From the IMG/VR virus record IMGVR_UViG_3300034073_003245, positions 21,717 to 85,716 of that record: a stretch of DNA of 64,000 nucleotides. The stretch is one strand, 5' to 3'. This DNA comes from a virus. Under the pieces are notes generated by a model. That model ran no database searches, was not told where the DNA came from, and was given only the letters and a program-made list of their open reading frames with translations. The first letter of the stretch is position 1. Each line of letters opens with the position of its first letter. Both the position numbers and the translations under genes were made by a program. Below, one piece after another: positions 1 through 64,000 of the stretch.

Positions 1-555
1 CTCATGTGTCGCCCAGTCAAGAGTAATACCGTGTCTTTCGTCTGCGAAGAAATACGCTTTATCGTCTGTGGCGTTCCAATAGACGTAGGCAGTTGGCGTG
101 TCTTCATCCCATGTAAAAAATGTTGTTTTATAAGAAAGAACACCGCTTGCATTAAAGTAGATGTAGTAAAGGCCAGTAGTGTCAGGAATCGTGACGGTTT
201 CTGTTGTGGTCTTTACGTAGCGTACGCCCTTGCACCAGACCGTATATGACGTTACGCTTGGGGCAATAGAAAATGTTCTTGTTGCCTCATTGAATGAAAT
301 AACGCTTTCTGACTTATCTTCGTGGCCAATTGGTTCTGAATCAGCGCCAGTTGCATTAACCCACTCTGAGCCGTCGTACTCTAGGAATTCTCCATTTTGT
401 GGCGTTGTTATGCCAACATCAGTCAGATCATCAAGCGGTATTCCTACGCCGGTTCCACTGACAAGACGCCAGGCACTGCCGTCCCACTTCCAGGTCTTGG
501 AACCGGCAGTAAATTCGTCGTTTACGGATGGTGTATTTGGGAAGTCAATAGCCAC
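1..555 (-). CDS. tail fibre / virion protein, partial (runs off window start)
   Basis: Not in ORF track. GTG at 555 overlaps upstream TAG (TAGTG) and the frame is open to base 1. Begins MAIDFPNTPSVNDEFTAGSKTWKWDGSAW, paralogous to the N-terminus of 731..2029; has an LDDLTDV...YDGSEWVN fibre repeat. Confidence 0.8.
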   Translation of the reverse strand, partial: MAIDFPNTPSVNDEFTAGSKTWKWDGSAWRLVSGTGVGIPLDDLTDVGITTPQNGEFLEYDGSEWVNATGADSEPIGHEDKSESVISFNEATRTFSIAPSVTSYTVWCKGVRYVKTTTETVTIPDTTGLYYIYFNASGVLSYKTTFFTWDEDTPTAYVYWNATDDKAYFFADERHGITLDWATHE

Positions 556-731
556 TACTCAACCTCCCACGGTTCAGGTGTGTTACCCTCAGCAAGCCAC
601 GCAAGATACTGTTGATAATCAGTATTAGCAGGATCGGGGGGAATAGACAAAACCATTCCATCTTCAGTTCGTGCCATGATTGATTCCTGTGAACCAACAG
701 GCCGTTCGTGTTTCCAAATCAAGTATCGCAT
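555..731 (-). CDS. small tail-fibre-associated protein (58 aa; putative fibre assembly chaperone)
   Basis: Not in ORF track. ATG overlaps upstream TAA (TAATG). Translates [58 protein letters not shown]; paralog at 3578..3745. Confidence 0.8.
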   Translation of the reverse strand: MRYLIWKHERPVGSQESIMARTEDGMVLSIPPDPANTDYQQYLAWLAEGNTPEPWEVE

Positions 732-2029
732 TACAACTCAGCCTGAACAGAAATAAACGCATTAGCATTTCTTGTGTACAACATCCCGGCTACCCCGTTA
801 GTGCTTGTTGCACCAACAATAGACCCATACACACGACAACTATGGGGTGTTGCTTGGTCAAGAGTCATTGAATCAACTCTTTGTTCTACGGCCAGCACAT
901 ACACACCGTAATATTGGGAGCCGGAAACATAGGACAGCGTGGGGGTAGCCCTCATATGTTGGGGAAAATGAAGCACTGCTTCCCATGTTGTGCTTCCTGT
1001 CATGTATGCCAATCCGAACGCTTTGCCTGTGCCGGATGCGAGATTGGTGTAGTACCGCTGGCAGAGTGCCAACTCAATACCATACGGTCTCTGCTCAAAC
1101 GGGGTCGCCTGAGAGTTGGCCTCTAATTGCACGCCCGTAATGGCAAATATGTCGTTTGTCGTATCAAGTGCATCAACTGTCCCAGTTGCACCAAGAATGA
1201 TTCCGGTAGAATCGCTAAACCAAGAATTAACCGTTGAGGTCTGCTGCTCGCTGCCGATCTGAACGGGGAAGTAAACACGCAGACCAGTGCCGTTGTCCTT
1301 TAACCATGTGCCAGACGAATCACCGGGCAAGGTAACTGTTTTGTACTCCCAAGTATTTACCGCATTAACCGTATAGGTAGTAATGTATTTTCTATCTTCA
1401 GAGTTATTCCCGAAGGCGACAGAATGAGTCCCAGTTGCTGCAGAACGGACCCAGAAAGAAAGGCTTAGTTGCTTTGCCTCGCTGGTGCCATAGGCTAGAA
1501 AAGCAACATTGTTTCCCTCAATACGGTGTTCAAAGTAGTTAGCCGAACTGGTCCCAGCGGCAAGACCTAGAGTTGCCGTCATTCTTAGGGAGTTTGTAAA
1601 CCCAGTAGGCGCGTCTGTTGATTGCGCTACGCTCATCGCGGAACCACCAAACTTAAAAAAATACCATCGGTCAACAGAGTACCCAGCGCCAGTAATGGTG
1701 GCATTACGCTGGTTTATCAGCATATCTCCATTGATGATGAGGTTGCGGTTCGCTGGGGCTCCCGTAGAGCCAGCCGGACCAGTCTCGCCCTGAATACCTT
1801 GCGGACCAGGGTCACCCTGAACCCCCTGCGGACCAGCAGGACCAGTTTCACCCTGAATGCCTTGCGGGCCGGTTGCGCCAGTTTCTCCCTGTGGGCCCTG
1901 TGGCCCTGTCGGCCCTACTGCGCCGCCGACAACCAAAAGAATCCAGGATGATCCGTCCCACTTCCACGTACGGTCGCCAGAAGTGAATTCGTCGTTTAGT
2001 GCTGGGGAGTTAGGAAAATCAATAGCCAT
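731..2029 (-). CDS. tail fibre protein with collagen-like segment and carbohydrate-binding-like domain
   Basis: G-X-Y repeats ([18 protein letters not shown]...), [14 protein letters not shown] and [19 protein letters not shown] motifs typical of phage fibre proteins. Confidence 0.8.
1757..1915 (-). repeat. collagen-like Gly-X-Y coding repeat
   Basis: About 17 consecutive G-X-Y triplets within 731..2029. Confidence 0.85.
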
Positions 2030-2039
2030 TTACATACCC

Positions 2040-2735
2040 CTAGTTACGGTAACCGTACACCCGAATAGTGCCACCATTGAAGTTTCCAGAACTCATGTTT
2101 AGCGTAAAGCCAGTGTATGGTTCATTATTTGCCTGCATCCCGCCGCCGTAGCCAAATACATCTTCCATGCTGGCCATCCATGTAGCGTTAGTGCGAAAGC
2201 CCCTATTTGGGTTGAAGACCGTCATATCAACAGCACCATCGTCTGTTCTGCTTGAATAAGCCAAGACCCAGTATGCTCCGTTGTTAATCCTGTTGTAAGA
2301 CGGAGTTGCACTTGATGCTGCTTGGTAACTGTAGACAGAGTAGTAACCGGAGTTTACCCCAGTTAATGTGAAAAAAATAAAAGCGGCTGCAGTATCAATG
2401 TCAATTTTTGACATCATAATTTTATAGTTGTCATAACTTGAATTGAAAGCATTTGTAACACTCACTGTTGATATTCCAGAGTTTACTGTGATGACACCAT
2501 TTGATGCTGTGCCACCCGCTGAACACCCAACACCCGTAATCAACTCTAATCCCGGTGGGTTTGCTGTCGTTGAGTTCGGCGCAACCCACGCCGACCCGTT
2601 CCACACCAACAACTGATTCGTGTCCAACTGGTAGATCAGTTGCCCCTCATACGGAGAGACAGGACGGCTAGCAGTGTCAGCAACAACACCAGCCTGAGCA
2701 ATACGAGACGACGGGATTTGATTACTGAGGCCCAT
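2040..2735 (-). CDS. tail fibre / receptor-binding-like virion protein
   Basis: ATG at 2735 overlaps upstream TGA. RPxSPYEGQxIYxxDT...WNGSAW N-terminus and YDNYKI...G.I.VYGYR C-terminus shared with 2844..3578. Confidence 0.7.
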   Translation of the reverse strand: MGLSNQIPSSRIAQAGVVADTASRPVSPYEGQLIYQLDTNQLLVWNGSAWVAPNSTTANPPGLELITGVGCSAGGTASNGVITVNSGISTVSVTNAFNSSYDNYKIMMSKIDIDTAAAFIFFTLTGVNSGYYSVYSYQAASSATPSYNRINNGAYWVLAYSSRTDDGAVDMTVFNPNRGFRTNATWMASMEDVFGYGGGMQANNEPYTGFTLNMSSGNFNGGTIRVYGYRN

Positions 2736-2863
2736 CACTCACCACCCAATAGTTCAGGTGTGTTCGCCTGCTGTTCCATCCAGGCCTCGTATTCCTCTTC
2801 CGTCATCGGACGCACAAGGTCATCAATCTGGATATTGGGCCATTCAGGACTTTCTGTATCCAT
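2735..2863 (-). CDS. small fibre-associated protein (42 aa)
   Basis: Not in ORF track. Translates MDTESPEWPNIQIDDLVRPMTEEEYEAWMEQQANTPELLGGE; fills the gap between two fibre genes with coupled overlaps. Confidence 0.65.
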   Translation of the reverse strand: MDTESPEWPNIQIDDLVRPMTEEEYEAWMEQQANTPELLGGE

Positions 2864-3578
2864 AAACACAGATAACACCTCCATTCATCGCAGACGAAGA
2901 ACTAAGAACAAAACCAGTATAAGCAGAAGCAACTTTATGCACAGAAGTTGACCTCCCTAACCCCAAGTCTGTTCTCCAAAGTTCAGAATTGAAAATTGTG
3001 TGTCTGGCAAGATTTGGCCCCATCACGGTTATGTCACAGTATGTACCACCCGTGTAATTTGCCCCTGCCCAGTTAGCAGATGTCTGACTGACGCTCCTTG
3101 CGGCCTGTGGTGAACCTGAACCAAATGTTACATATGTGATAGCAGAGTCATAATCCGCACTAGTACCGCCAGACAACTGAATATTCATATCGCCATTAGC
3201 AGAACCAGCGCCCCCAGAATAAAGAATTTTATAGTTATCGTATGTTGAAGAAAAGGCACTAGATACTGTTACAGAATAAACATTATTGCCGACCGTTTGT
3301 GACTTAATAAAAACTAGACCACCAGCAGAATTAGCAAATGCGGTAGTGGCTATTTGTGTCGTATTTGTACCAGTCGTAGCAGTAGGTGATGTAGGAACCC
3401 CGGTTAGCGATGGTGAATCGCTAGAAATAAAATTTCCATCCCACGAAGAACCATTCCAAATTTTGACAAGGTCTGTGTCGGTCTCGTAGATCATCTGTCC
3501 CTCATACGGAGTGGTGGGGCGTGTGGTTGATGTGCAGACTCCGGGCCTGAACCCCGACTCAAGGTTGTTGATAGCCAT
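2844..3578 (-). CDS. tail fibre / receptor-binding-like virion protein
   Basis: Start at ATG 3578 (TAATG overlap). SPSLTGVPTSPTA...TQIATTAF fibre motif; paralog of 2040..2735. Confidence 0.72.
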   Translation of the reverse strand: MAINNLESGFRPGVCTSTTRPTTPYEGQMIYETDTDLVKIWNGSSWDGNFISSDSPSLTGVPTSPTATTGTNTTQIATTAFANSAGGLVFIKSQTVGNNVYSVTVSSAFSSTYDNYKILYSGGAGSANGDMNIQLSGGTSADYDSAITYVTFGSGSPQAARSVSQTSANWAGANYTGGTYCDITVMGPNLARHTIFNSELWRTDLGLGRSTSVHKVASAYTGFVLSSSSAMNGGVICVYGYRKS

Positions 3579-3745
3579 TACTGGGCCTCCCACGGTTCAG
3601 GTGTGTTGCCTTCTTCTAGCCACGCAAGATACTGCTGATAATCGGTGTTCGCTAAATCTTTAGGTATAGCACAAATAAAATCATCATTGTGAAACATGCA
3701 TAGATAATCAGAAACCAAATCTTTATATTCTTTATATTTAATCAT
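3578..3745 (-). CDS. small tail-fibre-associated protein (55 aa)
   Basis: Not in ORF track. Translates MIKYKEYKDLVSDYLCMFHNDDFICAIPKDLANTDYQQYLAWLEEGNTPEPWEAQ; TAATG overlaps at both ends; paralog of 555..731. Confidence 0.8.
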   Translation of the reverse strand: MIKYKEYKDLVSDYLCMFHNDDFICAIPKDLANTDYQQYLAWLEEGNTPEPWEAQ

Positions 3746-4785
3746 TACAACTCCGAACTAAGCCATAAAGTTCTATTTGGGTCGCCCCAGTTGCCAAAAT
3801 AAATTGTTCCATTTCCTAGTGCAGCGCCAGAATAATTAAACTGAATACCTAGCCCACCGCCATAGATTCCGTAAGAAGTGATTGTTCTAAGGTTTGAATT
3901 ATTGTCTGCAATGTATGGGGGGTAAGACCCTATTGGATATGTTGGGTCAGTGCTGGCGGAAGGGACAGCCCTCATAGGAACCGGGTTAAGAACATTAATA
4001 GGAACAACTGCATATGTTCCAAAACCTGAAATCTGAAATGAAGGCAACCCAGTAACAGACAAAGGCTTAGCCCAAAAGTACCGCTGGCACAACGCCAACT
4101 CGGCACCTATCGGCCTCTGCTCAAACGGGGTTGCCTTAAGATTGACTTCAACCTGCACATTAGTAATATGATACTCAAAAGAAGAAAAACTACTATTTTC
4201 AAACTCCAGAGCAACATAACTGGTGTTTGCAGTAGTGCCAAGAGTTTTTCCTGAAATACTAGGAGGAACAAAAGTGTACGAATATTCTTTCCACGATGAA
4301 GAAAGACTAATTGAAGTAGCAACAGTAGTAGAAACCTGACTTGACGGAGAACCACCAGTCCCAAAATTCTGAACAATTCTCAAGGTTTGTATTGCGTTGT
4401 TACTTGGAGATTTTGCCCAAAAAGAAACAGTAACAGGAAACGGAGGAAGAGAGTTGACATTCTCAATTCTCTGAATAAGCCTTCTAGAAGCACCAGTGCC
4501 CCCATACCAACGAATATACCTTTCAATAGGTGTTATACCCGCATAATCCACCCCAGGGGATGTAGAAACAATATCAACCATGCTCAAAGTAAGAGGAAGC
4601 CCTGAATCGCTAGATGAAATAGCCCACCTATCTGCGGTATACACCAAAGCACCCGCTTGACCTGCCGCGATACTTGTAGTAGTACCCCTTTGATTAATCC
4701 GCATATTTCCATTAATGATAAGATTGCGGAAACCCAACCCTGCCGGAAAAAATGCAGACGGCCCTAGAGCAGCAGAAATACCCAT
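3745..4785 (-). CDS. tail fibre protein (carbohydrate-binding-like domain)
   Basis: Likely start MGISAALG at 4785. RNLIINGNMRINQR and [19 protein letters not shown] shared with 731..2029. Confidence 0.75.
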   Translation of the reverse strand: MGISAALGPSAFFPAGLGFRNLIINGNMRINQRGTTTSIAAGQAGALVYTADRWAISSSDSGLPLTLSMVDIVSTSPGVDYAGITPIERYIRWYGGTGASRRLIQRIENVNSLPPFPVTVSFWAKSPSNNAIQTLRIVQNFGTGGSPSSQVSTTVATSISLSSSWKEYSYTFVPPSISGKTLGTTANTSYVALEFENSSFSSFEYHITNVQVEVNLKATPFEQRPIGAELALCQRYFWAKPLSVTGLPSFQISGFGTYAVVPINVLNPVPMRAVPSASTDPTYPIGSYPPYIADNNSNLRTITSYGIYGGGLGIQFNYSGAALGNGTIYFGNWGDPNRTLWLSSEL

Positions 4786-4787
4786 CC

Positions 4788-5120
4788 CTAGACTTCCTTT
4801 TCCCAACCCATAACCGTGCAATTCACGCCCGCACGGTCAGCAAACCCCTGAAGGGTTTCAGCGGCCTCCAACACCAACGCCGTATCCCACACAATCGTGT
4901 CGTACGCCGCAATCGGCAACGCCGACAAAACACGGTTTGACGCTGTAGCCGCCGATCCGATAGCGAGATAGATCAACGCCTCAGCACCGCCAGTGTTAGT
5001 AAACACAACCTGCTTCAGCGTCCACTGCCGTGATGCTGGGACCGTTGCGAGGGTGTCGTTGCTGGTCGGCATCTCCGCAGGTCCATCTAGTCTTTTTTCA
5101 GTTCTGTCGCCAGCGGCCAT
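4788..5120 (-). CDS. small virion structural protein
   Basis: 110-aa beta-rich ORF (TLATVPA...LVLEAAETL) coupled within the fibre cluster. Confidence 0.55.
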   Translation of the reverse strand: MAAGDRTEKRLDGPAEMPTSNDTLATVPASRQWTLKQVVFTNTGGAEALIYLAIGSAATASNRVLSALPIAAYDTIVWDTALVLEAAETLQGFADRAGVNCTVMGWEKEV

Positions 5121-5121
5121 G

Positions 5122-6516
5122 TCAAACTCCTACGTCCATTGCCAAAATTGCGCCATAGCGAGGGTCGCTATAGGCATCTGTTGTGACGGCCTTATAGTTT
5201 GTGCCATCAGTTGTCAGTTCCCACTTGTCTGTTGTCTCGTTCCAGCGCAGTTGCACATTAACAGAAGTTCCACGCTCAATCTCTATTCCAGCGTTAAGAG
5301 TTGGAGAACCAGTGACGCCAGAATTTAGTACAACTATGTTGTCTTCAACGAGCAAATTCTCTGTATTGAGAGTTGTAGTTGTTCCAGAGACAGTCAAATC
5401 TCCAGTGACGACAAGATTGTCGTCAATCGTAACGGTGCCACCGGCTGAATCAATTGTTAGGTTCCCAGTAGTTGTATCAATTTCCCCAGTATCAGTTACC
5501 CCGACTCTTATTTTTCCAGATGTAACTGAGTCAAAAGTTACTGCGTCGCCCGTCCCAACCGCCTGCCCAATCGCAATAGTCGGGTTTGAGCCTTCGCCTG
5601 GGGTGTGAGTAACGGTGACGCCGGTGCCTGCGGTTACATCAGAAACATAGTTGCCAGTTGTATCTGTGCCAAGGTCAATAGCGTCGTTTACCCAGGCTGA
5701 GCCGCTCCATTTCAAGAACTGACCACTAGCAGGCTCACCGATGCTTACGTCGCCAATGTCGTCAAGAGAAGTAATAGTGGTGCCAGCATTGTCTGTGCTG
5801 TTAATCCAGTTGGTTCCGTTGTATTTGAGGACCTGTCCCTCTGTGGGGGAAGTGATTACAACGTCGCCAATGTCATTGATTGAAGTAATGCTTGGTGTTC
5901 CGCCAGCGAGTTCTACCCATGAAGAATCGTAGTAAATAAAACTGCGACCAGTGCTTGAATCAAACCATAAGTCACCCTCAGATGGAGCAATTGGAGCAGT
6001 GTCGCTTACCTCAATGCTTGCGCCACCACCGCCGCCACCCCCTCCGCCAGTTTCAATCCAGGCGGAGTCGTAGTAAACAAACATTGAACCGGTATCAGAC
6101 TCGTACCAAAGATCCCCTTCTTCCGGCTCTGCAGGGGGTGTGTCGCTAATTTCAATACTTGCTCCGCCCCCTCCGGTGACTTGATTCCAAAGATTGTTGG
6201 AGCGGAAGTAAAATACATGGTTAGTAGTGTCAATGGCAATCGCGCCATTTGGTAGTGCTGTAGTGGGGATGCCGTCTGTGGTTACGGTAATAAGACCACT
6301 GATGGCCTTGAACACATCATCTGTTACAAGGGTGTTCTCGCCATCCCTGTAAAGAGTGGTGTCACCAGCAGATGATCCTGCTGACCATGTAATACGCCCG
6401 CCTGCATCTATGCGGATTCTTGGGTGACCATCACCGTTGACACGGGCTGATACAGCCTCATCAGATGGGGAACTGAATTCAATCCCCCTCAGGGGAGTGC
6501 CAACGAATCTTGTCAC
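5122..6516 (-). CDS. tail fibre protein
   Basis: Duplicated ISDTxP..P.EGDLW(Y/F).S..G..(F/Y)VYYDS.W and INDIGDV...GQ.LK(Y/W).G..W.N fibre repeats. Confidence 0.7.
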   Translation of the reverse strand: MTRFVGTPLRGIEFSSPSDEAVSARVNGDGHPRIRIDAGGRITWSAGSSAGDTTLYRDGENTLVTDDVFKAISGLITVTTDGIPTTALPNGAIAIDTTNHVFYFRSNNLWNQVTGGGGASIEISDTPPAEPEEGDLWYESDTGSMFVYYDSAWIETGGGGGGGGGASIEVSDTAPIAPSEGDLWFDSSTGRSFIYYDSSWVELAGGTPSITSINDIGDVVITSPTEGQVLKYNGTNWINSTDNAGTTITSLDDIGDVSIGEPASGQFLKWSGSAWVNDAIDLGTDTTGNYVSDVTAGTGVTVTHTPGEGSNPTIAIGQAVGTGDAVTFDSVTSGKIRVGVTDTGEIDTTTGNLTIDSAGGTVTIDDNLVVTGDLTVSGTTTTLNTENLLVEDNIVVLNSGVTGSPTLNAGIEIERGTSVNVQLRWNETTDKWELTTDGTNYKAVTTDAYSDPRYGAILAMDVGV

Positions 6517-6560
6517 GACCTCAATCGCTTTCTTGTTTGCAGCCCCCTCGGGGGCTTATA

Positions 6561-6749
6561 TTAGGCCTTCTTGCCGAATGCTGTGTCGCCTGGGTTCAGG
6601 TAACGCATCACCACTGGGAGCGCCGCCGCCCACAGAGCGTTGAGCGTCAACTTGATGTCCTGGGTGGCAACATAGGTTGACACGCCAGCACCAAGAACGC
6701 TGCGGGCGTAAGAGGCGAGCATTGCCTTGTGTTCTGCTGATAGTTTCAT
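6561..6749 (-). CDS. putative holin / small membrane protein
   Basis: 62 aa, two hydrophobic segments, C-terminal RYLNPGDTAFG motif resembling actinophage holins; SD AGGAG upstream. Confidence 0.55.
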   Translation of the reverse strand: MKLSAEHKAMLASYARSVLGAGVSTYVATQDIKLTLNALWAAALPVVMRYLNPGDTAFGKKA

Positions 6750-6757
6750 GTTTTCTC

Positions 6758-8236
6758 CTAACCGATTACGACAACCGTAAAGGCATTTGATGATGGTGCT
6801 GACGAGAACTGAACAGTCACGGTATCCGCATCAGTGCGAATCGTGTCAGCGATAACCGTGTCATAACTTGATGAATCGTAAACCTGAATAAGCACTTCTC
6901 TTGTATTAAAACCATGAATTACGGTAAATGAAGTGTCAACTCCATTGCCAACAGTCTTGCTAACTTTTCTCGCAAGAGAAGGGGTCGTAACGCCGGAACC
7001 CTGAACTCCTCCAGCCGCAAGGTTAGTTCTTGCGTTGGCTTCAGTTGAGGCTCCGGTACCACCGTGGGTTACTGGAAGATCGTTTGTAACCGCAGCAGAC
7101 TGAGAAAGGTCAACTGCGCCAAACTCTGGCACACCGCCAGCAGCGGCGCGGAGAACTTGGTGCTGAGTGCCGGCCGCTGTTACGTCAAGAGCGCCTGTAC
7201 CATTGCCGTAAATAACACCGTTGTCAGTAAACGATTCTTGTCCAGTACCACCGGCAGTAACCGCAACTGTCGTTGCATCCCATGTACCGGTTGTAATCGT
7301 TCCGAGGGTTGTAATTGACGTCTGGCCGACATATGTGGCGGCGATGTCAATTGAATCAGCGTTGACTGTGATTCTGTCGGCAGTGCCAACAGCATCAATC
7401 GTATTGCCCGTCTTTGTAAGACCATTCCCTGCCGTAATCTGCCCGGCGCCAGAGAATTGAGCAAAGTAAAGTTCTGTTGTGCCAAGAGTGATTGTGTCGT
7501 TAGTTGTAAGAACCCATCCGCTGTCGGCGTTTACCGTTCCTTCTGTAACGAAGGTGAACATTCCGGCAGTGACTTTGGCACTCGTGTCTGCATCGTCTGC
7601 TCTTGTTGGAGCGGCGCCATCATTAATGACGTAGATGCCGTTTTGGGATGCGCCAGAACCGGAGTCTTTAATAAGAACCCTATCTCCGGCAGCAAGGGTA
7701 ACGCCGTCAAGCGTATCGCCGGCCTGCAGATCTGCCAGAGCACCCCACGGATCGCTTGTTGTCGCTGCGCGAACAGACGCTTTGACATCCAGGCCTGAAC
7801 GGGCTGCATCAACGTACGCTTTTGTTGCAGCATGGGCAGGATCGGTTGGGGTGCCAAATTTTGCTTGGCCATTAGCGTCTCTTTTTACAAGCGTGCTAAC
7901 TGTTGCTTCTGAAGTCGCTCCAGTAAGAAGATTCCAAAAATCGGCAGATAGCAAACCCGCCGAATCAGTGTCGGCAAGATTCAAAGAAATTGAAATACTG
8001 CCATCAGATGCAGGTGTTAGTGTAATAGCGTCTGTATGATCGCCCGTCTTTGACAGCGTATTTATGGCGTTTTTCCAAGCCGAGTCCGTATCGTCGTACC
8101 AGCGAACGACGCCATTGGCGCTGTTGTAGTACATCCGGCCAGGGAACCCCGTTGGGTCTGTGGCTAGGACCTCAAAACGACCATTAAGAATCTGATTCTG
8201 GTTGAGATCTAGATTTGTGACGAATTTTGTTGCCAT
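6758..8236 (-). CDS. tail fibre protein
   Basis: AATKAYVD, GLDVKASVRAATT, GDRVLIKD...NGIYV, AGNGLTKTGNT and HGGTGA motifs of phage fibre shafts. Confidence 0.75.
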   Translation of the reverse strand: MATKFVTNLDLNQNQILNGRFEVLATDPTGFPGRMYYNSANGVVRWYDDTDSAWKNAINTLSKTGDHTDAITLTPASDGSISISLNLADTDSAGLLSADFWNLLTGATSEATVSTLVKRDANGQAKFGTPTDPAHAATKAYVDAARSGLDVKASVRAATTSDPWGALADLQAGDTLDGVTLAAGDRVLIKDSGSGASQNGIYVINDGAAPTRADDADTSAKVTAGMFTFVTEGTVNADSGWVLTTNDTITLGTTELYFAQFSGAGQITAGNGLTKTGNTIDAVGTADRITVNADSIDIAATYVGQTSITTLGTITTGTWDATTVAVTAGGTGQESFTDNGVIYGNGTGALDVTAAGTQHQVLRAAAGGVPEFGAVDLSQSAAVTNDLPVTHGGTGASTEANARTNLAAGGVQGSGVTTPSLARKVSKTVGNGVDTSFTVIHGFNTREVLIQVYDSSSYDTVIADTIRTDADTVTVQFSSAPSSNAFTVVVIG

Positions 8237-8246
8237 TTAGCCACCC

Positions 8247-8555
8247 TTACGTTAGATAGGCGTATCCCGAAAACGCCGCAGTGAAGGTCACCGTCACTTG
8301 CGTGTTGCTGTTATATGTTACCTCACCTATAACCACAGTATCTGCAGAATCAACCACCATTATTGACGGCTTCCCGCCCAAAGTGTGCTCAATCACCCAC
8401 TCGGTAGCAGGCATAGCCTGTGTATGTATGTGACGCCTCGTATTTCCTGCAGCGCCATTTGACCGGACGATAACTACATTTGGTGCGTCCTGGTCAACAA
8501 TGACCTGGTTAGGAGTGTCCTGAAATACATTGACGTTGTTGGGCACCGAACTCAT
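8247..8555 (-). CDS. small fibre/baseplate-associated protein
   Basis: HTQ..PATEWVIEHTLG..P...F...FSG.AYL beta-domain, similar to the C-terminus of 6758..8236. Confidence 0.6.
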   Translation of the reverse strand: MSSVPNNVNVFQDTPNQVIVDQDAPNVVIVRSNGAAGNTRRHIHTQAMPATEWVIEHTLGGKPSIMVVDSADTVVIGEVTYNSNTQVTVTFTAAFSGYAYLT

Positions 8556-8917
8556 CTCGTCACCTCAGGCGACAGAATAAAATCACCCTGAATAACTCTT
8601 GACACATTTCCGCCGCCATCAATAATTTCTAAGTCATACACACCGCTAGAAGTGAGTGCGGAGGTTTGCGTGTCGGTAATAATCACGGAGACTTTGCCAT
8701 TGTCCCCGTCAATAGATATCCCACCGTTTTCTGTGGTTAGAGAAATCATAACAGTTGACGATTCAATCGTTCTTCTTACCTGCATTCTTGCTGTATGGCC
8801 GTTTAGGTCATACGGATAGAATATTTCTGGGTCAACAGAATCTGGATATTGAATCTCAAAAACGCGGCCAAAGGTAGTTCCCTGTTCACAATATATGTTG
8901 TAAACACCTGCAATCAT
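8552..8917 (-). CDS. Ig-like baseplate/fibre adaptor protein
   Basis: IYCEQGTTF...DLNGHTARMQVR...GVYDLEI...RVIQG motif set of BppU-like adaptors. Confidence 0.65.
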   Translation of the reverse strand: MIAGVYNIYCEQGTTFGRVFEIQYPDSVDPEIFYPYDLNGHTARMQVRRTIESSTVMISLTTENGGISIDGDNGKVSVIITDTQTSALTSSGVYDLEIIDGGGNVSRVIQGDFILSPEVTR

Positions 8918-8964
8918 TTTAGCCTCTCGCGCTTGTCTGGGTACCTCTATTGTGCCCTATTTGC

Positions 8965-10143
8965 TTATAGTGTGGCAGAACCAAGCCGCCCATAAATTGG
9001 ATCCCCAAGAACAAGGTTGATTTCTTCAACCGACTCATGGCTTAGCGAATACCCCAGCGGTCTTGCCGGCTCTGCTGCGGCAAGGATTATTTCAGAATCA
9101 GGGCTTTCGCTAGTAATTGTAATAATTTTTATAGCCCATGGATCACCACCAGAAATCTGGGAAATGATGACTGTTTTTGTGCCAGTTAGAACGAATTGCA
9201 CCGCTTCCCTAATGGCCTGCTGGGTCCCCGCGCCAGAACCATAACCAGCAGGGCTCAACTGCCATGTTCTAAAATCTTCCAGATTTTCTTCTGGTATAAC
9301 TGGCGCGCCGAGATAATAAACCTGTTTTCTCAGTTTATTGCCACTGAACTGTGCCAGCCACTGTACATACTCGTCTCTTACGACCTTATAGTTTGCGACC
9401 CTACTTAGCATTCGTGGATCATCTTTTGTAATACCTGCGGGCACTTCTCTTTCTTCGTATTCAAACCATTCAGAATAAGAGAACATTGTGTCGGCAATTG
9501 CATCCGTAAGAACGTCAATAAACCTGAACATTGGGTAGCGCGGGTTTTCCTGCAAAGCGTCGTACTCAGCGTAGAAACCAGGCATATACGGCTTCATGCT
9601 GTTAATGACCGGATTAGATAGCCACGCTGAATCATTTACAAAATTGGGCGTTGAAATCCTTACTCTTGTGGTGTTGTGATTTGAGATAATTAAATCAAGT
9701 TTATAAAAGTTTGAATAAACACCATCTGCCTCATTGACCGTGTATTGGTTTGACCTAAAAGCCCCCCACAGCCCGGCTTGCAGTGTTTTTTGAACGCCGG
9801 CATTTGGTTCCGTTTCTTCAACATCATAAATACGCGCCGTTACTGTGACGTCGTAGTTTTGAGATATTAGTACACCTGTAAAAACGAATATTTGTCCAAT
9901 GTCTTCTGTTTCAAGAAAACTGTCAAGCGGTATTGTCACCGTGACTGGTCCAGGGCCGCTTGGCGCAACGTCAACTACATAAAAGTTTGGTGTATAAGGA
10001 TTATCTGATGTAACAACAAGTGAACCGCCAGAGCATGACCAGGCAAATGAAGAAGATATGTCATTTATTGAATACTCAGTAGTGCCGTCAACAGAAAACC
10101 TTCGTAGCGCGTTATAGTCGTCAAGTCTCTGTATTGTCTTCAT
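8965..10143 (-). CDS. baseplate wedge protein (P2 gpI-like C-terminus)
   Basis: QWLAQFSG...AGTQQAIREAVQFVLTG...ARPLG pattern; position after baseplate J. Confidence 0.65.
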   Translation of the reverse strand: MKTIQRLDDYNALRRFSVDGTTEYSINDISSSFAWSCSGGSLVVTSDNPYTPNFYVVDVAPSGPGPVTVTIPLDSFLETEDIGQIFVFTGVLISQNYDVTVTARIYDVEETEPNAGVQKTLQAGLWGAFRSNQYTVNEADGVYSNFYKLDLIISNHNTTRVRISTPNFVNDSAWLSNPVINSMKPYMPGFYAEYDALQENPRYPMFRFIDVLTDAIADTMFSYSEWFEYEEREVPAGITKDDPRMLSRVANYKVVRDEYVQWLAQFSGNKLRKQVYYLGAPVIPEENLEDFRTWQLSPAGYGSGAGTQQAIREAVQFVLTGTKTVIISQISGGDPWAIKIITITSESPDSEIILAAAEPARPLGYSLSHESVEEINLVLGDPIYGRLGSATL

Positions 10144-11348
10144 CAGATATCAACAGACGTAAGGGCAACAGTGACATTCTGAAATGGCATGTATGGAAGT
10201 GTCCCCTTTTTGGGGAAATCAACTGAAGATGCACCGCTTGATGAATTTCCATCTTCGCTGGTTACTGATATTGATGGAACAAAAATAACGCCAGGAACAG
10301 AAGAAGCGAGAGCATAAAATTCCGACATTTTTATTGAATCAGTAAATCTATAGTTTTCTGGCGAAAAGTATTGAGATATTACAGACTGCAAATTTTCTTC
10401 AACTATTGTCGCTTCGTATTCCGATGAATACCCGGCCTCAATAACAAGACTCAACTCTGCAAGAGTTACCGGATTTACGCCAACCTCAAGGCCGGCAACT
10501 GTCCTTGCCTGGATTGCTAAAAGAAGATCAACCTTTTCATCTTCTGTTGGAAGTCTCCCAATCCCGTAGACATAAACCGTGACGTGGCCAACTTCCGCTG
10601 GTGTTTCCCACAATTGATCCCCAGCAGGATCCGTAAGGTCATATGTTTTACATCTAGAAACAGTTTCTGTGAACTGAGAAAGAGCAAAACCATCAATTTG
10701 ACTTGCTCTTGCAAAAGAAGAAGATAGCGAGCCTAAATATTGAACCGCCCTTTCAAGATACTCATCGGATGTTTCTGGATTAGAGCCATATGTAAGGATT
10801 GAATCAAGTGTTGCGGAAACAATGTTAGAAGTTGGTGTGTCAATTGAAAATTCAAGACCTTGCCCTATTGGGAGAATTACACCAACATCAAGTGCTCGGC
10901 ATTCAATGGTTGTAGAAGGAAGCGGTTCTGTTCCGGTATATGTAACGGGATCAATAATTCCTTCTTCTGCTGTTTCAAAATATATTGAAATCGGTTGTCC
11001 AAGATTTTCATAGTCGTATCTAATGACCGTTCCAGCAGGAATAGAAGTTCCGTCATAGTCAATGCATGTAAAAACTACGTCAATAGTTGCTCTTGCGCCC
11101 TCGTTTGCCGTTACCCCCATCATCCCGAGAATGCCCGACATTAAACGGTCTGGCAACCTGTTGATCGCCGCAATATTCAGGGATGAAATATAGGAAATCG
11201 CCTGAAGTATGGCGTCTTCTGGGGTTCCCTGGCGCAATTGAAATTCAGGCAAAGCAAGACGCCCGTATTCAATGGCATCAAAATAAATGTCGGTTGGAGA
11301 TACGTCAAAGTCTCTCAGTGTTACATATCTTGAAAAATCATACGGCAT
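10143..11348 (-). CDS. baseplate J-like protein
   Basis: G..ARATI.V.FT, IPAGT, GSNPETSDEYLER and SVPGV motifs; synteny. Confidence 0.8.
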   Translation of the reverse strand: MPYDFSRYVTLRDFDVSPTDIYFDAIEYGRLALPEFQLRQGTPEDAILQAISYISSLNIAAINRLPDRLMSGILGMMGVTANEGARATIDVVFTCIDYDGTSIPAGTVIRYDYENLGQPISIYFETAEEGIIDPVTYTGTEPLPSTTIECRALDVGVILPIGQGLEFSIDTPTSNIVSATLDSILTYGSNPETSDEYLERAVQYLGSLSSSFARASQIDGFALSQFTETVSRCKTYDLTDPAGDQLWETPAEVGHVTVYVYGIGRLPTEDEKVDLLLAIQARTVAGLEVGVNPVTLAELSLVIEAGYSSEYEATIVEENLQSVISQYFSPENYRFTDSIKMSEFYALASSVPGVIFVPSISVTSEDGNSSSGASSVDFPKKGTLPYMPFQNVTVALTSVDI

Positions 11349-11653
11349 TAACGATCACCAACTATCTTGAAGGAAAATTCAACGCTCAATGACCCGCTTA
11401 CTGGCTCTTTTGAGGGGACAATTGATGTTATCTCAACTTCTGGAACATATTTAGCCGCATTGAGAATAAAATCAGCAGGTTCAACTGGCATGAATGATGG
11501 ATCCAAAACTCCAAAGTCGGGCGTAATCGGATTTTCTCCCGGCTCTGTCAGTAGGGAGATTGTTAACATTTGTTTGTAATAATCGTATGTACCATCTGTG
11601 AGTTTGGCTATTCCTGTAGTGTCAAACTTTAATGGAAATTCAAGTGAGTCCAT
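11348..11653 (-). CDS. baseplate wedge gp25/gpW-like protein
   Basis: LLTEPGENPITPDFG motif characteristic of the gp25/W family. Confidence 0.8.
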   Translation of the reverse strand: MDSLEFPLKFDTTGIAKLTDGTYDYYKQMLTISLLTEPGENPITPDFGVLDPSFMPVEPADFILNAAKYVPEVEITSIVPSKEPVSGSLSVEFSFKIVGDR

Positions 11654-11670
11654 TTTCTTATTATCTCACA

Positions 11671-11985
11671 TTATCCGAACACTTGTGTTGCGATTATTGA
11701 ACTTGCGCTCAAGTCTCCGTCATCTGCGGATGGATTTGCCTCACCCATGACATACATTTCCGTATTAGAGGCATTTGTGTATGCGCAAAGCACTTGTGTG
11801 CCGACTGCCAATGGTTTGCCTAGCCTCGCATTTAAAACCCGCAGTGGGCCCACTGTCACCCCAAGTTTGGGAATGGTTACAAATGGTCTTTCTTGTTGGT
11901 TAACTGCTTTAACAATTCCAACATATATTCCTCCAGGAGGAGTCGGATGTTGTGATGCTTTTGATCTGTTGATGATGTTAGCCAA
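11671..11985 (-). CDS. baseplate spike (gpV-like OB-fold), short
   Basis: GIYVGIV...V.IP.LG...VGTQVLCAY pattern; position between hub and gp25. Confidence 0.6.
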   Translation of the reverse strand: MANIINRSKASQHPTPPGGIYVGIVKAVNQQERPFVTIPKLGVTVGPLRVLNARLGKPLAVGTQVLCAYTNASNTEMYVMGEANPSADDGDLSASSIIATQVFG

Positions 11986-13657
11986 TTGAGCACCTACCTA
12001 TGTTTACAGCGATTGCATCGTCAACTTGTCCCTTGACAATTTTTTTATAAGATTTAGGAAAACGTTTTTTTAAAACTTCATCTTGTATTGCGTAAAGGAT
12101 ATTATTGTAAAATTTTGCACCTAATTGAGATTCAAAAATTCCATGATGCAGCGCCGAGTTGTAATACAGGCTTTCTGCGTCTTCTGGAGAACCGAGCAAC
12201 GGCGCACCATCGGCGCATGACAGCATTTCACCAATTACATATACGTTATTTTCTGCATCATAGAATATATGCGTGCTGATTGTAATTATTTGTTTACCGC
12301 CAATATTGTTTTGGATATATAGCGGCCTGTTGTAGATGTCAATATTCCCAAATTCAACCATATCTGCAATAGCATTAAGCGCTTCCTGCAAAGAAACTCC
12401 ACCTGGAACAAGTTTTCTTATTGCATTAGAGTTCACAAAATTTAAAACGTGGGGATAATAATCAGGTCTTCTTGAGTTTGGAAGTTTAACCATAGACAAT
12501 TGGCCGTCTGGAGAAAGTGTAGTTCCCGGTATTGCCCCAGTTGGGAGTATTTCTGCCCTAGTGACTTCGCCTATTGCGCTGGCGCCATAAATTGGTCTTT
12601 GTATTTTGTACTGAGATTCAAATATCTGACCCACTGGTAGTTGTGGGATATCCGGCTCTTTGCCGTCTTCTTTTCTCAAACGTTCAGGCGTTCTGAATTC
12701 AACACCAACCGGATCGGTTGTCTGCTCGGAAAAGTTAACTGCTGTTATTAAATAATATCCAGACATATTCGGAATATTTTTAATGCGTATTGTCATTCCC
12801 GGTCTTAACTGGACTCCGTTTTGGCGAGATACCTGAAGAGAGCCAGACGCCTCCATCGGGTCGTTTTCATTTCGCGATATTTGCGGAAGAGACATGACCT
12901 CAAATGCCGAAGGGTTTGCCGTATAGCCCACATAATCCATAGGTATGTAATATTTATTTGGATATAGTTCCGGTTTTTTTGTTTTTGGATTAATAATTGG
13001 CTTACCTTTTTTGTCCTTCTTTTGCTTGCCCTTTAGGACCTCCGTACCCCATCTATAAAGAAGCCATTCTTGTGTACCAAAGTACAAAACTCCATCTTGC
13101 ACAAAAAGCATGTACTGAGACTCATCTGCAATGCTCTTGATGACATTCCAAACAGAGTCAGATTGACCATCTCCAGAGTTTTTGCTTGAATGCTTGATTC
13201 TTGAACTTTTTTCTCCAACAAACTGGAGACCGTATCTTCTGGCTGCTTTTTGAACATAGGAATAACCAGAGCCACTAATTGCTTCAGGTTTTTTATCTCG
13301 CTTCATTTGCTGAACGGCTTTGGGCATGGCCTCAACAGACCAAATAGGCGAAGAACTATTTTGCTGCGAAACAGAAACCTGGCTTATTTCGTATATGTGT
13401 CGTATTCTTGTGACTATTGGAGAATCGTCACCCAAAACTCTTATTTTGTCTATTGAGGTTGTCTCATACACAACGTCAACTCCTACTTGGAAGTAGTTAT
13501 TTACGCCCATTACAAAACCTGGGTCAATAACAGAAAAAGAAAGTTGATTAGCCATATCCATTGAATAACTAACATTTATATTCAAAAGATTTGATGCTAT
13601 AGACGCCATCTGCGCTCTTGACAGATATCCAATCTGTAGAGACTCTCCCGTAAACAT
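11978..13657 (-). CDS. baseplate hub (gpD/gp27-like)
   Basis: SYSMDMANQLSFSVIDP, SVWNVIKSIA...FVQDGVLYFG and LRPGMTI.I...SGYYLITAV; synteny. Confidence 0.65.
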   Translation of the reverse strand: MFTGESLQIGYLSRAQMASIASNLLNINVSYSMDMANQLSFSVIDPGFVMGVNNYFQVGVDVVYETTSIDKIRVLGDDSPIVTRIRHIYEISQVSVSQQNSSSPIWSVEAMPKAVQQMKRDKKPEAISGSGYSYVQKAARRYGLQFVGEKSSRIKHSSKNSGDGQSDSVWNVIKSIADESQYMLFVQDGVLYFGTQEWLLYRWGTEVLKGKQKKDKKGKPIINPKTKKPELYPNKYYIPMDYVGYTANPSAFEVMSLPQISRNENDPMEASGSLQVSRQNGVQLRPGMTIRIKNIPNMSGYYLITAVNFSEQTTDPVGVEFRTPERLRKEDGKEPDIPQLPVGQIFESQYKIQRPIYGASAIGEVTRAEILPTGAIPGTTLSPDGQLSMVKLPNSRRPDYYPHVLNFVNSNAIRKLVPGGVSLQEALNAIADMVEFGNIDIYNRPLYIQNNIGGKQIITISTHIFYDAENNVYVIGEMLSCADGAPLLGSPEDAESLYYNSALHHGIFESQLGAKFYNNILYAIQDEVLKKRFPKSYKKIVKGQVDDAIAVNIGRCSIG

Positions 13658-13660
13658 CGT

Positions 13661-15211
13661 TTAACCTTTTGGTTGCGGATATGCAATAGAAGAAACGGTT
13701 GGGACAAAAGTGTAGGTATTTGTCCACAAGTCTCTTTGCGGATCTGTTTTTGGTGGCGGACAACATTCAGGCTTGCCGCTTCCTGGCCTTAATTTTGGAA
13801 TGCGAATAATGTCTCTTGCTATTATTGGGTACTCATTTAGTGTGATGGACACTTCAGCCGCCGCTATTTCCTTGCCATTCGGAGTAAGTCTGTTCGCGAC
13901 AATAGACATGTCAGCGATTACCCAACTAATTCCACCTGCTTTTTGCAAAAATGGGTATCTAAAAGTATTTGTCAGAAGCGTATTCATGTTATAAATTCTG
14001 ATCGGGCTAGGGGCGGCAGCCATGCTTCTTATGTTGTCAATTTGTTCGTCAATTGAAACATCAATACCGTCATTCAATGGTTGACCACTGAAAAATCCAG
14101 GGCCGAAAGCGGTTGTCCGTGTTCCGGTCACCAAAAACCTAAACGAAACTTTTGTTAGGTTGTAATTTGACCAGTCAACATAAGGATAATTTCCACTTCT
14201 AGGAACTTCATTCCAGGTTGAGTTTAGTTGAGAAAATTCAAAAGAATTTGGTATCAACTCAAATGCGTGCCGCCTAACGATGTCTGTTCTTGTAGATGAC
14301 GTAGCGCCAGTTCTTTCATAAACAGAAAATTTTTGCTCCATATAGGGAGCGGCGTTATTGTAGGCAATACCACTGTTAAAGTCTCTAGTATTTATTTGGA
14401 CGGTAACTGTGGACTTGGACGATGGAGTTTGGTTATTTTTTCTGTTGTCACCGCGCCTCTGGCTTGATCCTGTTGATGGGGTGTTGGTTGATGGGTTGCT
14501 TGAACCAGAAGAACCGCTAGACCACCCCTCAAACTCTCTCGGCACTCTATATTTGTCGCCAGGGTCAAAGCCCTCAAACTCCCTAACACCGCTTGGCCGC
14601 CCGGGATCAAAGCCTTCAAATTCGCGAGGTGTTGTGTATTTTTTCCCGTAGAAATTATCCCAAGCCTCATTTGATTTGCCAAGTTCTTCAAGGAAATCTT
14701 TGTCTACGCCAGGCTGATCTACAGTCGGAGGAACAATTCTTGATGGGGCGTCTGTAGTTCCACCAGAGGTTATTTCATCAATTTCTAGAGATGAAAGACG
14801 GATAAAAACAAAGTTTCCCCAAGCCTTTGAATTATCAAGCCTTGTTCTTTCAAGTTTATCTTTTACAAGATTATCTTCGTACTCTATTTTGGCGCCGGAA
14901 ATTGTTCTAACGGTAAATTTTTCATTTGACTTCCCCGGTTTTCCGGTTTTAACCCAAATGTACTGCCCTGCGCCAAGAACTGGTTTTCCATCAAGCCCAT
15001 CATTTACGATCTTTTCCCATATTGGAAAATTTTTTGTTTTTTCATTAGTACAGCGATAAACAACAAGGCCTGCATTCTGCTCGGCTACTTGCACGATCAT
15101 TCCAGGTCGCTGTTTTTCAAAAACATTATTTTGGCGCTCATATGAAAGACCGCCACTAGGGTGCGCCCGGATCGGGTTCTTGAATGTTCCGTTTTCCCGT
15201 GAGGTTGCCAT
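13661..15211 (-). CDS. tail tube initiator (gpU-like C-terminal domain) with N-terminal extension
   Basis: C-terminal WNEVPRSG...WVIADMSI...AEVSITLNEY pattern; directly follows the tape measure gene. Confidence 0.55.
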   Translation of the reverse strand: MATSRENGTFKNPIRAHPSGGLSYERQNNVFEKQRPGMIVQVAEQNAGLVVYRCTNEKTKNFPIWEKIVNDGLDGKPVLGAGQYIWVKTGKPGKSNEKFTVRTISGAKIEYEDNLVKDKLERTRLDNSKAWGNFVFIRLSSLEIDEITSGGTTDAPSRIVPPTVDQPGVDKDFLEELGKSNEAWDNFYGKKYTTPREFEGFDPGRPSGVREFEGFDPGDKYRVPREFEGWSSGSSGSSNPSTNTPSTGSSQRRGDNRKNNQTPSSKSTVTVQINTRDFNSGIAYNNAAPYMEQKFSVYERTGATSSTRTDIVRRHAFELIPNSFEFSQLNSTWNEVPRSGNYPYVDWSNYNLTKVSFRFLVTGTRTTAFGPGFFSGQPLNDGIDVSIDEQIDNIRSMAAAPSPIRIYNMNTLLTNTFRYPFLQKAGGISWVIADMSIVANRLTPNGKEIAAAEVSITLNEYPIIARDIIRIPKLRPGSGKPECCPPPKTDPQRDLWTNTYTFVPTVSSIAYPQPKG

Positions 15212-18200
15212 TACGACCTGTCTCTCTTCTGGCGCTCAATGTCCTTGACTTTTTGAAAAACCATTTCTGCAATTTCATTGGCAGACGCATTTGCGTTACC
15301 AGAAATATAGAAGTTGTAGTTGTTTCCGCCACCACTGCCCATGGTTAGTGGTTGGCGCGATGCCATTTGACCAACTGGAGTTGCAGAGTCTCCAATCCCC
15401 GGTCCTGGAACAACATGGAGATGTCTCGCTCCGCCTATGCCGTGGAACTCTGCAAACCCGCCACCAGCCCTAACTAGGGTTTGATACTGCCCTAGGTTTT
15501 GCCCAACTAAATCGTACGCTCTTCCGGTTACGTGGTCTGAGTTTATTGAACCAAGACCGTAGTTTCTAAAGGATGACGTGACCGTCCGTTTGCCAGTAAG
15601 CATTCCATCCATTGCTGAATGTCTTCCCATAGTCTGTGCAAGTTTGCTAGAAGTTGTGTCGCCAATTCTTGAGCCGCGAGGCGTGGGAGTGTCTTCTGTT
15701 TCAAGAAGTTTCTTGAAAGACTCCTTCGTATACCAGGACGGAACTTGTTCTTGCTGGGAAGTATAAAACTCTTTCATCTTGTTGATAAGTTCAGTTGTCT
15801 TGTTGGCCATCTCCTGTGGAAGATCTTCTAGTTTTGTTGCTTCGCTGGATGGCTTATCAAGGGCTGTCATCTTTAGACCACCAAGACCGAGAGACGTCAA
15901 GTATTCACCCATCCTGAGTGAACCCTGGTTAAAGCCGCCAATTGAAGCCTGCGCAATTTTTGCCAACTGCTCAGGGCTCATCTTCATGATCCGTTGATTT
16001 ACCTCTTCGGCATTGAGTGTTTGGCCACTCTTGCCTAGAAGCAGAGTGTTTAGTTGTCCAGATATCTGGCCGGCAAATTGCGGAAGAACCGCTTTTTGAT
16101 ATTCAACAAACGCAGGATTTTCGTAGAACTTTTGGTCGGCCATTCCCTCAAAAGCGCCGCCTTTTTGATATGCGGTGCCGCCCTTTTGGAACGAAAGCAT
16201 TGTCTGGGCAAGAGCCATTCCCGGATCGCCGTAGTATGCAATATTTTGCTCAATAATATCTCTAATAAATTTTGTTTTGTCTTTTTCCGATGCCTGACCA
16301 CCACTCGTTGAATCAACAAGATCTCTAAAGGCTCTTGCTGTTTCGTTAAGAATTTCTGGCGCCTCAAGTCTCTTGAGGTTCTCGTCAAAAATACTCAAGT
16401 TGTCAACCAAAATATTATTCAGAGAAGTTTTCATTTGCTCTGTAGTTTTCATGGTCGTTAGACCGAGTTCTTTCATGATCTCAATAGAACTCTTGGTTGC
16501 GTCATACAGGTTGACATTCATTGACTTGGCAAGTTCGTTAATTTCCCTGTCTGACTTGCCGGTTATGCGATTGAGGTCATCCATCCTCTTGTTGTACTTT
16601 TCCTGCAGAGGGCCCATAGCCTGCTCAGTAAGTTCCATGTCTTTTTTCATTGTTTTTAGAAATTCGCCAGGCTTTTTTAGGTTTTCCTCAAGTTCTTTTG
16701 AAGACATTTCAACGCCAAGTTGTTTTTGCAAAGAAAAAATTTGCTTGACTGTTTTTTCCTGGTCTGCCCTGTATGAAGGTATTTCCCCAATAACTTCCTG
16801 AACCCTTCTTTGCCTCTCTTGAAGATTTTTAAACACATCTCTAACTGCGGTGCGACCAGAGCCGCTTTCTTTTGCGACAGAATCAAAAATGCCACTCAAT
16901 GTTGTATTGAGTATCTCGTTTGTCATCTCTGTTGCGTTTTTACGGGCCTGTTTTGCTTCTGCTCGTTTTTTATTGAGATTTCCCGCAATAGCACCAACCA
17001 CACCGCCAACTACTGCTCCAACTGCCGCACCAACAGGACCACCCATCATCGCGCCAAGTGCCGCGCCTCCGCCTATTCCAGAAAGGGCTCCCCCAGCAGA
17101 AGTTTTTGCTGTAAGAGCAGTGCCGCCAAGACCAACAGCCAGGCCAGCAAGTGGGTTCATCATTCCCACCATTCCACCAAGGGCGAGCGCGCCCTGCGCT
17201 TCCTGTGGAGCGATCATTGATAGAGCAGATAGGCCCATTGAGGCTCCCATCTTCCCGCTCATTGAGCCCTGGAATTTGCCCATTCTTTTTCCAAATTTTC
17301 CTTCAGATCTTTGTCTTCTTAGGAAACTGGCAGTCCTTTGACGCCTTGTGTCCTTAAAGTCTTTTCCTCCAGGCGTGTCATCGTAGTCAACGCTTTGGTT
17401 ATAAAACCATTGCCCTATTCTGTTAAAGCGTGCTGCTCTGCCAGGAAGATTAACTCTGTAGTTTGGATCACCCGTGTACCATCTTCTGTTTACTGGACTT
17501 GTCGGCCCGGCTGGAATGCTTGGGGTTGGAAGCACAAACCCGCCCGGCCCTCCCGGCCCGCCTGGTCCACCCGGCCCGCCACCTGGTGCAATAATGATTG
17601 GTGCGCCTCCAGTTGACATCATGCCTCTTGATGACATGCCACCACCGCCGCCTGGGGTAATAACTTGGCCCCTGTTGAGCGCAGCCATTGTTGTGCCAAG
17701 GTTTCTTCCGCCAGCGACTGGTGTTGCTGGAGCACCGCGAGCCCCAATTCCGCCTATATTTACATTGTTGGCATTGACGTTCATGTTCCTGACGTTTTCT
17801 GAGGCGATAAAACCACCCTTGGTGTTTTTCGCTTTTTGAAGACCGGTTCTCATGAGGGCAAATGTTGCGAATGCCCCAAACGCTCCACCCCCGGTCAGGC
17901 CCTGAAGGCCTTTGACCATTGATGTAATAGCGCCAACGATTGCCGTTAGACCCGAGAGAACATCGTTAATAAACGGAAGCATTCTCTGGAAGAGTTTTGT
18001 CATCTCTCCCTGGAATTCCATAATTTTTCCGATTAATTCACCGACACGATCACCAAACTCAAGAACAGTATCGCTGTTGTTCTGAAGCCATTGGTTGAAT
18101 TGGCCGAATCTTGACGAACCAACCGCCTTTACGTGAGCCCAAACTCGGCCAAACATTTTCTCAATAACTCTCGCTCCGTCAATGTAGGGACGGAGTGTGT

Positions 18201-19410
18201 CCAGCATCTTGTTCCAGCCATAAGTGAATCTGTCCCACCAGTCGGACATTCTCTGGAAGATTCCCTCTGCTTCGTGGAGGTTATTGTTAATAAAATCTGT
18301 TAAATATCTAACAACTTTGTCTGTTGCAGAAACTATTGATTCCAGCATTGATCCCATGCCGAATCTCTGGGTGCTTGCAGAAATTCTTACAAAACCCCTA
18401 CGCAAAATATTAAATATATCGTATGCAGCCTGTTTCATTGGCTCAAGAAGAGGCTGACCCAAATCTGCAAGTTGATTTCTTAGAATATTAAAATACCCTT
18501 TGATTCTGTTCATGAGCGTTCCAGAAACGGCATCAAACTGGCCTTCAACTCCGGCGGCTTTTGCAAGTTCTCCACTAGTGATTGCTTGTTCAAGTTCTTT
18601 CTTTGTGTCAATACCAAGTTTTTTCATTGCCTTTTTCATGGCTTCTTGATCCGGGAAAAGACCTTCGGCTGCAACTTTCGCTTCCGAGAAACCCTTCTTT
18701 GTGTCTTGGAGAATTGCAATAAGTTCTCCAGCCTTCTTCACACCCTCTTCAAGAGGCTGGCCAGCAGAGGCAAAGTCCATCAGCCCTTTTAGTGTATTTT
18801 GTGATCTTTGGTTAAACGTTGAAGTTTTAGAAACTGTCGCAAAAACAGTTCCAAGATTTTGCATACCAGCAGCGGCAAGATATGCATCAGACTGTAGTGC
18901 TCTTAGAGTTTGACGAGACTGGTTAAGACCTGGGCCAAATTCTCTTTTTTGCGTGTAGCGAAACGCAAACATTGCCGCTTCTTGTTCCCTCATGGCGGCA
19001 GCAGCGGCAGATAGACCTGCTGTGAATGCTGCCATACCGGCAGCAAGTGGGCCCATAGTTGAGCGCATTGCTTTCATGATCCAGTTGCCGGCGACAAACG
19101 ACGCATGGACGGCAATCATGGCTGCTGACATCAAGCCAAGTTCAAGAACCACTCCCTTTAGGGACAGGTTCATGGCCTTAAGGCCTATTGTTCCCATCAT
19201 CTTGACGGATTTGTCAAGAGCATCAAAATGTTTACGCCATTTGACAGATGACTGATTTAGTCTGTTCTGGGTCTGATTTAAGCGTCCTACGGTGTTGTTG
19301 AGCGCTCTTGTGCGACTGTCTAACTGCCGTATGTCTCTGTTGGCTGACCGGAATCCACGCCCATCATAACGAGAGTCTATTTTTAAGACTGTCTCTGCTG
19401 TGGCCGCCAT
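15211..19410 (-). CDS. tape measure protein with C-terminal M15-like metallopeptidase domain
   Basis: 1399 aa, Ala/Gly-rich hydrophobic segments, follows tail chaperones; C-terminal SDHVTGRAYD...HLHV motif. Confidence 0.88.
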   Translation of the reverse strand: MAATAETVLKIDSRYDGRGFRSANRDIRQLDSRTRALNNTVGRLNQTQNRLNQSSVKWRKHFDALDKSVKMMGTIGLKAMNLSLKGVVLELGLMSAAMIAVHASFVAGNWIMKAMRSTMGPLAAGMAAFTAGLSAAAAAMREQEAAMFAFRYTQKREFGPGLNQSRQTLRALQSDAYLAAAGMQNLGTVFATVSKTSTFNQRSQNTLKGLMDFASAGQPLEEGVKKAGELIAILQDTKKGFSEAKVAAEGLFPDQEAMKKAMKKLGIDTKKELEQAITSGELAKAAGVEGQFDAVSGTLMNRIKGYFNILRNQLADLGQPLLEPMKQAAYDIFNILRRGFVRISASTQRFGMGSMLESIVSATDKVVRYLTDFINNNLHEAEGIFQRMSDWWDRFTYGWNKMLDTLRPYIDGARVIEKMFGRVWAHVKAVGSSRFGQFNQWLQNNSDTVLEFGDRVGELIGKIMEFQGEMTKLFQRMLPFINDVLSGLTAIVGAITSMVKGLQGLTGGGAFGAFATFALMRTGLQKAKNTKGGFIASENVRNMNVNANNVNIGGIGARGAPATPVAGGRNLGTTMAALNRGQVITPGGGGGMSSRGMMSTGGAPIIIAPGGGPGGPGGPGGPGGFVLPTPSIPAGPTSPVNRRWYTGDPNYRVNLPGRAARFNRIGQWFYNQSVDYDDTPGGKDFKDTRRQRTASFLRRQRSEGKFGKRMGKFQGSMSGKMGASMGLSALSMIAPQEAQGALALGGMVGMMNPLAGLAVGLGGTALTAKTSAGGALSGIGGGAALGAMMGGPVGAAVGAVVGGVVGAIAGNLNKKRAEAKQARKNATEMTNEILNTTLSGIFDSVAKESGSGRTAVRDVFKNLQERQRRVQEVIGEIPSYRADQEKTVKQIFSLQKQLGVEMSSKELEENLKKPGEFLKTMKKDMELTEQAMGPLQEKYNKRMDDLNRITGKSDREINELAKSMNVNLYDATKSSIEIMKELGLTTMKTTEQMKTSLNNILVDNLSIFDENLKRLEAPEILNETARAFRDLVDSTSGGQASEKDKTKFIRDIIEQNIAYYGDPGMALAQTMLSFQKGGTAYQKGGAFEGMADQKFYENPAFVEYQKAVLPQFAGQISGQLNTLLLGKSGQTLNAEEVNQRIMKMSPEQLAKIAQASIGGFNQGSLRMGEYLTSLGLGGLKMTALDKPSSEATKLEDLPQEMANKTTELINKMKEFYTSQQEQVPSWYTKESFKKLLETEDTPTPRGSRIGDTTSSKLAQTMGRHSAMDGMLTGKRTVTSSFRNYGLGSINSDHVTGRAYDLVGQNLGQYQTLVRAGGGFAEFHGIGGARHLHVVPGPGIGDSATPVGQMASRQPLTMGSGGGNNYNFYISGNANASANEIAEMVFQKVKDIERQKRDRS

Positions 19411-19443
19411 ATAAACCCCGTCGCACTAATAGGTCGGGCGCGG

Positions 19444-19635
19444 TTACTGAGATGCCCGTTTTTCCTGTTCTTCGCGATCTTGTTGAATAACTTTAGCACA
19501 GGCAAGCCGAATTAACCATTCGTCTTCCGTGCAATTAAGCAGCGAAATAGGGTCTGTTCCGAACAATTCCCCCAACCTTGCGGCTGAGATTATTGAGGAG
19601 TCCTCAACTAGTTCGCTGAAGACTCCATCGTAGGG
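19444..19635 (-). CDS. tail assembly chaperone gpGT extension (-1 frameshift ORF)
   Basis: Not in ORF track. The -1 frame from CCC at 19635 reads PYDGVFSELVEDSSIISAARLGELFGTDPISLLNCTEDEWLIRLACAKVIQQDREEQEKRASQ to TAA; 12-bp hairpin at 19597..19626. Confidence 0.8.
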   Translation of the reverse strand, partial: PYDGVFSELVEDSSIISAARLGELFGTDPISLLNCTEDEWLIRLACAKVIQQDREEQEKRASQ

Positions 19636-20144
19636 TCCACGGTGTCAACTGTATCCGAGTATCCTGCTGCGTCAAGGATTGCGAGCGCGCCAGCCTCAAG
19701 ATGTGGATCAACGCCAAAAAATGCCCGAACAGCATCGGGAACAGGCTTTGTCGCATCCGTCATCTCCAGAACATCTGGTGAGGCAAAGTTGAGGGCATAG
19801 CCATCTTCGTCAAAGACCTCTTCACCGTCAATGCAAATGCCGACAGTCGTGTGGCCAATAACGAAACATGAGAACTTAGTGGCATCAAGACCGTTCTTTG
19901 AGTCCTCTCCACAAGCCTTACGCCAGTTCTTTAACTGATTCTGTGTGATATTTGGGCTGATTCTCAGTGAAACGCCAGGACGTTCTGGGACCTCAAGGCG
20001 CACAACAGGACGCTCAACTTTTTTCTGTATCGCTTCCTTGAGACGGCCGAGCATCGTGGGTTCTGTGGCTGTTTTTGAAGCCTTAGCCTTTGGCTGCTTC
20101 TCGTCTGCCGGCTCTTCTGCGTATAGGGACGTGTTATCTGTCAT
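19608..20144 (-). CDS. tail assembly chaperone (gpG-like)
   Basis: Lies between tube and tape measure; ends ...VDPTMESSAN with GAC CCT ACG shift site. Confidence 0.8.
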   Translation of the reverse strand: MTDNTSLYAEEPADEKQPKAKASKTATEPTMLGRLKEAIQKKVERPVVRLEVPERPGVSLRISPNITQNQLKNWRKACGEDSKNGLDATKFSCFVIGHTTVGICIDGEEVFDEDGYALNFASPDVLEMTDATKPVPDAVRAFFGVDPHLEAGALAILDAAGYSDTVDTVDPTMESSAN

Positions 20145-20150
20145 GCTGGC

Positions 20151-20159
20151 AGACTAGCA
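20151..20159 (-). promoter_or_regulatory. extended -10 promoter (TGcTAGTCT), likely leaderless transcript
   Basis: -10 hexamer ends 6 nt before ATG 20144; no SD. Confidence 0.5.
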
Positions 20160-20205
20160 CAAAGCGCGCAATAGCGTGCAACTAATTAGTAAATTGTTGT
20201 TTTAA

Positions 20206-20661
20206 TCAGACGACGCTCTGGACTGAAAATGTCAGCGCAAATGTCGTTGGCGCACCTGACGACGAGTCGCCGTCTGGCTCCGTAATCCCAACCAGGAGGC
20301 ATGAGGAGTAAACTCTGTCGGCGCCGCGAACCTTGATGTCACAGTCGTAAGTTGACACAGTGATGTCGTAGTAAGCACGGCCGACCAGCGGTCTAAGGTC
20401 CTTCAACTTCTTGGCAATGCCGGCAGCCTTGCCATCGTCGTTGTTGTCATCGTCAAAGTGGGCAGTCAGAGTGATGTCACCGATTTCTGCTGGCGCACAA
20501 AGAACTGTTGGAAACTTTGCGCCACCCTCATAAATCTTTTCAACAGATGCTGTGATTTCACCGCCTGAGACCTGGGCAAACCGGAAGGTTGTCCACTTTG
20601 GCAGCCCTTCGCTGACTGGTGTAATCTCGGCAAGAATTTGCCTCTGTGAAAGTTTAGCCAT
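20206..20661 (-). CDS. tail tube protein
   Basis: 151 aa after sheath; FAQVSGGEI...GDITLT...PDGDSSSG..TTFALTF. Confidence 0.8.
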   Translation of the reverse strand: MAKLSQRQILAEITPVSEGLPKWTTFRFAQVSGGEITASVEKIYEGGAKFPTVLCAPAEIGDITLTAHFDDDNNDDGKAAGIAKKLKDLRPLVGRAYYDITVSTYDCDIKVRGADRVYSSCLLVGITEPDGDSSSGAPTTFALTFSVQSVV

Positions 20662-20673
20662 TTCTGTCTCCTA

Positions 20674-22131
20674 TTAGACGGTAACTGTTGAGGTTAGGTT
20701 TGACTTGACAATCGTGACATTGATCTTGTCGCCAATGCCGGAAACGCGAACCCCAACCTGCGCCGAAACTGTTCCAGCAGCAAGGGAGGCTGTTGTGTTG
20801 ATTGATTCATCACACTTGACTGTATATCCATTGTCAACCTGAACGCCATTGGCATTGAAACCCTCGTACAGAGCGCCAATTGCCCTCATTCTCTCGCAGA
20901 TAGCAGTCAGTCTGCCGGTGATTGAAGCGAACAGGCTTCCTCTTGCGTCAATGACCGAGAACAGCAGGTCCTCCATTGAGGCAGAAGCCTCAACAACGAC
21001 ACTGTTGATAGTGTCTTGCGATGTGATGAAGCGGAAGTTCTCTGTGTCAGAGGAGAGTGACCGGGCTCCGTAGATCCGAACCTGATTTGCAATAATTCTG
21101 ATTGCATTAACGAAGTTCTCGTCAAGTTCGTCGCCAGTTGTCTTGTTTACATCAACCTCAACGCCATTGACGAAGTTTGCTGAAGAAATAAGACCGGCTG
21201 CTGGCTGATGAGGGCCAGTCTGGTTGTGTGCAAGAGCCCTCTTGCCGGCAATGTAGCCGTCGGGTGGGATCAGTCTATTGATGCCTGCGACCTCCGTTGG
21301 GACATAAACCCATGGGTAGTAGAGAGCGGCGTGTTCTGCACCATCTTCTCCCGCTAGGTCTGCTGCAACTGTTTCAGCGGCTGCGGCTGTCTGGCCATCG
21401 TCGGTGTGGAGAACGGCAATTCTATTGTAGGCATTTGCATGTGCAATTAGCGCAGTGTTGATTGAGTGAGTCTCTGGGCAAGAAACCGCACCAGCGCCGT
21501 ATGAGTCGCTGAACAACTCAAGGGCATCAACGAAGGCTGTAAATGTTGTATCAACGGTGTCATCGTCTCTGTCGTCATCGCCAGCGCTGAAAGAAACTGC
21601 AATTGTTGCTTCCGGAAGGTTGTCAGTGACTTTTGCCGCCGTAACGTACTTTGAAGCGATTGGGCTGTTGTTGATTGCGTTAACAATGGCGTCGTTAGAA
21701 GCCTTAAGGCCTGTAGCGTACACAAGGTCGCCCGCATAGTAAAGGCGAACGTTTCTCAGAAGGCCAGAGGCAACAACCTCTGCCTCAAGATCTTCGCTCC
21801 ATGAACCCTCGCCAACGGCAGTGAGAGTAATAACTGCAGCAGACGATGCTTCAAGGTCAAGCGAGCCGGAAGTAGCAGCAGGTCCAACAACTCTCGCGAT
21901 ATAGCACTGCGTGCCACCCTCTTCAAAGAAAGTCTGAACGGTTGGGTGCAGGTATGCGTAGGTGACATAGTCTCCATAGATTTGCTGGAACTCGGAAAGG
22001 CTTGTGACCTTAACCGCAGAGCCAGATGGCCCTCTTTGTGCAAGACCAACAAAAAAAGCCTGCGACGACTCTCTGATTGTTGCGCTAGTTGGACCAGTTC
22101 TTACTGCTGTGGATATTGTAACGCCCGGCAT
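20674..22131 (-). CDS. contractile tail sheath protein
   Basis: MPGVTI, FFEEGG..CYIARV, AALYYPWV, PPDGYIAG and IYGARSL sheath motifs. Confidence 0.93.
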   Translation of the reverse strand: MPGVTISTAVRTGPTSATIRESSQAFFVGLAQRGPSGSAVKVTSLSEFQQIYGDYVTYAYLHPTVQTFFEEGGTQCYIARVVGPAATSGSLDLEASSAAVITLTAVGEGSWSEDLEAEVVASGLLRNVRLYYAGDLVYATGLKASNDAIVNAINNSPIASKYVTAAKVTDNLPEATIAVSFSAGDDDRDDDTVDTTFTAFVDALELFSDSYGAGAVSCPETHSINTALIAHANAYNRIAVLHTDDGQTAAAAETVAADLAGEDGAEHAALYYPWVYVPTEVAGINRLIPPDGYIAGKRALAHNQTGPHQPAAGLISSANFVNGVEVDVNKTTGDELDENFVNAIRIIANQVRIYGARSLSSDTENFRFITSQDTINSVVVEASASMEDLLFSVIDARGSLFASITGRLTAICERMRAIGALYEGFNANGVQVDNGYTVKCDESINTTASLAAGTVSAQVGVRVSGIGDKINVTIVKSNLTSTVTV

Positions 22132-22149
22132 GGCACCTCTCTCCGTTGG

Positions 22150-22530
22150 TTAAAATTCGTCGCCTGATGGTGTCTCGGATTCCTCTGACGAATCCAATTG
22201 TACAGATGGCGAAGGTTCGGGTTCTGCAACTGTAGTAAAAGTTTCAGGTTCAGGCTGTGGCTCTTCTGCTTTCGCCTTCTTGCTCTTTGGGGCTGGTGCA
22301 GGATCTGACTGTGAAACAATTTTGTATTTTTTTGACTTAACGCCATCAAGCACTGCTGGATGGCATGCGCAGGCAACGCCAGTGTTTCCCGGATAAAGAA
22401 GAACAGATGGATTTCCTACTGAGACATTTCTGCCGGACACGTTGACGAATGTAACAACTCCAGCATCGGTTGACGCAAGTTCGGCGTTGGAATTGCTTTT
22501 GATTTTCTTTACATCATGCACATGTGCCAT
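22150..22530 (-). CDS. hypothetical protein with Pro/Glu-rich C-terminus
   Basis: ORF upstream of sheath; SD GGAG before ATG 22530. Confidence 0.55.
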   Translation of the reverse strand: MAHVHDVKKIKSNSNAELASTDAGVVTFVNVSGRNVSVGNPSVLLYPGNTGVACACHPAVLDGVKSKKYKIVSQSDPAPAPKSKKAKAEEPQPEPETFTTVAEPEPSPSVQLDSSEESETPSGDEF

Positions 22531-22578
22531 AAAAATCTCCATTGACTACAAAGTGACAAAATTGTACATCATAAAAAG

Positions 22579-23160
22579 TCACTCAAGACTGAGCGAAGAG
22601 TATGTAATTCCTATTTCACTAGCAGTTCCTATTGGTTGTCTATCAACAACTTCATCTATTGACAGGTCGTAAGATATATACGCACCAGCCATTACTCTGT
22701 CTCCCTTGAGAAGCGTTAGATCAGAGAATTGCTCCTGCATTGATGCTTCGTCTATCTGTACTCTAAAAGTCTCACGCTCGTCCATTGCCTGTAAACACGG
22801 GTAGTCCAGCAGCGCAGACCTAACAACAGTGGTGAGCCGGTCCCTCATCAATGTCACTTCCTCTGATCCAATATCCCTGGCCCAAACATATGTTCTCATA
22901 GAGTAGTTGACTCTATATAGCGGATTGTCTCCGCTGTAGCCAATTCTATTAAAATTATTAGTTGACATCACAACAGTAATAACAGTTGGCCATGAATCAA
23001 GAGCAACTGGCTCGTAAGTGAGGAATGTAATTGGATCCGGCATATTCCCATCATGCGCAGACCAGCCGTTACGGTAGGAAACAAGCCGGACCGGAATATC
23101 CCTTTTAAGGTATTCATTAACGTAGTTCTTGGCAAACTGAGCGCCATTCATTAGTTCCAT
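22579..23160 (-). CDS. tail completion / terminator protein
   Basis: Size and synteny between neck and sheath genes. Confidence 0.55.
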   Translation of the reverse strand: MELMNGAQFAKNYVNEYLKRDIPVRLVSYRNGWSAHDGNMPDPITFLTYEPVALDSWPTVITVVMSTNNFNRIGYSGDNPLYRVNYSMRTYVWARDIGSEEVTLMRDRLTTVVRSALLDYPCLQAMDERETFRVQIDEASMQEQFSDLTLLKGDRVMAGAYISYDLSIDEVVDRQPIGTASEIGITYSSLSLE

Positions 23161-23615
23161 CAGTCTGCATCCTCAAGGTATTCGGCAACGTCTTTCTCTA
23201 GTTGCTTTGCAAACAGCGGCGGCTCAAAAATGATCTCTCTTTTTGGCATGCTCCACGTCCCAAATTGGTGGAACTTGGCAACATCACCCCTAATACCAAA
23301 TGTTGCACTTTTCTTTCTTATGACCCTTACATTGAGCCTCTCAAGAGACCGGAACAGTTTGCCGTTTTGCACCAGCATTGGAGCGCCGATGTACCTCTTC
23401 GCTTTCCACGCCCCATACTCTGCGTCAAGCGGCTTCCAACCACCAACAAGACTTCCCTGGGTTGTGAAGTTAAAGATCCAAGATTCTTTAAGTCTTTCTT
23501 CTGCTTTTAAAAAAACAGGTTCTAAATTTTTAGTTCTTCTTTCAACTTTTTTTAATAAATCTCTTAAAGGATCGCCGTCAAACTCAATCTGGTATCTAAT
23601 TTTTCTCGCATACAT
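23160..23615 (-). CDS. virion morphogenesis / neck protein (Mu gpG-like)
   Basis: GGWKPL...LVQNGKLFRSL...AKFHQFGT..MPKR motif. Confidence 0.75.
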   Translation of the reverse strand: MYARKIRYQIEFDGDPLRDLLKKVERRTKNLEPVFLKAEERLKESWIFNFTTQGSLVGGWKPLDAEYGAWKAKRYIGAPMLVQNGKLFRSLERLNVRVIRKKSATFGIRGDVAKFHQFGTWSMPKREIIFEPPLFAKQLEKDVAEYLEDAD

Positions 23616-23617
23616 TT

Positions 23618-24268
23618 TTACGCAACCCGAGTTCTACGGTACTTTTTCACGGACATGAGTTCCCGCTCGGTAAACCCAGTCTCTAGAGGGGCGACGTTTC
23701 TTGACTCTAAATCCTTGATCCCGACAACGTCGTCATGCATATTTTGCATTTCTCTTGTCGCGGCGCGGAGTATCAAAAGTTTGAAGAAAGGTATTGCCTC
23801 GCCATCAAGGCCAGCCTCGTAGGTAACCGTAACCAAATCATCAGCCAACAGCAGATACACATCAATCCCATAGCGACGCACTACGTAGTCTCTTTCTGCG
23901 ACGAGGGTCTGCTCGGTACCGTTGATGGGCTTAACCTTGACTTCCGATACGGACACAACGGGAGAATTTCTTAGATAGACAGTCTCTGGAGGCATCGCAT
24001 AGTTAATGGCGCTTTGCTGTGAATTTCCCTGGCTTGTATAAAAAGAAGATTCTAAATTGTGGTTGTAGAAAAATGAGGACATCGGCATTGGCTGGTTGAA
24101 CGAAGAAACCCTGTGTTCCTCAATAAATTCAGTCACCTCAATCGGCCTTCTCAGGTACGTCTCAAGTTCGCTTTGCAGGCCAGCGAGAACCATGTCGGCA
24201 GCGTCCTGTTGACGCAGCGACAGGCTTATGTCCATGTAAGTGACAAGGTCTTGTGCCGTAACCAGCAT
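23618..24268 (-). CDS. head-tail connector/adaptor protein
   Basis: MLVT..DL.TY...LETYLRRP, L...PVVSVSEV and VTVTYEAG pattern. Confidence 0.75.
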   Translation of the reverse strand: MLVTAQDLVTYMDISLSLRQQDAADMVLAGLQSELETYLRRPIEVTEFIEEHRVSSFNQPMPMSSFFYNHNLESSFYTSQGNSQQSAINYAMPPETVYLRNSPVVSVSEVKVKPINGTEQTLVAERDYVVRRYGIDVYLLLADDLVTVTYEAGLDGEAIPFFKLLILRAATREMQNMHDDVVGIKDLESRNVAPLETGFTERELMSVKKYRRTRVA

Positions 24269-24293
24269 TGCTTATACCCCCTAGGGGTTTAAA

Positions 24294-24500
24294 TCAGCCG
24301 CGACCGCGACGACGGAACAGGTTGGTGACGCCCTCGCGCACGATGTCGCGGACACGCTCTTCCTGGGTTCCGCCCTGGCCAAAGCGCCGCCTGCCCAACT
24401 GTGCAGCGGAGCGGCCAACTCTGCGAATTCTGCTTGAGCGACGGCCGCCTCTTCTGCCTCCGCGACCGCCCCCGAGAGTAAACTTCAAGCCTGGGATCAT
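24294..24500 (-). CDS. small Arg/Gly-rich basic protein (68 aa)
   Basis: SD AGGAG upstream and promoter at 24530; sequence GGGRGGRRGGRRSSRIRR... Confidence 0.65.
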   Translation of the reverse strand: MIPGLKFTLGGGRGGRRGGRRSSRIRRVGRSAAQLGRRRFGQGGTQEERVRDIVREGVTNLFRRRGRG

Positions 24501-24529
24501 TGAAAACTCCTAATCAAGTGTTTTCAGTG

Positions 24530-24538
24530 ATTGTACCA
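24530..24538 (-). promoter_or_regulatory. extended -10 promoter (TGgTACAAT) heading the neck-tail operon
   Basis: Near-consensus TGnTAnnnT in the intergenic gap. Confidence 0.55.
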
Positions 24539-24558
24539 CTATGCAAATAGCGCTTTTG

Positions 24559-25107
24559 TTATCTGTCAGCGTTTGGCGGTTTTTCAGCAGTAAAGCCAGA
24601 GTCAACAGTACCCGCTGGCGCCTCAACTGGAACCCATGCGCGAGAGTATTTGTGATTAGCCACATCTCTGTGCTTTAAAAGGGACCCGTCCATCATTAGT
24701 TGATACTCGTCGGTCTTCATTTGAAGCAAAGAATCCATGTCTTTTTTGTCATATTTTTTTGACCTAATGATGTTTCTAATAATGCTGGAAACTGGCTTGG
24801 CAACCATGGTTGTTCTGCCCCTGTTGAGACGTATGTGCATCAATTGTGCGTCAATGCTGTCGCAGTCAAAAAAGATCACAGGGCAACTACCTCCGCATGC
24901 ATCCTGTATGCGTTTTTGAGACTGCCCCAACAAGAGTCTCTCATTCCCATCAATAACTATATTTGTTGACGACTGGACAATCAGTGGAGAAAGAATCCCG
25001 TAGTCAGCCAACGAACGAGATAGGACCAAAAGATCCGGGCGAAGAATGTGGGTTGATTTAAATGGGGCAACATGAAGTTCCGCGAAGTCAACATAATCAA
25101 TCTTCAT
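24559..25107 (-). CDS. ParB/Srx-like N-terminal domain protein (IbrB-like)
   Basis: SLADYGILSPLIV...IVIDGNER...IRLNRGR; coupled to the PAPS-reductase-like gene. Confidence 0.75.
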   Translation of the reverse strand: MKIDYVDFAELHVAPFKSTHILRPDLLVLSRSLADYGILSPLIVQSSTNIVIDGNERLLLGQSQKRIQDACGGSCPVIFFDCDSIDAQLMHIRLNRGRTTMVAKPVSSIIRNIIRSKKYDKKDMDSLLQMKTDEYQLMMDGSLLKHRDVANHKYSRAWVPVEAPAGTVDSGFTAEKPPNADR

Positions 25108-26236
25108 TTGCTAGTTCCTGTTCTGCTGCTTTCTGTCTAAGAGTGTGCGCCTTGGTCTTTGGCCCGACCGGCGCTGCTGCGGCAACGTTTATTTCATTGA
25201 GAAGAAGGTTCCGTATAAGCCAGTTGATCGGGTACGAGTACGGGTCAGCGAGATGCTTTTTTCTGAAGTCGGCTACATAAGCCTTTGCGCGACGTTCATT
25301 ATCTATTCCAAGCATGTTTTCATCTATGCATCGCTTAGCGCCATCAAAACCGTCATTCGCGTAACTCTCAATTAATTTCTCAACATCAAAGTCTTTCCAC
25401 CATCTGCGCTGAGCATCAATTTCCGGCCAACACTCCCAGAGCCTGTCGTAAAACTCTGGCTCGGTGGCTATTACGTCACCAATCCTACGGATAGCGACAG
25501 AGTGGAGGGGAATACCGACACGTGTGTTGCTCCCAGTTAGCGCAGCAACATCGTAATACTCGCAATACTCCGCATTATGCTCTTCTGAAATAAATTTCAG
25601 AACATCATCCATTTGCCAGTCATAGATTACTTTTGCAAACTTCAAAGGTATTGACTTCTTCATTCTGTACGGCGAAACAATGTAGTTTTCGTGCAGTTTT
25701 TGAACCAGAGAACGGTATCTAACCATGGACTCGTTGGCTCTAACGCCAGTGATAAAAGCAACGCTCCCCTTCTTTCCCTGCATTGTGTAGTAGTCAACCA
25801 TTTCCGGCAATCCCTCGTCTGAGGTGAGCCCAAAATGCTCTGCAGTGATAGCCCACTCAGGTATCGGTCTAACCCTGCGACCCTCTTTATATCTCTCATT
25901 GCTCCACAGAACAACAGGCTGTCTAGCCCCAAGAACCCATACTTCTGCCAGATATGGCAAGCAGTACCACTCCATATCAACCCAGTCATATTGCCTGACT
26001 TTGTTGGCATACTCGTAAATCATGGGGCTGACCATTTCTTCATCTCTAAAGATGACCTTTACTGGTCCGAGCCCACGTTCTTCATGCACTTCTTTTGCTA
26101 GATACAAAACGGCAGTGCTGTCTTTGCCCCCAGAAAACTGGACGCATACGGTGTCAAAGGAATCATAAACGTGCCTAATGCGCTGGCGGGCTGCTTCAAC
26201 TACGTCTATGTCAAGAAACATCCTCTGTCTAGTCAT
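25097..26236 (-). CDS. PAPS reductase / PP-loop family protein (IbrA-like)
   Basis: QFSGGKDS PP-loop, FRDEE, TGVRANES..R and IYDW motifs. Confidence 0.85.
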   Translation of the reverse strand: MTRQRMFLDIDVVEAARQRIRHVYDSFDTVCVQFSGGKDSTAVLYLAKEVHEERGLGPVKVIFRDEEMVSPMIYEYANKVRQYDWVDMEWYCLPYLAEVWVLGARQPVVLWSNERYKEGRRVRPIPEWAITAEHFGLTSDEGLPEMVDYYTMQGKKGSVAFITGVRANESMVRYRSLVQKLHENYIVSPYRMKKSIPLKFAKVIYDWQMDDVLKFISEEHNAEYCEYYDVAALTGSNTRVGIPLHSVAIRRIGDVIATEPEFYDRLWECWPEIDAQRRWWKDFDVEKLIESYANDGFDGAKRCIDENMLGIDNERRAKAYVADFRKKHLADPYSYPINWLIRNLLLNEINVAAAAPVGPKTKAHTLRQKAAEQELANED

Positions 26237-26502
26237 AGGTATGTAACCAATCCGCTCAGCCTTGAAATTTCCGCTCTCAGTTCATCAATAACTCTATTGA
26301 GGCGATTTATTTCAAGATCTTTTTCGTCGGGCTTGCTGTAGTAGGGGTTGTTTTTGTTGTGGACCAAAGTTGCGTATCCGGACATGAGATATTCACCCCA
26401 GTTGTCTCGCATATAGGCCCACCACTGTTCCCAGTCCTGCATGGACATCTTTCCTGCAGAACGGAATTCAACTCCAATTTCAGCGCCACTTCCTATAGCC
26501 AT
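26233..26502 (-). CDS. hypothetical protein
   Basis: 89-aa ORF translationally coupled on both sides. Confidence 0.55.
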   Translation of the reverse strand: MAIGSGAEIGVEFRSAGKMSMQDWEQWWAYMRDNWGEYLMSGYATLVHNKNNPYYSKPDEKDLEINRLNRVIDELRAEISRLSGLVTYL

Positions 26503-27275
26503 CAGTAATCAGCAACCGAGTCAAGAAAGTTAATCAATTTTTCTGATGTTGTATTGCCGTCAGTTCCGGGGTCGTTGCGAAGCCACCGGATGAATTCATA
26601 CCATCGTCTCTGCTGTTCTGGATTGTCAAAAACAAGCGTGTATTGGACCACTGCCTGGGGGGCTGATCCCGGTGCAACAACAGTGCTGCCAGAAACGGCG
26701 ACTTCCCTGTGGTCAATATCCCTATTTGCGACAATCTTGCGCTCACCCTCTTCGTCTTCTTCAACATTGAGGGTTGGTGCCTGTGGGCGCTCCATGACGA
26801 CAGGTGGGACGTATCCACCAGCGATGGGAGAAATGACTTCACTGGCAATCTGGGATTCCTCCATAGCGGCCATCTCAAACTCATCCCAACCAAGATCTTC
26901 TAGCAATTCCGGATAGGAGTCATATACGTCAATAAGAAGATCGCTGAGTTCCCTGGGGTCTGTATGTCCAAGTTCCATCGTTCTGTTGTCTGCAAGCGCG
27001 TAGGCAATCGCCGTTTCGTCTGGCACGTCCATTTGTACGGCAGCAATTTCAGTCCACCCAAGACGTTTGGCGGCTTCAAGTTGGTGGTTTCCTGCGATGA
27101 CGGTGTATGTTCCGTCAGAATTAGGTCGCACGACTATTGGCTTCATCTGCCCGAACTCGCTGTACGAGGATGCAATAGCGCCGATGTTGCCTCGCCTGGG
27201 GTTTTTCTCCAGTGGTAACAACTGTTCTATTGGCAGTGCAAGTGACTGCAGGTCTTGGGAAATCTTATTAATCAT
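26502..27275 (-). CDS. ParB N-terminal domain protein
   Basis: NPRRGN...FGQMKPIVV...VIAGNHQLEAAKRLGW...ALADNR. Confidence 0.85.
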   Translation of the reverse strand: MINKISQDLQSLALPIEQLLPLEKNPRRGNIGAIASSYSEFGQMKPIVVRPNSDGTYTVIAGNHQLEAAKRLGWTEIAAVQMDVPDETAIAYALADNRTMELGHTDPRELSDLLIDVYDSYPELLEDLGWDEFEMAAMEESQIASEVISPIAGGYVPPVVMERPQAPTLNVEEDEEGERKIVANRDIDHREVAVSGSTVVAPGSAPQAVVQYTLVFDNPEQQRRWYEFIRWLRNDPGTDGNTTSEKLINFLDSVADY

Positions 27276-27619
27276 GAAATAACCTGCGCCCTCACATTGG
27301 CGTTTAGAGTACGCATTGCGTCTATTGATGTACGCAATGACAATAGTTTTTCGCGCTTTGACTTTAGGAGTGCTTCGGCAATTTTGAAGTCAAAGTTTTC
27401 GTCGGCAAGTTTGTAGTCAGCCCACGCTTCTCTCTCTTTAATTGACCCTTTGGCAGAGAGATACTCTTTTGCCCAGTTTGATTTGTAAAGTGCTTCTTTT
27501 TTAGCCTGATCTTCTGCGAGTGATTCAAAAGCCTCTGTCTCCTCTTCAAGTAGGCCTATCAGCCTGGTTAACTCATGCTCAATGTCAACTTGGCTGATCG
27601 GTTTGTTTCTATTTATCAT
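27272..27619 (-). CDS. coiled-coil hypothetical protein (possibly a recombination mediator)
   Basis: Likely start ATG 27619 (ATGA overlap); helical; next to RuvC. Confidence 0.55.
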   Translation of the reverse strand: MINRNKPISQVDIEHELTRLIGLLEEETEAFESLAEDQAKKEALYKSNWAKEYLSAKGSIKEREAWADYKLADENFDFKIAEALLKSKREKLLSLRTSIDAMRTLNANVRAQVIS

Positions 27620-28152
27620 TTTTCTCCAAGCAGAGTATCTAGCGGGGACCAATCTATCTTTTCCAAAGAAGACAGTTGCTCCTTGGTCCAACTGTATTGT
27701 GATTCACCAATTTTTACAATCCCCATTTCCCTCAAAACCCACGCATCACATTCGTCATCAGCGCTTCCTCCACTAAACAAGATCCCGGTCTTTGAAGAGA
27801 TTGCGGATATGACTTCAGACTTTCCTGCGTTGCCTTTTCCGGTGGCAAATTTCGCCCTAGATGTAGGCGGTATGTCAATGAACGGAATATTTGATTCCCA
27901 CAAAAGCATCCGTATGCATCCACCTAGTTCTCCAATGCTGTGCGCTTGGGAATTTCTTGAAGCAAATGAATAACTTTCAATTATTACAAGATCAATATTT
28001 AAATTTTCGCACAATTCAATCACGCCACGGCTAACCGCAGAAAGGCGTGATGCTCCCCGCAGAGTCGTTTTAATGACTTCTGTTCCAGCGCTTGTTGATA
28101 TCCCTGTTGAGGTCAAAGAAGGGTCTATGCCGGCAATATTGATTAATCCCAC
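27616..28152 (-). CDS. ruvC: RuvC-like Holliday junction resolvase
   Basis: GIDPSLTSTG, VIIESY, ELGG, KFATGKGNAGK and DDECDA acidic motifs. Confidence 0.85.
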   Translation of the reverse strand: MGLINIAGIDPSLTSTGISTSAGTEVIKTTLRGASRLSAVSRGVIELCENLNIDLVIIESYSFASRNSQAHSIGELGGCIRMLLWESNIPFIDIPPTSRAKFATGKGNAGKSEVISAISSKTGILFSGGSADDECDAWVLREMGIVKIGESQYSWTKEQLSSLEKIDWSPLDTLLGEK

Positions 28153-28442
28153 GAATGTCTCGCTAGACCAAGATCAAAAGCCAATTGCGGATTGTCCCCT
28201 ATCCGCCTATGACAAGGCCTGCAAACGGCAAGGAGATTGTCTTCATCAAGAATTGAGCCACCCTGAGAACGCCGTACAAGTTCATGGATGTCAACTGCCA
28301 TTTGGCGCGTGTAAACAACCTTGCCATCGTGTTCGGCAAAAACAGGGCACGCTTCGCAGAGCGGACGCTCTTCAAGCAGTCTCTTGACAAGTGGGCGTCT
28401 AAGCCGGTATTCCGCTTCTTTTTTCTTTGACCTGTATCTCAC
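28143..28442 (-). CDS. HNH endonuclease
   Basis: CEAC...DIHE..RRSQGG...NLLAVCRPCH. Confidence 0.8.
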   Translation of the reverse strand: MRYRSKKKEAEYRLRRPLVKRLLEERPLCEACPVFAEHDGKVVYTRQMAVDIHELVRRSQGGSILDEDNLLAVCRPCHRRIGDNPQLAFDLGLARHSWD

Positions 28443-28462
28443 AGGGCGGATACTACTACTCG

Positions 28463-28969
28463 TTAGAGCGAGTCTCCGGATATGTCGTCAAATTCCCACT
28501 TGTTATTGAGTGCTGCCCAGAGTGCTCTGTCAACTGCGGTGTCTTCAAGATCAAACTCTTTCAACATCTGACGATGAGTAGCGATTGCTCGCTTGAAGAA
28601 CTCAACTTGCTCCCACCCGTCAGACTTGATTTGAGTTCCAGTTTCAATCATCATCATGACGTCATCAAGGCGTCTATTGACGTGAAACTTAAATCTGTCA
28701 ATCTTGATTATTTTGCCCTGGTATGCCTTCGCTGCCTCTCGGGCTAGTTTTTCTCCGCTACGCCCCATTGACAAATACCGGTCAGCATCTGCTTCGGCAT
28801 CCTCCTTGATGTTTTCAATTTGGGCATCAAGGTTGTCAATGAGCATCAAAAGAGCGTCTTTCCAACGGCCCCAGTTTTGGGGCTCAAGAAGGATCGCCCT
28901 CTGGCTTGGGGAGAGTTTGTTTTTTACCTCTTCCGCAACCATTCTGGCAAAAGTGTCGTCATTAATCAT
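28463..28969 (-). CDS. hypothetical protein
   Basis: Likely start ATG 28969 (TAATG overlap); helical ORF. Confidence 0.6.
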   Translation of the reverse strand: MINDDTFARMVAEEVKNKLSPSQRAILLEPQNWGRWKDALLMLIDNLDAQIENIKEDAEADADRYLSMGRSGEKLAREAAKAYQGKIIKIDRFKFHVNRRLDDVMMMIETGTQIKSDGWEQVEFFKRAIATHRQMLKEFDLEDTAVDRALWAALNNKWEFDDISGDSL

Positions 28970-29748
28970 TATTCCCACGCTGGACATATTTTTTTGTATG
29001 AACACCATCCGCACAAGACGGATTTAACTGGTTCAAATTCCTCCGATTCGCATTTCTTGTCTATTTCTTCTTTTGTCTTGACAACTGTTTCCTCAACAGA
29101 TTCAAGTTCTATTTTTGTAACACTCTTATTGAACTTAACCCCATCTTTTAGATAAAGAAGTTCAACCTCAGTTGCTGTCCCCAGACCTATTGATTCCAGC
29201 AAATGAGAATAAACAAGGAGTTGGAAAAACTTATCCCCGACCCACTTTTGTTTCGGTGTTTTACCTGTTTTGTAGTCAGAGATAACGAAAGTTTCGTCAT
29301 CTTCTGATTTGCTGTACCTATCAATAAAGCCTTTAATCCTGACGCCACCTATTTCACCGTTAAGTTCTGTTTCAATGCCGGTTGGCGAGACGTATTGTGG
29401 ATTTTCAATCTTCCACAGGTTTTCTATACACCACCAAGAGTTCCACCTGAACAGACGCATTTTGTCTTCCCCGCGAACATATTGGACAACCCTGTCGTGA
29501 TACTGCTCGTCCCAAACTTGCTTTGCGAGAAATTTCGCAGTTTCCTGCGTTCTGTCTTCTGGTGGAAGCGCGTACATCTCCTCAAGAACAGTGTGAACAA
29601 AATTGCCCATCAGGGTTGCCTCTGTGGGGGCGTCTGGGATCAGATCAATTTTGCTGTATTTGAACTTCAGGGGACACTGCTTAAATGTCCCCATTGAAGA
29701 CGGGGACAGATGCGGTGGCGGTGAAAACGCCAAGTTATTCCGCCTCAA
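28969..29748 (-). CDS. PD-(D/E)xK exonuclease (RecB/AddB/Cas4-like, 4-Cys)
   Basis: LSPSS...QCP, GFIDR...DYKTG, QL.VY and C-terminal CGWC.Y..IC. Confidence 0.88.
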   Translation of the reverse strand: MRRNNLAFSPPPHLSPSSMGTFKQCPLKFKYSKIDLIPDAPTEATLMGNFVHTVLEEMYALPPEDRTQETAKFLAKQVWDEQYHDRVVQYVRGEDKMRLFRWNSWWCIENLWKIENPQYVSPTGIETELNGEIGGVRIKGFIDRYSKSEDDETFVISDYKTGKTPKQKWVGDKFFQLLVYSHLLESIGLGTATEVELLYLKDGVKFNKSVTKIELESVEETVVKTKEEIDKKCESEEFEPVKSVLCGWCSYKKICPAWE

Positions 29749-30373
29749 CAGCCATCATCAGAACCTGGCCTATGAGGGCCTCAAGGTCTTCGCGATTTGC
29801 TGTCATCTTGGTTGGCTTCTGCCTATCCCCTGCGTATTCGCTCCAGAAGGAATTTAGTTGCGACTTTTGCTCCTGATTTAGGCTCTTGGAAAGAGACACG
29901 AATTGATTCCACAATTCCTCAATCACTGGGTCAATTTCATTGACAGCCTCAATCTCCATCGCCTCTTCAGTTCTGGCGAGGTAAAGGCCGATGCCGAGAG
30001 CCTGAGCAGCCTTCTTCAATGCATCGGATACAGCGCCCTTGAACTCATCGCCAAGGTCAACGATGTCACCCTGCTTGGTGCGCTTGATTTTCTGACCGCC
30101 GAAGCCGTCCTTTGTAACTGAAACAAATCTGTCTGCCTCTGGAAAGGCGACTAGGCGGACGTGGGCGACGATGAAATCGGGATCAAGGGGATCGCGCTCG
30201 CACTTGATGATTTCGTACGACCATCCGTCATAGCCGAGAACCTTGTTGAGGCGGGTAATTACTTCGCTGACAGGGATGTAGGTGAGGCTCGCACCGCCCT
30301 TTTTGAGTACGCGCTCTACCTCCTTGGGGAATGGCTCGGACAGTTTGCTGTATGTCTCAGCGCTGTTTTTCAC
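29735..30373 (-). CDS. Rad52/Rad22-family (Sak) single-strand annealing protein
   Basis: LTYI...VI.RLN.VLG..GWSYEI...KGAVSDALKKAA..LGIGLYL. Confidence 0.88.
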   Translation of the reverse strand: MKNSAETYSKLSEPFPKEVERVLKKGGASLTYIPVSEVITRLNKVLGYDGWSYEIIKCERDPLDPDFIVAHVRLVAFPEADRFVSVTKDGFGGQKIKRTKQGDIVDLGDEFKGAVSDALKKAAQALGIGLYLARTEEAMEIEAVNEIDPVIEELWNQFVSLSKSLNQEQKSQLNSFWSEYAGDRQKPTKMTANREDLEALIGQVLMMAVEAE

Positions 30374-30876
30374 TTGTCAGTACCTTTCATGTAAATAGCA
30401 ATGTTTGTTTTTTCTTCACCAACTTCACAGAACTGGTCTGCGTTGATTCCGATCTTTGATAGTTCCTTCACCCGCCAGTAAGAGGGGTTGAAATACTCCA
30501 GCATCTTAATGGCGATTTCCCGTGAAGACAACACGACTTCGCCGGTGTCCATGTCAACAGAGGACTGACTGATGCGGTCATAGGTCGCTTCCATCAAAGA
30601 TTTGTGATCCCACGACTTGCGGGGACTGGCTGTTTTCTTTTGAACAGAAGCACCGGCAACGTCAATTTCGGAGATGTTCTTCTCCTCCATTTTTTCCATT
30701 ACCTTCTTTGAGAAGGACTCGTAGATGTCCGCTATGTCTCGCTTGATTTGATTGAGAACAACAAGGTGTTCCAGCATTTTCTCAACATCAAGCGAATCAA
30801 GTTCATCGTTGTAGTTAAGGAAGTTGTCAAGGTTGAGAAGCATCGCTCTCAACTCAGAGGGTGTAATAAGCAACAA
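30370..30876 (-). CDS. hypothetical protein
   Basis: RKSWDH...VDMDTGEV...YWRV..L..IGI..D.FC motif; SD GGAG upstream. Confidence 0.6.
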   Translation of the reverse strand: MLLITPSELRAMLLNLDNFLNYNDELDSLDVEKMLEHLVVLNQIKRDIADIYESFSKKVMEKMEEKNISEIDVAGASVQKKTASPRKSWDHKSLMEATYDRISQSSVDMDTGEVVLSSREIAIKMLEYFNPSYWRVKELSKIGINADQFCEVGEEKTNIAIYMKGTDK

Positions 30877-30897
30877 ACTCTCCGTTCGTGTTAGTTG

Positions 30898-32205
30898 CTA
30901 GACGATGATACTCACCCTTTTTCTCTGCGGCAACCCAAGACCAGCCAAATATGAAAATGCACCCACAGCAGAGTCAACTTGGTCGTCGTGGTCACAGGCT
31001 TCTGGGAATGAAGAAATCTCATCAAGCCAGTCGCTGACCCATGGACCACGAACGATCCGCACGTTTCCGTTTGCAACTGCGGCGGCAAATGGCCTTGCTC
31101 TTGTGACCTTGTCCCCGGTAGACCTAATACCCTGGAAGTCATACCCTGGGACCACATAACGGGCGTATTGGTCAACCAGGGCCTTGCCGGAAGAGCCAGG
31201 CTCCTGTTCCATTCTTATGGCCACCCCATGACCGTCTTCATAAGCGGTCTGAGCCACTAACTGCTCAACCTGCTCCCCCCTGACCCTTGCCTTACGCACA
31301 TCAAGGATGTAGGCAACACCCTGGTCAAAAATCATTAGTGTACCAACGGTCCAGTCGGGATTAGGGTTTGACGCTGAGGGCTCAGTCGCCGCTAAGTCCC
31401 AAAATCTGACAACTCTTGCCGCAGATGTCACATGGGGAACTTCAGCGGGGTCAATAATTACTACAGAAGTCCGCTCAAACATGGTCCCCAGGGTCGTAGA
31501 CCACCAGTCGCCTTCTTCTAGCCTTCTTCTCTCAACAGGATCAAGCGCTGACAGGGCCTGACGGTAGGAGTCGGCATCAATACCGGGGTTATCCGTCAAT
31601 TTTGATGGAACAAATATTCTGCCTTTTTCTTTACCCTCAATAATAAATCTTTGCCTAACCCAGTTGGGGGCTGGGTTTGATGCGGCCCTCATTCGTAGCG
31701 GGATTTGAGAAAGAGGGCCGGTTGCCGGGCGGCGCAAACGGGAGAACAAGTATCTGTAATCAGATTCGCGAATTTCCGTCACCTCGTCCATACCGATGAA
31801 CTGAAATTCAGATCCCTTGTATCGGAGATAATCGTTGGTGTTGTTCAGGTATCCGAAAGAAATTCTCGCCCCAGAAGGGAAGGTGGCAACATAACTATTC
31901 GCATTCCAGTGAATGTCCGACTCATTGTCAATCCATGACTTAAATCTGTCCATCAAAGCGCCAGGGAGAGAAAGGTCGGCAAATGTTCTTCTAAAAAGGA
32001 TTGCGGAATAGCCGGGTACATCAACATATTGAAGAGCAGACATCAAAAGGGCGGAAGACTTTCCGCCGCCAGCCGCGCCGCCAAAAAGAGCCTCAATCGC
32101 GTTTGTTCGCAAAAATACCCTTTGTGTAATGGACGCCGACTCAGGGCAATACAGAGGTTTCTTTGGTTCAAGATATTCAAGAACCTTGTTCCAGTCAGTT
32201 GCCAT
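30898..32205 (-). CDS. terL: terminase large subunit
   Basis: Walker A GGAAGGGKS, Walker B FIGMDE, ASNP coupling motif, nuclease WDLA...HDDQVD. Confidence 0.93.
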   Translation of the reverse strand: MATDWNKVLEYLEPKKPLYCPESASITQRVFLRTNAIEALFGGAAGGGKSSALLMSALQYVDVPGYSAILFRRTFADLSLPGALMDRFKSWIDNESDIHWNANSYVATFPSGARISFGYLNNTNDYLRYKGSEFQFIGMDEVTEIRESDYRYLFSRLRRPATGPLSQIPLRMRAASNPAPNWVRQRFIIEGKEKGRIFVPSKLTDNPGIDADSYRQALSALDPVERRRLEEGDWWSTTLGTMFERTSVVIIDPAEVPHVTSAARVVRFWDLAATEPSASNPNPDWTVGTLMIFDQGVAYILDVRKARVRGEQVEQLVAQTAYEDGHGVAIRMEQEPGSSGKALVDQYARYVVPGYDFQGIRSTGDKVTRARPFAAAVANGNVRIVRGPWVSDWLDEISSFPEACDHDDQVDSAVGAFSYLAGLGLPQRKRVSIIV

Positions 32206-32267
32206 CTAAACACTTCCTTCGCTTCATAACACAATAGAGCACTAAAATAGGCTACGGTGTAGCATGT

Positions 32268-32483
32268 ATGCGCAAGAGAGCAAAAGAGAATCTTTCAAAG
32301 ATGATTGACAAATTAAGAAAATTTGGCCGCAAAATAGCAACTAGACAATTTTCTTCATACCTATTGATGGTAGGATTTATATTATTTACGAGCATAGGCG
32401 CAGGGATTTTTTCCCCTGCCTTGGGTTTTATTGCGGCGGGTATCTCATGCGGTCTATACGGATTTCTCTTGGGTCTTGAGTAG
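32268..32483 (+). CDS. small membrane protein
   Basis: Two hydrophobic helices, immediately upstream of portal. Confidence 0.6.
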   Translation: MRKRAKENLSKMIDKLRKFGRKIATRQFSSYLLMVGFILFTSIGAGIFSPALGFIAAGISCGLYGFLLGLE

Positions 32484-32490
32484 ATAACAC

Positions 32491-34560
32491 ATGGCCTGGA
32501 ACTCAACACAGAACAAGTCTCTATCCGGACAGTCTTCTAAGGCTGCAGTTGGCCCTGGGGCGCCTATTGCACAAAACCTGGCACTTGCTGGTCGTCCGTA
32601 CACTGACTCATGGGACATTGAGCGCGTTTACAAAGAGGGCATGCAGAAGGTCACCTGGGTGGCTAGGTGCATTGACGCAATCGCAGGAAACCAAGCAAGA
32701 CTCCCGATTATTCTCCGAAAAGACAATTCTCCGGATGGGGAAGTATTGAGCGGAAGCAAGGCCAAAAACTCCGAACTTCTTAAGATCCTGAATACGAAGA
32801 GCAATATCGGGGAAAACTCATTTATCTTCAGGTACAGGCTTTCATCGCAACTCCTCATGAGTTCTAGGGGCGCTTTCATTGAGAAGATCAGGGGGCGCGA
32901 CGGGAGTATCGTTGGCCTCAACCTTTTGCCGCCACAAGCAACTGCACCAATACCTGATCCAAAGAAGTTTGTTGCTGGCTACGAAGTAAAAATGCCAAAC
33001 GGCGGTGCCGTGTACATGAAGCCTGAAGATGTTGTTTGGGTTCGTCGTCCACACCCGCTTGATCCATACCTTTCGCTCACTCCGCTGGAGGCTGCGGGAA
33101 TCGCGGTTGAAATTGAGAACTTGGCAAAGGTCTACAACAGAAACTTTCTCCTCAATGACGGCAGACCTGGAGGAATCGTTGTTCTTCGTGGCGAGATTGA
33201 CGACGACGACAAAGAAGAAATAAAAAACAGATTCCGTGGAAACCTAACAAAAGCGGGTCAAACAACAGTTATTTCCTCGGACGATGGAGCAGACTTTGTA
33301 GACACTTCGTCAAGCCCGAGAGACGCTGCCTACATACAAATGCGCCAGATCACCAAAGAGGAGATTCTCGCTTCCTTTGGTGTTCCTGAGTCGGTCATCG
33401 GCAATGCCTCGGGCAGAACATTCTCCAATGCTGGCGAAGAAATTAGAGTCTTCTGGAATGAAACAATGCTCCCCCATCTTGAGCCTCTCGCTAGGGCTCT
33501 TGATGAACTTGATGAGCAGTATTACGTTGACTTTGACACAAGCCAGGTACCTGTTCTTATTCTCTACGAACAGGAGAGAATGCGTTACATCAAGGAAGAA
33601 CTTAGCCAGGGGCTTATCAGCGTCAACGAATACAGGATTGCCGCCGGCATGAAGGAAGTTGAGAGCGATCTTGCCGACTCACTTCTGATGAACCCAAACC
33701 TGACCCCCATTGCAAACACAAAAAAGAAGATGGAGGAGCAGACGCAGGCCCAGGTCCAGGGGCCCCCAGGAATGCCGGGGATGCCCCCAGGCGCTCCCCC
33801 GGGGATGCCGCCCGGAATGCCGGGAGCAGGTCCGGTCGGAGCGGGTGGTCCACCGGGGGCGCCAGATCCAACGACCATGGAAGGCGCAATGCAACTCGCC
33901 GGACAAACCCAGGCAATGGCAGAAGATGCTACTGGCACAACAGACCTTCCACCTCTTCCAGTCGCAGAGCCCGAGGTTGCTCCCGCTACCGCATCAGCAC
34001 CTTCGGGCGGAATACAGACGAAGTCTGAAGATGAGTGGGACAAGAAGATTAAGACAACATTTAACAGGTGGACAGAAATCCTTGACAGAAGCCTTGAGAG
34101 GGTTTTTGAGCGCCAACAGAGAGTCGTCCTTGAAAAGGCAACTGGCGCAAAATCTAAAAAACAGATAGAAACCGGTTTGCTGGATGTTGATTCAGTTTTC
34201 TCAATTGACACTTGGGATAAGCAGATGGACGAAGACATCAAGCCAGTTCTTTCTGCAATCATCAATGATGCGCAAGAAACCTACGCAGAAAAAAGCCTCA
34301 TCAAGTCTCACATGAAGAAAGAGGACATAATCGCCCACATTGACTCTCAGATGTTGAGAATCAAAGCGATTAACGAAGAAACATCCTCAGAGATCAGTAG
34401 CGCAATTTTTGCTACACTTTCCATTAGGGACCCCGAAGAGCGAGCAACGGCACTTAGGAGCGCTATTGTCACAACTTTCACCAATCTTCTGGCAAAGAAG
34501 CGTGGACAAATTGCTGAAGACGAAGCCCGTCGTGCCTGGTCAGTTGGTGCCCAAATATAA
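32491..34560 (+). CDS. portal protein (HK97 family) with Pro/Gly/Met linker and C-terminal extension
   Basis: WVARCIDAIA, LSLTPLEAA, FLLNDGRPGG and EEILASFGVP...NA portal motifs. Confidence 0.93.
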   Translation: MAWNSTQNKSLSGQSSKAAVGPGAPIAQNLALAGRPYTDSWDIERVYKEGMQKVTWVARCIDAIAGNQARLPIILRKDNSPDGEVLSGSKAKNSELLKILNTKSNIGENSFIFRYRLSSQLLMSSRGAFIEKIRGRDGSIVGLNLLPPQATAPIPDPKKFVAGYEVKMPNGGAVYMKPEDVVWVRRPHPLDPYLSLTPLEAAGIAVEIENLAKVYNRNFLLNDGRPGGIVVLRGEIDDDDKEEIKNRFRGNLTKAGQTTVISSDDGADFVDTSSSPRDAAYIQMRQITKEEILASFGVPESVIGNASGRTFSNAGEEIRVFWNETMLPHLEPLARALDELDEQYYVDFDTSQVPVLILYEQERMRYIKEELSQGLISVNEYRIAAGMKEVESDLADSLLMNPNLTPIANTKKKMEEQTQAQVQGPPGMPGMPPGAPPGMPPGMPGAGPVGAGGPPGAPDPTTMEGAMQLAGQTQAMAEDATGTTDLPPLPVAEPEVAPATASAPSGGIQTKSEDEWDKKIKTTFNRWTEILDRSLERVFERQQRVVLEKATGAKSKKQIETGLLDVDSVFSIDTWDKQMDEDIKPVLSAIINDAQETYAEKSLIKSHMKKEDIIAHIDSQMLRIKAINEETSSEISSAIFATLSIRDPEERATALRSAIVTTFTNLLAKKRGQIAEDEARRAWSVGAQI

Positions 34561-34669
34561 ATCTGTAAATTAGCCAAATAATTTAAAGATTTATCAATAT
34601 CTTCAAATTGATACTTCCCTTCGTGCCGGTTTTTATGACCTATTATTTTTGAAGTCACCGAGGAGTCGT

Positions 34670-37600
34670 ATGTCATATAGCAACATTGAGTTCAAGTCAA
34701 ACCCGGGCCAATTCAACATTGACGAGGCCCAGGGCATCGTTGAGTGTTTCGTGGCGGGCATTGGCAACAAAGACTCGGTAGGCGACGTTCTTGTTCCTGG
34801 AGCATTTTCAGAAAGCCTTAAGAGAAGAAAGCCTCGCGTTGTGTGGGGCCACAACTGGAATGACCCAATTGGAAAAGTCCTAGAGATTTATGAGGTTGGC
34901 CCTGGAGACGCCAGACTCCCACAGAAGATGCGCCAGGCCGGAATCGGCGGTCTTTACGCCAAAGTGCAATTCAACCTGAATTCGGAGAAGGGTCGCGAGG
35001 CTTTTGCCAACGTGGCTTTCTTCGGCCATGAGCAAGAGTGGTCAATTGGATACAAGACCATTGACTCAATCCATGACCCAGGCGTCAAGGCGAACATCCT
35101 CAAGGAAGTTGAACTTTACGAAGTTTCGCCAGTTCTTCACGGCGCCAACCAGTTGACTGGCACAATTTCTGTAAAGTCAGACGATCTGGCCCTGGCCGAT
35201 GCAGAAAAGGGTTGGGGCATGGGGATGCCACACCACATGATGGGCATGAAGCCGCAGCAACCACAGGTCATCGTTATTAGAGAAGACGACGATGATGATG
35301 ACAAGTACGAGTCTGAGAAGCCGATTTTTGCCGAGGGGCTCGCTCAGCCGATTGGCGGACAACAGCGACGTATGCTTGAAAAAGAAATCGCTGAAAGAAC
35401 CGGTTCTCAAATCCGCCTAATTGAGGCGACCGAAAACACGGCAGTTTTTTCAAGAATGATGCCTACTGGCGGAACAATGGTTTTCCGCGTCAGTTATCAC
35501 ACCCCTGACAATTTCAGAACTTTTATGTTTGGCAAGCCGGAACTTGCAGACGGCCAAGTGACAATGCCGGGTGCGACGCAAAAGCCAAGAACGGTTGTTC
35601 CCTCCCAGATGCCATCAATGCCCATGCAGGTTAAGCCCGGCTATTCGCAAGACGAAATGGGGATGTATTCATTCCCTAAGTCTGGTGAGACGGAAAAGTC
35701 TGATCTAGGTTCCCAGATTCAGGCCATTGAGGACATCCTCATGGCTGAAACTGAGGAAAAAGTTGGCAGAACCCTCAATAGAAGAAATCTTTCAAAACTG
35801 AAGTCAGTCATGGAGAGCCTTCAAGAAATAATTGCTTCTGCTGAAAAGGAAATGGACACAAAGGGGTACGTGATCCCGGTTCCATTGGAAGAGGCATTTA
35901 GCACCAAGCAACTTCTAGATCCAATCTTTGACTATCACAGAGTTGAGACTCAAGTTACAGAAGACGGAATTGTCATTACTTCCGGAGTTACACAGGAATT
36001 CATAGAGGCAATTGGCGTTGCCGAAAAAGCGCTCGGGCGCACGCTGAGGGGCGGCCCGGGAAAAGCGCGCCGCGCCGGGCGCGGCCTGGCGGCACGCTTT
36101 GATCCAAACGCCTGGGACGGAGACGGAGACGGCTTAGTTCAGGAAGGTACACCTTTCCAGCGTCCTGCGATTCCAGGAGTTAACGACCGTTCAACTCGCG
36201 GAAGAGTTGACCCAGCAGCAGCAACACAGGCCTGGCAAACAGGTCAGCGCGGAATGGCTTCGCGCGGCGGTCGCCGTATCACCTTGGGCAATGCGAACCC
36301 GAATAGTTTGGGCCCGATGTACGGCTATGACCCAGAAGAGCAGGACTTCAGTTCTGAATCTTATTGGGAAGAAGTTTTTACAGACAGCGACGATATGTTG
36401 CCGTTTTTTCAGGAATGGCTTGAAAAGGAAAAAGGCAAAGAAGCGCTCTGGCATGAACTATCAGATGATGAATTTGAAGAATTGGTTGATAAGTGGAAGT
36501 CAAGCGATGCGTTTGAAAAAGACGTAAAACGCTACGCTGAAATTCAGGCCGATGAAGGAATAGAAGATGGCGAAGCATTTAGGTCCCTATTCAAGCGGTC
36601 AACGCTTGACAAAGTGTGGGTAAGAAACGAACCCAAAGAACGCGGGATGGCATCTCGCGCCGATGTTTTGACAGATCTGGCCATAGATAGCGACGTATCT
36701 GAAGCAATAGATTCTATTGTCAGAGAAGTGCTTGTTTATTCTGGGACAGGGGATAAAGACAAGATTTCTGACTTGGTTTCAGACGCGGCCAGAGAGATTC
36801 TTGACTCCATTAATTTTGACTCCATCAAAGACAGCCCTGGTAAAGCAGTTTCTGATTTCAGAAAAAAACTTGTGGAAACACTGTCAGACGAGGACTTTTT
36901 GCGCGAAGCAATGAGGAAAAAGGACGCAATTAATGAGTTTGTTGATGGTTTATACGACGCCGTAAATTCTGCTTTTGAAAAATATGAAGATCATCTCAAA
37001 AAAACTGGTGGAGACTTTGAAGACTTTGCCGATTTGAAATTTGAACTCCTTGATGACCTTGACGGAAGAGTTTCTAAAATTCTCAATTCATCGCGCAAAT
37101 TATTTGGCGAACTAAAATCAAAGAAAACTGAAGACGAATATAAGTCCAGAGATGAACGTAGAAAGTTAATTGCCTCAATACGGGCAGGGGAACTTCCTAA
37201 AGACTGGAGAGGTAGAGAGACAGAAGACCTAGTGGATGGTCGTGTTGCGTATGAGGAAGCACTTGAAGAAATTGTAAACAACAGCCCAGATGCAGACATT
37301 GACGAGTTGATGTCTGACTATATTGAGGCCGTCAGAGAGGGCGCTAGGAAAAATCCGGACAACAGAGTCCTCGCAGTCCTTGCTGATGTGTACGGAGATG
37401 ATGGGAAAATAACAGACGAAGAACTCAAGAGAAACCTGCAGGACGTAGCAAGACGCTCTCCATTTAACAAAAAGAGGGGCAGAAATGAGAAAGAAGTTCT
37501 TCGCGGCATGGCATCTCGCGGTGGCGGGCGTCCTGGCGACCCGATAACCGACCAAGAGCGCAATAAGGTCAAGAGAGACAGCACTGCCGTATCAATGTTC

Positions 37601-40600
37601 AAAGAGTCAACAGACTACGACAATGCTTTTAATTCTTGGCAAAAAGCCAACCCTGGAAAGTCGGAAAAAGACTTTGAAAAGTCGCCGGAATTTACTGATG
37701 CACTGGTTGAGTTTGACAGATACCTGCTTGACCAAGCATCAAAGGCCACGGGGATTCGCTACAGCAGAACCATGCCATATAGCGGTGGTCCAATTTCTCT
37801 TGAGCAAATGACTGCTAAGCAAATTCTCAGAGACAGAATGTCTGGGATGTCTCTTGATGATGTCGCTGAAAAAATGAATCTGTCTCGCGAGAAAGTCAGA
37901 TCGCTTGAGGCTCAGGAAGTTATGCGCCTGAGAGATGATGCTTCACCTAGAGAAATACTTGCCTACAGAACAATGGGCTTGAGCCTTGAAGACACAGGTC
38001 GTCTCTTTGGCATGCGCCCAGAGGACGTGCGCAAAGCAGAAGCCAAAGAGATGGCCGACATCCGCAAGGATATGGACGACAACAAACTTATTGAACTCCG
38101 GATGATGGGCTTTTCTCTTGATGATCTCGCAGAAATCACCGGAGCCAGTAGGGAAGATCTTCGTAAGCGGGAAATACAAAGACTAAGAAGAGGCCCAGAA
38201 GACGGTGGCGGCGCGCGCGGAATGGCTAGCCGTGGAAGGTCAGAAGACTTTGACGGCGGGTATGACGAGGCGTACGGTCCGACACCCCCCATAACAAGAA
38301 GGCCGCCGGTCGGAGAATGGGATGTCCTCGTGGGTGAAGAAGCCTACGAGAGAGAAGATGCCAGCAGGCAGCAACGCGGCATGGCAAGCCAAAACGTTAG
38401 ACCAAACGCCGGTCTAGTTAAGTACTCAACAGATCTATTGAATGAAAAACTTGAAGACCTGGACTCAGATCCTCAACCAGGAATGGCCGGAGCGACCCTT
38501 GATAAGACATGGGCAGAGGGAGTGCTTGATGGGCTTCGTGACGGCAGACTTTCATCTGATGACGCAATCAACATCATTGGCCTAGCAGGCAACGATGTCT
38601 TTAACGAAGGCAAGAAGCCAGAAGGCGAAAGAAACCAGGCACTCATTGATTCACGTATCAAGTTGAGCAAGAGGCTAAGAAGGTCTGTCGTTGATTCAAT
38701 GTCCGAGGGCGACATGGAGGAATACCAGGCAAATCGCCGCAGAAGAATGGGTGCTGATCGTGGAATGAGAAGCACTCTTTCTGAGGCAAACAGAAGGAGG
38801 GATGCCGGCCTTACTCCAGGCACTGGTGATCCATCCCCGGGAACACGTGGCCAAAGAGTGGCATCAAGTGGCGGCGAGTACAAGCCGAACACAGAAGAAA
38901 GAGATGCTGCGATTATTCAAAGGCTGAGAGACATAGGCCTTAGCGATGATGAAATTTCCGAATTGACTGGAATAGACAATCTTCCAGACGCAGAAAGAGG
39001 AATGGCATCAAGAGAAATAAAACTAAACAATCGGCAGATTGATAACGCCTTATCAGAACTTGACAATTTGACAGATGATCGTGGTTATGAAGATTGGGAA
39101 TCAATCCAAAAACTGCGTCAGCAATTGTCGGACGCCAAAGACAACAACGGAGTTTTTTCTCCTTCTGAGAGGGATATTGAGGACTATCTTGACGAACTAG
39201 AAAAACTTGAAGATGCAGGATTTGACGACTGGGAAGGTCTGTCAATGATCCGTTCTATTATTAGTGATTCTAGGGGCGAACGTGGCATGCGCTCAAGAAA
39301 CTCCGAAATAGATATGACCCTTGAGGAATACGGTCAACTTCTTGACACTCTTGACAAATATGTTGACGGAAGCGCGGGCGAGGGAGTCGGCGCTGATGAC
39401 GACATGCGTGTTCTTCAGCAGGTAATGGACAAACTTGAGGCGAGCCAAAACGCCAATGACGCAGTTGAACTAACGTCTGACGAAATTTCTGACTATCTAG
39501 ACAGTCTTAAGAATATCCGCGACAACGGTCCAATGGAGGACGCGACTTCTGGCGACAAGGCTAATATCAACAAGTTGATCTCAGCCCTTGAGGGGGCTAG
39601 GGATTCACGGGATGGATCCTACGAGACGCCGGCATTAAGGCGTTCCGGCGCAAGAATTAGCGACCAGCAGGGAAGGGCGTTTAGGTCATCAAGCGGAACT
39701 GTTAACCCTCACGAAAAAATTGAGATGACCCTCAACGGCGATGATATCTCAGCAATGGTTGAAGACATTGACGCGCTTCTGAAACAAACCCCAAATTCCG
39801 CAGCACTTAAGGCTGCTAGAGAAAAGTTCTCAAAGGCCAAGACTGGTGAAAAGATCACCATGGATAAAGACGAGTACGAGCAACTCTACAAAGACATTGA
39901 GACAGCAAAAACGCAGGGCAATAGGGTCACTTCTGAACTCGCATCACTTCTTGACCAGGCAGCAGAAAGCAAAGATGGCAAGTACGTTGACCCCAACCTA
40001 AGAGGACGCGGCGGTATGGCGTCTCGTAATAATGGGGCTCCTTCAGACATTACAGAGGCAATGCAGAAGGAATACATCTTCTGGGCCAGAAATAACCCAA
40101 ATCTTTTTGTCGCTCAAAGAATCCTGAAGAAGTACGACGATAACGATGGACAATTGTCCGCTAGGGACTGGAGAGCGCTTGACACTCTCTACACGAACTT
40201 AAGCCCACGTGGAGGCGGTCGTCGCTCTGGAATGAGATCTCGTTCGGGCCGTGATGCGGAAATAGAGAAACAGAAAAAAATAGACGCCGAAAGAATGCGA
40301 TCAGGCTCCACCACGGGATCGGAGAGCGAAAGAATTGGCAGATCTTCAGAGGGAACTGGAGTCTCAGCCAGTGGTCTTGGAGACATTGGCATTCGTGGTG
40401 AAGGCGCAAGCCAGAGGACAGAAACACCTGGCCCTTCAGAGAAGAAATTTACAGGGAAGTCATTCAATGAAGTCCAACCAGATAACTGGGAATCTCTTGA
40501 CATTGAGGAGAAGTACGACTGGCTATTCAGCAATGGCAAGCCGGAGGTTTCAGGAATGTCGCCGGCGGCCTATGAGGGCGCTCTCAAGAAGTTAATTGCG

Positions 40601-41566
40601 GAAGAAGAGGCTCTTGAAAAGGCCAATACCCGCAGAGCCAGAAGAGCAGGGGCGGGCCAAGATCGCGGAATGGCATCACGTGGAAGAACCCCGAGTCAAA
40701 ATGCCACCTATGACTGGGTTAACAATTTAAGCAGCCCTACTGAAAAATGGCTTGAAGAAAAGAATAAAGCAACCCTTGATTCGTATAAGGAATGGAAAAA
40801 AAACCTGGGAACTATAACCCCAGGAGGACAAGCGCCAGAGATGCTCAGGGGCATGTCTTCTCGCTCCGGTGGTTCTGGTCGCCAGGGAAGAACAATGATT
40901 ACCGACGAAGCAACATACTTCGGTGAGATTGAGAAGAACCTCCCAGTTGAGATAAGAAAAGCAACAGAAGCAAAAGAATCAAAAATTTCCCAAGCATTAT
41001 CGCTGCTGCAGGACATTATCAAGAAACAAGAAGCATCAAAGACCGGTTCAAGAAGAACCAATACGGGAAGCATTTTTGTAACAGCCGACGAGGCTGATCG
41101 TATTCTTGATGCGCTTATGTGGGTTATTGATAGACAGGTCCAAAGAAATGGCAACGAAGAAAGAATATCTGCTTTTGCAAAACTGGTTGACAAGATGGCA
41201 CAAGCCGCCATGTCAACTTTTGTAAACAGAGACACATCAGAAATCGGTTCTCGCACTACAAAAAGAACCAACAGCCGAGGAAAAGAAGTTGAGATCCCCG
41301 ATGCCGGTATAGGCCTGCCAAGAGGAATGGCTTCTAGTTCTAATTTAGGCGGTTACAATAGACGCAGAACACAAGCGGCGGACAAAAAATTTGAAGACAT
41401 CCTTCGTGAGGAAGTTGAAACAAAATTGACTCCAGATCAGCAGAAAAGATACAGCAAACTATACGAAGCAGAAATGGCCAAGTACGGCGGCGCTGGGCTG
41501 GCATTAAAGAGACAAGAAAAAAAAGAAATACACCAAAGAATCATGAAAGAAATTCTCGGCCAGTAA
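34670..41566 (+). CDS. prohead protease (S78/HK97-type) fused to ~1800-aa multi-domain polyprotein
   Basis: Start ATG 34670 after SD GAGGAG. N-terminal WGH, EWSIGY and LYEVSPVLHGAN protease motifs; 13 (R)GM(A/R/S)S motifs; triple sigma70-r4-like HTH. Confidence 0.88.
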   Translation: MSYSNIEFKSNPGQFNIDEAQGIVECFVAGIGNKDSVGDVLVPGAFSESLKRRKPRVVWGHNWNDPIGKVLEIYEVGPGDARLPQKMRQAGIGGLYAKVQFNLNSEKGREAFANVAFFGHEQEWSIGYKTIDSIHDPGVKANILKEVELYEVSPVLHGANQLTGTISVKSDDLALADAEKGWGMGMPHHMMGMKPQQPQVIVIREDDDDDDKYESEKPIFAEGLAQPIGGQQRRMLEKEIAERTGSQIRLIEATENTAVFSRMMPTGGTMVFRVSYHTPDNFRTFMFGKPELADGQVTMPGATQKPRTVVPSQMPSMPMQVKPGYSQDEMGMYSFPKSGETEKSDLGSQIQAIEDILMAETEEKVGRTLNRRNLSKLKSVMESLQEIIASAEKEMDTKGYVIPVPLEEAFSTKQLLDPIFDYHRVETQVTEDGIVITSGVTQEFIEAIGVAEKALGRTLRGGPGKARRAGRGLAARFDPNAWDGDGDGLVQEGTPFQRPAIPGVNDRSTRGRVDPAAATQAWQTGQRGMASRGGRRITLGNANPNSLGPMYGYDPEEQDFSSESYWEEVFTDSDDMLPFFQEWLEKEKGKEALWHELSDDEFEELVDKWKSSDAFEKDVKRYAEIQADEGIEDGEAFRSLFKRSTLDKVWVRNEPKERGMASRADVLTDLAIDSDVSEAIDSIVREVLVYSGTGDKDKISDLVSDAAREILDSINFDSIKDSPGKAVSDFRKKLVETLSDEDFLREAMRKKDAINEFVDGLYDAVNSAFEKYEDHLKKTGGDFEDFADLKFELLDDLDGRVSKILNSSRKLFGELKSKKTEDEYKSRDERRKLIASIRAGELPKDWRGRETEDLVDGRVAYEEALEEIVNNSPDADIDELMSDYIEAVREGARKNPDNRVLAVLADVYGDDGKITDEELKRNLQDVARRSPFNKKRGRNEKEVLRGMASRGGGRPGDPITDQERNKVKRDSTAVSMFKESTDYDNAFNSWQKANPGKSEKDFEKSPEFTDALVEFDRYLLDQASKATGIRYSRTMPYSGGPISLEQMTAKQILRDRMSGMSLDDVAEKMNLSREKVRSLEAQEVMRLRDDASPREILAYRTMGLSLEDTGRLFGMRPEDVRKAEAKEMADIRKDMDDNKLIELRMMGFSLDDLAEITGASREDLRKREIQRLRRGPEDGGGARGMASRGRSEDFDGGYDEAYGPTPPITRRPPVGEWDVLVGEEAYEREDASRQQRGMASQNVRPNAGLVKYSTDLLNEKLEDLDSDPQPGMAGATLDKTWAEGVLDGLRDGRLSSDDAINIIGLAGNDVFNEGKKPEGERNQALIDSRIKLSKRLRRSVVDSMSEGDMEEYQANRRRRMGADRGMRSTLSEANRRRDAGLTPGTGDPSPGTRGQRVASSGGEYKPNTEERDAAIIQRLRDIGLSDDEISELTGIDNLPDAERGMASREIKLNNRQIDNALSELDNLTDDRGYEDWESIQKLRQQLSDAKDNNGVFSPSERDIEDYLDELEKLEDAGFDDWEGLSMIRSIISDSRGERGMRSRNSEIDMTLEEYGQLLDTLDKYVDGSAGEGVGADDDMRVLQQVMDKLEASQNANDAVELTSDEISDYLDSLKNIRDNGPMEDATSGDKANINKLISALEGARDSRDGSYETPALRRSGARISDQQGRAFRSSSGTVNPHEKIEMTLNGDDISAMVEDIDALLKQTPNSAALKAAREKFSKAKTGEKITMDKDEYEQLYKDIETAKTQGNRVTSELASLLDQAAESKDGKYVDPNLRGRGGMASRNNGAPSDITEAMQKEYIFWARNNPNLFVAQRILKKYDDNDGQLSARDWRALDTLYTNLSPRGGGRRSGMRSRSGRDAEIEKQKKIDAERMRSGSTTGSESERIGRSSEGTGVSASGLGDIGIRGEGASQRTETPGPSEKKFTGKSFNEVQPDNWESLDIEEKYDWLFSNGKPEVSGMSPAAYEGALKKLIAEEEALEKANTRRARRAGAGQDRGMASRGRTPSQNATYDWVNNLSSPTEKWLEEKNKATLDSYKEWKKNLGTITPGGQAPEMLRGMSSRSGGSGRQGRTMITDEATYFGEIEKNLPVEIRKATEAKESKISQALSLLQDIIKKQEASKTGSRRTNTGSIFVTADEADRILDALMWVIDRQVQRNGNEERISAFAKLVDKMAQAAMSTFVNRDTSEIGSRTTKRTNSRGKEVEIPDAGIGLPRGMASSSNLGGYNRRRTQAADKKFEDILREEVETKLTPDQQKRYSKLYEAEMAKYGGAGLALKRQEKKEIHQRIMKEILGQ
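36046..36102 (+). promoter_or_regulatory. putative programmed -1 frameshift signal
   Basis: In-frame G GGA AAA at 36058-36064, upstream GAGGGG, hairpin GCCGCGC-CGG-GCGCGGC at 36069-36085, -1-frame TGA at 36100-36102. Confidence 0.6.
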
Positions 41567-41737
41567 AAATTCCAAAATCTTGTCAAAGATTAAAAGAAAG
41601 ATAGACTAATACAAATAATCGCATTTACTCTCTGCGCACAGCGGAGTTAGTGCTAAGTTATACTTTTACCAAGAAGTTCATATTTGTGTATTGACAGTTT
41701 TTCCTGTCTTGTCGCATAAAACCAGGAGTAAGAAAAA

Positions 41738-43123
41738 ATGGCCGAAAAAGTTCAAGTTAGCATTGACGCCGAGGGCAACGTCCTTAAGTGTGCAAAAAAC
41801 CTTGCCGGCGGCGAGTGCGGCTATACGCCTGGCGCAAAAGTGTGTGGCAAGTGTGGTGCCATGCCTATTGAAATGAAGATGGTTCCGGTTGATGCCGAGG
41901 AAAAAGGTGGCGACTGGATGATGGGCGACGAAATGATGCCGGCTAAGAAAAAGAAGAAGGGCGGCATGGCTCTTCCGGACGACCTTGCTATGGATGAGGA
42001 TGAGGACGGCGAGATGATGCCGTCAAAGAAAAAGGCCATGGCTGAGGCTATGGAAGACGACGAAGAGGAAATGGACGAAGAGGAAGGCGCACCAATGCCT
42101 TCAAGCAAGAAGGCCATGAACGAGGAGATGGACGACGAAGAGGACGAAGAGGAAGACGACATGGAGGAAGAGGATTCCGACATGGCTGTTGACCTTGAGG
42201 CAGCCAAGAAGAAAAGACTTGCTTCACTTGGCGAGAAGTCCGCAGAATACGGCAAGAACGCCTACATGTGCGCCATTGAGCGCAAGGTCTACCCAGGTGG
42301 CGTTTCCGTTTGTGACGACTGCCCTGGTGGTTGTGTTTCAGAGAAGGGCATGCCAGGCCTTCTCCATGTTGAAGGCCTCGCTGAGCAGATGTTTGAGGGC
42401 AAGATCCTTGACTCGGGCTATTCGTCAGATGCCGACATGTTCGTTGTTGACGTTCAGACAAAGAGCGGCAAGGCAGTTGAGGTCTTTGTTGACGGAACAA
42501 CAGCAGAAGTTCTTGGTTGGCACAAACTTGATGATTCAAACTTTGAACAGAAGTCTGCCCTTGAGTCAATGATGGTTATTGACTTCCAGGAGGCCGCTGA
42601 GATCGCAGTTAAGTCAATCCAGGGCGATGTTGTGGCTGTTGAACCAGACATCTTTGAGGGCTTTGACGCTTATGCAGTTGAGATTGAGGGCATTGACGGA
42701 AAGTCATACGATGTCTTCGTTGCCCTTGATGGCGAGGTTCTCGGCTACGACAAGTATGAGCCAGAAGAGGCCGAAGACATTGAGGCCGAGGCTGCTGAAA
42801 TTGCTCTGAAGCGTGCTTTTAGCGACGAGATGCGTCAGCAGATGGCCAAAGAAGGCAATGCCCTCCCGGATGGCTCATACCCAATTGCCAGCGTTGACGA
42901 TCTGAAGAACGCAATCCAGGCATTTGGAAGAGCCAAGGATAAGGAAGCCACAAAGAAGCACATCATGAAGCGCGCCCGTGCTCTCGGCCAAGAGAAGTTG
43001 ATTCCAAGCAACTGGATTGGCGGAACAGAAGAGAAGTCGGCGGAACTGCCAGAAGACATCAAGGCATCGCTGATTGAATTTGAACTTCTTTCCGAAGAGG
43101 TGTCAAACCAGGAAAATAACTAA
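41738..43123 (+). CDS. acidic head-associated protein (Zn-ribbons, two PepSY-like domains, C-terminal ALPDGSYPI domain); possible scaffold
   Basis: CxxC motifs; D/E/M-rich tract; IDFQEAAEIA...YAVEI...DVFV..DGEVL; SD AGGAG. Confidence 0.65.
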   Translation: MAEKVQVSIDAEGNVLKCAKNLAGGECGYTPGAKVCGKCGAMPIEMKMVPVDAEEKGGDWMMGDEMMPAKKKKKGGMALPDDLAMDEDEDGEMMPSKKKAMAEAMEDDEEEMDEEEGAPMPSSKKAMNEEMDDEEDEEEDDMEEEDSDMAVDLEAAKKKRLASLGEKSAEYGKNAYMCAIERKVYPGGVSVCDDCPGGCVSEKGMPGLLHVEGLAEQMFEGKILDSGYSSDADMFVVDVQTKSGKAVEVFVDGTTAEVLGWHKLDDSNFEQKSALESMMVIDFQEAAEIAVKSIQGDVVAVEPDIFEGFDAYAVEIEGIDGKSYDVFVALDGEVLGYDKYEPEEAEDIEAEAAEIALKRAFSDEMRQQMAKEGNALPDGSYPIASVDDLKNAIQAFGRAKDKEATKKHIMKRARALGQEKLIPSNWIGGTEEKSAELPEDIKASLIEFELLSEEVSNQENN

Positions 43124-43141
43124 AAGAAAGCGTGCCCGCCT

Positions 43142-46100
43142 ATGACGGGTTTCAACCAAAGAAAAATCAGGCATTACGCTAATAGTCTTTTAGAACCGAA
43201 TCACGCCAAGAATGTTGATTTTCGCGCCATTCTTTTTCGCGAAAGCCTGAAGGCGTCTTCTTCTAAAGATGTCCTTGATGCGACGTACTCCATAAAGGCG
43301 GCGTCCCCATTCCAGGGTGATTCAGACAACAAAAAACGTTCACCAGCGCAAAAGGCAAAATCTCCCTACAACATTGAGTACGGTCTCGTATACGACCCTA
43401 ATGCCAAGTGGGCGCCAGGCAAATACTTCAAGCACTATGTAACTGAAGAAGAGCGCAAACAAGCGATGCAGTTGGATAACCCGAATCCAAACTGGGGCTG
43501 GCTTGACGGCACTGAGGGCTCAAACACCATGCCGGTGTCAAACAGCAAAGGCGACCTGAAGGTTGTCTACGAAAAAATCACACAAAAGCCAAGAGGCGAT
43601 GATTTTGAAGAAAAAGGCCTTCTTGGAAGATCAATAGGGGAAAGAAACCCAGCGGGGAAACTTGGAACCAGGGCGGCTAGGGCGTTTGGAGTAGTTGTTG
43701 ATGCGCTGGGTAAGTTCAGATGCCCCCCTGGTACTCCGGCGGCCAACCAGTTCACAAACGAGCGTGGCGAAAACTGTTTTTCCATATCTGGGGTGGCCCA
43801 GGATCTTATAGCAAACAGGTTGATCGGATTCTTGGAAGGAAAGCCGAAGTCTGATTCCAAACTTGTTTCATCCCTGCTTTCCGCTGGTGTTAGTTATTCA
43901 AGAATTAGAGATGCGTACAGAAGTGATGGGTGGAGAGGTCTAGCCAGCCTTGCTTCAGCAGCACTTGAGGGCGGCGGTCTTGTTGGAGACGAATACGATG
44001 ACGGTTCATATAGAACGTCCGTAATCCAAAAAGTTTTAGAAAGAGCAAAGGAAACACAGAACACTGTTTCCAGGACGAGAGCCAAGAGTGATGAGCGGAG
44101 AAAAATGGTCTCCGATTTGTTGGCAAAATACGGAATACCCGAAACTGGCGACAATTCAGATATGGTCCAACTTGTTGACGCAATGACAAGAGATGGAGTA
44201 CTACACCCGCTCACTAAGGGATCAGATCTTTTTATGGGTGGAACTCTTGCTTCCCATCAAGATGAACTCTTAGAAAAAATAATGGGTGACGCCGATTTCG
44301 CGGAATACAAGCGGATGAAAACAGCGGGGGAAACTGGCCCATTAACAGATATCGCTGACATGATACTTGAGAGGGACCGTCAATACATGCGCGGCACTAT
44401 TTCTGGAATTCTGCAAATGGCGCTCAGAAATCCTGACTCATACGGAAAAGTAAAATTTTCTTTAAAGCCGGAAAGAGATAAATCAGGCACTCATGCAGTA
44501 TCTTTCTGGTGGGGTACTAAAAGTTTTGAAGGACATCAGATTGTTATAAACCCATACGCAGTTGCAAAAGACATCATGCCGAACCTAAAAAAAGGTGAGT
44601 CAATTCTCGTAACCGCTACTGGAGGTGATTCTCAAGAGGACCACTGGAAAGCAATCGCGGCGAAACTTGGCGATGCAGAAAGAATGAGCATTTGGGCCAG
44701 GACGCACATGACCGACCTCGCTGCAACCGTTGGCAACGGTTGGGAGGATTTTGGCGCAGAAGTAGGAATACACGAGATGGTCCATGTCCAACAGTTTGAA
44801 GCGATGATTCCAATGGTGCTTCAAATGAATGGCCACCCGGATGCAAGGTCTTATACACCAGATCAAATTAACGACGCGCTGCGCACGCTTAGCAACTGGC
44901 AAATTGGCATTTCTATGGGTGAAATCGCAAATGATCCAGACTTGACAAAAGAAGTTTTTGGTCTTGACATCTACGATCTTGTTGAAAAACGTCTTGACGC
45001 TCTTGCTGGTTCATACAGCGCAATAACACAGCAGGAAGCACTTGAGGCACTGCAGGCGGCAAACGAACTTTCTGATGAATCAGAAAAAGAAGACGCTATG
45101 TTTCTATTCGCACAAAGTGTAGCCACGGCCACATACGAAACACTTGCAGAACTTGGTACAGCGCGAGAAATGGGATTGATTGAGGGGGAGGATGTGGACG
45201 AGGCGCTTTCGTTTATGAGCCCACCTAAATATGCCCCAATATCTGTTCCGTCTTCCCCCTCGGGTCCGCTATCTCCGGACCCAACTGCACCACGACCAAG
45301 CACGCCGTCCGGCGCTCCAACTCCGATCCGCCCTGGGTCACCAGGACCCGCTGTTCCTGACCTAGTTGACTCCACGGTTAGCACAGAAGAAGTTGAAATG
45401 ATGTGGGGTCTCAGACCAAGGCCTGGAAGAAAAGAAAAGACATACGACATCGTCAGAAACCGAAGAGGGAAGGTGCCTACTTTGATTCTTGACGGACGCA
45501 TGACAAGAGAAGATGTTGAGGATCACATATTTGGAGAGGTGGGGGTTAACGGGAAGCGAACTGGTGGTGTTCTTGGACAGATTCGTTCAATCAGAAACAT
45601 GTCCAAAAACGATACTCCTGACAAACCAACCGCCAGAGAAAGAAGAAGAATACTTAATGCCCTTCTTGACAGTTTGCCATTAGATGAAAAGGAAATAGAA
45701 AGAATTGGCCTTGATACTGGACCACTGACTGGTGAAGACAGAGAGAAACTTGAACAGACAATTGCAATACTTAGAAATGCTGTTTATGAATACAGGGAAA
45801 AAGCAGAAAAAGCAAGAGAGGCATACAGAAACTACCAAGGCGTAAGTACAGAATACGACTACGACGACTATGACGCCAACTACAGAGCCCTCCAGCGTCT
45901 TGATAATGAAGCAAGGATGTGGGACGCGCTCGCTAATAGAATAGGCAGAGGACTAGCCGCGTCTCTTGACGACATTATTGACATTAGGGACAATGGGCCA
46001 TATCCTCCGTCAACTGATCGCGGTAGAAGGAGAGCCGCAGTTCCCGGCAGGACTTTTGATGTTGACGGAATGGAAATAGACAGGGACACTGGGGAAATTG

Positions 46101-48850
46101 TTTTTAGACGCGAAGCGCCAGCAGACACAACCCCAACAGTTGACATAACCGATGCTGATGTTGCCGGAATTGCGGAATATCAAGAGTCAATAAGAAAGCC
46201 AGAAGAAAACGCGGCTATATCCGAAGCGCTTTCCTCACCTCCGCGAACATCCATCATTTTTGGGCCGGATGGTTCTGAGTTGTTGTCTGTAATTTTGGAT
46301 GACGCCGAGATTTCAAGGGCATTCAAAGAAAACGGAATGACTCCTCCGCCCGGAATTAAAACTGCTTCAAAAGAAATAGATAGATCTCGCTTGATTATTT
46401 CTGGAATTGATAGATCTGAAGTTCGCAAAGAAATAGTTGTTGACGTTGAGTTGGACATACCGGATGATGCAGAAGAATATGAGATGCGCGACATTTCAAT
46501 TGCCTCACCAATAACAGACGAGATGGCCAACAGGGGAATGGCGTCCAGGGGGCGCATAACAAGTGCTGCCGGAATGCTTGCGTCAAAAAGAGCGCGTAAA
46601 CTTCTTGAAAAGGCCGGTATTGACCCAGAAAGAGCAGAAACCGTTCAGGTTGTTGCTCAATTGGGAATTGCCTTTTCTATCGGTGGGCCTCCCGCTGTAG
46701 CAGCACAATTGCTACGAATGGGCTCCCGTGATGCTGCGCTAGCAGGCCTAGACAGGGCTGTTGAGAAGGGCTGGATTGAGCCGTCAACCGCTTTAAGAAT
46801 ACGCTCAATGATTATTGACAGAATTGCGCCAGATGGCATTCCGCAAGACGTAAAGGACGCAGTTGAAGCGTCAAAAGAAAAAGTTTGGACCCCAGAAAAT
46901 AGACAAAAGGCCCAGGAGTTGGCAGACGCTGCTCACGAAAGGGTGATGGAACTCGGTGAAAGGGCTTCTGAATTTGCATCTGATGTCAGGGAAAAGGCAT
47001 CAGAAGTGGCGGAAAGAGCGAAAGAAAGAGCATCAGATACAGCGGATAGAGCGAGAGATGCTGCTGGCGCTGTTGGTTCAAGACTGGGTGAAAGATTCAG
47101 AAGAAGAAGGGGTCAAGAACAGGAAATAACACCTTCCCTGTTAGACGATCCATTTTCTTCCACCCCTTCTGGTGACCCATTCCCCCTTGCCAACCCCTGG
47201 GATGACAGGTTTAAATCTCTGTATTTCAACGCCTTTACAAAGAATGTTTCTTCATTTGATAGCAAGCAACTCGGAGAAAAAAGCAGAAAGAAAAAAGTCA
47301 ACCTGCTTTTGAGCCAGGGACAAAAGGCGGCCTTTACAAAATCACAAAACGGCAAAACTCAAGTCGTTCTTCCGCCGGGCAAAGTAAAAGTTACATCAAG
47401 AAACGAAGATGGCTCTATCAACGCAGAAATGAAGAGTCAGGAAAATACCGAGTCGTATTTGAAAAATGTTGAAAAGAAATTTTCAGATTTGGAAAAAAAC
47501 GACAGTTTTGATGTTAGATCTCGCGCCAAAGAAACTTCAGAATACGCAAAAAGAAAAAGAGTTGAATATTCCGTACAGAAGTACATGCCTCCAAAATCTT
47601 CTGAAGCATCAAGAATGTCTCTTGAAAAAACAAATAAAATTATTGAAGACATAAACTCTTCTGGAATACCTGTTTTTAGAATCACTGATGCGTCAGAAAA
47701 CAAGGAGACTATTTTTAAAGGTATTAGCGTTTTGCGCGTTATGGCAGATGAGATCATAAATACATCTGATATTGGCAAAGAGATTATTGCTATTCTTTCA
47801 AGAAATTCAGATACGCAAATTTACGAAATGATGAGAAAATTTGCCATTGACGCCCACAATTCCCTTGACAAAAGAACGCGCATATCTGTCACGAAAACAG
47901 AACTAAATCAGATCGCAAAAAACGGAAGAATTACAGTCGGTGAAAAGCCGCCTGCAGTTGAAAATTTGGCAAAGATAAAAAACATCATGAGGGGTGTTGC
48001 TAACGACTCCTACTCCCCACAGGTCGTAAATGTTGAACTGTCGCCATCATGGGTTACTGACGAAATTGAACAAAGTCTTTATATTGGTGGGACAAGAGTC
48101 GGCTCTGAAGAGTTTTACAACTCAGACAATAGAATTAAGATAGTTCTTAGGGCAGAAAACGCTCAAAGAATCGGATACGCGATCAAGCCACACGATGTTT
48201 CCCCGATCTATATCTCGCTGGCAGAAGACAACGAGGACGTAATTGTTAACGCTATTTTTGGCAATATTTCCGATGACGAAAACGAATCAGCGAAACAGAT
48301 AGCCACCGTGCTCCAGGCCATGTATGACAAGAATTACTCCAATGTTTTTGGAAGTAAAGGTTCATCAAAAGTTGATGCTTTTATAGTTGGGGATATAAGC
48401 CTTGATGACATTGAGCACGTCAAGGTGCCAAACACGGTATTCGGCTATAGAGGGAGAATACCGGCTACAACGCCAATTTTTGGCGAAAAGAACATGAGGG
48501 ACGCCATGAGACAGGCTGGAGTTCCAGAAGAAAAAATAACAAAGTTCTTCTCCCAAGACGGAACCATTGGTGGTGGTTTTAGCCCGAGGCACATTTCTTA
48601 TTTGCTGGAAATCGCGGAGGCTCAAGAGATGAAAGAAAAACTCATATCTTCTGGATTTCCTGATGTTGTTTTCACCAACAAAGACGGGATTGACATGCTT
48701 TCCGAAGACACGTGGGGCAGGAGCGGAATGACTGGCAGCAAGAAGGGCAAGGCAAAACTTGCAGAACTTGCCATGAACGAGTTAAGTGAAATAATGAAAA
48801 AACTGTCAGAGTCAAAGCCTTCTGAGCAAAAGAAGGAGAGCGTGGCGTGA
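43142..48850 (+). CDS. giant polyvalent head protein with HExxH zincin metallopeptidase and degenerate ART-like domains
   Basis: 1902 aa; IHEMVH at 44771 plus downstream ETLAE; RGMASR at 46532; 11-mer helical repeats. Confidence 0.7.
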   Translation: MTGFNQRKIRHYANSLLEPNHAKNVDFRAILFRESLKASSSKDVLDATYSIKAASPFQGDSDNKKRSPAQKAKSPYNIEYGLVYDPNAKWAPGKYFKHYVTEEERKQAMQLDNPNPNWGWLDGTEGSNTMPVSNSKGDLKVVYEKITQKPRGDDFEEKGLLGRSIGERNPAGKLGTRAARAFGVVVDALGKFRCPPGTPAANQFTNERGENCFSISGVAQDLIANRLIGFLEGKPKSDSKLVSSLLSAGVSYSRIRDAYRSDGWRGLASLASAALEGGGLVGDEYDDGSYRTSVIQKVLERAKETQNTVSRTRAKSDERRKMVSDLLAKYGIPETGDNSDMVQLVDAMTRDGVLHPLTKGSDLFMGGTLASHQDELLEKIMGDADFAEYKRMKTAGETGPLTDIADMILERDRQYMRGTISGILQMALRNPDSYGKVKFSLKPERDKSGTHAVSFWWGTKSFEGHQIVINPYAVAKDIMPNLKKGESILVTATGGDSQEDHWKAIAAKLGDAERMSIWARTHMTDLAATVGNGWEDFGAEVGIHEMVHVQQFEAMIPMVLQMNGHPDARSYTPDQINDALRTLSNWQIGISMGEIANDPDLTKEVFGLDIYDLVEKRLDALAGSYSAITQQEALEALQAANELSDESEKEDAMFLFAQSVATATYETLAELGTAREMGLIEGEDVDEALSFMSPPKYAPISVPSSPSGPLSPDPTAPRPSTPSGAPTPIRPGSPGPAVPDLVDSTVSTEEVEMMWGLRPRPGRKEKTYDIVRNRRGKVPTLILDGRMTREDVEDHIFGEVGVNGKRTGGVLGQIRSIRNMSKNDTPDKPTARERRRILNALLDSLPLDEKEIERIGLDTGPLTGEDREKLEQTIAILRNAVYEYREKAEKAREAYRNYQGVSTEYDYDDYDANYRALQRLDNEARMWDALANRIGRGLAASLDDIIDIRDNGPYPPSTDRGRRRAAVPGRTFDVDGMEIDRDTGEIVFRREAPADTTPTVDITDADVAGIAEYQESIRKPEENAAISEALSSPPRTSIIFGPDGSELLSVILDDAEISRAFKENGMTPPPGIKTASKEIDRSRLIISGIDRSEVRKEIVVDVELDIPDDAEEYEMRDISIASPITDEMANRGMASRGRITSAAGMLASKRARKLLEKAGIDPERAETVQVVAQLGIAFSIGGPPAVAAQLLRMGSRDAALAGLDRAVEKGWIEPSTALRIRSMIIDRIAPDGIPQDVKDAVEASKEKVWTPENRQKAQELADAAHERVMELGERASEFASDVREKASEVAERAKERASDTADRARDAAGAVGSRLGERFRRRRGQEQEITPSLLDDPFSSTPSGDPFPLANPWDDRFKSLYFNAFTKNVSSFDSKQLGEKSRKKKVNLLLSQGQKAAFTKSQNGKTQVVLPPGKVKVTSRNEDGSINAEMKSQENTESYLKNVEKKFSDLEKNDSFDVRSRAKETSEYAKRKRVEYSVQKYMPPKSSEASRMSLEKTNKIIEDINSSGIPVFRITDASENKETIFKGISVLRVMADEIINTSDIGKEIIAILSRNSDTQIYEMMRKFAIDAHNSLDKRTRISVTKTELNQIAKNGRITVGEKPPAVENLAKIKNIMRGVANDSYSPQVVNVELSPSWVTDEIEQSLYIGGTRVGSEEFYNSDNRIKIVLRAENAQRIGYAIKPHDVSPIYISLAEDNEDVIVNAIFGNISDDENESAKQIATVLQAMYDKNYSNVFGSKGSSKVDAFIVGDISLDDIEHVKVPNTVFGYRGRIPATTPIFGEKNMRDAMRQAGVPEEKITKFFSQDGTIGGGFSPRHISYLLEIAEAQEMKEKLISSGFPDVVFTNKDGIDMLSEDTWGRSGMTGSKKGKAKLAELAMNELSEIMKKLSESKPSEQKKESVA

Positions 48851-49257
48851 AGTCGGTTTTAGTCGCCTCAGTCGGTAAAGATTTAAAATTGTATTATGTC
48901 ATTGACTCAACTTCAACTTCAAATGACGGTGTACTAGTTATTGATGGCGCGCCAAAGATTGTAAACTTCTGGGAAACCGCTATTGCGATGAGAAATCTAG
49001 TACCATTAATGAATAGCGACTTCCATAAGTACCTATGGGATGGCGGGTCTGATGAAGACAGTCAAGATAGGTGGGAAAGAATATTTATCAAAAAAACCCA
49101 GTCACTAGAAGATTCAATGACGAGGGGATTAACGATATCAACAGATGTTATGAAACAAAAGCAAAAGTCAAAATCAATCAACCAAAGAGCGTTTGATTTC
49201 AAGTCGCTACTTGTAACTCAAAACACAAGTAAAATAAGAGGAATATCCGGAAGATGA
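48847..49257 (+). CDS. hypothetical head-region protein
   Basis: GTGA/ATGA-coupled; SD AGGAG; DFKSL motif shared with neighbouring proteins. Confidence 0.6.
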   Translation: MKSVLVASVGKDLKLYYVIDSTSTSNDGVLVIDGAPKIVNFWETAIAMRNLVPLMNSDFHKYLWDGGSDEDSQDRWERIFIKKTQSLEDSMTRGLTISTDVMKQKQKSKSINQRAFDFKSLLVTQNTSKIRGISGR

Positions 49258-49853
49258 GCGAGTACGAATACAAGGCACCGCAAGACGTTTTGCTTGATCT
49301 ACCCCAGGAAAGAATTACTGGAGACATACTCAAAGGACGTGGACCAAGACGCGGAAACCTTGAAAGACTTTTGCGCTACTGGAGACCAATTATGCGCAAG
49401 CCTGGCGGTTTTCGCAGATGCAAAGTAATTCTTGCAGACCACCCGGAATTGTACCCCCTGAACAACATCTGCGCCTGGCTACACCATGAGACAACTGGCT
49501 TGTGGCCAAACGAGGGGTGCCATCACCCCGGGATGAAAAACTGTAGAAAAAAACTAAAGGGCGTTGTTCGCGGATCAATATGGTCAGACGCTGAGTTTAA
49601 TAAAAGAGTTACAAGAAAAGTTCGGGGACAAAACAAGAAAACAGCCCTTGTTGAAGAGCAAGATTATGATGATGTAGTCACAAATGACGACATTAAATAC
49701 GCCCTTATAGTGATGAGGGACTTCCAGGAAATGGAAGGACCATTCTGCAAAATGATCGCAGACGACAACAACTGGGAAATAGAAGCAGAAGATGAGCAAA
49801 CTGGCGAAACAAAGTCGCTTCCTTTTATAAGAACCAGCGAGGATTGTTGCTGA
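49254..49853 (+). CDS. head-region protein with Cys/His metal-binding-like domain
   Basis: GNLERLLRYW...FRRC...ICAWLHHETTGLWP; starts MSEYEYK-A. Confidence 0.6.
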   Translation: MSEYEYKAPQDVLLDLPQERITGDILKGRGPRRGNLERLLRYWRPIMRKPGGFRRCKVILADHPELYPLNNICAWLHHETTGLWPNEGCHHPGMKNCRKKLKGVVRGSIWSDAEFNKRVTRKVRGQNKKTALVEEQDYDDVVTNDDIKYALIVMRDFQEMEGPFCKMIADDNNWEIEAEDEQTGETKSLPFIRTSEDCC

Positions 49854-58191: not shown

Positions 58192-59526
58192 ATGTCAGAT
58201 CAAGCAAGACTAGGCGAACTTCAGGCGGCGCTCCGCCAGAAGATGGCAGACAACAAGGCCATCGCGGATTCGTTCCGCGTTGAGGATGGCACCGTTGTTG
58301 TGTCAACGCAGCAGAAGAGCGCCTTTGACAAGAACATGCAGGACATCAAGGAAATCAAGGGCCTCATTGAGGGCATTGAGGCCATGAACACCGTGGAGCA
58401 GTGGGGCTCAGAGGCCCCAGCAGAGTCAGTCGCCGCTGCGGCTGCCGCTGGCTACTCGGTGAAGGGTCTTGACCGTTCCGCTTCGGTTGGCGAACTGTTC
58501 CTTGCCTCGGCAGAGTTCAAGTCGCTGAACGGCGGTCGTAACGGCGCAAACATGCCTTCGCCATTCCAGTTGGGCGCTTCGCTCACCACGCACGGCGCTT
58601 ACAACGTGAAGGACGTCTACTCGGCAATTCCATCAGGTACGCCAGGATCGTTCGGCACCATCCAGCGTGACCCAATCGTCGTTCCTCCAATGCGAGTGAA
58701 GAGAGTGCGCGACCTGTTCCCAACCCGCACCACCACGGCTGCGGTGATTGAGTACTTCCGCATGCTCGGCTTCACCACCGCTGGTGGCGGCACGAACAAT
58801 GCTGCGACAGTCGCTGAGCGCAACTCGGGCAACACGGCGTTTGCCGCGAAGCCACAGTCGGGAATGGTGTTTGAGGGCCATCAGGCTCCAGTGCGCACGA
58901 TTGCTCACTGGGAGGCTGCGCACCGCAACGTCCTGGCCGACGAGCCACAACTTCGGTCAATCATTGACAACGAGTTGATGTACGGCCTGCGCCTGCAGGA
59001 AGATGCCCAGATCCTCTCTGGCGACGGCACTGGTGAGAACCTGACCGGCGTTCTTGAGACCTCAGGCATCCAGGAGTACAACTGGTCATCAGGCGCCACT
59101 CTTCCAGTGGCGGACACTAAGGCTGATGCGATCCGTCGTGCGGCTACCCTCTCGTTCCTGGCTTACTACGAGCCATCAGGCGTGGTTCTCCACCCGAACG
59201 ACTGGGAAGACATTGAGTTGACCAAGGACTCGCAGGGCCAGTACCTGGTCGCCGTGTCCGTGGCACTCGGTGGCGAGCCTCGCGTGTGGAGACTGCCAGT
59301 CGTTGAGACCCCAGCAATCCCAGAGGGAACCGCTCTCGTCGGTGCCTTCGGTACGGGCGCGCAACTCTACGACCGCGAGCAGGCGAGCATCCGCATCTCC
59401 GAGCAGCACTCAGACTTCTTCGTCCGCAACGCCATCGTGGTGCTCGCTGAGCAGCGCCTGGCCCTCGCGGTGAAGCGTCCAGAGTCGTTCGTGAAGGTGA
59501 ACTTTGACGGAGCACCAACCGTCTGA
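58192..59526 (+). CDS. major capsid protein (HK97 fold)
   Basis: N-terminal delta-like region; VRDLFP, VRTIAHW, QILSGDGTGENLTG, VLHPNDW and FVRN...LAEQR.AL.V.RP.SF; GC3-rich codons. Confidence 0.95.
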   Translation: MSDQARLGELQAALRQKMADNKAIADSFRVEDGTVVVSTQQKSAFDKNMQDIKEIKGLIEGIEAMNTVEQWGSEAPAESVAAAAAAGYSVKGLDRSASVGELFLASAEFKSLNGGRNGANMPSPFQLGASLTTHGAYNVKDVYSAIPSGTPGSFGTIQRDPIVVPPMRVKRVRDLFPTRTTTAAVIEYFRMLGFTTAGGGTNNAATVAERNSGNTAFAAKPQSGMVFEGHQAPVRTIAHWEAAHRNVLADEPQLRSIIDNELMYGLRLQEDAQILSGDGTGENLTGVLETSGIQEYNWSSGATLPVADTKADAIRRAATLSFLAYYEPSGVVLHPNDWEDIELTKDSQGQYLVAVSVALGGEPRVWRLPVVETPAIPEGTALVGAFGTGAQLYDREQASIRISEQHSDFFVRNAIVVLAEQRLALAVKRPESFVKVNFDGAPTV

Positions 59527-59547
59527 TTAAGACCGCTCCTTAGGCAG

Positions 59548-59584
59548 GACCCCGGGGAACCCAAGTAGGGAACCCCGGGGTTTT
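59548..59584 (+). terminator. rho-independent terminator after MCP
   Basis: ACCCCGGGG-AA-CCC-AAGTA-GGG-AA-CCCCGGGGT stem followed by a T run. Confidence 0.8.
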
Positions 59585-59635
59585 GCATATATCGGATAGA
59601 ATAATAAAAAGTCAAATTAAGAATGGAAATTAAAA

Positions 59636-59803
59636 GTGCCACGCGGTAACAAAGACGACCACTTTGACGAGTATGTTAAATACGTCCAAAACTCAAGAGG
59701 CGTTCCTGACGAGTTTGATGTTTGGGCTCTTGATAACGGGATAAAATTGCCACCCAAGAAGCAGAAAAGAGAGCAAAGAGACGACGATGACTACGCCGAG
59801 TGA
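59636..59803 (+). CDS. hypothetical protein (55 aa)
   Basis: Not in ORF track; GTG start, MPRGNKDDHFDEYVKYVQNSRG...DDDDYAE. Confidence 0.45.
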   Translation: MPRGNKDDHFDEYVKYVQNSRGVPDEFDVWALDNGIKLPPKKQKREQRDDDDYAE

Positions 59804-59948
59804 AGACATCTTCAAGGAAAAACCAGAAGATGTGAGAAAGATCCTAAAAGATATCTCTATCGGAATGAGCGCCGAAGAGTTGATGAAAATTGAAAAGAAC
59901 ATCAATGTTGACAAGATCAACAGCGCCGACAACCCCTGGAGAAATTGA
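59787..59948 (+). CDS. hypothetical protein (53 aa)
   Basis: Not in ORF track; MTTPSEDIFKEKPEDVRK...NPWRN; TGATG overlap with the next gene. Confidence 0.5.
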   Translation: MTTPSEDIFKEKPEDVRKILKDISIGMSAEELMKIEKNINVDKINSADNPWRN

Positions 59949-60127
59949 TGCATTACGACCCTAGCGCCGACCCAAAAGTTATTGCAAAGGCAAGGCAGCA
60001 GGAACAAGACGGCACAAAAAAGGCTCAGCAGGCAATGATCCTTACTGGGTTCATGCCAATAGAAGAGGTCTTTGAGAAGATGTTCGGAGCAAAGTTGGAG
60101 ATAGACGAAGAGGACACGAACGTATGA
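59948..60127 (+). CDS. hypothetical protein
   Basis: Coupled to both neighbours. Confidence 0.5.
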   Translation: MHYDPSADPKVIAKARQQEQDGTKKAQQAMILTGFMPIEEVFEKMFGAKLEIDEEDTNV

Positions 60128-60816
60128 ATGCCATTATCAACATCTACGAAGACAGCAAATGGCCAGTTTTTGATCCCAAGTATGCCCTGGAACTAAAGAG
60201 CGAATACCCAGAAATCTGGGTCAAGGGCGGCGGTTCTGTTTCTGACTATGCAAACACAGTTCTTCTAGACATTATTGACAACGGCGGGATCGCGGAGACT
60301 CCTGAGCAAGTTGAAATACTTGAGATGAGAGAGGCCTACCTAAACCGGCAGGCAAAGAATCTTTCAGTCGCTGGAGACATAGGAAGAGTCAAGTGGCTGG
60401 GGACGCTTGATAGTGAATCCATTATGAAGAAGTCAATCAACCAGGAAGTTTCGCGCTTTCACCAGAGAAGTGAATGGATTGAGACCAAGTCCGCAAAACT
60501 AAGAGACCCAAAGGGTGGGCTTACTGCCGCCGGAAGAAAGCACTTCAAGAAAAAAGAAGGTGCGAATCTCAAGCCCGGCGTAAAGGGTCCTGCAAATACT
60601 CCGGAAAAGATGCGCCGCAAGGGATCATTTCTAACTAGATTTTTCACGAATCCTTCCGGTCCGATGACAGACGAAAAGGGCAGGCCAACACGGCTAGCGC
60701 TATCTGCCGCCGCATGGGGAGAGCCAGTCCCCAAGAATGCTGCCGACGCGGCGAAACTTGCGGCAAAGGGAAGAAGAATGCTTGAACGCTATGAGAGAAC
60801 AAAGAAGAAAAAATGA
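60124..60816 (+). CDS. two-domain head-associated protein with basic C-terminal domain (DUF6321-like)
   Basis: DPKGGLTAAGRKHF...RRKGSFLTRF...RLALSAAAWG, following an ETK-SA site. Confidence 0.6.
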   Translation: MNAIINIYEDSKWPVFDPKYALELKSEYPEIWVKGGGSVSDYANTVLLDIIDNGGIAETPEQVEILEMREAYLNRQAKNLSVAGDIGRVKWLGTLDSESIMKKSINQEVSRFHQRSEWIETKSAKLRDPKGGLTAAGRKHFKKKEGANLKPGVKGPANTPEKMRRKGSFLTRFFTNPSGPMTDEKGRPTRLALSAAAWGEPVPKNAADAAKLAAKGRRMLERYERTKKKK

Positions 60817-61085
60817 GCGACAACATTGACGGCCTCAAGAAGAGGCAGATTGAAATGTACGAAATGTTTGAGGAAATTGCCGAGAAGTACGGCAAGTGGG
60901 ACCAGGGCAACGGAGCAAACGGCGCCCACTATATGGATAAGCATCCATTTGTAAAAGACGGCATGGTTTGCTCTAATTGTTCCTTTTTTATTGGCGGAAG
61001 AGCATGTGAAATCGTATCTGGGGACATCGCCCCAGAAGCGATCTGCAAACTTTGGGTTATTAAAGAGTCTCTTCTTAAAAAGTAA
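60813..61085 (+). CDS. HiPIP-like 4-Cys protein
   Basis: CSNCSFF....CEIVSGDI.PEAICKLW. Confidence 0.6.
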   Translation: MSDNIDGLKKRQIEMYEMFEEIAEKYGKWDQGNGANGAHYMDKHPFVKDGMVCSNCSFFIGGRACEIVSGDIAPEAICKLWVIKESLLKK

Positions 61086-63131
61086 CTACTTAGAGTTCTC
61101 TTTTACAAACTTGACTTCACAGGCATCTGTTGTACAGTAAGCCTCTCCGATGGCGTCGTGCGCCATGCCGCCGTAAACGCCGGAGAAGTCAATCTCAAAC
61201 AACTCACCTATATATGAGTTGTACTCTTCTTCCGTGATTTGCGTGTACGGCATTTGCGGATACGTGTGGTTACCCTGAGGTAAAAACGAGACAGTCTTAA
61301 GTTGGCCGTCATACATATGGAGTACAGTGCCCACATGTTCCTTTTCTTTTTCCGCATCAAAAGAAATGGTAACAGAAACGGAGTTGTCCGACCAGTAACG
61401 CTGGGCGACTGCGGCAAGTGACATCTTTTCAAAGATTGTTACGTCAACTTCAGACCTGAGAGCGTCTGATTTGATAGGGAAGAAAACAACTGACGTAGTT
61501 TCCGGGGACTCGGAAGCCTGCTCAACCCTATAGTTGGCCATCTTGAAAAGCGGAAGCATCGGATCGTCGTTGGCAAACCTGATTGCCCGCAGGAAATAGC
61601 GGCCGCCTGGCGTCCAGTGAACACCGGGGGACTCGCCGGCAAGAATTGAAACAGTCCCAGATGGCTTGATAGTCGTCATCTTGATTGACTCACGAATTCC
61701 GAGCCACTCCGAGTAGAGGACATCATATGACTTCACCACTGAGTATCCCTGATCCATCCACTCGCGCAAAACTGGCATGCCACGGTTGTCGGCAAAGTTT
61801 GCAACACCCGACATTGACGCCCCAATGCGCCTATTGCGCTGCATGATCGCATTCGTCTCTTCCCAGTGTGTTGGGAGAAGAGTGACAGTCTTGGCATAAA
61901 GATACGCGAACTTCAGTGTGCGCTTGTAGTCGTCCAATGATTCGTGCCTATTGAGATACGTCTCAACCAGAGTGCAGCACTCATATGACTCAAGTGATTG
62001 TTCAGCACATGGGTTATATCCCGCAACTCGCCAGTCTTTGTTGTTTGCCGGGTCAGCGAGTCTGCCGTACTTTCTGGACATATCAAGCCAGATAACTCCA
62101 GGCTCTCCATTGAGGGCAATTCCATCAACGATATTGGAAAGGTCTGCGCCGACATGGGTTTCAACGGAGTTGTTTGACATCCAGCCCCAGCCGGGATTGT
62201 CGGAGTCATATGAGTTGCGTTCTGGAAAAACCGATGAATTCTTGAGGTTGAGGAAATCTTCGTCGTCGGCAGAGCCGATCAGAAGTTCCGCAGAGCGCCT
62301 GACGTTCCCAGAAACAACGCAAACGCCGATCATGTTGCCGATGTCTGCGATATCAACCTTTGTAAGTTTCTGGCCATCGCGTCCAGTGAACATCTTTCTG
62401 ATGTGGCTGTGCAATTTCTCAAGAGGGGCGGAACCCGCTGCTGTACCACCGAATGTCTTGATCGGAGTACCGGCAGGGCGTATTTGAGAGTAATCAAACT
62501 CAACAATGTTCTGGTCTGGCTTGAGGTATGAATTGAGGAGTAGGACGAGAGAGGAAACCCAACCCTCACGGCTGTCTTCAATCACTTCGGTAATCACGTC
62601 CTTCTTTGGCTCGCAAATAGTGAAGTCCTTCTCGGCTCCCTTGTTGTCAAAACCAACACCAACGCCAAGCATTGATGCCTCCATGAGGAATGCAAAAGGC
62701 TTGGCTGGATTGTTCTTTGTCATTTCGGCAGTGGAAACAAATGCGCAGTTCTGAAGGGCGGCGGAGTTCTTGTGAACGTTTACAAGCGGCGTACCCATAA
62801 CCCAAAGGCCGCGCCCAGGAGGTGTCCACTTCAGGTGGAACAATCTGTCAAAAGCCTCTTTTGCTGAAGCCTGTGCTTTAGCGTCATTCCATGGCAAACG
62901 GTTGGTCTTGCAGTGCTCTTTCTGCAGTGAGTACATGCCATTGATGACACGCTCGCACACATCAACCCAGGTTTCCTTTGTTCCGTCCTCCTTGAGTCTG
63001 GAATACGTGCGGAGGAACGTTATTTCACCAACAGAGTTGCCACCAACGTCGGAATAGCCAAAGGGTGGTTTTTTGTCCTTGTAACCAGAGACAAATTCCT
63101 CGCTAAGACGAAAAGAGAAAATAGAGGACAC
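61086..63131 (-). CDS. nrdJ: class II (adenosylcobalamin-dependent) ribonucleoside-triphosphate reductase
   Basis: PPGRGLW, ALQNC, VVSGNVRRSA, NPCAEQSL..YECCTL and TTIKPSGT motifs. Confidence 0.93.
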   Translation of the reverse strand: MSSIFSFRLSEEFVSGYKDKKPPFGYSDVGGNSVGEITFLRTYSRLKEDGTKETWVDVCERVINGMYSLQKEHCKTNRLPWNDAKAQASAKEAFDRLFHLKWTPPGRGLWVMGTPLVNVHKNSAALQNCAFVSTAEMTKNNPAKPFAFLMEASMLGVGVGFDNKGAEKDFTICEPKKDVITEVIEDSREGWVSSLVLLLNSYLKPDQNIVEFDYSQIRPAGTPIKTFGGTAAGSAPLEKLHSHIRKMFTGRDGQKLTKVDIADIGNMIGVCVVSGNVRRSAELLIGSADDEDFLNLKNSSVFPERNSYDSDNPGWGWMSNNSVETHVGADLSNIVDGIALNGEPGVIWLDMSRKYGRLADPANNKDWRVAGYNPCAEQSLESYECCTLVETYLNRHESLDDYKRTLKFAYLYAKTVTLLPTHWEETNAIMQRNRRIGASMSGVANFADNRGMPVLREWMDQGYSVVKSYDVLYSEWLGIRESIKMTTIKPSGTVSILAGESPGVHWTPGGRYFLRAIRFANDDPMLPLFKMANYRVEQASESPETTSVVFFPIKSDALRSEVDVTIFEKMSLAAVAQRYWSDNSVSVTISFDAEKEKEHVGTVLHMYDGQLKTVSFLPQGNHTYPQMPYTQITEEEYNSYIGELFEIDFSGVYGGMAHDAIGEAYCTTDACEVKFVKENSK

Positions 63132-63201
63132 CTTTAACTTCTTTCTGAACCAAAATAACGCTAGGGAATCAATAATACAGGAGTGCTGGCCCGTGCCTCA
63201 G

Positions 63202-63510
63202 TCAAAGAATTCCCAAATCACGAGCCTCGTCAACGGTCACGTAAGAGCCCTTGTGATGCTTGACAACTTTCGCTTTTGTGAACGGAGTGATTTGACGCTC
63301 TTCGTAGATTGTTTCCTCAATGAGGACTGTTTTTTCAACCATCAAGTTCTCAATCAACCCGCCAAGGCCTATTATTTTTTGCGGAGGAGGAGAGTCTCCG
63401 GTACAATCACCAGTCGGGTGACCACAGACTGGACAAGGAGAACGATCAGCCCTTATAATTGAAACGCTATCACCGAGTCTCTCAGTGTTTGGGTCTCGGA
63501 AGGCTGACAT
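63202..63510 (-). CDS. hypothetical protein with CxxCxH...C motif
   Basis: PCPVCGHPTGDC; leaderless-type promoter upstream. Confidence 0.6.
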   Translation of the reverse strand: MSAFRDPNTERLGDSVSIIRADRSPCPVCGHPTGDCTGDSPPPQKIIGLGGLIENLMVEKTVLIEETIYEERQITPFTKAKVVKHHKGSYVTVDEARDLGIL

Positions 63511-63516
63511 AAGACA

Positions 63517-63525
63517 ATCTTAACA
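63517..63525 (-). promoter_or_regulatory. extended -10 promoter (TGtTAAGAT), likely leaderless
   Basis: Hexamer ends 6 nt before ATG 63510. Confidence 0.5.
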
Positions 63526-63526
63526 C

Positions 63527-63598
63527 GCCCCCGTCGTCTACTGGTTAGGACCCGACTCTTATAAAGTCGTTAAGGTGGTTCAATTCCACCCGGGGGTA
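63527..63598 (+). tRNA. tRNA-Ile(UAU)
   Basis: Acceptor GCCCCCG/CGGGGGT; anticodon arm CGACT-CTTATAA-AGTCG (TAT at 63560-62); T-arm GGTGG-TTCAATT-CCACC; CCA not encoded. Confidence 0.88.
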
Positions 63599-64000
63599 CT
63601 AGTCCACAATTTGGACGTGAAAACCCATTTTTAAGAGCCGCTCAATGACCTCTGATTCATCATACTCTCCTAGGTAGTAGGTTTCATTGAGAGTTTTGTA
63701 GAGCATCGCCGGATAACTGCGGTCTCTTAGGACATTCATTGCCCCCTGTGGGTAAACACTGAGGCGACCGAAGTTCACTCTTTTCTTTTCCCCGTACTTA
63801 TAGGGGAGAGAAACAAGCGAAACCATCGGGGAAGTGTCTAGATGATCTTTGGGAATTTCAACATGCGTCACCGTAAGGCACTCATTTACCGTGTCGCCCT
63901 GCTCCACGAAAGCCTTGGCTAAATCAAGTCCTTTTGTTTTTGCGAGGTCGTTGGAACAGTAGCCTTCGGCAATCATGGAAATAGCGTCTACTTCCCAGTA
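63599..64000 (-). CDS. hypothetical protein, partial (5' end outside window)
   Basis: Frame open to the window end (YWEVDAISMIAEGY...). Confidence 0.55.
   Translation of the reverse strand, partial: YWEVDAISMIAEGYCSNDLAKTKGLDLAKAFVEQGDTVNECLTVTHVEIPKDHLDTSPMVSLVSLPYKYGEKKRVNFGRLSVYPQGAMNVLRDRSYPAMLYKTLNETYYLGEYDESEVIERLLKMGFHVQIVD

Follow-up and report, generated by a model that had tools for sequence, protein, structure and literature searches.

The window analysed here, i.e. the whole stretch of 64,000 nucleotides taken from the virus record IMGVR_UViG_3300034073_003245 (positions 21,717 to 85,716), carries on its plus strand a long protease-cargo gene at 34670-41566, which is directly preceded by a portal gene (32491-34560), with the major capsid gene located 22 kb downstream. 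The 0 frame is open from TTG 34649 and encodes 2298 aa when counted from ATG 34670, the start favoured by an alignment with 22 homologues; its parts are a prohead protease, C-terminal domains and a cargo polyprotein. The protease domain is of the HK97-type prohead serine protease family Peptidase_S78: residues 29-173 of the gene product P0001 (34733-35167, plus strand) match PF04586 with an E-value of 2e-11 (44.8 bits at a Pfam cut-off of 21), and the gene product also matches the head maturation proteases of PHROG 80 (E-value 1.1e-29). His61 (WGHNW) and Ser125 (EWSIG), which we take to be the catalytic pair of the Peptidase_S78 family, are the same in all 23 aligned sequences. When the alignment of the protease homologues was run as a profile against the PDB, no match resulted at E-values up to 1. 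A scaffold or capsid-targeting role of residues 190-470 is at most putative.

Further downstream, the homologue alignment delimits a conserved C-terminal domain (YVIPV...DPIFDYHRVE...EKALGR, 35864-36046, plus strand), which would form the end of a short product and at the end of which lies a glycine-rich linker. The part that is encoded in the 0 frame only begins with the FDPNAWDGDGDG... module (36098-36262, plus strand), which is also present in two further genes of the record and extends to the first RGMAS motif at 36248-36262. Many putative cleavage motifs of this RGMAS type are found in the 2298-aa polyprotein.

The glycine-rich linker contains the putative shift site. A G_GGA_AAA heptamer is located at 36058-36064 of the plus strand, where the 0 frame reads CCG GGA AAA (P G K, with CCG at 36056-36058); the X_XXY_YYZ register is present at 36056-36064, with tRNA re-pairing from GGA to GGG and from AAA to AAA in the -1 frame. 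It is followed by a GC-rich hairpin region (36065-36097, plus strand), which folding, recoding and ranking within the genome mark as a candidate stimulator. In the core conformer of this region, the arm GCCGCGC (36069-36075) has its exact reverse complement in the arm GCGCGGC (36079-36085), with which it forms 7 G-C pairs around a loop of 3 nt (CGG) with a stability of -14.0 kcal/mol and a spacer of 4 nt from the heptamer. RNA structures usually follow slippery heptamers at 5-9 nt, by which measure a spacer of 4 nt is among the short ones. The minimum free energy (MFE) of 36065-36100 is -22.8 kcal/mol, and the MFE conformer pairs 36074-36080 with 36084-36090, plus outer pairs. The GC content reaches 0.72 in 36000-36099 compared to roughly 0.4-0.55 across most of the gene.

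In the -1 frame, the plus-strand stretch 36064-36102 would encode a tail of 12 codons, SAPRRARPGGTL, before the stop codon TGA (36100-36102). This stop overlaps TTT GAT CCA AAC, the FDPN codons with which the DPNAWDGDGDG module opens, and lies upstream of the first RGMAS motif. The predicted transframe junction reads ...GGPGK-SAPRRARPGGTL, and the predicted -1 product has 477 aa when counted from ATG 34670. The original prediction, made from the letters of the window, had pointed to the in-frame heptamer, the 7-bp all-GC hairpin, the locally GC-rich patch and the -1 stop ahead of all RGMAS segments, and each of these was recovered when the register was checked in the ORF 34649/34670-41566 and the arms and coordinates were compared; its product sizes of ~477 and ~2298 aa hold for a start at ATG 34670, the one that the homologue alignment indicates. 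The SD-like GAGGGG to which it had also drawn attention is indeed present (36046-36051, plus strand, 6 nt 5' of the heptamer), but it did not stand as a conserved element and has a putative role at most: GAGG or GGAGG within 12 nt upstream occurs in 4 of 21 lineage representatives, the others showing GGTGGT or GGCGGT in Gly-Gly codons. The interval 35800-36400 is identical, without any indel, in contigs of four DNA runs from one study of a subsurface metagenome, three of which may be the source of the record, and the window sequence is thus not a one-off assembly error; a search for RNA runs that contain the stretch found none.

Next to these features we set their expectation by chance. In-frame XXXYYYZ heptamers occur 14 times in the protease-cargo ORF compared to 13 and 14 times in the other two registers, and we dropped the heptamer count as evidence for this reason. 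Among all 225 in-frame heptamers of the 85.7-kb record (stop-to-stop ORFs of at least 100 aa), the site in the window ranks first in the stability of the downstream 32 nt, with -19.9 kcal/mol compared to a median of -4.0 and a 5th percentile of -9.5 kcal/mol, and the same 32 nt are the most stable among the 2299 windows of their own ORF. One of 1000 synonymous recodings, which kept the peptide and followed the gene's own codon usage, was as stable as the native hairpin (-22.8 kcal/mol compared to a recoded mean of -11.0 kcal/mol). Dinucleotide shuffles of 36058-36110 resulted in a z-score of -1.93, with 9 of 200 shuffles as stable as the native sequence, which is modest because the patch is very GC-rich. 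The heptamer on its own is not significant, whereas the combination of heptamer and hairpin is. The distance to the -1 stop is ordinary: it amounts to 1-12 codons (median 4), the medians over the ORFs range from 5 to 12, and from 52-78% of all positions a -1 stop is reached in 12 codons or fewer; since -1 stops are this frequent across these ORFs, the early stop was dropped as weak evidence. A search of Rfam revealed neither a frameshift element nor another family near threshold, the best match being mir-638 with 20 bits at a gathering score of 87.

The record itself provides two internal negative controls, both encoded on the plus strand. A paralogous module at 52480-52779, within a 1177-aa ORF (51859-55392), includes the peptide IGGGTRGARRAARF... 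and has AGA/AGG arginine codons, and a shorter one is located at 56395-56517 in a 778-aa ORF (55729-58065). Neither the heptamer nor a strong hairpin is present in these two modules, and the equivalent 36 nt fold with -6.6 and -8.7 kcal/mol, respectively.

To compare relatives, we used the fetched loci together with the window, i.e. 300 sequences that represent 99 distinct sequence contexts, with the C-terminal domain at 35864-36046 serving as the anchor for locating the site. Lakes and subsurface sites are the habitats of these phages. A truncating in-frame slippery heptamer was found in the linker of 82 contexts, of which 76 have a hairpin that reaches at least -12 kcal/mol in stability and 6 a weak one; including 2 contexts with a flipped layout, which are described below, the heptamer is kept in 84 of 99. 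Eight of the 99 contexts are fused and lack a heptamer in the linker, which means that some members of the family do without the device. At the level of IMG/VR loci, X_XXA_AAA stands in frame at the aligned linker in 77 of 80, with a protein identity there of down to 30%, and at the level of clusters (80% amino acid identity) the heptamer is kept in 21 of 21. The codon before the slippery pair ends in X in every case, giving xxG GGA AAA, xxA AAA AAA or xxC CCA AAA: GGA is preceded by CCG, CTG, TTG, TCG, GGG, AAG, GCG, TGG or ACG, AAA by CCA, TCA, ACA, CGA or GAA, and CCA by CTC. In the same ORFs, the background frequency of G at third positions is 17%, GGA represents 30% of the glycine codons and AAA 65% of the lysine codons. 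Even where the amino acids G-K are replaced by K-K or P-K, the site is still slippery. The sequence GGGAAAA is found in the window and in 63 of the 84 heptamer contexts, seven consecutive A in 16 contexts and eight in one lineage (L297). Of the 82 X_XXA_AAN heptamers, all but one have A and not G as their last base, from which we would predict a host with better slippage on AAA than on AAG. The -1 tails of 77 relatives comprise 1-12 codons and are not conserved in sequence. In many relatives, a second in-frame heptamer, C_CCA_AAN, occurs in a DPN/DPK motif, which we did not count as a cassette, since it lacks a hairpin (-4.1 kcal/mol); in L032/L033 it is the only heptamer.

Synonymous-site conservation was analysed over 370 aligned codons of 18 of the 21 representatives. 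The top 12 of 255 five-codon windows are all located at codons 0 to +12 from GGA, and the peak is 2.42, with the median at 1.10 and the 95th percentile at 1.59. In 18 of the 21 representatives, the downstream 32 nt belong to the lowest 1% of MFE values in their own ORF, and in 17 of the 21 lineages no more than 5% of 1000 synonymous recodings fold as stably as the native sequence; the four lineages failing this test are L001 (0.057), L007 (0.076), L030 (0.36) and L035 (0.13). The stems vary by clade (GCCGCGC, AGCAGCC, GCGGCC, CCGCGCC, GGCGCGGC, CGGCCC, GGGGCG and AGGGCCG) and start in clear cases 4-6 nt past the heptamer, also where the encoded peptide is unrelated (L045 and L055). RNAalifold found no consensus pair in the ungapped 55-column alignment of the 21 representatives, because loop size and register differ between clades, and our statement on structure conservation is based on the ranking within ORFs and on synonymous recoding, not on a covariation statistic. 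The original prediction had asked whether heptamer and hairpin are conserved in homologues and whether synonymous sites are constrained there, and all three checks turned out in its favour, with the synonymous maximum exactly over heptamer and hairpin.

Two groups of relatives differ in layout. In two flipped lineages, L143/L147 (two samples) and L297/L300/L303 (three contigs), the 0 frame is closed by a stop 7 or 1 codons past an A_AAA_AAA heptamer, and the homologous module and cargo (557 or >826 codons) follow in the -1 frame. The hairpin is kept in both. The -1 frame is open for just 18-20 codons upstream, without any ATG, GTG or TTG, from which we conclude that the homologous cargo is expressible only by a -1 shift at the heptamer. 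Outside the protease domain, the identity between the two groups is only ~33%; the second one came from the metagenome scan, and a scan of IMG/VR for closer relatives of L143 gave none above 55% identity. In the split relatives, which comprise two contexts (L077/L084/L261/L298, and L085 with 82% identity), the protease ORF ends with TAA exactly at the aligned position and a cargo gene with its own ATG begins about 25 nt further on. Both the heptamer and the hairpin are absent from them, and their layout shows the short protein to be functional without the fusion.

We therefore regard it as likely, with a probability of roughly 0.86, that the site is a -1 programmed ribosomal frameshift (PRF) cassette inside a Peptidase_S78 prohead protease gene, which is fused in frame to a cargo polyprotein of ~1830 aa. 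The original prediction of a -1 frameshift that yields a protease of ~477 aa and a fusion of ~2298 aa is supported by the comparative tests as well as by the flipped and split relatives. The slipping itself, its efficiency and a role in cargo dosing are what we infer from the sequences. Mechanistically, a ribosome with GGA in the P site and AAA in the A site (36059-36064) would meet the GC hairpin 4 nt downstream, and a fraction of the ribosomes would slip back by one base, so that tRNA-Gly would now pair with GGG and tRNA-Lys with AAA. The slipped ribosomes would translate 12 more codons up to the TGA and release a 477-aa protease that carries the conserved C-terminal domain but no cargo, whereas those that do not slip would make the 2298-aa fusion, which might later be cut by the head protease at the RGMAS-type motifs. 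A single mRNA could in this way provide free protease and protease-cargo at a ratio that is set by an RNA signal and that would determine the cargo dose per prohead.

Among other explanations, we consider it improbable that the conserved RNA element has another job, such as a pause for co-translational folding of the protease part, a role in RNase action or mRNA stability, or the binding of a protein, with negligible frameshifting and a short protease that arises by proteolysis. Selection on RNA structure alone is no proof of slipping, the -1 stop distance is unremarkable and the many putative cleavage motifs could offer a way to free the protease. However, a pause or stability element needs neither an X_XXY_YYZ motif in the 0 frame nor a third-base match across G-, A- and C-type heptamers; moreover, two independent flipped lineages need the -1 shift at the heptamer for the homologous cargo, and heptamer and hairpin were lost together in the split lineages.

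Still less probable is transcriptional slippage, in which both products would be made by an RNA polymerase stuttering on the A run and not by the ribosome. A run of four A is too short for efficient polymerase slippage, and GGGAAAA, the sequence of the window and of 63 of the 84 heptamer contexts, contains only four. Register dependence and a hairpin at a distance of 4-6 nt are hallmarks of ribosomal PRF, and the contigs of the four DNA runs, which represent DNA and not RNA reads, are free of indels at the site. What fits polymerase slippage are the 16 contexts with seven A and the L297 lineage with eight, since such runs are known for transcriptional indels; AAAAAAA is remarked on in this connection in a passage of PMC4066793. 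Least probable of all is a by-product of composition or chance in a linker rich in Gly, Lys, Arg and Ala (GGN, AAR, CGN and GCN codons), which might often yield GGGAAAA and self-complementary GC and which fits the lack of an in-frame heptamer excess, the mutual reverse complementarity of Arg (CGC) and Ala (GCG) codons and the shuffle z-score, but which is contradicted by heptamer conservation, by the recoding tests in the window and in 17 of 21 lineages, by the synonymous-site peak exactly at the site, by hairpins kept in clades with unrelated downstream peptides and by similar peptides of the same genome (IGGGTRGARRAARF and IGRAAGRV) that have no heptamer and fold weakly.

For the ribosomal frameshift, an analogy in logic only is Gag/Gag-Pol of retroviruses and totiviruses, in which one PRF site fixes the ratio of a short protein to a fusion that is carried into the particle and cleaved by the particle's protease. 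The polarity in the window is reversed, with the fusion as the unshifted product, and the two systems, the one here being a DNA phage with an HK97-type protease, share no homology; the Gag/Gag-Pol layout, i.e. the short protein in the 0 frame and the fusion by a -1 shift, is found in the flipped lineages and not in the window. We tentatively suggest, at slightly less than even odds, that a plastic recoding switch at the protease-cargo junction works as a dosing device of this kind and sets the copies of a large and variable effector polyprotein per head. If true, one-base changes would have swapped the product that needs the shift at least twice, and the junction could also become two genes; this plasticity would imply a shift efficiency of tens of percent, with both polarities viable, and the signal would be the first known recoding signal that controls the protein cargo of a tailed-phage capsid.

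Nested protease/scaffold pairs such as lambda C/Nu3 and herpesvirus UL26/UL26.5 rely on an in-frame start or a promoter inside the gene, and their products have the C-terminus in common. They likewise give two sequence-sharing head-assembly proteins from one locus at a set ratio, whereas the predicted products of the window share the N-terminus and would be separated by recoding. In T7, a -1 frameshift leads to two forms of the capsid protein, 10A and 10B. For the major head protein of Lactobacillus phage A2, a frameshift is named in a title cited in PMC10885494. Both cases resemble the window in that -1 PRF in a head gene of a tailed phage results in two forms of one head protein; however, they extend a shell protein at its C-terminus, while here a maturation protease would be recoded and ~1830 aa of cargo removed.

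The outcome predicted for the window is like that of E. coli dnaX tau/gamma, i.e. a truncating shift with an early stop and a downstream stem-loop. The -1 tail of dnaX is one codon, compared to 12 codons in the window. As described in a passage of PMC6771820, dnaX uses -1 PRF at an X_XXA_AAN heptamer with a downstream stem-loop and a quick stop to make a short and a long protein with a common N-terminus. Its heptamer is A_AAA_AAG as opposed to G_GGA_AAA in the window and A_AAA_AAA in some relatives, its upstream stimulator is SD-like whereas the GAGGGG of the window is not conserved, so that the combination of A_AAA_AAG and SD is not what we find, and dnaX encodes a clamp-loader subunit of the polymerase, whereas the gene here is an unrelated phage protease-cargo fusion. 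By outcome the site is dnaX-like, but judged from sequence and gene it is not a dnaX member.

With the tail assembly chaperones (G/GT), the site would have in common a conserved -1 PRF in a phage structural cluster, by which two proteins that share an N-terminus are made at a fixed ratio. The G/GT site is located between the major tail and tape-measure genes and its shift extends the protein, whereas the site in the window lies in a head protease between the portal and capsid genes and its predicted shift truncates, the two flipped lineages being the exception. The gene directly follows the portal gene, carries PF04586 and has a predicted truncating shift, and is thus not a chaperone of this type. 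The heptamer itself has precedents: GGGAAAA is marked as the -1 slip site of the tail-chaperone gene in the annotation of Microbacterium phage Bush, an actinophage, and G_GG.A_AA.A appears in a section of PMC4066793 among the heptamers of bacterial IS elements. The same section mentions earlier work in which G_GG.A_AA.A was inefficient in E. coli, which may not resemble the host here.

In our full-text literature searches, frameshifting was nowhere described for a prohead protease gene, the accessible portion of a 2016 recoding review mentions neither 'scaffold' nor 'prohead', and no protease is among the cases listed in the PRFect paper. With this site, a gene class for which we found no described case would gain a well-conserved -1 PRF. 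For head assembly, it would offer a testable answer to how enough plain protease is supplied beside a 2298-aa fusion and how the cargo dose per head is fixed. Gene callers give one giant ORF and miss the short protein, and in the flipped lineages they would give a truncated protease and an orphan ORF without a start. That one homologous junction occurs in a truncating, an extending and a split layout amounts to a natural experiment on the evolution of PRF sites, and a heptamer with a 4-6 nt spacer and a GC stem of 6-9 bp might be of use as a compact dosing element where proteins are to be loaded into capsids.

Searches among isolated phages gave no match to 20 kb by megablast. With the first 550 aa, tblastn returned 193 records, all below 60% identity and matching the protease domain only (about residues 1-187), and neither the C-terminal domain nor the shift site was found in any of these records. 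Gordonia phage DalanDe has a different architecture, in which the protease domain is located in the C-terminal part of gp27 (1633 aa).

Comparative evidence, namely the heptamer, the hairpin, the synonymous constraint and the layout variants of relatives, supports the original prediction that a -1 frameshift in the protease-cargo ORF yields a protease of about 477 aa and a fusion protein of about 2298 aa. The 6.9-kb ORF (34649-41566, plus strand, ORF call) is immediately preceded by the portal gene (32491-34560, PF04860 match), with the divergently oriented large terminase gene upstream (30898-32205, minus strand) and the HK97-type major capsid gene far downstream (58192-59526, PF05065). Alignment with homologues places the start at ATG 34670 (MSYSNIEFK...), counted from which the full product comprises 2298 aa and the part ending with the heptamer's Lys codon 465 aa. 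The N-terminal residues 29-173 are a prohead protease of the Peptidase_S78 family (44.8 bits vs a cut-off of 21; PHROG 80, E 1.1e-29), and sequence searches found no fold for residues 190-470 of the short product. The virus record has a length of 85.7 kb and an estimated completeness of 54% (IMG/VR). The stretch is contained in DNA runs from a single study with the label subsurface metagenome and in no RNA run, and contigs from four DNA runs of one study match the window without an indel at the shift site.

The sequence features behind the original prediction were confirmed. At the site itself, the 0-frame codons CCG GGA AAA place GGGAAAA (36058-36064) in the G_GGA_AAA register. The arms GCCGCGC (36069-36075) and GCGCGGC (36079-36085) form the predicted hairpin (conformer at -14.0 kcal/mol), the minimum free energy (MFE) of 36065-36100 is -22.8 kcal/mol, and the local GC content of the GC-rich patch reaches 0.72. 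As proposed, the -1 frame, which reads SAPRRARPGGTL, ends at TGA 36100-36102, within the FDPN codons with which the DPNAWDGDGDG module opens, ahead of the first RGMAS motif (36248). Heptamer and hairpin are laid out as in a standard two-tRNA -1 slip site, the hairpin being placed as a roadblock where the mRNA enters the ribosome, and the same arrangement is described for dnaX and viral shift sites (PMC6771820). The SD-like GAGGGG is present at 36046-36051, but this motif is not shared across the family: of 21 representatives (one locus per cluster), 4 have GAGG or GGAGG and the others have the Gly-Gly codons GGTGGT or GGCGGT at this position. An overlapping in-frame C_CCG_GGA (36055-36061; CCCGGGAAAA) lies ahead of the main heptamer; it is confined to clades in which GGA follows the Pro codon CCG and lacks conservation outside them.

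The heptamer alone carries little weight, because the ORF contains 14 in-frame XXXYYYZ heptamers, and its two remaining registers hold 13 and 14. Heptamer and hairpin together are exceptional: the 32 nt 3' of the heptamer are the most stable among 2299 such windows in the ORF, and the site ranks first (-19.9 kcal/mol; median -4.0, 5th percentile -9.5) among all 225 in-frame heptamers in ORFs of at least 100 aa on both strands of the record. As internal controls we used the two paralogous module copies in the same record, which lie in ORFs of 1177 and 778 aa. In their linkers (IGGGTRGARRAARF and IGRAAGRV), Arg is encoded by AGA/AGG, a slippery heptamer is absent and the fold reaches only -6.6 and -8.7 kcal/mol, from which we conclude that this type of peptide does not force the RNA features.

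No isolated phage with this part of the protein was found; 193 phage records match the protease domain only, all with <60% identity. The closest isolated phages have a long extension N-terminal, not C-terminal, to the S78 domain, as in Gordonia phage DalanDe (L150; ON755184.1 22424-27325), whose S78 domain is C-terminal in a 1633-aa 'capsid maturation protease'. IMG/VR contains 320 related stretches, of which the best 80 were examined; 77 of these loci carry an in-frame slippery heptamer at the aligned position, with local protein identity down to about 30%. Grouping the window and these 77 loci by their upstream protein (80% identity) gave 21 clusters, all of which keep the heptamer. The codon ahead of GGA AAA is CCG, CTG, TTG, TCG, GGG, AAG, GCG or TGG (P, L, S, G, K, A, W), always ending in G; where Gly is replaced by Lys, CCA or TCA stands ahead of AAA AAA, and one locus (L029) has CTC CCA AAA. 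In the same ORFs, G occupies 17% of third positions, GGA makes up 30% of Gly codons and AAA 65% of Lys codons. Judged from codon choice, conservation acts on the slippery pattern and not on the peptide.

Constraint on synonymous sites, which had been suggested as a check, was indeed found. We compared the identity of synonymous codons with expectation in 18 of the 21 representatives, the loci of the other three being too short, and the top 12 of 255 five-codon windows (370 codons) all lie at codons 0 to +12 from GGA (maximum score 2.42, median 1.10, 95th percentile 1.59). The last heptamer base is A in all but one of 82 X_XXA_AAN contexts (exception L281, G_GGA_AAG), with AAG representing 35% of Lys codons; this may reflect the tRNA-Lys repertoire of the hosts. 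Many relatives (L001-L028 and others) have a second in-frame heptamer, C_CCA_AAN, about 41-44 nt past the main one, which the DPN/DPK motif creates through its codons GAC CCA AAx; no hairpin accompanies it (L032: -4.1 kcal/mol), and the window, with GAT CCA AAC, does not have it. In a distant lineage (L260, metagenome contig Ga0129333_10002723, site near locus position 4100), the same linker contains a different heptamer class, T_TTT_TTA (AGT TTT TTA, S-F-L), with a -14.6 kcal/mol hairpin 4 nt past it and a -1 stop after 13 codons.

A GC-rich hairpin, usually 4-6 nt past the heptamer, was likewise present in nearly all 43 unique 100-nt contexts. Its stems vary by clade (AGCAGCC/GGCTGCT, GCGGCC/GGCCGC, CCGCGCC/GGCGCGG, GGCGCGGC/GCCGCGCT, GGCGCGC/GCGCGCT, CGGCCC/GGGCCG, GGGGCG/CGCCCC), and it is kept despite unrelated encoded peptides (L045, DNGPTGPT; L055, GDGAPNTK). 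Ranked by MFE within its ORF, the downstream window falls in the lowest 1% for 18 of 21 representatives; L030 (7.7%), L035 (19%) and L040 (3.6%) are the exceptions. Since Arg and Ala codons are mutually complementary, synonymous recoding was used as a test: the 12 downstream codons were redrawn 1000 times from the codon usage of the gene concerned. For 17 of 21 representatives, the MFE of the native fold does not exceed the 5th percentile of the recodings, 1/1000 recodings being equally stable for the window, and failures were L001 (0.057), L007 (0.076), L030 (0.36) and L035 (0.13). RNAalifold gave no consensus on the ungapped alignment because loop size and register vary; therefore, we claim conservation of the hairpin structure and not a formal covariation score.

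We then tallied the layouts in the fetched loci plus the window (300 sequences, many of them repeat retrievals of the same contigs). The anchor domain was present in 295 of 300, giving 99 distinct 200-nt contexts: 76 truncating with a hairpin of -12 kcal/mol or stronger, six with a truncating heptamer and weaker structure, two flipped (0 frame stops, cargo in the -1 frame), two split into two genes, eight fused with a linker without heptamer (L032/33, L274, L279, L282, L284/285, L286, L289, L301) and five cut by the contig end. Less certain among the 76 are L263 (site some codons upstream) and L290 (A7 in another place); of the weaker cases, L283 and L288 look like chance, and L030, L035, L254 and L299 are plausible as genuine sites. 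The heptamers are GGGAAAA (63), AAAAAAA (16), CCCAAAA (2) and GGGAAAG, TTTAAAA and TTTTTTA (one each). On this tally, the cassette is widespread in the family, not universal.

In the split relatives (L077/L084 and, from the metagenome scan, L261/L298), a TAA closes the protease ORF at precisely the heptamer position of the others (alignment A2 of the window protein with homologues), and L085 (82% identical) ends likewise. Their cargo has its own ATG about 25 nt downstream, and they have neither heptamer nor hairpin (-8.1 and -7.3 kcal/mol, GC 0.38 and 0.44). The split lineages thus show that the short protein of ~470 aa is a self-sufficient functional unit, that the cassette is lost when unneeded, and that the cargo can also be a separate protein beginning with the shared module.

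In the flipped L143/L147 (two samples), the 0 frame terminates after ...GGGRKKEDAPSGR, and the homologous continuation (RRRALGALAKLTGELDPNLRRDSDNDGLIFDGTWREMP..., 557 codons) lies in the -1 frame, entered at CGA_AAA_AAA with a hairpin 6 nt past the heptamer; this frame is open only 18 codons upstream, a stretch without ATG, GTG or TTG. A second, unrelated flipped lineage (L297/L300/L303, three contigs, metagenome scan) has ...GETEKKV and a stop in the 0 frame, SLRGRAQSFDPNAVDGDEDGLVQEGTPFERP... for >826 codons without a start codon in the -1 frame, and a -14.1 kcal/mol hairpin; within the set, the relative closest to it, L299/L302 (65% identity), is truncating in the usual way, with TCA_AAA_AAA. 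Judged by their reading frames, flipped lineages need a -1 shift at the heptamer to express the conserved module and cargo at all, which is the strongest argument that it truly shifts ribosomes in this family. Speculatively, the evolution of both polarities might mean that the shift is fairly efficient or the ratio loosely constrained.

The nearness of the -1 stop (1-12 codons, median 4, vs ORF medians of 5-12) is uninformative. The -1 tails vary in length and sequence (S, R, SKAR, IRPRR, SKGSR and others); since they are unconserved, the function is likely to be truncation and not a new domain. G_GG.A_AA.A has been called inefficient in E. coli in earlier studies, and is among the heptamers used by IS elements (PMC4066793); GGGAAAA is annotated as the slip site in an actinophage chaperone gene (PMC11749239).

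We propose that a fraction of ribosomes would shift and terminate after 12 codons, releasing a 477-aa product that comprises the protease and its conserved domains in the middle and at the C-terminus, with the Gly-rich linker as its end. Non-shifting ribosomes would produce the 2298-aa fusion, whose cargo part would open with the module common to two other large proteins and be punctuated by RGMAS-type motifs resembling maturation cleavage sites. The purpose of the signal would be stoichiometric, supplying free protease and limiting the bulky cargo per head. dnaX is alike in outcome (a truncating -1 frameshift with a stem-loop), but differs in the gene and in dnaX-specific elements; the flipped relatives work like Gag/Gag-Pol and the tail-chaperone G/GT shift, although the genes differ. 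A full-text search of the main texts of openly accessible papers found no report of recoding for prohead protease or scaffold genes, the accessible text of a 2016 recoding review mentions neither 'scaffold' nor 'prohead', and the PRFect paper mentions frameshifts in capsid genes, none in a protease. Strong comparative evidence thus supports a putative canonical -1 signal that is new to this kind of gene, would act by truncation and has natural variants with a flipped or split layout; this may be the first description of recoding in a prohead protease gene, an earlier report being conceivable.

Large ORFs (461, 1902, 199, 672, 1177 and 778 aa) occupy about 16.6 kb between the protease and major capsid genes (41738-58065), most of the six without a family match; this unusually long head-module insert may encode further packaged cargo. 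The 461-aa protein (41738-43123), which is very acidic, rich in Met and Lys runs, has Cys pairs near its N-terminus and only sub-threshold PepSY similarity, may be scaffold-like. The 778-aa ORF (55729-58065), with the short module copy, matches Zeta_toxin (PF06414, E 1.7e-10) and AAA_33, with an N-terminal DUF3721, and its product resembles an effector of the kinase type that shares its module with the protease cargo. Within the cargo part of P0001, the product of the protease-cargo ORF, sub-threshold Sigma70_r4 and HTH_28 similarities (22.7 bits vs a cut-off of 24.1) were seen at 37804-38194 (residues ~1058-1095).
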